Below are positions 1-45,739 of a DNA stretch of 45,739 nucleotides, one piece after another (within the stretch, counting starts at the first letter, position 1; every line of letters begins with the position of its first letter). The notes below the pieces were generated by a model. That model ran no database searches. It was not told the origin of the DNA and worked only from the letters and a program-made list of their open reading frames with translations. The stretch is from assembly GCA_030704615.1 (NCBI GenBank), contig JAKLZA010000012.1, forward strand, positions 1-45,739, written 5' to 3'. The stretch is from Takakia lepidozioides. Its lineage: Eukaryota > Plantae > Bryophyta. The position numbers and the translations under genes were made by a program.

Positions 1-1279
1 ACTGGCCAGGTTCCCCACATTGAAATGGGTTTTGTTCTTGTGGGGATTACTGTGAAACGCTGTTTTTCTGGAAAAGTGCGAGTATCTTCCTTCATTCATT
101 GATCTGTGTAGGTACTCAGTTCATCCACCACTTCCTGAGAATATGACCATAATGTATTGTTTAGGGCATTCTTGTGGCTTTCCACCGTCTACCCAGCATA
201 GATTGGAAGTCAGCTCATAGTTGCACTTGACTGGAGCAGGTAATGAGTGAAAGGGGGTAATTTGACTGAATCTTGTAATAGTGGAAGGATTTCCTAATTC
301 TGGTGTGGGTGGTGGAGCTTCCTCCAAGCTTGAAGATGGAAGTGAATACGATTCGTAATGAACTTCATTAAAGGTGCAGCCCTGTGCATGTTTACTCCAC
401 ATAGTAAGTTTGGACATGTTTGTATGTTTCTTGTGGTACTGCTTCAGATAGAGCCCTTGACTAACTTGCATGAATGTTGTCAAAGAGCCCACCAAGATCC
501 AATTCCATGGTGACTACTAGAAGTTCACATACTGATTGTATCATTTGGTATTTGGTATTCTGTTATTGATTGATGCAGCATGAATTGGATTTGAAAGACT
601 CCATCACACTATAATATCGGTTTGTGCATGTTGGAGCTCGACAGAGTCCACCTACTCCACCGACTTCAGAACACAGTTGCCTACAGTTCAAACCAGAAGT
701 GGGAGCATCTGTGATACATTTGTGTAGTAAACAAATGTGCATACCTTCATGCAGGATTGATGATACTGGATACTGCTGGTGTCCCTGGAAGTAGGTGCCG
801 TTTGCTGGTGTGACTCCCAATTCTGTTTAACTACCTGAGCAGCCAATCAAACAAGGCGAAAGCTCTCCTACGTATCCTCTTCAAGGAAAGTGAACCTCTT
901 TCTCAATCTCTGCTTCCACCAACTGTCCAATATCACAAATCCGAACCCGAAACTTATGAAGCTCTTGTTCCATCATAGCGGTTGAACTAACATCATTAAA
1001 TCTCATGAAACTAAGGGATATGTGAATAGATATCTCTGGTTGATTGCTCCTCCATATCTCTCACCTGCGTGGTTGTTTCTTTCATAAGAACCCTCTAACA
1101 ATAATCCAGTGGGCAGCTGCAAGTGGCTATGCATTGGTTGGGTGCCAGGGCCTACTCTGTATATACTGACATTTAAACATGGATGGAGCATGCGCCGCGT
1201 GAAATCAAGAGGGTGCAAAATTGCCAAGAGTAAACTAGGTGATCATGACGACGCTAACAAAGGAGGATGAAGAAGCTAC

Positions 1280-1373
1280 CAGTAACCATCACAGTTTTCG
1301 AATGCAGGTCCAAACCGGCCGTTACATCCTCAGCAGTAGAACTAGATCCTAAGGAGCTCGGTGCAGAACCCAT
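1280..1373 (-). CDS. First coding exon of a short-chain dehydrogenase/reductase (TIC32/retinol-dehydrogenase-like); remainder not found in the window
   Basis: Manual translation MGSAPSSLGSSSTAEDVTAGLDLHSKTVMVT-G|GTAG resembles the N-terminus of plant TIC32-like SDRs (S-TAE-VT-G-D...ITG). It ends at a phase-1 GT donor within the first Gly of the TGxxxGIG motif. Too short for the ORF track. Confidence 0.8.
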
Positions 1374-1486
1374 TTCCTTGGCTCACGCGATCTTGTTCAA
1401 CATCAAACTCGTGAATACCGAAGCGTCAAGTGTTCACTGTGGGAAGAGACAAGCGCTGCAGCAGCGTGACACATTCCATGGTCAGC

Positions 1487-1772
1487 ATGGCAAGTGATAA
1501 AAGAGGCCCGGGAGTTGAATGCTGCCTCAGCAGGCCTGCCTGCGTGGCCCCACCCCGTCCCTCCGCCTCGCCCCCCCTCGCGGCAGCGCCGCGGCCCACG
1601 GTCGCAATGCCAAGCGCCCCCCTCCCGCTCCACAACCCCGCCCCCCGCGCCGAGTCCCTTGCTCCCGAAACTACTGTCGCACATTGAACTCAGTATTACT
1701 GTACGCATCCACCATGCATGCCCCATGAATGCAAGAAATACATCCATCGCATCGTGACTTTGCCATCGTACA
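1487..1772. repeat. ~285-bp GC-rich repeat, copy 1 (inverted relative to 7420-7693)
   Basis: GGCAAGTGATAAAAGAGG...GACTTTGCCATCGTACA is the reverse complement of 7420-7693. ORFs 1494-1757(+) and 7435-7686(-) translate almost identically. Confidence 0.9.
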
Positions 1773-2850
1773 ATCCTGTGTGTGTGAACATGGCTCCTCA
1801 TACACTCATATTAGAGACCGTGAACATTCAAATTTGAAATTTGAAACAACATTCAATGTACTTCCAAAACGAATGGACGTCATTTAGCGGTGATTGTTGT
1901 CATCCAGGTGATTGACCACCTGTCCCCAGCGTCTTCGTCCCGTCGTTCTGTGTCTTCGAAATTGTGTTCTCGCCAGTGCGTACACACAGGCGGAAGGGGA
2001 CGCTTCGCATACGAGACATTTTGCTTCAGTATTCATGTCGCTTGAACGGTTCAGTCATCTTCATATCGACCTCGCCCACTATCTGTAAACTGCAGAGGAC
2101 AATCTCGAGAAAGAACTGAGACGTTCCCTCCATCGAAGTGCTTTCACAGGTTGATGTCACCACTGTAACTCTTTGCTCTCCTGTTGTCCCCCTTGTGTTT
2201 TCTTTCTGTTGCACACTATGAAGTAGCCTTCCCAGGGTGCGCATTCAGAGTTCTCATTTTGATCATTTCCTGCTGTCCTTGTTGTTATTGGCCTTCTCTT
2301 CAGATTCTCTTGGCGGCGTGGTAGAAGTCCTTCCTCATTTTGTCTTTAGGATTCACTATACATACTATCTTTTTTCTTGCAGCACTGTTGCTCTCACCGG
2401 CCTCTTTTATCACTTGCCCTCGGGTTGAGGCAGCATTTCGCAAAAATCCAAAGGAAACGTCTGAACAGTGGATCAAGAACTCAACGAAGGTCGTGTGGGT
2501 ACTATGCTTGGCTTTTGGAGGCCATCGAGACAGTTAGGAACAAGTTTCCAGAAGCTAAGGTGGCTACAAGGAATAAAGTTGGATGGCTATACTGTCTCAT
2601 TGGAGCCATGGTTTGTGAACAACAGGACAGTGGATCCCATGAGAAAACACGGGATGAGGAATAGTGAACTGTGTCCAGGGCTTCAGCTCTTGGCATTGGA
2701 AGAGATCTTAAGTGTCTCATGTACTTCCTGCTTAGTGATCTGAATAGGCTTCCCTGGCAGTTTCCAGCATGATGGTTCCATCCTATACATAGCATGAGCA
2801 GATTAAGTACTTGACCAAAGTGGTCTCTGTGTTGGAAAACCATTGGCGTG

Positions 2851-2922
2851 TGGTCAGGCTAGGGATTGAACCTAGGACCTCCCCCATTCCGGTGGGGTGC
2901 TCTACCACTGAGCTACCCGTCC
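2851..2922 (-). ncRNA. tRNA-derived cloverleaf in the TRIM 3' LTR
   Basis: Same 72-nt sequence as 3061-3132 with one substitution in the acceptor stem. Confidence 0.8.
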
Positions 2923-3025
2923 CGTTCTGTCCTCAGAGGTGACGTGCACAGGCTATAACCTTGACACCCCTCAAGGCATAGCCCTTATAGCTGATGCCCA
3001 CCCATTCTGACCACCGCCCCGACCT

Positions 3026-3039
3026 TGGCTCTGATACCA
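3026..3039 (-). other. Primer-binding site complementary to the tRNA-iMet 3' end (TRIM)
   Basis: Minus strand TGGTATCAGAGCCA immediately follows the CA end of the 5' LTR. Confidence 0.9.
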
Positions 3040-3060
3040 TGTTGGAAAACCACTGGCGTA

Positions 3061-3132
3061 TGGTCGGGCTAGGGATTGAACCTAGGACCTCCCCCATTCC
3101 GGTGGGGTGCTCTACCACTGAGCTACCCGTCC
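3061..3132 (-). ncRNA. tRNA-derived cloverleaf with Pol III A/B boxes in the TRIM 5' LTR (not a canonical tRNA gene)
   Basis: GGACGGG-TA-GCTCAGTGGTAGAGC-A-CCCCACCGGAATGGGGG-AGGTC-CTAGGTTCAATCCCTAG-CCCGACC-A. Acceptor stem pairs 6/7, D and T arms intact, anticodon loop irregular (no U33). Confidence 0.8.
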
Positions 3133-5156
3133 CTTTCTGTTCTCAGAGTGCCATGCAAGGGCTATAGCCTTGACACCTCCAACACTCTGTACCAGTTCTG
3201 ATTACTGACAAGGTATGCCCATTCTTGTACTTTACTATGTACACAGTGCATGACTTTAGTTGTGGGAAGAGGCCATTTTTATACTATTGCATACTATGAC
3301 ATCACCAGTTTTGGCATTGTTATCACCCCATACAACACCAATGTGCTTCCACCATGCCTACATTGTTGCCGAGTGCATGGAAATATCACTACTATCACAA
3401 AACCTCGCAATATTTTGGAATGTGGGGGGGGGGGGCAGCGGGCAGTTCAGGCTGAAGATGGTTTCTTGAAGGTCGAACACCTCCTTCTGTCCATACATTC
3501 GCCAGACATTTTGTTCTTGTTGGAAATTCAACACCCATTGTCCAGACTGACATCCATGTGAAGGGGTGCAGTGAATTGTATACACAACCACCATGGTATG
3601 GAATATGTGCAAATTTGGAGGAAGACATTAATGCACCCCCAAACAGGGATACAGTGTGCATGGCCACATCTACTCTTCTGGGCCTCATACAAACACTTTG
3701 AAGAGGGGATATGAGCTTTTGAGCCTTTAGCTCATTGTATGGAGTGTGTGCAGTCTGTTGCACCACCTTCTTGCATTTGCTCATCATTATATTCAGTGTG
3801 TGCAGTTTGTTAAGGGTCCAGTGTGCATGTTCATTGCCTCATGTGTTCAGTGTTCCCGCCAATATCCTATGCAATACAGATGAGGTTTCAAAAGCATGGT
3901 GCGGTGATACATGCTTCCCAGGTGTGACAGGGAGGGACACTGTGAACAAATGTATATGAACACATATCCAAGCATTTCACTTTTGGAAGTACTGTTCGAC
4001 AGTTATATAAGTGAACAACTATAACATTCCAATATTGTTTAAGGTTGCAACCAGTGAATTGGACTGGTATAATGTAGGTGAAGGACTGGTTTATGCACTG
4101 CCATTACATACAAGAGCAATCTGGTATCATTTGAGATAATTATGTATCATATACGCGATCGGTGCCAGCGTTTCTTTGTCTACAATAACATTCTTTTTCT
4201 CAATGTCACAACAACAATTCTCTGTAACCAGATTGTCATCAGGTGCATGGAGTAGTTTGACAAATTCAGGTAAAGACATTCTGCTGGGTAATAAGTACAT
4301 GACCTTCAGGAGAGTTTAATATCACACAAAACCCTTATGATTCGCACAACTAGAGTCTGATCCATACACTGCATCATTTATCCCTCTTGCAACACAATTC
4401 AATTTGCGAATGGAAACCTATTAAGTAAAGAGGTACAGGTTGTGGATTGCTTTGAACTGACCTTCCTGCACAAAGGCAACCAGGAGTCAGTGCCCACCTA
4501 GCTTCGTTGTCTCCACATTTATAAAGACATTGCCCATCAAGTAAGAAGGCCATTGAAGACATTAAGGCAAGGCATACAAGTGGGGTACATTAAGTGCAAT
4601 GAAATCAACTACACTGAGGAGGTCTGATTTGAAGAGCCTACTTTGTCTCCCACTAACACATTCTAACCTTGAAGTGAGGATGTATGTCATTATACTGAAA
4701 CTCCTACCAATATCCTTAGAAAAACATACGTGCAGTAATATATATTCTAGACTGGTATGACAGTACTGTGTTTGCTCTACAACCACAAGCACCATAGGAA
4801 AAACGTAACCACACACCAAAACAACAGTACATCAAATATAGGCAATCACTTACACATCCACTCACAGCACACATAAACACGAAATATAGACTTTGCAACT
4901 CAGTACAAAGACAAACCGCTACTCCATGCATACAATGGCACGGGACCACATTGTTGGAACATTGCTTTGAGGAACACATAGGAAACAAGCACCCAACATT
5001 AAAAGCAGCAAACACACATAAGAAAATCAAACGGAAGGCATGCAGCTTCATATCCTCCGATCATCGCCCTCCACGACACCATACCTCGTTCAGCCATATT
5101 GTCAACTACTCCCTTTGCATTATCAATGTTGCCACATTTGGCATACGTGCCCACTA

Positions 5157-6195
5157 GGTACAATTCCTGATGATGTCACCATGGACCTCTTTGCCCTTTT
5201 CCAGGGCTGCCAGGCTTGCACAAGCACACCACAAGCACTGGGGTCAGAAAAGTATTCATTCCAGACCCAAACTCTATCCCTGCTACTTCAACTATCCATG
5301 CTTTGCACAAATCATGCATACATCCTCGCCTTGCTGCTAGCAGCTGACAATGACAGCCTAGTTTTGTTCTAGCAAACTGTTCCACCCTTGACTGTGGTCG
5401 GAAACATATTCATTCCGGAGCTTCTCTTCGTCTCTGTTATCTATTTTTCGATACTTTCCTGTTGCCACATTGGCAGTAACATGTCAAAACCACTCCAAAC
5501 CCAGCATAGATCCACCAACTAGCTAACTTGCAGAATTCAACATGAAAATTTAGGGACGACTGTAATAACAAGGAAAAACAGGTTGAAATGTGTTGAAGAA
5601 GGTGCCTTCATTAGCTCCATGTTGTCTTCTATCCAAAAGCCCTAATCAGAGCGCCTCAAACAAATACCAAAATGATTGTTTTGTTGTCGTTGTTGTTTCC
5701 AATTGAGCATCTATCCACGCAGGTTTCATATAGTTATTGATCCACAGGGATCAGAAGTAATCTTATGCTTGAAATCCGGCCCTTTATCTGAACCTCTATC
5801 CCTGGTCCTTCAGCTATCCCTGCCTGTGTACAAATCATGAATACATCTACAGCCTTGCTACTAGCAGCTGACACTAATAGAGTGAAGTGCTTCCAACAAA
5901 CAACCTACTTATTACAGTAGTTCCAATCTGAATTGCATCTGCTTCTTTTTGTAATCCAACAGGCAGTCACCTTTTTGTCTCCATTGTCCCACCATTGACT
6001 GGAGTCGGAAAGTGTTCATTCCAAAGCTTCTCCTCATCTCTGTTATCTGTTTTTGGATGTTCCACACTACCACACTCCCTTCATACATGTCCATAGGGTA
6101 TTGTTCAGAATGACATTTGGTACAATTGCAGCTCTGACAATGTCACCATGGACCTCTTTGCCCTTTTCCAGAGCTGCCAGGCTTGCACACGCATT
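5157..6195. repeat. Degenerate direct repeats (permuted blocks) in decayed coding-like DNA
   Basis: 5157-5226 resembles 6119-6193; 5273-5380 resembles 5814-5900; 5381-5460 resembles 5988-6065. Confidence 0.65.
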
Positions 6196-7419
6196 GAAGA
6201 TACACACAAACGTGATGTGGTCGGGCTACACAGAGAACATCATTCATCTCTTCCTCAACACCCTCTCTACAGATTCCCATTATTTGGCATAGGCCTTGTG
6301 AGACCCAAACTGTCTTGCAGGCCCTCAAAGCACCTTGTGGGCGTTATGAAGTATCTTTTCTCTACACCTCTATGTGCATCAGTGTACCATAAGCCATTTG
6401 GACTCCCAATCAGCTTCATAAATTGTCTTTCATTCTTTCTTAGCAAAGATCAGTCCATCCCTCCATATTTCGTCGAAGATCCACTGCCGAATGTGAGCTT
6501 AACAGATCAGGGCTTATCTCATTGTAAACAAACAACCTACACACGCTTTAGTTGTATATCAATCTGCTACACTGTGGTGTAGGTCTGGTGACGCTGGTGT
6601 GGATAGCAAAATGGCCAGCCTTCGTAAGTTCGTCTATGAAAATTAAAACTGTATATGGTCAATCCAATATATGCACGGGGTTTGATGCCACACGCTGCAG
6701 TATGTTGGCAATCAAAGCCCTATGTGGTCCTGACTTATCCTTGACACCTCTAGAACATAGAGAAAAGTCGATAACATTCAAGCCTCGCACCATTTCTAGT
6801 TACCTTGCGCACTTGTGACAAACCTATCAATGTAGATTTTGCAACGTGCTCGCTGTAGTTAACTTCCTGAGATCAAGACAACATTTTGCAAAGATGCAAA
6901 GTTCTCACCAGATTCTTCAGATGTTGGGCTTTGTCGAAATGCACCATCACTTTGTGAAGCGTTCGCGGCCGGTACTTGTCTACGACCTTTTTTCTTTGCC
7001 TTCCAACTCTTGTCTACCCACAACATTTCTCACTCCTCTTTGAGCCTCCAACAACGCTTCCAATCAACCACTCTCTGTCCGTGTCTGCTCTGAGGTTAAG
7101 CTAACCTATAAGCATGTGGGTCCACAAGAAGCTGCGATAAACGAAACTAGGGGAGTTGTAATAGGAAGGCAGTAGTAGACACTCCTGTCAATAACAAACT
7201 ACTCAAACGACACAAACAATGTCTCTAAACAAAATAGTTCTCCGTCTGCATCTGCATCTGAAGTGAACCCAACTTCGTCTTCCTCAGCAATTGCAAGAAA
7301 AAAGCAGATGGGTACCAGCGTCGGGAATCGTGGCAGCGAAGTGAAGTGAAGTTTTTTTTTTTTTTTTTTACGCTCCAGTGTGAAATTGGCGGGATAGGCT
7401 CATGTCGAGTGACCCAACG

Positions 7420-7693
7420 TGTATGATGGCAAAGTCATGATGTCATGGATGTATTTCTTGCATTCATGGGGCATGCATGGTGGATGCGTACAGTAATACT
7501 GAATTCAATGTGTGACAGTAGTTTCGGGAGCAAGGGACCCGGCACATGGGGCGGCAGGTGGAGCGGGAGGGGGGCGCCTGGCACTGCGCGGCGCTGCTGC
7601 GAGGGGGGGCGAGGTGGAGGGAGGGGGTGGGGCCACGCAGGCAGGCCCGCTAAGGCAGCATTCAACTCCCGAGCCTCTTTTATCACTTGCCGT
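7420..7693. repeat. ~275-bp GC-rich repeat, copy 2 (inverted relative to 1487-1772)
   Basis: TGTATGATGGCAAAGTC...TTTTATCACTTGCCG; high identity to copy 1 with a short internal deletion. No TSD found. Confidence 0.9.
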
Positions 7694-8272
7694 TAAGTAT
7701 CTCTTTGTGTCTCTGGTTCCGAGAGCTTTCCTCGCCAGTGACGTGGCACTCTAGTTGTCCTTTTCCGGGCCTGTATGGGGCCCGCTTTGACTTGCAGCAA
7801 CGCTGCACAGGAACCTTCCGAACACGAAGTCACAGACATTGCCTCATTTTGACACGCGGTTGCTGGCCATGTCGACAGGTTTCGGCTAAACCTAAGAGCG
7901 GGTTTAGCTGGAAAAGAATAAATTTCATTTTAAGTTTTTGAGCGTGTGAAGCTAGGATTCCTCTGACGGATGAATGCAAGGTAGGTAGACTTAGGATGAA
8001 TTATGTGCTGGATAAACCTATTATTAGTTAAGCTATTTTGTTTTACTTCAACAGCTAGTTTAGGATCAGGGTTATCCTACATGGCCGCTGATGTGTGATT
8101 CCTACGATCTGTAATCTGATCGACCAATGACGGTGTGTAGACACCTATCTATATGATTAGCCATTTGGCACTTCTATTTAAACCTGGCCTTTGGGCCCTT
8201 GAGCGGTGGTGGGATTGATTTCACAAGTGTACTCGTGATTGTGTTGGATCGTGTATGATTGAGCTTGCATGT

Positions 8273-8380
8273 TGTTAGAAGGCTGCTTGGGACTTAGACA
8301 CTTTTACGGGATCTGTGGGGTACCCTTAATTTTTGCACAGACTGAGACCAACAGGAGCCTTAGGGGTGACAGCAGTGCAC

Positions 8381-8417
<37 letters not shown>

Positions 8418-9173
8418 CACAGCCCGTCACAGTCCGACACAGCCGACACAGCCAGACATAGCCGTCACAGCCAGTCACAGCTCGACACAGCCGACACAAC
8501 CCAACACAGTCGCACAGCCAGTCACAGCTTGACACAGCTGTCACGACCATAAGGAACGGATAGCAGGACAGGGAACAACATCTGCGAATGGAACATGTTA
8601 GTTTACGGATGACGGTTAGTGAGGGAAACGGTTAGAACAACGGGTAGGAAGATAAAGCCAGGAGCAAGGACTGGAAAAGGATCACTTCTGGAAGGACTTT
8701 GGGGAAGAGGATCACGACTTGGAAATGAAGCGGAGAGCGGATCTTGGAGCAGAAAGAGGGTTAGCACGGAGTAGGAGGAGAACGATATGTTGATACTTGC
8801 TGAATGCAAGAAGTAGAGTTGTAATGTAGAGCAGAATAGAGACACCATGGCTTCAGCCTGATACTTGATAGATATTAATCTGATACATACTTCATACTCA
8901 CACTGTGTAGAGAGACCTGAGTGAAGCTGTGGAATGAATGGATGGAACTTGATAGATTTCTGAAGCAAACTGATACTTAATTGCAGATAGTAAGGTAACT
9001 CGTTAACATGAATGCGGGAAGGAGTACAAATAGGAAACACCCCCATGATACACTAGCTGTAGGTCATGACTGATTGTTCTGAGCGGGCTGAGTGCTTAGA
9101 AATTTCCAACTCTTCTATCTTGGAGTTCCCACCTCGGATAGCGAAGGGATGGGTGAGTAAAAGCCGCGCGACA
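8273..9173 (+). repeat. 5' LTR of copy A
   Basis: TGTTAGA...GCGCGACA, homologous to the LTRs of B and C. Contains a G30 run (8385-8414) and a CACAGC array (~8416-8545). Confidence 0.93.
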
Positions 9174-9761
9174 TTTGGCGACCATACTGGGGAACTGGGT
9201 CATGAACAACCAAATGTGACAGGCATCTGGTGGGATCATGGTGGTTGCAGAATTAAAGAATTTCATGTGAATCAAATTCCTTGTGAAACTGAGAAGGAAA
9301 GATTGTCCAAACGATTCTTTCAGAGGTTCTTGGAATTGCCAGACGGTTGTAAAGAAAACATTCTTAAGAGAGTGCATGATGCTGACCCAGAATGGGGTCT
9401 GGAGAAAGGAGTGATAAAGATTTATCAGGTGGCCTGTAGAGGAAGAGCGCGTTGGTTATCAACACTGGTTTATGTGATAGCATTGCTATCCATTAAGCGA
9501 GTAGAGTTTGAAGGCTGGGAGGAAAGAAAGGTGAATGTTTATACTCATATGCATGAAGAGCTTGTACTGGTAAAGAATTGGATTCCAAAGGATATTTTGT
9601 GGATCAAACTCACACCAAGAACAACTTTCCAGACTTGTTTGCCATATGGTTATATGGTAACGGAGACTTCTAGTATAGCCAAGGGTGCATTGAAGCTTGA
9701 AAGAAACCCAGGCATATACGAGAGATATTACAAAAGAGAGTTTTGGTTATTGCCACATTAA
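9066..9761 (+). CDS. 5' extra ORF of copy A, unknown function (starts in the LTR, reads through the PBS)
   Basis: 231-aa open frame; the same frame is open in copy B (22516-21899). Confidence 0.5.
   Translation: MTDCSERAECLEISNSSILEFPPRIAKGWVSKSRATFGDHTGELGHEQPNVTGIWWDHGGCRIKEFHVNQIPCETEKERLSKRFFQRFLELPDGCKENILKRVHDADPEWGLEKGVIKIYQVACRGRARWLSTLVYVIALLSIKRVEFEGWEERKVNVYTHMHEELVLVKNWIPKDILWIKLTPRTTFQTCLPYGYMVTETSSIAKGALKLERNPGIYERYYKREFWLLPH
9176..9193 (+). other. PBS of copy A (tRNA-Arg type)
   Basis: TGGCGACCATACTGGGGA lies 2 nt after the LTR. It resembles the tRNA-Arg PBS TGGCGACTCCACTGGGGA of OTA-type Gypsy elements. Confidence 0.8.
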
Positions 9762-9782
9762 AAGAAATGAAAGACATGGGAC

Positions 9783-10991
9783 ATGAGTGATGAAAGAGAA
9801 GCTAGACGCCAAAGATATTCAGCAAAAAGAGAAAGCTATTTGAAAGCTAATTATCCATATCTTTGGGAGAGAGGAATAGACATAGGGGAATCATCTGGAC
9901 CTCTCACACCATTAAGATCAGAGAGTACATCACCCATACCGGAAGAACTAGAGTTGGATGTCACTCCTTCTTTTTCTTTGCAAGAAAGATTAAGGGAATT
10001 GGTACGGGAAGAAGATCAATCACGAGGTGAAAGATCTGAGGTACATCCCTGGATAAAAGATTTGACAGAAATCTTTGATAAGAGTTGGCATGGAACACCA
10101 AAAGCAGGAACTCCAGTTTCTGAAGCGGAAGGTGAAGAAGGAGGAGAGGATGTGGCAGAGCCAACGGAGAGTTCAGACTCTCCAACACCATTGCAGTTGA
10201 GTTACATGAGTGAAGAAGAAACCCAAGGGCAGAACTAATAGAGAGAAGAAATTGGAAGAGGAAGAGTATGAAGAAGTAGACCCAACAGCTGAGGTTCAGA
10301 CTACAACCAGGACATCCCAACCCGTTGGACCTGGATCAAGTAGAGCACTTGGATCACAGGCCAACGAAGGTGTCGGCTCAGGGGGATCAGGCGGGCTGCC
10401 TGGATCTGGCTCTGGGGGGACAGGGAGTGTGGGAAGTAGTGCAACTGGAGCTGGGAATACTGTGAATATCGTGGGGCCAGTAGCAGGGAGTGCTCAAGGG
10501 CCACCACTTGGTGGAAGATCCACCACAACAACAACAGGTCCTCAAGGACCAGCACCAGCAAGGGTGCAAGCACCTGTCAGTGGGCAGAAGGTAGGGCCTC
10601 AGATGGCGTTACAACCAACACGGGCAAAACCACATTTTCCAATATATTCAGGAAAAGGGGATCCCGATGTACACATTAGCCAATTTGAGCACATGTGTAT
10701 AGTGAACAATGAGAATGGCGATGATGCCAAGATGAGATTGTTTCCTTGTTCACTTATCAAGAAAGCAAGTGAATGGTATGCAAGATTCCCTGATAATCAT
10801 TTCCTAACCTGGAATGGCTTGAATACAGCATTCCGAAATAGGTTTAGGACAAGTAAAACTGAGGATGAAGTGTAAGGAAGTTTACAACAGTTAAAGCAAA
10901 AGAAGCATGAAACTGTTGAGGAGTATATGGAAAAGATGGAATTGATGATGAAAAAGCTGGCTGCTGTACCAGCACCAGGTTTACAGAAGAC
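9783..10991 (+). pseudogene. gag: gag N-terminal part of copy A (acidic and Gly/Pro-rich extension plus capsid domain)
   Basis: ORFs 9783-10238 and 10210-10875 are probably joined by a frameshift. Retrotrans_gag-like motif (YSGKGDPDVHISQFE...LFPCSL...W...TWNGLNTAFRNRF). Premature TAA at 10873 where B has TAT. Interrupted at GLQKT by B. Confidence 0.85.
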
Positions 10992-12021
10992 TGTCGCGCA
11001 GCTTTTACTCACCCATCCCTTCACTATCCGAGGCGGAAACTCCAAGATAGAAGAGTTGGAAATCTCTAAGTACTCAGCCCGCTCAGAACAATCAGTCATG
11101 ACCTACAGCTAGTGTATCATGGGGGTGTTTCCTATTTGTTTTCCTTCCCGCATTCATGTTAGCTAGTTACCTTACTGCTGGTAATTAAGTATCAGTTTGC
11201 TTCATCAATTTATCGGATTCCATCAACCCATCAATTCATTCCACAGCTTCACTCAGATCTCTCTACACAGTGTGAGTATGAGGTGTGTATCAGATTAATA
11301 TCTATCAAGTATCAGGCTGAAGCCATGGAGTCTCTAATCTGCTCTACATTACAATTCTATTGCCTGCATTCATTAAGCATCAACAGCTCCTCCTCCTACT
11401 CCGTGTTCTCCATCTTTCTGCTCAGAGATACGCTCTCTCCTCCTTTCCCCCAGTGATGTCCGAAGTCTTCCCCAAGAAGTGCTTCCAAGAATAATCCCCC
11501 TTCAGTCCTTGCTTCTAGCTTTATCTTCCTACCCGTTGTTCTAACCGTTTCCCTCACTAACTGTCGTCCGTGAACTAACATGTTCCATTCGCAGGTGTTG
11601 TTCCCCACAGTCGTTTCTTGTCCGGCTATCCGTTCCCTATGGTCGTGACAGCTGTGTCAAGCTGTGACTGGTTGTGTGAAACTGTGACCGGCTGTGATCG
11701 GCTGTGTCGGGCTGTGACTGGCTGTGCGACTGTGTTTGGCTGTGTCGGGCTGTGACTGGCTGTGTGGCTGTGTCGGCTGTGACGGGCTGTGTTGGCTGTG
11801 ATGGGCTGTGTCGGGCTGTGACGAGCTGTGTTGACTGTGTCTGGCTGTGTCGGCTGTGTTGGCTGTGTTGGCTGTGACGGGCGGTGTCACCCACCCCCCC
11901 CCCCCCCCCTAAAGTGCGCTGCTGTCACCCCTAAGGCTCCTATTGGTCTCAATCTGTGCAAAAATTAAGGGTACCCCACAGATCCCGTATAAGTGTCTAA
12001 GTCCCAGACAGTCCTCTAACA
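10992..12021 (-). repeat. 3' LTR of copy B
   Basis: TG...CA; near-identical to 22409-23406; adjacent to the PPT. Confidence 0.95.
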
Positions 12022-12038
12022 TTACCCCTTCCCCTCTC
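12022..12038 (-). other. Polypurine tract of copy B
   Basis: Minus strand GAGAGGGGAAGGGG-TAA directly precedes the TG of the 3' LTR. Confidence 0.85.
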
Positions 12039-12059
12039 AAAAAGCCGTGTCCTCACGGT

Positions 12060-15000
12060 TTACTTATTGGGATTAGCAAACCTTTGTGAGCGAGCACCTT
12101 TCTGACGTTGAGAGTTTCGTGGCGGACTGTGTGTACGAGCCCGAGGTCTGTCACTGGTTGACGGAGATGATTGAACACTACCTGGATATGTGAGGCCCTC
12201 TGGAGGCTGATATCGAGGTAACCTTTCAGGCATAAGAGACCCCCGTTTCTTCTTTTCTGCCATCTGAATTGCATAGTCTTCTCCCATGTCAAAAGAGTCC
12301 GCTGAAGAAACAGTTGTATCAGAATCCTCATCGCCTCTCAGGTGTTTTAATTGTCAACTTTTTGTGGAATCCTCTGGGGCATACAATGTTGTCCTACCAT
12401 GTCTGGAAGTTTATATTTTAAAACTTGCTGTAAACGCTGAATGGCAAAATTGGTGAAGACCCTGAGCTCCTTCTCTGTCCAGGTGAGTGGGGTACCAATG
12501 ACTTGTGAATTGTGCAAGTATTTCCATGCCACATGTCCCTTATAGAAAATATCATCAATGCCGAATTTCTGTGTTGACAAATTGTTCCAGGCCGCATGAA
12601 ACCATGAACGAATTTGAGAATCTTTTTGTATCATAACTTTTGCCTCATATAGGTACATATGAGGTGGCACTGAAGGTAAGACCCAATGATCCCCACTGGA
12701 ATAACTCAGAAAGCGCGATTGCATCTTGTGCTGCTCAATGTGATAACGTACCAGAAAACAAGCAGCGTAGAATAACCCGCATCCCATGACAATACTTGCT
12801 ACCTCCTTGGTCTTGGTATAAATGAATCCATGTACAACTTGGAAAGCAATTAATTCCTTCAACATGGTACCTGCCTCATGCCAGTACTGTGCAAAGTGAT
12901 GATCCTCAATTGGTCGATTGTTCGGAAGAACTTTAGTCCTAGTTGCCACTAGCAGCCATATGCGCATGATTTGATAGTAATGTGCGAATGACTGCGGAGG
13001 ACTAAATTCTTTCCAAACCAAATCCAACACAATGGGAATTTGGTTGAAGGGCATAATCATAGCCCTACTGTACTCCCTTGCAGCTGGAGTTTTAGGTGGG
13101 TTAAAAGCAGCATTGCCCCATACGTCAGGCTGTGGTGGCTGTGGCGTGGCTGTAGTAACAACAGGGTCAGCTACTGGCACAGTGACTTGTTGTGGTGTTG
13201 GTGGCACTGGCTCTTGTATCATTGGCATCTCCTGCACCTGCTGTGAAGAAGATTGAAAAGCCAAAGTTCTGGCTTGTAAATAAGAAGCCATTAGCTGTTC
13301 CTCAGGTATATAGACTCTTTTGTCAATCTCTGAAGTTAGGTCCTCCACTTGAGAGTCTGCAGTCCATCTACATCCTCCTGTAACTCCGCTATCCTACTAT
13401 AGACATTGTCTATAGTAGTTGTGGCAATGTTCTGCACTTGCAATCTGAGCTCATTCATCTCGCTTTGGGTGAGCTTTCGTGGTGCTTTGCCCTCCACTGG
13501 CCCTTGTGCTAACCAGACTTGCATAAGGTGGTTATCCACCAAGTTGCTTGTGGTTCCTCTGAGAGTGTGATCCTCTCTGAGTTTGTACACATCTAACTGC
13601 TGTTGTAAAGCCTCCATGCGCTTCGCATGAGGTTCAACCAAATTCGCATAAGCAGCAAGCAGATTATTGGCTTCCTTCCAAGCCTTGTTAGTGACCGAGA
13701 TTTCATTTCTATTGGCCATGACCGTTTGTTGCAACTCCAGGATGTGCTTCTCTTGGTCAGCTTCAACCTGCCTGTATTGCTTGAAAGTATCCTCATTGCG
13801 ACAGATTGTATTCTTCATATCGACAATGAGTTTCATTTGCTCAACATTCTCTTCTTCTGCCTTCGTACATTTTTCCGCTTGACTGTTTATTTCTTTTGTA
13901 GATTGGTCAAGCATAGTTGTGAGTGTAGCACATTGTATGGCCATCCTGTCATGCACTATCTGCAACTCCATATGTAGTGCATTCACTTCTTGCAACTTGC
14001 TTTCATGCTTCACCTGCATTTGGTATAGCTGTTGCTTATGTGCTTCGTGCAAGTGTTCTTGTGCGAGGCCTGCCTCAATCAATTGTTCCTTGGCCAATTG
14101 CAAAGCCGCTTCTGTACTCTTCAAGTTTTGCTGCATTTTGAGAGTGACCTCTTCATCGACATTGTTTGCACATTCTGTGGCAAGTCGAGCCTCAAACTCT
14201 TGCCTGAGTTCCTCCCTCAAAGCTGCCAATTGAGTAGTGGGAACATGGGATTTGACATAAGTACCCAACAAATTCAGTGTCCTGCTTATGGAACTCATAA
14301 GCATAGCCTGTTGAGGGTCATCATGGTGAGCTTGCTGCTGTTCTCCCTGATCCTCAACAGTGTGATGCCTTACGAACCATTCAGGCCATTGCCCCACCAG
14401 ATTTTCTTCCTGAACCACTTCATCCGTCACGGGTGCTGCAGTGTCTTGGCATTCTACCTGTGGTACCTCCGTCACAGGTGTGTGTATTATATGCGCCGCA
14501 GGGTTTCCCTTGGACAACCGTTGCACCTCCGGAATCACTATGTCCTTGACCATACCAGAATATTCATAGAGAAGGTCCCCCTTCTCAATTTCTGCCACCA
14601 CCTGTTCTGTAGTGGGAATATCTAACCCTTCTTTTTCTAAATCAATTATTTCTGGTTGAACTGCATGGACAACTTGTGGTAACCTTGTGACAAGCCGATC
14701 CTCTGGCTGTGATGGCTGTGATACTGAAGTAACTTCCTCTTCCCTCTCTGAAGGTCCTGCTTCCAGTAATAGCAGTTCTCTGTGCTGCTGTGCCCTTCCT
14801 GCACAAAAACTTGGGAAACATTATCATGCGGATTCCGTGAAGCCAGTGGATCCGCCACTACAGTCTTTCCCCGCCTCTGTCTCTTATTCTTGGGTTGCCC
14901 TATTAGTCCACCCTCACTGTGTGAAGAGCCTTGCTCTTCCATTGCAGTGGTTTCTGGCTCAAACACTCCCATCTCCTTTCTTTCTCGCGCATCAAGTATG

Positions 15001-16300
15001 TCAGAATCAAGAATTATTTGAGCAATGATTGGGCCAGACACTATGATAGGAGACTTTGCGGCAGTACCCTGTAATCTTTTCATTCCTCTACCAGTGCGTT
15101 GTACATTATGTCCGCCCATTCTACCTCTTATCCTCTCAGGGCTTTGAGTATTTCCTCTGCGAAGGATCTGCTCAAATACTGTTGGTTATGTTTCACGGCA
15201 AACAGAACGTTCAATACCTGGCCTACCTCCTTTAGCCTTGGGTACACGGCCTTGGTACAAGCATAACCCTGAGTTTTAAAGAAACTCCCTTCTTGGAATA
15301 AGTCCCCTATTTGCAGTCTTGCCCTGTGCTCCTCCACATGGACCTGGCCTGCTGGCAATCGAAACAATTGCTGGAGGTATAGGGGAGTAATTACTAATTC
15401 AACTCCCTTCACCATTGTTGCTCATGTCCTTGGCTCAAAGTTCTGCAAGAATTGTAACATGTACTGTCTATGGTGCAATGTCCAATCTTTGCTTTGCAAT
15501 CCTTGCAATCTCAGCTCCTTCAGTATCTGTATCGCCTGTGGGGTAGCAATCGTTTGTTTCTGCAGAATTGTGGTGCTCTTCACCCTGATTTCCTCCATTC
15601 CTCTCACTCTCTTCATTCTAGACCCACAGAAATGTTTTGGCTGTAACAACTAAAGAAATGTCTGTAGTGCACAAAGCATAAACGTATGGTTGCCACAAAA
15701 AGCTATGGGTAATTTCTTGTAAGCCTGCGGGGCTTGCAAGCATCGCTTAAGAGAAAAGATCCGCTCTGTTGTTTCGTCCCTATGCCATTGCGTAAGTAAT
15801 ATTGCGAGTGTATAGTCTGGTAGTTCCTCCATAGCTTCAAAGCTATAGCATTGATGGTTTGTCCCGTCGAGACGCCCGTTACTCAGAACGACGCCGACTC
15901 TTGCGCTTAATTTCCCTCCAATTTCTTGATCCTTTCTCTGGCTTTCTATTGGCTGTAACCGCTGTGACTGGATTTTAGATTTAATTTTCTTTAGTGGACT
16001 TTCCCTGCTGGACTGTCCACTAGGATAACACATGTGACAAGAATTTCGCTTTTCTGTACTTGTCGTTTGTTCTGTTGCCCCTTTTCTGTATTCATTAATG
16101 GGCCCGCCATTCATCCAATTTGACGCACTGATTAGGTATTTTGACGGCCATTCTTGTCCCCTTTCTTGATGACATCCGTTCTTGCACTTCCTTCTCAGCT
16201 GTGTGTTGCGCCTTGACTTCCACGTGTCCCTTTGTAAACTGTCTTCCGTCCTTTCTTCCGCCGGCCATTTCACTGAAGTTATCATGCGTCCACCTGTCAC
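12060..16300 (-). pseudogene. 3' extra ORF of copy B, fragmented by stops and frameshifts
   Basis: ORF pieces 15650-16300, 15422-15649, 15128-15415, 14646-15119, 13336-14601, 12347-13348 and 12060-12287 are collinear with the long ORF of copy C. Confidence 0.88.
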
Positions 16301-16335
16301 TGATTCTATGGATTGTGTAACCCTAGTAGGCTGTG

Positions 16336-19300
16336 TTAAGCTGTGATAGGCTGTGTCATACTGTGGTATGCCGTGATAGGCTGTGATACACTGTGGTAAG
16401 CTGTGATACGCTGTGGTAGGTCGTGATAGGCTGTGTTGCGCCGTGCTGGGCTGTGATAGGCTGTGTCTCGCTTGTTCTGCCCGCCCTGGTTATATATGCT
16501 CGGCCTAGCGACAAGTGCTCCATTCTCCGTCGGTAACACTGGCGCAACCCGTGACTGCTTTTGCGTTTCAACATGCAAATCATGCTGCAATGGCTTGTCA
16601 TGGATACCACTGCACCCCTTCAACTTATTAGTATTGACTCTTCCCAGCATCTCTTTGTTAATGGTTTGTAACATGGCGGTGTTGTTATCATACATCTTTT
16701 GTATGACATAAGGTCCTTTCCATGGTGATTTAAGCTTAGAAGCTTTAATCTTTCCCTTCTTCTGCAACCATAGAACCAAATCTCCCGTCTTAAAAGTCTT
16801 TAACTTGCCTTCATCAAACTGTTCCTTCCTCTTCATCTGAATTCTGGTCATATTATCAGCTGCATCAGCACGTACTTCTTCCACATGGTATAATTCATGT
16901 TTCCTGACTTTAATGGAATCTTGCAATTCCATTCTCTTTCCCCATTCCATTCTCATGGTAGGTAACAGGAATTCCACTGGAAGTAAGGCTTCCATACCAT
17001 AAACTAATTGGAATGGTGTATACTTAGTGGTGACTTTATATGAAGTCTTGTATGACCACAAAGCTGTCAGCAGCTTTGTATCCCAATCCGTTCTGTTTGC
17101 ATTGACTATCTTAGCCAAGATAGTACATAGTATTTTGTTGGTAGCCTCTGCCTGCCCATTACCCTGTGGGTAATATGTTGTACTCTTCCTATGCACAATC
17201 ATGAACTCTTTAGTCAACAATTCAATGGTCTCATTAATGAAGTGACTTCCTTGATCACTGATAAATTCCAAGGGACAGCCAAATCGTGTAAGTATGTTCT
17301 CATACAGAAACCTTGTTGTGGACTTGGCTGTGTTGTCCCTCAAAGCTTGAGCTTCCACCCATTTTGTAGTATAATCAGTGGCTGTAATTATGTACCTGTT
17401 CTGTGTATTCTTGACTGGTGGGTTAATTGGTCCAACAAAGTCTAGTCCCCATTTCTGAAATGGTTCCGTAGGCATTGTAGGATGCAAAGACATTTTCCCA
17501 GATCTCTGCAAAGGTCCCAACCTCTTACATTCATCACAACTCTGACAATACTTGTGTACATCTTTGAACAAAGTAGGCCACCAGTAACCTGCATGTAGTA
17601 TTTTCCTGCTGGTAGTCTCTTCTCCAAAATGACCTCCTGCCACTCCTTTATGAACTTCCTCCAAAACTTTATTAACTTCATGGTGGTATAAGCATCGCTT
17701 CAGCACTCCATCTGGTCCTAGCTTATACATTCTGCTCCCTACCATAGTGTAAGGTAGAGCCTTGATAGCAATTCTCTTTCTCTGCTCCTTTCCATAACTT
17801 GGTGGGCACTGACCATGAGCAAGGTAGTATCTGATTGGCCACTGCCAATCTAACCATTCATCTGCACTTCCTTGCACCTCCATTACAAATAAACTCGCAT
17901 CAGGTAACTGATCGTCTAATCCTGTGGCGGCCTCTCATGTTGTTAGTCGTGACAAATGATCTGCCACAAGATGCAAACGGCCAGGCTTGTAAACAACTTC
18001 GAACTCAAACTCATGCAATATTATTTACCACCTCGCTATCCTTCCACTTATCAAAGGTTTGTTCACCAAATATATCAGAGCCTGGTGATCCACATAAAAC
18101 ATAAACTTTCTTCCCAATAGGTAATGCCTGAATTTCTTGACTGCATAAATCATTGCCAGTGCTTCTCTTTCAGTTGTGCTATAGTTCCTTTCAGCACTGT
18201 TCATCAACCTGCTAGCATAGTACACAGGTGAATCTATATTTCCTGTAACATTCTGGGCTAACACCACTCCTAGTGCTTCTCCAGAAGCATCACAGTGAAC
18301 ATGAAATATTTTCTGCCAGTGAGGACTAATCAGCACAGGTGTAGTTGTTACTGACAATGTAAGTTCCTCAAAAGCCTGTTGACATTCAGGTGTCCATGCA
18401 AACACTGCATCTTTCTTCAGAAGCTTGCTCAATGGTGCTGCTATCTGTGCATACCGTCTGACAAATCTTCTGTAATAACTGGTTTGTCCAAGGAATCTCC
18501 TTAGACTCTTAACATTCACTGGTGGTGAAGAGGCTTTAATGGCCTCTGTTTTCCTGGGATCCACAAGAAGTCCCCTCTTACACACAATGTGTCCTAGAAG
18601 CACCCCTGAGTTCACACAGAAAGTACACTTCTCTGGATTCAGGCCCAGAACTCTCATCCTGCATCTGGCCAAGCATGACTCCAATTTATGCAAGTGCTCA
18701 TTCTTAGAGCTGTACACATTGAAATCATCCAAGAACACCTGCATGAAATCATCCAGATACTCATGAAAAGATTCACTTATCACTCTCTGAAAGGTCGCTG
18801 GTGCATTACAAAGTCCAAAGGGCATGACTTTGTATGCATAAGCACCCCAGTCTGTGATGAAAGTTGTTTTTCCTTGGTCTCCTTCTACCACTTGCACTTG
18901 ATTATAACCACTGAAGCCATCCATGAATGAGTACATCTCATGGCCTGCCACAGTGTCTAATACTGCTTCTGTGAATGGCAAAGGGAAAGGATCTTTCTTC
19001 GTACAAGCATTCAGCTTCTTGTAGTTCACACAAACTCTTAGTTTACCATTCTTCTTGGGAACTATCACAATGGGTGACAACCAAGTTGTATACTCTATTG
19101 GGTATATAAACTTAGCCTCAACCAACTTCTTGATCTCTTCTCCAACCTTCTGTGCGTAGTTGGGATCCATTATGTACCTTGCATGTTTGATTGGTACTGA
19201 CCCCGGTTCCAGTTCAATCTTATGCTGACAGATTTCAGGTGGTATCCCTTTTAAATCCTCATAGCTCCAAGCAAATACATCTCTATATTTGATGAACAAA

Positions 19301-21575
19301 CTCTTAGCTTCTTCAAAGAATTCTGGCTCCAAATCAGCTCCTACCTTCACCATCCTCGGTTCCTCTTTAGTTCCCACATTCACTTCCCTCACTTGCTCAT
19401 CAGCTGTGATTGTCCAACCAGTCACCACTTCATCCTTTAAACTCACAGTGGCTGGTTCCTCTAAGATTTCCATTTCTCCTTCTTTTTTTTCATAGAAATG
19501 TGATGGGTAACTGCTGGTTTCCTCTTCAATCGGTGTTGTTGACACTACACCACAGCAGATACCCCTTAAACAACTTAGGCCTTCCAGCCGCATCTCTGCA
19601 ACCTGCTCCCACTCTGGGTGTGCAGCAAACAGGGTAGCTTCCTGCTCCTCATCCAGTCCTCCTCTCCAGTCATACTCTCTGACTCCTTGAGGTCTTCTTG
19701 TAGCAGGTAATCTACTAGATTTCTTTGTGGTAATTTGTATCTCATGTATCCCATTATGCACGGTTAGTAACTGAGAATTCCAGTCATGAAATACCCTGGC
19801 CTGTTTCAACCACGGACGTCCCAATAATAAGGAGTAAGCCTCCATGACTTCATCCATCTTCAACACAGTTACTGTGATCATAAAGATCATCTTCTGTATC
19901 TGTATCTTAACTCCTCATATTAATCCCAATGGCTGTACACTTCTTTGATATGCCATTGTTACTGTGAATGGGGCTGGTTTCATGTTACTTAGACCAAGCT
20001 TCTTCCTTAATTGGTCTGTCATGATATTTACTCCAGAACCTCCATCTATCAGTACATCAGTTAGTTCTGTGCTTCCAATTCTCAATTGGATTACTGGCAT
20101 AGAATCATCAAAGTCCATGACTGTTTCTCGCCCTTTCGGCTTCACATTATAACTGGTCACCTTGCTGTTCAGGTCTGTGTTTCCTGTCTCCTGGGCAATT
20201 CGATTGATTGCTTGATACAGCCTGTGCCTACAATAAGGTGCCACAGCCAATAGTTGTCCAATGGTAATCTCCGCTTTGGTCTGGCATATTATTTCAGCCA
20301 AAGTCTCTTCATTACTTTGCATGTCTGCATCTTCTTTCTTCATTTCATCCTCACTCACTTCTTCTTCTCCATCAGAATCAGAGGAATCTGCCACAGGAAT
20401 ATCAGTACTCTTCTGCGTTTCCCTTATGGTATCTGCCACTTCCTTGTGCAGTTCCTTCTCATCTCTCCAAGCCTCATCATCTTCCGGCATATCACTGCCA
20501 CCTTCATTATCATCTTCTTCCTCTACTACTGGAGGTATTAGTTTGGCTTTACTTCTTGTTACTATCATTGTACTTACTTCTGGTACAACACATGGCCTAA
20601 CCATGTGAGCTGCCACCACTGGGCCCTCATTCACAGGAGCTCTCATCTCATTCTGGTGTCTAATCCAGAATGAACAGGCTGCCTTGCGATGTCTTGGCTG
20701 ATTACAATAGTAACAGAGTTCTTCACCATTGGGTCCTCGCCCTTGGTCTGCTCTTGGATTATTTCTGTAATCCTGATTCCCGGGCTGGTAATTCCCCCTT
20801 GGATTACCCTGATAGTTGCCTCTGGAATTTCCTTGGTAATTCCCTCTTGAATTACCTCTCCCTTCCATGCCATTGTTATAACCACCAGACCTACCATAGT
20901 GGTCCTGATCATTGTTTCTTCTTGGCTGGGGTTGCTCCTGATGCACCCTTACTTGCCTAGGTTCTCTTGCAACTGTCCTTCTGTTGTAGTAACAATTCTC
21001 ATTAGAATGGTTATCCATTTTACAGATAGTACAGTGTTTCTCCTTCATGTGGCATTCTATGGTGGTATGGCCTTCATTCTGGCACTTTGCACACCATGCA
21101 CCCTTCCTCCAATGTGTTGCAGCCTCTGTAGCATACTTCTTCAAGATTTCTTCCAATCTTTTCTCATAGTTATCCCTCTTCAACTTCTCCTTTCTCTTAC
21201 TCTTCCTTTTTAGTTCTTGCTCTTCTTCTTGATCTGACTCATCCTCAGAGTCCTCATCATCCCTTTTCTCTCTCCTGAGCATTCCCAATTGCTCAATTCT
21301 GTTTGCAGTTTCAAATGCCTCCTCCACTGTATTATGGGGTAACATATCCACTTTCTTTTGCAACTCTGGTCTTAGTCCACTCACAAACCAAGTCTTCTGT
21401 AACCCTGGTGCTGGTACTGCAGCCAGCTTTTTCATCATCAATTCCATCTTTTCCATATACTCCTCAACAGTTTCATGCTTCTTTTGCTTTAACTGTTGTA
21501 AACTCCCATACACTTCATCCTCAGTTTTACTTGTCCTGAACCTATTTTGGAATGTTGTATTCAAGCCATTCCAGG
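16336..21575 (-). pseudogene. gag-pol: gag-pol of copy B (N-terminally deleted, in-frame stops)
   Basis: One frame with nonsense changes near 19915 (AGA>TGA), 18025 (TTA>TAA) and 17935 (GGA>TGA). Zn knuckles, PR (IDGGSG), RT (FLDD), RNase H (CDASG...ERNYSTTEREALA), integrase (HHCC, WGLDFVGP, GPY). No chromodomain and no extra archaeal-type RNase H seen. Confidence 0.93.
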
Positions 21576-21898
21576 GGCGTAAGGGGCGCGCAGACGAGCG
21601 ATGGGCCAATTTCCGCCCCGCAGAGCGACGATGTACATGACGAGGACATCATTCCAAGTCAATCTGCCGTTGTATCTTTGTCGCAGGTTGGTGAATTGTA
21701 CTCAACCCAGCTGCACTTAGGGGTGAACCTAGCAGACTTGACGCGGGATTTGCCCATGAATTCTGATACTGATACCGAAGATGATACATCAAGGTGGAAC
21801 ACCCAAGTGCGAACCTCTTTGTCCGCAGCCCCAGTCATTTCTTTTGAAGGTCTTAATCGAAGAATCGGGGACCTGCTTGACCCAGAGTCTGTGTATGA
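21576..21898. other. ~320-bp foreign filler replacing ~1.1 kb of copy B (end of 5' ORF and start of gag)
   Basis: Homology to A stops at 21575 and resumes at 21899; the equivalent A segment (~9684-10808) is absent. The filler is CpG-rich and open on the + strand. Confidence 0.85.
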
Positions 21899-22516
21899 CT
21901 TGGCTATACTTGAAGTCTCCGTTACCATATAACCATATGGCAAACAAGTCTGAAAAGCTGTTCTTGGTGTGAGTTTGATCCACAAAATATCCTTTGGAAT
22001 CCAATTCTTTACCAGTACAAACTCTTCATGCATATGAGTATAAACATTCACCTTTCTTTTCTCCCAGCCTTCAAACTCTACTCGCTTAATGGATAGCAAT
22101 GCTATCACATAAACCAATGTTGGTAACCAACGTGCTCTTCCTCTACAGGCCACCTGATAAATCTTTATCACTCCTTTCTCCAGACCCCACTCTGGGTCAG
22201 CATCATGCACTCTCTTAAGAATGTTTTCTTTACAACCGTCTGGCAATTCCAAAAACCTCTGGAAGAATCGTTTCGACAATCTTTCCTTCTCAATTTCACA
22301 AGGAATTTGATTCACATCAAATTCTTTAATTCTCCATCCACCATGATCCCACCAGATGCCTGTCACATCTGGTTGTTCATGACCCAGATCCCCAGTATGG
22401 TCGCCAAATGTCGCGCGGCTTTTACTCACCCATCCCTTCGCTATCCGAGGCGGAAACTCCAAGATAGAAGAGTTGGAAATCTCTAAGTACTCAGCCCGCT
22501 CAGAACAATCAGTCAT
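21899..22516 (-). pseudogene. 5' extra ORF of copy B, fused to the filler
   Basis: Homologous to 9066-9683 up to ...TETSSIAK, then reads into the foreign DNA. Confidence 0.55.
22389..22406 (-). other. PBS of copy B (tRNA-Arg type)
   Basis: Minus strand TGGCGACCATACTGGGGA(TC) 2 nt after the 5' LTR. Confidence 0.82.
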
Positions 22517-23406
22517 GACCTACAGCTAGTGTATCATGGGGGTGTTTCCTATTTGTTTTCCTTCCCGCATTCATGTTAGCTAGTTACCTTACTGCTGGTA
22601 ATTAAGTATCAGTTTGCTTCATCAATTTATCGGATTCCATCAACTCATCAATTCATTCCACAGCTTCACTCAGATCTCTCTACACAGTGTGAGTATGAGG
22701 TGTGTATCAGATTAATATCTATCAAGTATCAGGCTGAAGCCATGGAGTCTCTAATCTGTTCTACATTACAATTCTACTGCCTGCATTCATTAAGCATCAA
22801 CAGCTCCTCCTCCTACTCCGTGTTCTCCATCTTTCTGCTCAGAGATACGCTCTCTCCTCCTTTCCCCCAGTGATGTCCGAAGTCTTCCCCAAGAAGTGCT
22901 TCTAAGAATAATCCCCCCTTCAGTCCTTGCTTCTAGCTTTATCTTCCTACCCGTTGTTCTAACCGTTTCCCTCACTAACCGTCGTCCGTGAACTAATATG
23001 TTCCATTCGCAGGTGTTGTTCCCCACAGTCGTTCCCTGTCCGGCTATCCGTTCCCTATGGTCGTGACAGCTGTGTCAAGCTGTGACTGGTTGTGTGAAAC
23101 TGTGACCGGCTGTGACCGGCTGTGTCGGGCTGTGACTGGCTGTGCGACTGTGTTTGGCTGTGTCGGGCTGTGACTGGCTGTGTGGCTGTGTCGGCTGTGA
23201 CGGGCTGTGTTGGCTGTGATGGGCTGTGTCGGGCTGTGTCGGCTGTGTCTGGCTATGTTGGCTGTGACGGGCTGTGTCACCCCCCCCCCCCCCTAAAAGT
23301 GCGCTGCTGTCACCCCTAAGGCTCCTGTTGGTCTCAGTCTGTGCAAAAATTAAGGGTACCCCACAGATCCCGTACAAGTGTCTAAGTCCCAGACAGTCCT
23401 CTAACA
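22409..23406 (-). repeat. 5' LTR of copy B
   Basis: TG...CA, flanked by the PBS and TSD AAGAC. Confidence 0.95.
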
Positions 23407-25237
23407 AAGACTTGGTTTGTGAGTGGACTAAGACCAGAGTTGCAGAAGAAAGTGGATATGTTATCCCATAATACAGTGGAGGAGGCATTTGAAACTGCAA
23501 ACAGAATTGAGCAATTGGGAATGCTCAGGAGAGAGAAAATGGATGATGAGGACTCTGAGGATGAGTCAGATGAAGAAGAAGAGCAAGAACTGAAAAGGAA
23601 GAGTAAGAGAAAGGAGAAGTTGAAGAGGGATAACTATGAGAAAAGATTAGAAGAAATCTTGAAGAGGTATGCCACAGAGGCTGCAACACATTGGAGGAAG
23701 GGTGTTTGGTGTGCAAAGTGCCAGAATGAAGGCCATACCACCACAGAATGCCACATGAAGGAGAAACACTGTACTATCTGTAAAATGGATAACCATTCTA
23801 CTCAGAATTGTTACTACAACAGAAGGACAGCTGCAAGAGAACCTAGGCAAGTAAGGGTGCATCAGGTGCAACCTCAGCCAAGAAGAAACAATGATCAGGA
23901 CCACTATGGTAGGTCTGGTGGTTATAACAATGGCATGGAAGGGAGAGGTAATTCAAGAGGGAATTACCAAGGAAATTCCAGAGGCAACTATCAGGGTAAT
24001 CCAAGGGGGAATTACCAGCCCGGGAATCAGGATTACAAAAATAATCCAAGAGTAGACCAAGGGCGAGGACCCAACGGTGAAGAACTGTGTTACTATTGTA
24101 ATCAGCCAGGACATCGCAAGGCAGCCTGTTCATTCTGGATTAGACACCAGAATGAGATGAGAGCTCCTGTGAATGAGGGCCCAGTGGTGGCAGCTCACAT
24201 GGTTAGGCCATGTGTTGTACCAGAAGTAAGTACAATGATAGTAACAAGAAGCAAAGCCAAACTAATACCTCTAGTAGTTGAGGAAGATGATGATAATGAA
24301 GGTGGCAGTGATATGCCGGAAGATGATGAGGCTTGGAGAGATGAGAAGGAACTGCACAAGGAAGTGGCAGATACCATAAGGGAAATGCAGAAGAGTACTG
24401 ATATTCCTGTGGCAGATTCCTCTGATTCTGATGGAGAAGAAGAAGTGAGTGAGGATGAAAGGAAGAAAGAAGATGCAGACATGCAAAGTAATGAAGGCAC
24501 TTTGGCTGAAGTAATATGCCAGACCATAGCAGAGATTATCATTGGACAGCTATTGGCTGTGGCACCTTATTGTAGACACAGGCTATATCAAGCAATCAAT
24601 CGAATTGCCCAGGAGACAGGAAACACAGACCTGAACAGCAAGGTGACCAGTTATAATGTGAAGCCGGAAGGGCGAGAAACAGTCATGGACTTTGATGATT
24701 CTATGCTAGTAATCCAATTGAGAATTGGAAGCACAGAACTAACTGATGTACTGATAGATGGAGGTTCTGGAGTAAATATCATGACAGACCAATTAAGGAA
24801 GAAGCTTGGTCTAAGTAACATGAAACCAGCCCCATTTACAGTAACAATGGCAGATCAAAGAAGTGTACAGCCATTGGGATTGATAAGAGGAGTTAAGATA
24901 CAAATACAGAAGATGATCTTCATGATCACAGTAACTGTGTTGAAGATGGATGAAGTCATGGAGGCTTACTCCTTATTATTGGGACGTCCGTGGCTGAAAC
25001 AGGCCAGGGTATTCCATGACTGGAATTCTCAATTACTAACCGTGCATAATGGGATACACGAGATACAAATTACCACAAAGAAATCTAGTAGATTACCTGC
25101 TACGAGAAGACCTCGAGGGGTCAGAGAGTATGACTGGAGAGGAGGATTGGATGAGGAGCAGGAAGCTATCCTGTTTGCTGCACACCCAGAGTGGGAGCAG
25201 GTTGCAGAGATGCGGCTGGAAAGCCTAAGTTGTTTAA
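23407..25237 (+). pseudogene. gag-pol: gag C-terminal part and aspartic protease of copy A
   Basis: Resumes in register after the TSD. Three CX2CX4HX4C knuckles, RGNYQGN repeats, protease motif VLIDGGSGVN and LLLGRPWL. Nearly identical to B's gag-PR. Confidence 0.9.
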
Positions 25238-28200
25238 GGGTAGAAGCATGGTACGGGCCATCCAAAAGCGGCAACTTGCAGTCCATAAAAAATGGACATA
25301 TGAAGTAGAAAACGCAGCACGCGGGAACGAAGTCGGAAAAAGTTGAATTTATTGTAGCCGTTGATTGTTTTTGTACATCAAGTTATTACCGTCGATTGGA
25401 GGTCGCCTTCATCAGGGGGTGGCTGGAAGATGGCTGGTCGCGTTGGGCTAGACTGAAGCGCGGGGACGATGAGCTGCCATGTATGACGCGCGATGCGCAA
25501 CTAGAAGCTAGCTAGGACGTACGAGTTGATTGGGATTAGGAATGTGAAGAGATTGGGAAGAGATTGTGAATGTTTGATCACAAAAGTTTGCTTACCATTT
25601 TGTAAGATTTTTAGGGTTTAGCTTGTGATTGTTTCATCAACTCTACGCATGCGTGAAGTTCATTTTCATTTCTGTGTTTCTATGGGCGCGCTTGGGTGGT
25701 GGTAGCAGAGGAAGCGGGCGATGCAAGCAGAGCTTATAAAGTGCAACATTGTGTGTTGCTGCCATAGCAGCAGAGGCACGAGGGTAGAGGAGTAGAGGAG
25801 GAGCTTGGGCGGGGGTGCTCGGGTGTGCCATCGCTGGAAAAGCACTTGATTGTTGCCTGACTCTACCCTTGGTAAGTTTCGTTCAAGTTCGTGGCTAGTC
25901 GATTTGGTGTGCGGCATATCTGGAATTAGGTTCCTGCAAGCATGAATGTTTCTGTCGTAGCGCCTGGAAAGAGATGGCAGATTGCCATCCAAATGATGAT
26001 CATGACTAGTAACTTTCCACTTGAACTCTACAAGTACGAACCACCGCTGCGATCTTTCACGCCTGATTCTATACTTCTTGCATTGTGCATTTGAACACAG
26101 GTGGTTAATTGCCTTTCTTGAATCTTGACAGTGATGCCTGTTTTGTTTATCATTCTCTATGGTGTGTTTCTTGTTGGGTTGGTATTTCTCCATTTTTTTC
26201 CCTGCCCAGAGAAGGATATACTTACGTCTTGTTAGTGAGTCTAGTTGAGCTAATTTTTGGAGCTACCTGCTAGCAATTCATGTTGTAAAACCCTACAAAT
26301 TTAGGCTGCACAGTCATTCATACATGACAGTTTGTATGTGACCATTACGGTGAGGGTACCTGCACGATGATTGATCACAAAAGTCTGCTTACTATTACCT
26401 TTGTGAGGGGCTCACTCCAGTAGTTGGAGCTACCTTGATATAAACAATTGGTTGCATCAATCTGTTGTGTCTGAGCTACCTAGCAATTAGACCCCAACAG
26501 GGCCAGGGCCTTAGGCTCAGAATCGATACTTTGAAAGTTAGTGAACAGAGGTGCAAGCACTACACGGTCCTGAAGAGGGTGGCTCTCTGATGAGAATACC
26601 CGGGACACTGTTTTAGAAAATGGGTATTGCCTTCAGCGCGCCCACACATCGAGCATTGACAATCTCCCTTTCCTGTCTGCATGTGTTATTTGTTCAAGAA
26701 TTGACCCCCCGCCCTGGGGTTAAATTGTAGTTAATGCTGAGGATAGGTAGGCCTTTCAGCCTAAGGTTCACCCATGTCACAAACTGGAAACAAGTTCAGG
26801 GATGTTTATTCCTAACTTGTTTTTGTTCAAGCATTATTCATGCTTCGGACGTGGCTTTAGACACTTCAGCCTCCAAGTGAGCTTCATCCAGCAGGGTCAG
26901 TTCTTCCTGCCCAAACTTCAGGTACTTGAAACATCTCCTCTACATTTTTCTGCCATGACTTCAAACTGTTTAACAGGACGGTCTTGCTTCCAAGAAATAG
27001 AGTCTGTCATCTTAGGGTATCTGGTATTAGGCACTGAGCCCACCATCTGACCTTGAACTAACTCATGACTTTGAGAGCTCGAGGGTGGTGCGCCAAACTC
27101 GCCTTGAACAGCCGCATTAGCTATTGTAGAGCACGCTGACATGCTCTCTTTGAGCACTGAAAGCTGAATGGATTCTAAAGTCTTAGGCATGGTTGGAGTT
27201 GCTCTCTCACACGGCAATGCCTACTCCAAGGTAGGCCAACATGGTCGTTGTAACTTCAGTATTAATCCGTCTGCAGTGGAAACATTTGAGTGAGAATATC
27301 CAAAGTTTGTGTTTAGTTGTTTGACCTATTTTGTGTATGTTCATCACAGTTACAACTAGAGGAGAACTCCACAGCAAGATATGTACTGGAAGGGAGCACA
27401 CAATTGTGGCATTTAATGATCGTGGGGAGGGATGAGGGGATCTGGCCTAATCTGGCCTACCATGCAGACTTGTGAACTGTTGTCGCTGGCTGGTTTCAAG
27501 TGAGACTGCATGCCCTTTTTTGTCAAGTTGCATTTGTATATGGCTTGTACCAAATGTGGTCGTTGTTATAAAAAGGACGATATCAGCGAGGTAGGGGAAG
27601 AGTAGCAGATGTAGCATAAGTAGCTGAATGTAAAGTTTGTCACACTGGTAGTGGGTACCAAGTCCAGTCTATTCGAACAAGTTAACAGACCCCTGAGTTT
27701 GTGTCACTTATCTTTGTTGTTATGACTTCAAACTACTCTCCAACGAGCTACCCTTTTTGTGTTATAGTGAGGGGGCAAGTGGATCCCATTTTTGGAGACC
27801 TGGACAGTAACCTATTTTCTAGTGTGCAGAAGAAGGGCCCAACAGTGTGATTGTTGATTGCCAAGGAATTTTGAGTGTCTGTGTTGAAAATGTTTGGTTT
27901 CTCTTGCTGCCATGTTAGTCCTTGAAGAATTTACTTTTTACTATCCTCTGATTCCATCTGCTTGCCTGCATATGTTGTCACATTTGTGGGGCTACTATTC
28001 AAACAAGTTTCAGCTGTTTGTGCAGCTGATTTGCGGGATGGCAGGTGGCCTGCGGCTCTCCCTCACGCTACCTCCCACCACATCTTGCAAAAGCATTACA
28101 GGTGTGGCACCCCCTTAGCATTTGTGCAATCTGGTGTTCCCTACTCATATTTTCACTTTTATTGCGTACCTCATAGCCTAGGTGGGGTAGAGGGGTAGAG

Positions 28201-28756
28201 TAGTCTCTTGTTGTTGTAGCACGTGACAACCCAGCTCATCCTTGCGTACCTAATTACCTAAACTGAACCATGACGCTAGATTGAAGGAACTTGTCCCTTC
28301 TGTCAATCATTGGTTGGGATCGAAGAGGAATATGGCAATGCATATCATCAATATGTGAATGTTGATTCTCTGAAACTTCACCATGTGGGGGAATATAGAA
28401 TTTGAAAACGTGTGGAAAGCAGGTTTGTCATCTATGTGGATCACTTGCACTTCTTGAAGGCTGCACTTGCGTTAACCAGAGATGATCCAGACTTGGCCTC
28501 TGATTGCAAAGGTAATTTCATGTCAGAATTAGGTAGTATGGTTGTCATGAAGCTGGAAATATCAGTAGGGTTTAGGGTTTGTTGGTTTGTTGGTTCTCAT
28601 GAAGCTGGAAATGTCGGTAGGGTGTTGGTTTGTAGCTCCATCCTTGCCCCCTCATGTTGTTGTCTCCGTACATAACCAACCTGGAGTTGTAAAAAACTAG
28701 TTAATGGGAATGTGGGGCTGGGAGTATGTAGGGCACTCAAGAAGTGGTTCAAAACA

Positions 28757-30251
28757 ATGGTGCAGTCGGGGAGTAAGTTACAAAATTCACCTACGAATGG
28801 GAAGAGTTCCAATGCAGCATCTGAAGATACTATGGGCGAAAGAGGGGGGCACAAATCAGCAGATTACTTCAGGGATGTCCTCAAGCTGAATGCGACAGGC
28901 AAGAATCCCAAACAACTTCTCTTAGACAAAGACATCACCAAAGAACAATGTGCAAAGTTGTTTGGACAACCTGCAAACAAGAATGGGTACTTCTACATGG
29001 GTTGTACTGACAAGAGTATGATTCCCAAAATCGAGGACCTATGGAGTAAGGTTCATGGGTATGATTGTAAGCCAACCGGTGGTATCATTGCAAACTTGAT
29101 GGCAAGGGGCATTGTCTATGAAAAAAGGACTGGACAAAAACTCAATTGGGTAGCATACGCGGCATGGACAGCTAAGCAACAAGAAAGAATGAAGGAGCAT
29201 CGAGAAGCAAAGGACCCTGGCAGCACAGACAGTAAGCCAAAGCTAGGAGTTTGTGAATTGAAAGACAGGCTACGCAAAACCCCAGGTAGAGGCAAAGAAG
29301 GACTGAAACAAACGCCTGAGCAAGTGATTGCAGAGATGGAAAGGAAAAAACATGAGCAAGAGTATGTGGCAACTGCCCTAGCGAGTCTTCAGGAACTACA
29401 TGATTTGAAGTATGAGGAGATGTGTGGGGCAAAGGAAGAGTTGGAGAGGTTAAAGAAAGGGAAGTTGGACTTGATGGAGAAGACGCGGACTGTTCGGGTG
29501 CAAATGGAAGATAGACAATGGTGTCTTGCAGAGTGTCGGAACAAGATTGCAGACCTAGAGGCCAAACTCACCCACGAGGGTGCCACAATCCGAGCCGGGG
29601 AAGAGACCTTAATGCAAAAAGGGGAAGAGAGTGTTGGGTCACTGAATTGTGGAAAGGGAAGACAGTCTGAGATGCAAAGGGAACTTGACCAGAAGAAATC
29701 AATTGAAGCGGAATTTTGGCTCAATGCTGATAAGACCAAAAAAGAGTTCAATGCTTTGTGTGATGCAGGGGACCAGGAAGACAGGGACATTAGAGTGGCA
29801 GAGAATGTGGTCGATGTTGCTGACACAGAGAGGAGTCTTATCCAAGATCAGATTGAGGCCTTGACAAATGGGGACAAAGGACTTGCCATCTATCCTATGC
29901 CTATATGTCATCCTCAAGTGATCAAAGATAGTACGTCCATCAAGGATTTCCTGAAGGTCTCTCCTTGCCCTGTTTGCCACAAAGGTTTCCACTGTTGGGA
30001 CATGGTGGTGACATCTTGTAAGCACACTTACCATCCTGCTTGTATGGCATCCCATATGAAGATGTCAAACAGGTGTAGGGACTTCAGCTGTTCAGAGATC
30101 ATGCATCCTGATTGGTGTTCTAGTTTTGGGTTTAGGATTCTTGACCCAGAGGTGCAGGCACTTGCGGAAAAGCTGAGAGTGGTTGAGCTGCGCCAAAGGT
30201 GGATGTCAAAGCAACTTCACGAAGCCAGGGTTAGAAACACCCAAGTTCCAG
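28757..30251 (+). CDS. Passenger gene exon 1: mobile-domain-like N-terminus, coiled coil, RING-H2 finger
   Basis: Long open frame with a heptad-rich central region. CPVC-x13-CKHTYHPAC-x10-C-x4-C fits a C3H2C3 RING. Ends at CCAG|GTAAG (phase-1 donor). Confidence 0.8.
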
Positions 30252-30339
30252 GTAAGATTGATTGCAACATTTCCATGTTTTCTTCTTCAGAAAACTTGTG
30301 TGGTCCAAGGCTGTACCTCTTCATGTCCAATCCTCGGGA

Positions 30340-30910
30340 CTGTAGTCCCAAGATTGGACCTTCAACCCCTTCAACTGACTATGAGTCTGAATGTGGGACT
30401 GCAAATGTTATTATTTGTCCTTTTAGTGGAGTGAATCCTTACTGGGGAGTCCTTATTGAGGAGTGTCATTCTTAACTAGAATTCTGAGTCTTCAGTCATG
30501 TGGAGTGTGAGTCCAAGTGCTGACTCATGTGGAGTATGAGTCGATGTGTTTAGTCATGGGGAGTGTGAGTCCACTTGCTGACTAATTACTGGGAATATGA
30601 GTCCTTAATGATTTCCACTGATTTCTAGTTTGGAATCAGAGTCCTGTGGAGGGTCAGTCCATGTGCTTAATCATGTGGAGTGTGAGTCCAACTGCAAAAT
30701 AATGGATGTAGAATGCGAGTCCTTATTGAGGAGCTTGCTTCTCAACTTGGAATCTGAGTTATGGCCCAGATGGAGTGTGAGTCCTAATTAGGGAGTGTGA
30801 ATCTTGCTTGTAGTCCCACCATCAGCTGCATAGAACTTGGAAGTCTAATATGGGGGACAAAAAGTCCATTATGATGGACTGTGCACTCCCCACATAATTA
30901 TTGTAGTCCA
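30340..30910 (+). repeat. Degenerate ~30-bp tandem array (CATGTGGAGTGTGAGTCC-like) in the RING gene intron
   Basis: More than ten AGTCC occurrences counted by eye, often about 30 or 60 bp apart. Confidence 0.8.
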
Positions 30911-30988
30911 ACTGTTGGGACTTCGGCCAATGGTAAGGACTACAATGACTTGTCTGGACTCAAATTACAGTTAATGTTGTATTGGTAG

Positions 30989-32305
30989 ACAGTAGGCACC
31001 AAGTGATAATTCAGCCTTCTCAAACCAGTTGTAATGGTGTAGGTGTGATAGCAGATGATGGCTTCATTGATGCCAACAAACGAAGACCAGGACCTCCATC
31101 TCAGGCCACCACCAACTATAGCGCATTCACCACCAACTACAGTGGAGGCCAAAGTGGACATGGTGGTAGTGCTGTGAACCAAAACTTCCCTCGAACTCCA
31201 AGCTCGTCAACTCTTCAAATGTCACCTTTGGGGCTGTCGCGGCCGGGGATTGTTGCACCAATTGTTGGTGATCCGTTGAACCCTGAGGTTGATGTCACAC
31301 CTGATACCATCATGCAAGAGGTTTCAGCTTCAGGAAAGGGTTATGTCAAGAAGTTCCTCATTCCTGGTTCTCCACCAAAAAAGATTCCTGGATCTCCACT
31401 GCAAGCTGCATTTGTTCCAGAGATTGTCACGACACATACGCTACAAAGTACACATGAAGATGTTGTGGACTTGACAATCCCATCCACTGTTGTTCCTCCT
31501 TATGTGGATGTGAAGGTTGAAAGAGATGGTGCCCAAAATACTGGACATGTGGCAACCCTCTCATCAGACTCAGAATTGGGGTCACAGGGATTTGAAACTG
31601 ATGCTGGGGCCGACTCCCAGTCTGATTCTGATACAGTTGTGTTGCACAGTACCATAGGTGGAGGCCCCTCACAAGTTTCAGATCCTATATTTCATGTCAC
31701 TCTACCAGTTGCTACCTCCCTTGTTGCTCCGCCAATATCCATTCCCGCAATTCCAGCTCAATTGGATGGTGGTTCTCCATTACCTATGGTAGTATATGTA
31801 CCTCATGCCTTAGCAACAACCCTCCTGTTCTTGGACCAGTGTTGAACCCCCCAGCTGTAGCCCTTGTCAGTCCACATGTTCAGGCAACAGGGAAGCGTAA
31901 ACGAGAACGAAAGAGATCTCGCAAGGCATTGAGTGCAGAGTATGCAAAGAAGCCCACCACTAGGGCGGATTCTAAGGTATCAATTGACAAGGATATGGAC
32001 AAGTGCCCAGGTGAAAGTACCCCCTCATCAAAGAGAGTTGTCGTGCACAAGCCCTTGGATACGAATGAAGACAACGATCTGAGCCACCATGATAAGAGTA
32101 ACTCAATCCCACGGGATGGTGTTGTGAAGGCCGCTCGGGGCCCTGTTGTGAAGTCACTGAAAACCGTGAAGACTCCTCCCAACTTGACCACTCGGGGGCC
32201 TATTGTCAAGTCCCTTAATACTGTCAAGACCCACCTAACTTGAAGATGGATGCAGGTTCTTCTGGTGCAGGCCCTAAGAAGAAGAAAAGAAAACATATCA
32301 ACTAG
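30989..32305 (+). pseudogene. Passenger gene exon 2: low-complexity S/P/T-rich tail with basic NLS motifs (two apparent frameshifts)
   Basis: Acceptor TTGGTAG|AC restores codon G|AC in frame with exon 1. Frameshifts near 31810 and 32232 join ORFs 30982-31845 and 31839-32243 to a final ...GPKKKKRKHIN*. Also contains KRKRERKR and a 57-bp tandem duplication. Confidence 0.65.
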
Positions 32306-34266
32306 GTACAAGCTGAGTACTGTACACTTATGCTTTTATCACTAATGTTAGAATAACTCTTGGTTGTTATTTTGCCAATTCATGCTCAAGTTTCTGATGC
32401 AATTTAACTCCTCTATGCATGATATATAGGACATACATCTGGTATACGTCTAGTGCTGAATTATGAGACAGAAGTATAGTAAGATCTTGAGCATTGTGGG
32501 TGGCAATGCAGGGCATGTGATTAGCAGACCGCCCCTATGAGGACTTTACCACTCGCTGCTGTCATTGTGGGGACAGGTCTCGTCTCTTCATCAGTACTTG
32601 TTCATTTATGACATGGCCACTTTGGGAGGCAGGCACCAAGCAAAGGCTAGTCTTTCATCGATGGGGTAGAGGTTGGTGCCACGATATGTCAATGTTGAGC
32701 AGTTTAGAACTGGCAGAGGATGTGTTAGTTGTTACCATTAGGTGCCCAGCCAAGTCATGTGATGAGGATTTGCCCTTGTGGTTTCTCGAGTAGCTCACAA
32801 TGGACACATGACATGGATTGAGGGCATGCACATTACTGTTCTTTGTTCATCTTCTGCTGATAGGTATGCTGTACATGTTTGAGTAAGGCAGCAATATCAT
32901 GACAGTGGTTTTTGAAAACAATGCACTCTATTTTGCTATCTGTTTCTGATAGGAATTGCTAGAATACCTTCGTGCAGGCAGTCTACTGTCATTCATTCTA
33001 TGTGAGAAAGATGGCTTTGAAAGGCCCATTGCTTTTCCTGCCTGTGCTACAATTCTCCAACATGCGTGGGTTTAACAGAGTCTGCGCCTGAAATTTGACT
33101 AACTGGTGGATGGTATGGCTACATCCGGTTGCGTACCTCTATCCTCCTTTGCTTGACTCTGATAGTTCATTTACAAAACTGCAATCGGACACCAACAATA
33201 CAAGTCTCCATCTCTCGATGGTAATTAGTCTAGCTCCTTGGTGAAGATCCCTGGTATGGCGGACCGAAGCCTGGCCAACAGACAACATTCCCATCATTCC
33301 CCTCTCTACAGGAGACAAGCTGGTTCTGTACCCCAAGTCAGGACACTAATCAACTCACTAAACAGAATATACCTCAGTAATGGCAGCTCTAAGCAATCTA
33401 CCTTCGCTCAATTGAGCACATAAATGTGATTTGTAGTGCTGCCTGCCTAATTCTTTAGAGAGTTTGATAGTATCTCTCAACTTCATCCAAGCCCAAAAAT
33501 TACTTGTGTGTATGATTTAATGCATGCAGTTCAATATGCAAGGATGGCTTAACTTTGAAGAGGGAATCAAGACAGTATGATAGCAGGTCTGCTGCTGTTC
33601 CACTTGATTGTCCCACTGTGTTTGGAAGGCTGTTAGCAACTCAGACTAGAATGGCGCCCGGCTTCAGCGTGTTGAGGATCATGTGCCTTATTTTTACAGC
33701 TATGATCTTCTCCACTTTCTTATCCAAAACGAGGGTGTGGAACTTTGAAAGAACCAGGAAGTATGACAAGTTGTAGGGTTTATGATGAGGTTTTGCCATA
33801 TCTTCGTAGCCAGGCACCTTTGCCAACCAGTTGGTATGAGAAGGGGGAGGACAACAGATTGTGTGATCAGAGAGGAAGGCAAACACACTCCAAATAACAA
33901 GAAACCAATCACAGAAAGAAAACCAGACACATTAAATTGAAATTCCCCGCCTTGTGAAGTGATACACCACAGCACTAGTGCGGGAATTCTAGTCACCAGG
34001 CACATTCAATTGAACAGTAACAAATTTGGCCACAGCCACAGCCTCTTCAGCCATAGCTTGCAAGATAGATTATAGATTATGAATTATAATTGCGGCCAAA
34101 TAACAAAGCTACATACATACAAATTCCGAAAACAATCTCTCAGCTCACAAGCAACTTGTAATTCACATTGCTACATATTTGAGTTACATAACCCAAGGGA
34201 GAATTGGACCCCATCCCGATAAGGGAAGTTGCCCGTCAACCATGGATTGGCCTGCAACATGCCATC

Positions 34267-36185
34267 TTAGCGATCTTCCATTGCTGCCAGAGCTTCATTG
34301 ATGCCTCCCAATGCATCCGCAGACAAGGTGAAGACTGCATCCTTGCCTTTGACTCGATATGTCGCTGGAGGCATAGCAAATTTGATAGCCCTCACCAAAT
34401 GCGAATACAGAAATGCCAAAGGCTGGTCAGATAGGAACTTGTAAGCCTTATCTCTTCTTCCACACAACTGGTAATATCTCCCTGCAACCACATGCTCGCC
34501 AGGGTCAAAAGTACTTCCCCACCCATCTGTGAATGTCTCCATAACAACGTGAACCGGCCTTTCACAACAGAGCAAGTAGAAGTCCACCCCTTCTGAGTTT
34601 CCAGCTTCAGCATTGCAGGCAAAATTGTCCCCTGCATCCAAGCAGGAGGCCAAGTCCTCCCCATCTCCCCCAAACTCTTGTTCTTCATCCCCTTCTTCTT
34701 CAATCTGCCTCCGGACAGCAGTTGTATTTGTAGGTTGCAGGGTTTGCAACTTCCATTTTTGTGCATGAGCAATACTGATGCAGTTGTCCCAATCAAGATC
34801 CAAACAATGCGGACAAAAACATGCTAAGTCTCGAACCATGAGTTTGGTTGGGTCTGACTTGTTCCTCCCAAGAATGGAATGTAAAGACCGAGTTCCAGGT
34901 ACGGTCTTGCAATCCCACTCTTGTGTACGGTCAACATCTTCTGTACCAACAAGCCAAAAATGTCTTTTCACTGCTGTTCTAATCTTAGAGTACGAAGAAG
35001 GAGGTCGGGTGGACAGGTTCTTGCGCAAAAAAGCTACTGCCTCAGCAGCATTTTGCAGCTTCACACCATTTGAGTTTAACTGCTCTGCTCGTAAAGCCCT
35101 CTTGATCACAGCACCAGCCCCATCGTGCTCACCTTTCCCGTGCCCTGATCCAAAAAAGTTCCACCACATTGTGCAACCCCCTGTGATGTGGGGGTACCTA
35201 CTAACAAAAATACCAAGGACGAGCACCTTTAAACTGAGCAGCACAACCGTCACTCCATACCCAATGCGATTTAGGTCTGAACCCTGCTTCAGCAAGGTAA
35301 TTCCAATGAAACCGAAAGCAATGTTGTACGAACAGCGTGTCATGCTTGTTGTCATCAGAAATGTAAAAGTGCATTTCTTTCAAAACCTTGGAATCGGGAT
35401 CATTCACATCAGGGTGTGGATTCCACCGGTAGGTAATGTGCACCAATATAGTGATCTGGAAACTGTGCCAGTGCATCTCTTGCACTTCATTCTGAATTGT
35501 AAAAGTGTAGTTTTCAGCAAGTCAACAACAACAATATTGTATTCTCTGGCAAAGATTTCAAACTGGCTTTAAACTGAGCATCTTGCCATCGGGCTACAAA
35601 GTTATGACGAACAAAAGCCTGTAGCTTGGGTTTGAAGTATGACAAGAATTCAACAGAGGAAGTCGTTTGGTATTGGAGTTTCAGTCTCATTCTAGGGGCT
35701 CCATCTTTCTCCCCAACATTCTCTTTTGCATAGCATCTCCACTGCACTGTCAAATCACAACCATTTGCCTCCATGGGACAAATAGATAACTTACTTGAGC
35801 CACACCTCAAGCACTCTCTCATGAGATAGTCTCGCCGATGCCATTCATCCAATTCCCCTTTGGGACAAACAATTTCTTGCCAAAGCCAAGTCACTTCTTT
35901 GTAGGGGTGCTTGTTCGCTTGACAACCAGCTTCACCATCTAATACTGGTCCACGTCGACAAATATTACAGTCACAAGTACGTGATGATGGAGAGTGGACA
36001 CCCCTCTCGGCAGTCCGCATGTTGTTGAACCCATCCTTCAACTCCGCCATCTCCACATGATATTTGCAGCAACAAACATTACGATACTTCAGGCGTTTGA
36101 CAAAGAATGGCCTCAACAACTCAAACAATCGTTGACCCACTTTGACATTGGGATGGGCTGATTTGAAGCGAAGAAAGAAAGCAGT
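34267..36185 (-). pseudogene. Sola2-type DDD transposase, main exon (frameshifted)
   Basis: Motifs CCCKYH, VVD(F)AENY, ISDDNKHD, WSDGCAAQFK, WNFFGSGHGKGEHDGAGAVIKR, PGTRSLH and CFC-x2-C. One-nt indels near 35520, 35535 and 35207. Family assignment comes from recalled Sola2 motifs. Confidence 0.8.
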
Positions 36186-36249
36186 CTGCATTGCCACCAC
36201 AACATGCACAAAGAGAATCCCATTTAGTGCATGCACTAAGAATACCTAC

Positions 36250-36850
36250 TACTAGACCTAGACCAGTCCTAGACCTAGTCTTAGTCATAGTCCTTTCTCA
36301 TCACATGTCAAATTGTACAAGTACTAATCAGTCCTAGTAGTCCTAGACCTAGTCCTTCCTAGTCACAGATGAAGTAGTACATGTACTAATCAGTCCGAGT
36401 GTGAGTCCTTTCTAGTCACATATCAAGGAATGCATGTACTAACTAGTCCTAGTCCTAGTCCTAGTCACATACCAATGAATGCATGTCCTAATCAGTCCTA
36501 GTCCTACTTCTTTCTAGTCACATATCAAGGAATGCATGTCCAAATCGGTCCTAGTCCTAGTCATTGTCCTTTTCTAGTCACATTTCAAGGAGTGCATGTA
36601 CTAATGGAGTACATGTACATCGACTTCTAGTCCCTCCAAATCAAATTACATGGAGTGCATGCTATTTTGTCCTATCTAGTCATAATATAAGGAGTGCATG
36701 CTAGTGAGTTGTACTTCTAGTCCATCCCAGGCCTGTTTACAATGAGTACCAGTCCATGAACAAGAGGGACATCTTCAAGACACTCCAATTCAGGACATGA
36801 GCTGGGCATAGTATCCACAATTGAGTACAGTAATCTCAGTCCACTGGTAG
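36250..36850 (+). repeat. CTAGTCC / TCTAGTCACATATCAAGGA-like tandem array in the transposase intron
   Basis: Repeated (CTAGTC)n with ~50-60-bp higher-order units; roughly 15 AGTCC occurrences. Confidence 0.85.
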
Positions 36851-37025
36851 GTTTACAGGTGACGATGTACCTTGTCTAGGGAAAATGTACGAGGCAACCC
36901 AAACAACACAATGGCAGTTGACAAACTCCAACATAGTCCAATACAGTTATGTACAGTAGTAAGTGTAGAAGGATTGTAAAGTACTGAGAGCCCACACAAA
37001 CACTGTAAAGAGAGGGTTCGCTTAC

Positions 37026-37088
37026 CTGAGTCTCAAGAAGATAGTGAGCAGGTTGTGTATCATAGACTTTCCTCGATACGCGCTGCCT
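37026..37088 (-). CDS. Upstream transposase exon, interrupted by Gypsy copy C
   Basis: RQRVSRKVYDTQPAHYLLETQ|GTAAG splices in phase 0 to TGCAG|ACT (TAFFLRFK...). Intron 36186-37025. Confidence 0.75.
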
Positions 37089-38212
37089 TGTCGCGCGGCT
37101 TTTACTCACCCATCCCTTCGCTATCCGAGGCGGAAACTCCAAGATAGAAGAGTTGGAAATCTCTAAGTACTCAGCCCGCGCAGAACAATCAGTCATGACC
37201 TACAGCTAGTGTATCATGGGGGTGTTTCCTATTTGTTTCCTTTTCCGCATTCATCTTAGCTACCTTACCATTGATAATTAAGTATCAGTTTGCTTCATCA
37301 ATTTATCGGTTTCCTTCACTCCTCCATTCAATCCACAGCTTCACTCAGATCTCTCTACACAGTGTGATTGTATCGTATAAGTATCAGATTATGATTTATC
37401 AGGTATCAGGCCGAAGCCATTATGTCTCTAATCTTCTTTCCTATATCACTACAGCTTTGCATATAACAAGCATCTACTAATCCTCTTTTCTCCTTCATCG
37501 TGCTCTCCGATCTCCGCTCCCGCCTGACTCCGAAGTCCTCCCCGAATAATCATAATCCTTCTTCATTCCCCGTTTCTCCCTTTATCCTCCTATCCGCGGT
37601 TCTAACCGTTTCCCTCTCTAACCGTCGTATGTGAATAACATGTTCCCTTCACAGGTGTTGTTCCCCACAGTCGTTCCCTGTCCTACTCTTCGTTCCCTAT
37701 TATCGTGACAGCTGTGTCAAGCGGTGACTGGCTGTGTTTGCTGTGTCGGCTGTGCCGGGCTGTGACTGGCTGTGTGGGCTGTGTCTGCTGTGACACTGTG
37801 ACGGCTGTGTGGGCTGTGTGGGCTGTGACGACTGTGACGGCTGTGTGGGCTGTGACGGCTGTGTGGGCTGTGTGGCTGTGACGACTGTGACGGCTTGTGT
37901 CGGCTGTGTCGGCTGTGTGGGCTGTGTGGGCTGTGACGACTGTGACGGGCTGTGTGGGCTGTGTGGGCTGTGACGACTGTGACGGCTGTGTGGGCTGTGT
38001 GGGCTGTGACGGCTGTGTGGGCTGTGACGACTGTGACGGGCTGTGTTGGCTGTGTGGGCTGTGACTGCTGTGTCGGCTGTGTGGGCTATGTAACCCCCTC
38101 TACAGTGCGCTGCTGTCACCCCTAAGGTTCCTGTTTGTCTCAGTCTGTGCAAAAATTAAGGGTACCCTACAGATCCCGTATAAGTGTCTAAGTCCCCTAC
38201 AGTCCTCTAACA
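37089..38212 (-). repeat. 3' LTR of copy C
   Basis: TG...CA. Ends match the A and B LTRs, the middle has diverged, and the CTGTG array is expanded (~37705-38092). Confidence 0.93.
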
Positions 38213-38228
38213 TTACCCCTTCCCCCTC
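38213..38228 (-). other. Polypurine tract of copy C
   Basis: Minus strand GAGGGGGAAGGGG-TAA before the LTR TG. Confidence 0.85.
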
Positions 38229-38249
38229 AAAAAGCCGTGTCCTCACGGT

Positions 38250-41200
38250 TTACTGTTTCCGAGTAGCAACCCTTTGTGAGTGAGCACCTTGTTGACGTTG
38301 AGAGTTTCGTGGCGGGCTGTGTGTACGAGCCCGAGGTCTGTCTCTGGTTGATGGAGATGGTTGATCACTACCTGGATAAGTGAGGCCTTCTGGAGGCTGA
38401 TATCGAGGTAATCTTTCCGGCATAGGAGATCCCCTTTGTTTCTTCTCTTCCATCTGAATTGCATAGTCTTCTCCCATGTCAAAAGAATTCTGTGAAGAAA
38501 CAGTTGTATCAGAATCCTCATCGCCTCTCAGGTGTTTTAATTTTCGAACTTTTTGTGGAATCATCTGGGGCATACAATGCTGTCCTACCATGTCTGGAAG
38601 TTTGCATTTTACAACCTGGTGTAACCGTTGAACAGCAAAATTGGTGTAGACACTGAGCTCCTTGTCTGTCCAGATGAGTGGGGTACCAATTACTGGTGCA
38701 GCGTGCAAGTATTTCCATGCGATATGTCCCTTATAGAAAATGTCATCAAGTCCGAATTTCTGTGTTGACAAATTGTTGCAGGCTGCTTGAAACCATGAAC
38801 GAATTTGAGAATCCTTCTGTATCATAACTTTTGGGTCATATAGGTACATATGAGGTGGCACCGAAGGTAATACCCAATGATCTCCACTGGAGTAACTTTG
38901 AAAGCGTGCTTGCATCTTTTGTTGCTCAATGTGGTAACGTATCAGAAAACAAGCAGCGTAGTATAGCCCGCACCCCATGACAATACTTGCTATCTCCTTG
39001 GTCTTGGTATAAATGAGTCCATGTACAACCTGGAAAGCAACCAATTCCCTCAACATGGTACCTGCCTCGTGCCAGTATTGTGCAAAGTGATGATCTTCAA
39101 TATGTCGATTGTTTGGAAGAACTTTAGTCCTGGTTGCCACTGGCAGCCAAATACGCATGATTTGGTAGTAATGTGCGAATGACTGCGGAGGACTAAATTC
39201 TTTCCAAGCCAAATCCAACATGATGGGAATTTGGTTGAAGGGCATAATCATAGCCCTACTGTACTCCCTGGCAGCTGGAGTTTTAGGTGGGTTAAAAGCT
39301 GCATTGCCCCATACCTCCGGCTGTGGTGGCTGTGGTGTGGTTGTAGTAACCACAGGTTCAGCTACTGGTACACTGACCTGTTGTGGTGGTGGTGGTACTG
39401 GTTCCTGTACCATTGGCATCTCCTGCACCTCCTGTGAAGACTGAAAAGCCAGAGTTCTGGCTTGCAAATAAGAAGCCATTAGCTGTTCCTGAGGGATATA
39501 GACTCTTTGGTCGATGTTTGAAGTGAGGTCTTCCACTTGAGTCTGGAGTCCGTCTACATCCTCTTGTAACTCTGCTATCCTACTATAGACATTGTCTATA
39601 GTAGTTGTGGCAATGTTCTGCACCTGCAGTCTGAGCTCATTCATCTCGCTTTGGGTGAGCTTCCGTGGGCTTTTGCCCTCTACTGGCCCTTGTGCTAACC
39701 AGACCTGCATAAGGCTGTTATCCACCAAGCTGCTTGTGGTTCCCCTGAGAGTTTGCTCCTCTCTTAGCTTGTACAATTCCAACTGCTGTTGTAAAGCCTC
39801 CATGCGCTTCGCCTGTGGCTCAACCAATTGCGCATAGGCAGCAAGTAGATTATTGGCTTCCTTCGAAGCCTTGTTACTGACCGCGATTTCATTTCTATTG
39901 GCCACGATGGTTTGTTGCAACTCCACGATGTATTTCTCTTGCTCAGCTTCCATCTGCCTGTATTGCTTGAAAGTATCTTCATTGCGACAGATTGTATTCT
40001 TCATATCGACAATGAGCTTCATGTGCTCCACATTCTCTTCTTCTGCCTTCGTACATTTTTCCGCTTGACTGTTTATTTCTTTTGTTGATTGGTCAAGCAT
40101 AGTTGTAAATGTAGCGCATTGTATCGCCATCCTGTTATGCACTGTCTGCAACTCCGTATGTAGTGCATTCAGTTCTTGCAACTTGCTTTCATGCTGCACC
40201 TGCATTTGGTATAGCTGTTGCTTATGTGCTTCGTGCAACTGGTCTTGCGCGAGGCCTGCCTCAATCAATTGTTGCTTGGCCAATTGCAAAGCCATTTCTG
40301 TATTGGCCAAGTCCTGCTTCATCTTGAGAGTGACCTCTTCATCGACCTTGTTTGCACACTCAGTGGCAAGTCGAGCCTCAAACTCCTTCCTGAGTTCTTC
40401 TTTCAAGGCTGTCAATTGGGTAATTGGAACATGGGTTTTGACATAAGTCCCCAACAAATTAAGTGTCCTGCCTATGGAACTCATCAGCATTGCCTGTTGA
40501 GGGTCATCATGGTGAGGTTGCTGCTGTTCCTCCCGATCTTCAACAGTATGATGTCTCACTAACCATTCAGACCATTGTCCCACCGGATTTTCTTCCTGAA
40601 CTACTTCATTTATGACCGGTGCTACAGTGTCATGGCCTTCCGCCTGTGGTACCTCCGACACAGGTGTGTGCATTATATGTACCTCAGGATTTCTCTTGGG
40701 CAACTGTTGCACCTCTGGGATTTCTGTCTCCTTGACCAGACCAGAATATTCATAGAGAAGGTCCCCTTTCTCTATTTCTGCCACTATCTGTTCTGTAGTT
40801 GGAATATCTATCCCTTCACTTTCCAAATCAATTATTTCGGGTTGAGCTGCATGGATAACTTGTGACCTTGTGACAAGTCGTTCAAGTGGCTGTGTTGGTT
40901 GTGATGCAGAAGTAACTTCTTCCTCCCTCTCTGAAGGTCCTGCTTCCAGTAATAACATTCTTTTGTGCTGCTGTGCCCCTTCCTGGTCATGAGCTTGGGA
41001 AACATTATCATGCGGAATCCGTGAAGCCAGTGGATCCGCCACTACAGTCTTTCCCCTTCTCTGCCTCTTAGTCTCGGGTTGTGCTGCTAGTCCACCCTCA
41101 CTGTGTGAAGAGCCTTGCTCTTCCATTGCAGTTGTTTCTGGCTCAAACACTCCCATTTCCTTCCTTTCTTGTGCATTAAGTATGCCAGAATAAGGATTAT

Positions 41201-42430
41201 TTGAGCAATGATTGGGCCAGACACTATGATAGGAGATTTTGCGGTAGTACCTTGTAATCTTTTCATCTCCTCTACCAGTGCGTTGTACATTATGTCCGCC
41301 CATTGTACCTCTTGTCCCTTCAAGCCTTTGAGGATTTCCTCTGTGAAGGATCTGCTCAAATATTGTTGGTTCTGTTTCAGGGCAATCAGAACGTTCAATA
41401 CTTGGCCTATGTCTTTTAACCCTGGGTACACAGCTTTGGTACAAGCATAACCCTGAGTTTTAAAGAAACTCCCTTCTTGGAATAAATCCCCTATTTGCAG
41501 TCTTTCCCTGTGTTCCTCCACATACACATGACCTGCTGGCAATCGAAACAATTGCTGGAGGTATAGGGGAGTAATCATTAATTCAACTCCCTTCACCGTT
41601 GTTGTTCCTGTCTTTGGCTCAAAGTTCTGCAAAAATTGTAACATGTACTGTCTATGGTGTAGTGTCCAATCCATGCTTTGCAATCCTTCCAATCTCAGCT
41701 CCTTCAGTATCTTTATCGCCTGTGGGGTAGCCATCGTTTGTTTCTGCAGAATTGTGGTGCTCTTCACCCTGATTTCCTCCATTCCTCTCACTCTCTTCAT
41801 CTTAGACTCACAGAACTGCTTTGGCTGTAACAACTGCAGGAATGCCTGTAGTGCACAAAGCAGAAACGTATGGTTGCCGCAGAAAGCTATGGGTAATCTC
41901 TTGTAAGCCTGCGGGGCTTGCAAGCATTGTTCAAGAGAAAAGCTCTGCTCTTTCGTTTCGTGTCTCTGCCATTGCGTAAGTAATATTGCGAGCGTATAGT
42001 CTGTTAGTTCCTCCATAGTTTCCAAGTTATAGCATTTATGGCCTGTCCTGTCGAGACGCCCGTTACTCAGAACGACGCCGCCTCTTGCGCTCAATTTCCC
42101 TCCATTTTCTTGATCATTTCTCTGGTTTTCTATTGGCTGTATCCGCTGTGACTGGATTTTAACTTTTATCTTCTTTAGTGGACTTTCCCTGTTGGATAGT
42201 CCACTAGGATCACACATGCGACATGAATTCAGTTTTTCTGTACTTGCCGTTCGTTCTGTTTCCCTTTTTCCGTATTCATTAATGGGCCCGCCTTTCATCC
42301 CTTTTGACGGCCGTTCTTGTCCTCTTTCTTTTTGACACCTGTCCTTGCACTTCATTCTCTGCTGTGTGTCGCACCCTGACCTCCACGTGTCTATTTTTAA
42401 AGTAATTTCCGTTTCCTCTTCCTCAGCCAT
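38250..42430 (-). CDS. 3' extra ORF of copy C (one 1-nt frameshift near 41191): plant-transposon/mobile-domain-like region, coiled coil, C-terminal helical domain
   Basis: ORFs 41087-42430 and 38250-41444 join if the base present in B (…GAATCAAG…) is restored. VKGVELMITPLYLQQLFRLP…VQWADIMY resembles Transposase_32/PMD-like domains of OTA extra ORFs. Confidence 0.8.
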
Positions 42431-45400
42431 TTTCCTGAAGTTTTATGTGTCCACTTGTCACTGATTCTATGGATCGTGTAACTTTAGTAGGCTGTGTTGA
42501 GCTGTGACAGGCTGTGTCATACTGTGTTACGCTGTGATAGGCTGTGTTGCACTGTGGTAAGCTGTGATAGGCTGTGACACGCTGGGTAGGTTGTGATAGC
42601 TGCTGTGGCTGTGCACGTCGTGACGGGCTGTGATAGGCTGTGTTGCGCCTTGCTGGGCTGTGATAGGCTGTGTCACGTCGTGATGGGCTGTGATAGGCTG
42701 TGTCACGCCGTGATGGGCTGTGATAGGCTGTGTCACGCCGTGATGGGCTGTGATAGGCTGTGTCACGCCGTGATGGGCTGTGATAGGCTGTGTCACGCCG
42801 TGATGGGCTGTGATAGGCTGTGTCACGCCGTGATGGGCTGTGATAGGCTGTGTCACGTTTGTTTTGCCCACCCCGGTCATATATACTGGGCCTAGCGACA
42901 AGTGTTCCATACTCCGTTCGTAACACTGGTGCAGCCCGTGACTGCTCTTGCGGTTCAACATGCAAATCATGCTGCAGGGGTTTGTCATGGATACCACTGT
43001 ACCCCTTCAACTTATTTGCATTGACTCTTCCCAGCATTTCTTTGTTAATGGTTTGTAACATGGCTGTGTTGTTATCATACATCTTTTGTATGACATAAGG
43101 TCCTTTCCATGGTGATTTAAGCTTAGAAGCTTGAATCTTTCCTTTCTTCTGCAACCATAGAACCAAATCCCCCGTCTTAAAAGTCTTTAATTTGCCTTCA
43201 TCAAACTGTTCCTTTCGCTTCATCTGAATTCTGGTCATATTATCAGCTGCATCAGCACGTACTTCTTCCACATGGTATAATTCATGTTTCCTGACCTTGA
43301 TGGAGTCTTGCAATTCCATTCTTTTTCCCCACTCCGTTCTCATGGTAGGTAACAGGAATTCCACTGGAAGTAAGGCTTCCATACCATAAACTAATTGGAA
43401 TGGTGTATACTTAGTGGTGACTTTATATGAAGTCCTGTATGACCACAAAGCTGTCAGCAGCTTTGTATCCCAATCCGTTCTGTTTGCATTGACTATCTTA
43501 GCCAAGATAGTACATAGTATTTTGTTGGTAGCCTCTGCCTGCCCATTACCCTGTGGGTAATATGTTGTACTCTTTCTATGCACAATCATAAACTCTTTAG
43601 TCAATAACTCAATGGTCTCATTCATGAAGTGACTTCCTTGATCACTGATAAATTCTAAGGGACATCCAAATCGTGTAAGTATGTTCTCGTACAGGAACCT
43701 TGCTGTGGACTTGGCTGTGTTGTCCCTCAAAGCTTTAGCTTCCACCCACTTTGTAGTATAATCAGTGGCTGTAATTATGTACCTGTTTCGTGTATTCTTG
43801 GATGGTGGATTAATTGGTCCAACAAAGTCTAGTCCCCATTTCTGAAATGGTTCCGTAGGCATTGTAGGATGCAAGGCCATTCTTCCAGATCTCTGCAAAG
43901 GTCCTAGCCTCTGACATTCATCACACTTCTGACAATACTCATGTACATCTTTGAACAAAGTAGGCCACCAGTATCCTGCGAGTAGTATCTTTCTACTGGT
44001 AGTCTCTTCTCCAAAATGACCTCCAGCCACTCCTTTATGAACTTCCTCCAAGACTTTATTTACTTCATGGTGGTACAAGCATCGTTTTAGTACTCCATCA
44101 GGTCCTAACTTATACATTCTGCTTCCTACCATAGTATAAGGTAAAGCTCTGATAGCAATTCTCTTCCTCTGCTCCTTACCATAACTAGGTGGGCACTGAC
44201 CATGAGCAAGGTAGTATCTGATTGGCCACTGCCAATCTAACCATTCATCTGCACTTCCTTGCACCTCCATTACAAATAAACTCGCATCAGGTAACTGATC
44301 GTCCACTCCTGTGGCGGCCTCTCCTGTTGTTAGTCGTGACAAATGATCTGCCACAAGATGCAAACGGCCAGGCTTGTAAATAACCTCGAACTCAAACTCA
44401 TGCAAGATTATTAACCACCTCGCTATCCTTCCACTTATCAAAGGTTTGTTCACCAGATATATCAGAGCCTGGTGATCCACATAAAACATAAACTTTCTTC
44501 CCAATAGGTAATGCCTGAATTTCTTCACTGCATAGATCATTGCCAATGCTTCTCTTTCCGTTGTGCTATAGTTCCTCTCAGCACTGTTCATCAACCGGCT
44601 AGCATAGTACACAGGTGAATCTATATTCCCTGTAACATTCTGGGCTAACACCGCTCCCAACGCTTCTCCTGATGCATCGCAGTGAACATGAAATACTACA
44701 TGCCAGTGAGGGTTAATCAGCACAGGTGTAGTTGTTACTGACAGTGTAAGTTCCTCAAACGCCTGTTGACATTCAGCTGTCCATGCAAACACTGCATCTT
44801 TCTTCAGAAGCTTGCTCAATGGTGCTGCTATTTGTGCATACCTTTTGACAAATCTTCTGTAATAACTGGTTTGCCCAAGGAATCTCCTTAAACTCTTAAC
44901 ATTCACTGGTGGTGGAGAGGCTTTAATGGACTCTGTCTTCCTGGGATCCACAAGGAGTCCCTTCTTACACACAATGTGTCCCAGAAGCACCCCTGAGTTC
45001 ACACAGAAAGTACACTTCTCTGGATTCAAGCCCAGACCTCTCATCCTGCATCTGGCCAGGCATAACTCCAATTTATGCAAGTGCTCATTCTTAGAGCTGT
45101 ACACACTGAAATCATCCAAAAACACCTGCATGAAATCATCCAGATACTCATGAAAAGATTCACTTATCACTCTCTGAAAGGTCGCTGGTGCATTACAAAG
45201 TCCAAAGGGCATGACTTTGTATGCATAAGCCCCCCAGTCTGTGATGAAAGCTGTTTTCCCTTGGTCTTCTTCTGCCACTTGCACTTGATTATAACCACTG
45301 AAGCCATCCATGAATGAGTACATCTCATGGCCTGCCACAGTGTCTAATACTGCTTCTGTGAATGGCAAAGGGAAAGGATCTTTCTTCGTACAAGCATTCA

Positions 45401-45737
45401 GCTTCTTATAGTTCACACATACTCTTAGTTTGCCATTCTTCTTGGGAACTATAACAATGGGTGACAACCAAGTTGTATACTCTATTGGGTATATAAACTT
45501 AGCCTCAGCCAACTTCTTTATCTCTTCTCCAACCTTCTGTGCGTAGTTGGGATTCATTCTATACCTCGCCTGCTTGATTGGTACTGACCCTGGTTCCAGT
45601 TCAATTTTATGCTGACAGACTTCAGGTGGTATCCCTTTTAGATCCTCATAGCTCCAAGCAAATACATCTCTGTATTTGATGAACAAGCTTTTAGCTTCTT
45701 CGAAGAATTCCGGCTCCAAATCAGCTCCTACTTTCAC
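42423..45737 (-). CDS. pol: pol of copy C: reverse transcriptase, RNase H, integrase with repetitive C-terminal tail
   Basis: 1104 uninterrupted codons with KDPFPLPF, MPFGLCNAPATFQR, FLDD, CDASG, HHCC, DDE and WKGPY motifs. Confidence 0.97.
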   Translation of the reverse strand: MKVGADLEPEFFEEAKSLFIKYRDVFAWSYEDLKGIPPEVCQHKIELEPGSVPIKQARYRMNPNYAQKVGEEIKKLAEAKFIYPIEYTTWLSPIVIVPKKNGKLRVCVNYKKLNACTKKDPFPLPFTEAVLDTVAGHEMYSFMDGFSGYNQVQVAEEDQGKTAFITDWGAYAYKVMPFGLCNAPATFQRVISESFHEYLDDFMQVFLDDFSVYSSKNEHLHKLELCLARCRMRGLGLNPEKCTFCVNSGVLLGHIVCKKGLLVDPRKTESIKASPPPVNVKSLRRFLGQTSYYRRFVKRYAQIAAPLSKLLKKDAVFAWTAECQQAFEELTLSVTTTPVLINPHWHVVFHVHCDASGEALGAVLAQNVTGNIDSPVYYASRLMNSAERNYSTTEREALAMIYAVKKFRHYLLGRKFMFYVDHQALIYLVNKPLISGRIARWLIILHEFEFEVIYKPGRLHLVADHLSRLTTGEAATGVDDQLPDASLFVMEVQGSADEWLDWQWPIRYYLAHGQCPPSYGKEQRKRIAIRALPYTMVGSRMYKLGPDGVLKRCLYHHEVNKVLEEVHKGVAGGHFGEETTSRKILLAGYWWPTLFKDVHEYCQKCDECQRLGPLQRSGRMALHPTMPTEPFQKWGLDFVGPINPPSKNTRNRYIITATDYTTKWVEAKALRDNTAKSTARFLYENILTRFGCPLEFISDQGSHFMNETIELLTKEFMIVHRKSTTYYPQGNGQAEATNKILCTILAKIVNANRTDWDTKLLTALWSYRTSYKVTTKYTPFQLVYGMEALLPVEFLLPTMRTEWGKRMELQDSIKVRKHELYHVEEVRADAADNMTRIQMKRKEQFDEGKLKTFKTGDLVLWLQKKGKIQASKLKSPWKGPYVIQKMYDNNTAMLQTINKEMLGRVNANKLKGYSGIHDKPLQHDLHVEPQEQSRAAPVLRTEYGTLVARPSIYDRGGQNKRDTAYHSPSRRDTAYHSPSRRDTAYHSPSRRDTAYHSPSRRDTAYHSPSRRDTAYHSPSRRDTAYHSPARRNTAYHSPSRRAQPQQLSQPTQRVTAYHSLPQCNTAYHSVTQYDTACHSSTQPTKVTRSIESVTSGHIKLQENG
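42617..42857 (-). repeat. 30-bp tandem repeat (~8 units) encoding DTAYHSPSRR at the integrase C-terminus
   Basis: (TGATAGGCTGTGTCACGCCGTGATGGGCTG)n, built from 10-bp subunits; only ~2 units in copy B (~16430-16470). Confidence 0.92.
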
Positions 45738-45739
45738 CA

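Follow-up and report, generated by a model that had tools for sequence, protein, structure and literature searches.

In this study, the surviving part of a two-gene, very probably Sola2-like DNA transposon was identified in Takakia lepidozioides at positions 25238-37088 of the window, i.e. of the whole analysed stretch of 45,739 nucleotides (contig JAKLZA010000012.1 of assembly GCA_030704615.1, positions 1-45,739, forward strand). The introns of its transposase gene and of a convergent gene encoding a RING protein are conserved, and the non-coding DNA of both genes is enriched in a short motif specific to the family. We propose, with a probability of roughly 40% for the mechanism as a whole, that the element represents a land-plant Sola2-like lineage with its own accessory gene and self-recognition, in which the accessory protein would be the motif binder.

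The window consists of nested plant Ty3/gypsy DNA, in which an older retroelement was interrupted twice, by the Sola2-like insert and by an intact LTR element at 10992-23406, whose two LTRs are 94.9% identical and which has an AAGAC duplication. The intact gypsy element has long extra ORFs downstream of pol. Other repeats in the window are two 139-nt direct repeats (92%) at 2830-3177, each with a tRNA-like cloverleaf (ARAGORN), and, in its left part, an inverted pair of 284-nt GC-rich repeats (88%; 1489-1772 and 7420-7691). The features of the element and its borders are:

25238-37088: two-gene Sola2-like DNA transposon, surviving part (self-BLAST: retroelement homology ends at 25240 and restarts at 37089)
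25234-25241, plus strand: left junction, TTAA then GGG (compared with the uninterrupted paralogue near 19563)
25241-25871, plus strand: CpG-rich terminal region, putative promoter and RING-gene 5' UTR exon (inferred from CpG o/e and motif positions)
28757-30251, plus strand: accessory-gene exon 1, open, 498 codons
28850-29236, plus strand: conserved N-terminal globular domain of ~130 aa, FG..NG.Y ... ARG ... NW, no Pfam match
29315-29869, plus strand: long helical or coiled-coil segment, residues ~187-371 (alignment and low-confidence single-sequence model)
29966-30091, plus strand: atypical RING-H2, C3H2C3, last pair Cx4C (Pfam, alignment, residue census)
30252-31042, plus strand: accessory-gene intron, 29-nt array at 30496-30583; 13 AGTCC and 6 reverse copies
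31043-32305, plus strand: accessory-gene exon 2, disordered tail with basic stretches and a 57-nt coding tandem repeat; two frame changes
34267-36185, minus strand: exon 2 of the Sola2-like transposase, split into three by frameshifts (near 35520 and 35205)
36186-37025, minus strand: transposase intron, 53/62-nt arrays at 36252-36605; 18 AGTCC on the plus strand
37026-37088, minus strand: transposase exon 1, final ~21 codons (tblastn with exon 1 of locus L007)
37089-38212, minus strand: Ty3/gypsy 3' LTR inside transposase exon 1, foreign to the DNA transposon (self-BLAST)

The left junction is genuine, and the start of the insert is ambiguous within 25238-25241, where a G run is common to the empty-site paralogue. 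With the junction ambiguous by 3 nt and the right end outside the window, the TTAA preceding the left end is a candidate for a putative 4-bp AT-rich target site duplication. No terminal inverted repeats were found within the window, as expected because the right end is missing there, and no clear ones were found in L007. Position 37088, initially taken as the end of the element, is an insertion site and not a terminus, since LTR-family homology begins exactly at the TG at 37089, directly after it; the right side of the element was removed by this LTR retrotransposon insertion. The region 25241-25871 has a CpG o/e of 0.95 (vs 0.1-0.4 in other parts of the element) and carries a putative TATAAA signal at 25735 and a putative donor at 25872. 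The 3.5-kb left region and the 2-kb spacer of the element gave no protein or DNA match. The left region also contains a 30-nt direct repeat (90%; 25570-25599 and 26367-26396) and, 40 bp from the left end, a GTCCAT/ATGGAC hairpin (25280-25297) that includes an AGTCC core; AGTCC-core copies are present near both ends of L007 too.

The initial annotation had described a spliced minus-strand transposase of Sola2-like type, and both points were upheld, with exon 2 at 36185-34267, the intron at 37025-36186 and a motif series that agrees with the published Sola2_DFa-2 protein motif by motif (PMC3627910, supplement 3; L007 and the window pieces were compared). The Sola2-type DDD motifs are present, and the frameshift near 35520 falls at the site of the first catalytic Asp. 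No Pfam family matched the transposase, and exon 1 retains only ~21 codons vs ~250 in L007. Homologues come from mosses, a liverwort, a fern and Klebsormidium. The transposase and the RING gene are both broken and the Takakia copy is dead. Sequencing error is an unlikely source of the frameshifts, because the adjoining younger retroelement keeps two intact ORFs over 3 kb.

The accessory gene was also predicted correctly as a convergent, spliced, plus-strand gene with an N-terminal domain, a coiled coil, a RING-H2 and a disordered exon 2. Its RING matches Pfam zf-RING_2 with an E-value of 0.004, under the curated cut-off, and all eight zinc ligands are present and conserved across the alignment. 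The last pair is Cx4C in 45 and Cx2C in 32 of the 83 family members, while the canonical E2-contact Trp was found in 5/83 and the linchpin Arg in 2/83 (the Takakia copy has His and Ser). Because of this last pair and the general lack of the canonical Trp and linchpin Arg in the family, ligase activity seems plausible, not assured. The frame changes in exon 2 lie near 31800-31840 and near 32240, the latter within the 57-nt tandem repeat, where one base is missing from the second copy. A candidate intron of 51 nt near 31790 was rejected as the cause of a frame change, its length being a multiple of three. The proposed terminal nuclear localization signal, PKKKKRK (32273-32293), is present in the sequence, but in the Takakia copy it does not share the reading frame of the RING; the missing base in the second repeat copy suggests that it was formerly the true C-terminus of the protein.

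A full HMMER scan with accessory exon 1 yielded 383 clusters (at 50% identity), several of which span the N-domain, coiled coil and RING; the named members are hypothetical proteins of Riccia sorocarpa. The spliced genes were searched as single exons or pieces. Word-index protein searches with exon 1 and with the family alignment gave no matches, and no viral contig relatives were found. The N-domain is predicted to fold with a pLDDT of 91.6 and is compact and mostly net basic, with conserved Lys/Arg. It had no match in the ESM atlas (features, shape), Foldseek PDB/BFVD, PDB sequence search or Pfam. In a structural comparison with 48,161 chains, VANC21 gave the longest alignment among the best 50 (117/141 residues). 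The N-domain is a candidate DNA-binding domain, possibly a remote relative of PMD/DUF1985, and the initial idea of an "independent version" of the VANC design becomes doubtful because of this possible VANC-type relationship. Kinship with DUF1985 is only suggestive, and none of 35 N-domain family members had a PMD or DUF1985 Pfam match. As a separate lead only, an extra ORF at the 3' side of a gypsy element (41087-42430, minus strand; paralogue near 15128-16300) has a C-terminal domain that weakly resembles the accessory N-domain and that the ESM atlas places close to clusters of DUF1985 and PMD (0.84-0.85).

Linkage of the two genes was surveyed in 80 metagenome loci fetched with the transposase, most of which end too early to be informative. 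In L007, the transposase (46-58% identical) is convergent with a gene for an N-domain, coiled-coil and RING protein, both introns are at the same positions, and no other gene lies between these genes or close to them. A more divergent N-domain and RING gene is convergent in L025, the RING gene lies upstream of the transposase on the same strand in L063, and RING matches were found downstream of it in L027 and L035. The anticipated constant linkage was thus confirmed in part: the RING gene belongs to a multi-copy family and is convergent in L007 and L025, and its place is taken by a convergent NIF/FCP1-like gene in L016 (2767-3972) and L020 (5322-6104, minus strand). The latter genes have DLNG instead of the DxDxT motif. 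In L087 (5065-5982) and L088 (4613-5761), the RING gene is followed in tandem, on its downstream side, by a second paralogue with N-domain and coiled coil. In Riccia, the accessory gene is convergent to a DUF7869 transposase (L003) or located beside piggyBac and gypsy sequence. The L003 region (R. sorocarpa, 3773-24586) comprises a NIF-like gene, the RING gene and the convergent DUF7869 transposase, with GACGCGTCCC arrays in the spacer, the transposase introns and the upstream region. The RING gene is thus an accessory gene that transposons have retained for a long time; within the Sola2-like lineage it is not constant, and it also occurs outside that lineage.

Tandem arrays with different periods (29 nt vs 53/62 nt) and a common AGTCC core in the two introns had been noted at the outset, and both observations hold. 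Judged against 300 dinucleotide shuffles, AGTCC is enriched in the RING intron (13 vs 1.1 expected) and in the transposase intron (18 vs 2.7 expected), exceeding 300/300 shuffles in each case; it is at background in the remaining element and flanks, and the termini are near background. Two details were corrected. Plus-strand copies do occur in both introns, as was claimed, but a further 6 copies in the RING intron are reversed (0.9 expected), and only 2 of its 13 AGTCC lie inside the detected tandem array, the other 11 being dispersed outside it. The core was likewise enriched in another element, as foreseen: it is kept in both introns of the distant relative L007, in the same orientation (7 vs 1.3 and 6 vs 1.7 expected) and mostly outside tandem arrays, while blastn similarity between the window and L007 is confined to coding DNA, with none in the introns. 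This comparative evidence is stronger than the enrichment within the Takakia copy, and the motif is probably a selected, if still putative, binding site. An m6A (GGACU) reading of the core was rejected on strand grounds, as the RING intron carries it in antisense and L026 in flipped orientation.

The transposase introns of other land-plant relatives contain other words (GCTACC, CCATGA, AGCTCA, ATGCTA, CATTAA, AGTAC and AGGTGA), and no motif arrays were found in the transposase intron of the more distant clade. In a transposase tree composed of fetched loci only, without curated Sola1/2/3 references, the GGAC-type families L007, L031 and L026 form a supported clade and are the rows nearest to the window, which is itself not firmly placed; unlike this clade, other transposase clades use other motifs. 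Motifs were trained solely on the transposase intron and then scored on the accessory side, where they were enriched 1.6-5x in 6/11 tests (the window, L007, L012, L017, L019 and L025), with no enrichment in the five others, several of them short; the families tested are related and few and so are not independent replicates.

We favour the accessory protein as the reader of the motif, because of the layout in L007 and L025, the presence of AGTCC in both introns without intron similarity and the cross-side enrichment, as well as the compact, mostly basic N-domain and the VANC21 alignment, the longest among the best 50 of 48,161 chains. The mechanism is modelled on the analogy with VANC (PMC5735166). 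The N-terminal domain would bind the AGTCC core, and the coiled coil would multimerise the protein, restricting binding to dense motif clusters. The RING might then recruit or ubiquitinate chromatin or silencing factors, and both genes of cognate copies would stay expressed through VANC-like anti-silencing or trans-activation. Alternatively, the transposase itself may read the motif, for self-activation or synapsis, with the RING gene as a separate helper (e.g. in transposase or host-protein turnover). Intron arrays in nearly every land-plant relative, whichever gene is the neighbour, a motif class that tracks the transposase tree and the AGTCC copy 40 bp from the left end all fit this option. 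Against it, transposase sites are usually terminal or subterminal, but in this element the enrichment is in the introns, with the termini close to background. Arrays of this kind are also missing from the more distant clade. Transposases alone can activate cognate copies, and the AtMu1 peaks are located at TIRs (bioRxiv 10.64898/2026.08.24.746577). On balance, the transposase is a somewhat unlikely reader.

It is improbable that the arrays are neutral intronic minisatellites with a core common through intron-to-intron copying and shared descent. The two Takakia introns do have a word of 12-13 nt in common and match at 79% over a stretch of 34 nt, so that one may have seeded the other; moreover, tandem amplification inflates any k-mer, and GTAC/GTCC-like motifs recur in unrelated elements. 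Neutrality is, however, difficult to reconcile with the conserved core in the otherwise dissimilar L007 introns, mostly outside arrays, and with the recurrence of the two-site pattern in several families that use different motifs. About equally improbable is a reader supplied by the host or by another accessory gene that the Takakia copy has lost or that lies beyond it. The right part of this copy is missing and the accessory sets of relatives vary (NIF-like genes, second N-domain paralogue), but motif turnover between families is easier to explain by a reader that the element encodes and that co-evolves with it than by a fixed host factor, and L007 has no additional gene beside its two.

The VANDAL and Spm elements of flowering plants are documented examples of sequence-specific anti-silencing through accessory proteins. 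If the accessory protein is indeed the reader, the motif-array design would extend to another superfamily (Sola2) and clade (early-diverging land plants), and the RING would be an enzymatic effector that VANC lacks. Families with different motifs constitute a natural panel for mapping protein-DNA specificity, also usable for testing the origin of the VANC/PMD domain. A broader proposal, which we consider rather unlikely, is that several superfamilies of DNA transposons in non-seed plants share a mobile accessory module, a RING ligase joined to a minimal DNA-binding domain of PMD/VANC type, which co-evolves with family-specific intronic motifs. It would be an ancient ubiquitin-based, sequence-targeted anti-silencing system older than eudicot VANC.

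Sola2 DNA transposons were reportedly described by Bao et al. in 2009. Their target site duplications are 4-bp and AT-rich (PMC3627910), and the Takakia element resembles them in its catalytic series (DF.EN, WSDG..xFK, HGK..D, as in Sola2_DFa-2) and in the AT-rich 4-mer at its left junction; it differs in its land-plant lineage, spliced transposase and intronic motif arrays. The initial view that no such cargo is described for Sola elements agrees with our literature search, incomplete in coverage, which found no RING gene or motif arrays. Sola2-Fanzor1 chimeras have been described, and amoebozoans are known to have Sola2 elements 10-15 kb long that carry a passenger gene (PMC3627910), whereas the accessory gene here encodes a RING protein, not Fanzor. 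PMD/MAIN-MAIL and DUF1985 are likewise TE-associated helical domains proposed as DNA-motif readers (bioRxiv 10.1101/2024.09.27.615353; PMC13547354), with a similar helix-loop-helix-[NW]-helix register, but the Takakia-family N-domain (~130 aa) is far smaller, and 35 of its members lack a Pfam match to PMD or DUF1985. Spm/CACTA TnpA and AtMu1 share the element-encoded, motif-directed activation of cognate copies that is inferred here (bioRxiv 10.64898/2026.08.24.746577); the binders there are transposase-derived, whereas our candidate is an unrelated RING-bearing protein.

VANC systems are characterized by intronic tandem motifs, family-specific turnover, tandem peptide repeats and coiled-coil multimers (PMC5735166; PMC13547354). 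The Takakia element shares with VANDAL/VANC an accessory gene within the element family (L007, L025; not constant across the Takakia lineage), a dense short motif, mostly in one orientation, in introns and amplified by tandem repeats, motif differences among related families, and an accessory protein that has a coiled coil and tandem peptide repeats of variable kind. It differs in its Sola2-like, not Mutator, host (no MULE Pfam match), its non-eudicot lineage, its core of 5-6 nt vs 8-9 nt in VANDAL and the RING attached to its accessory protein. By anatomy, the element thus appears VANDAL/VANC-like without being a member of that group, its host not being Mutator.
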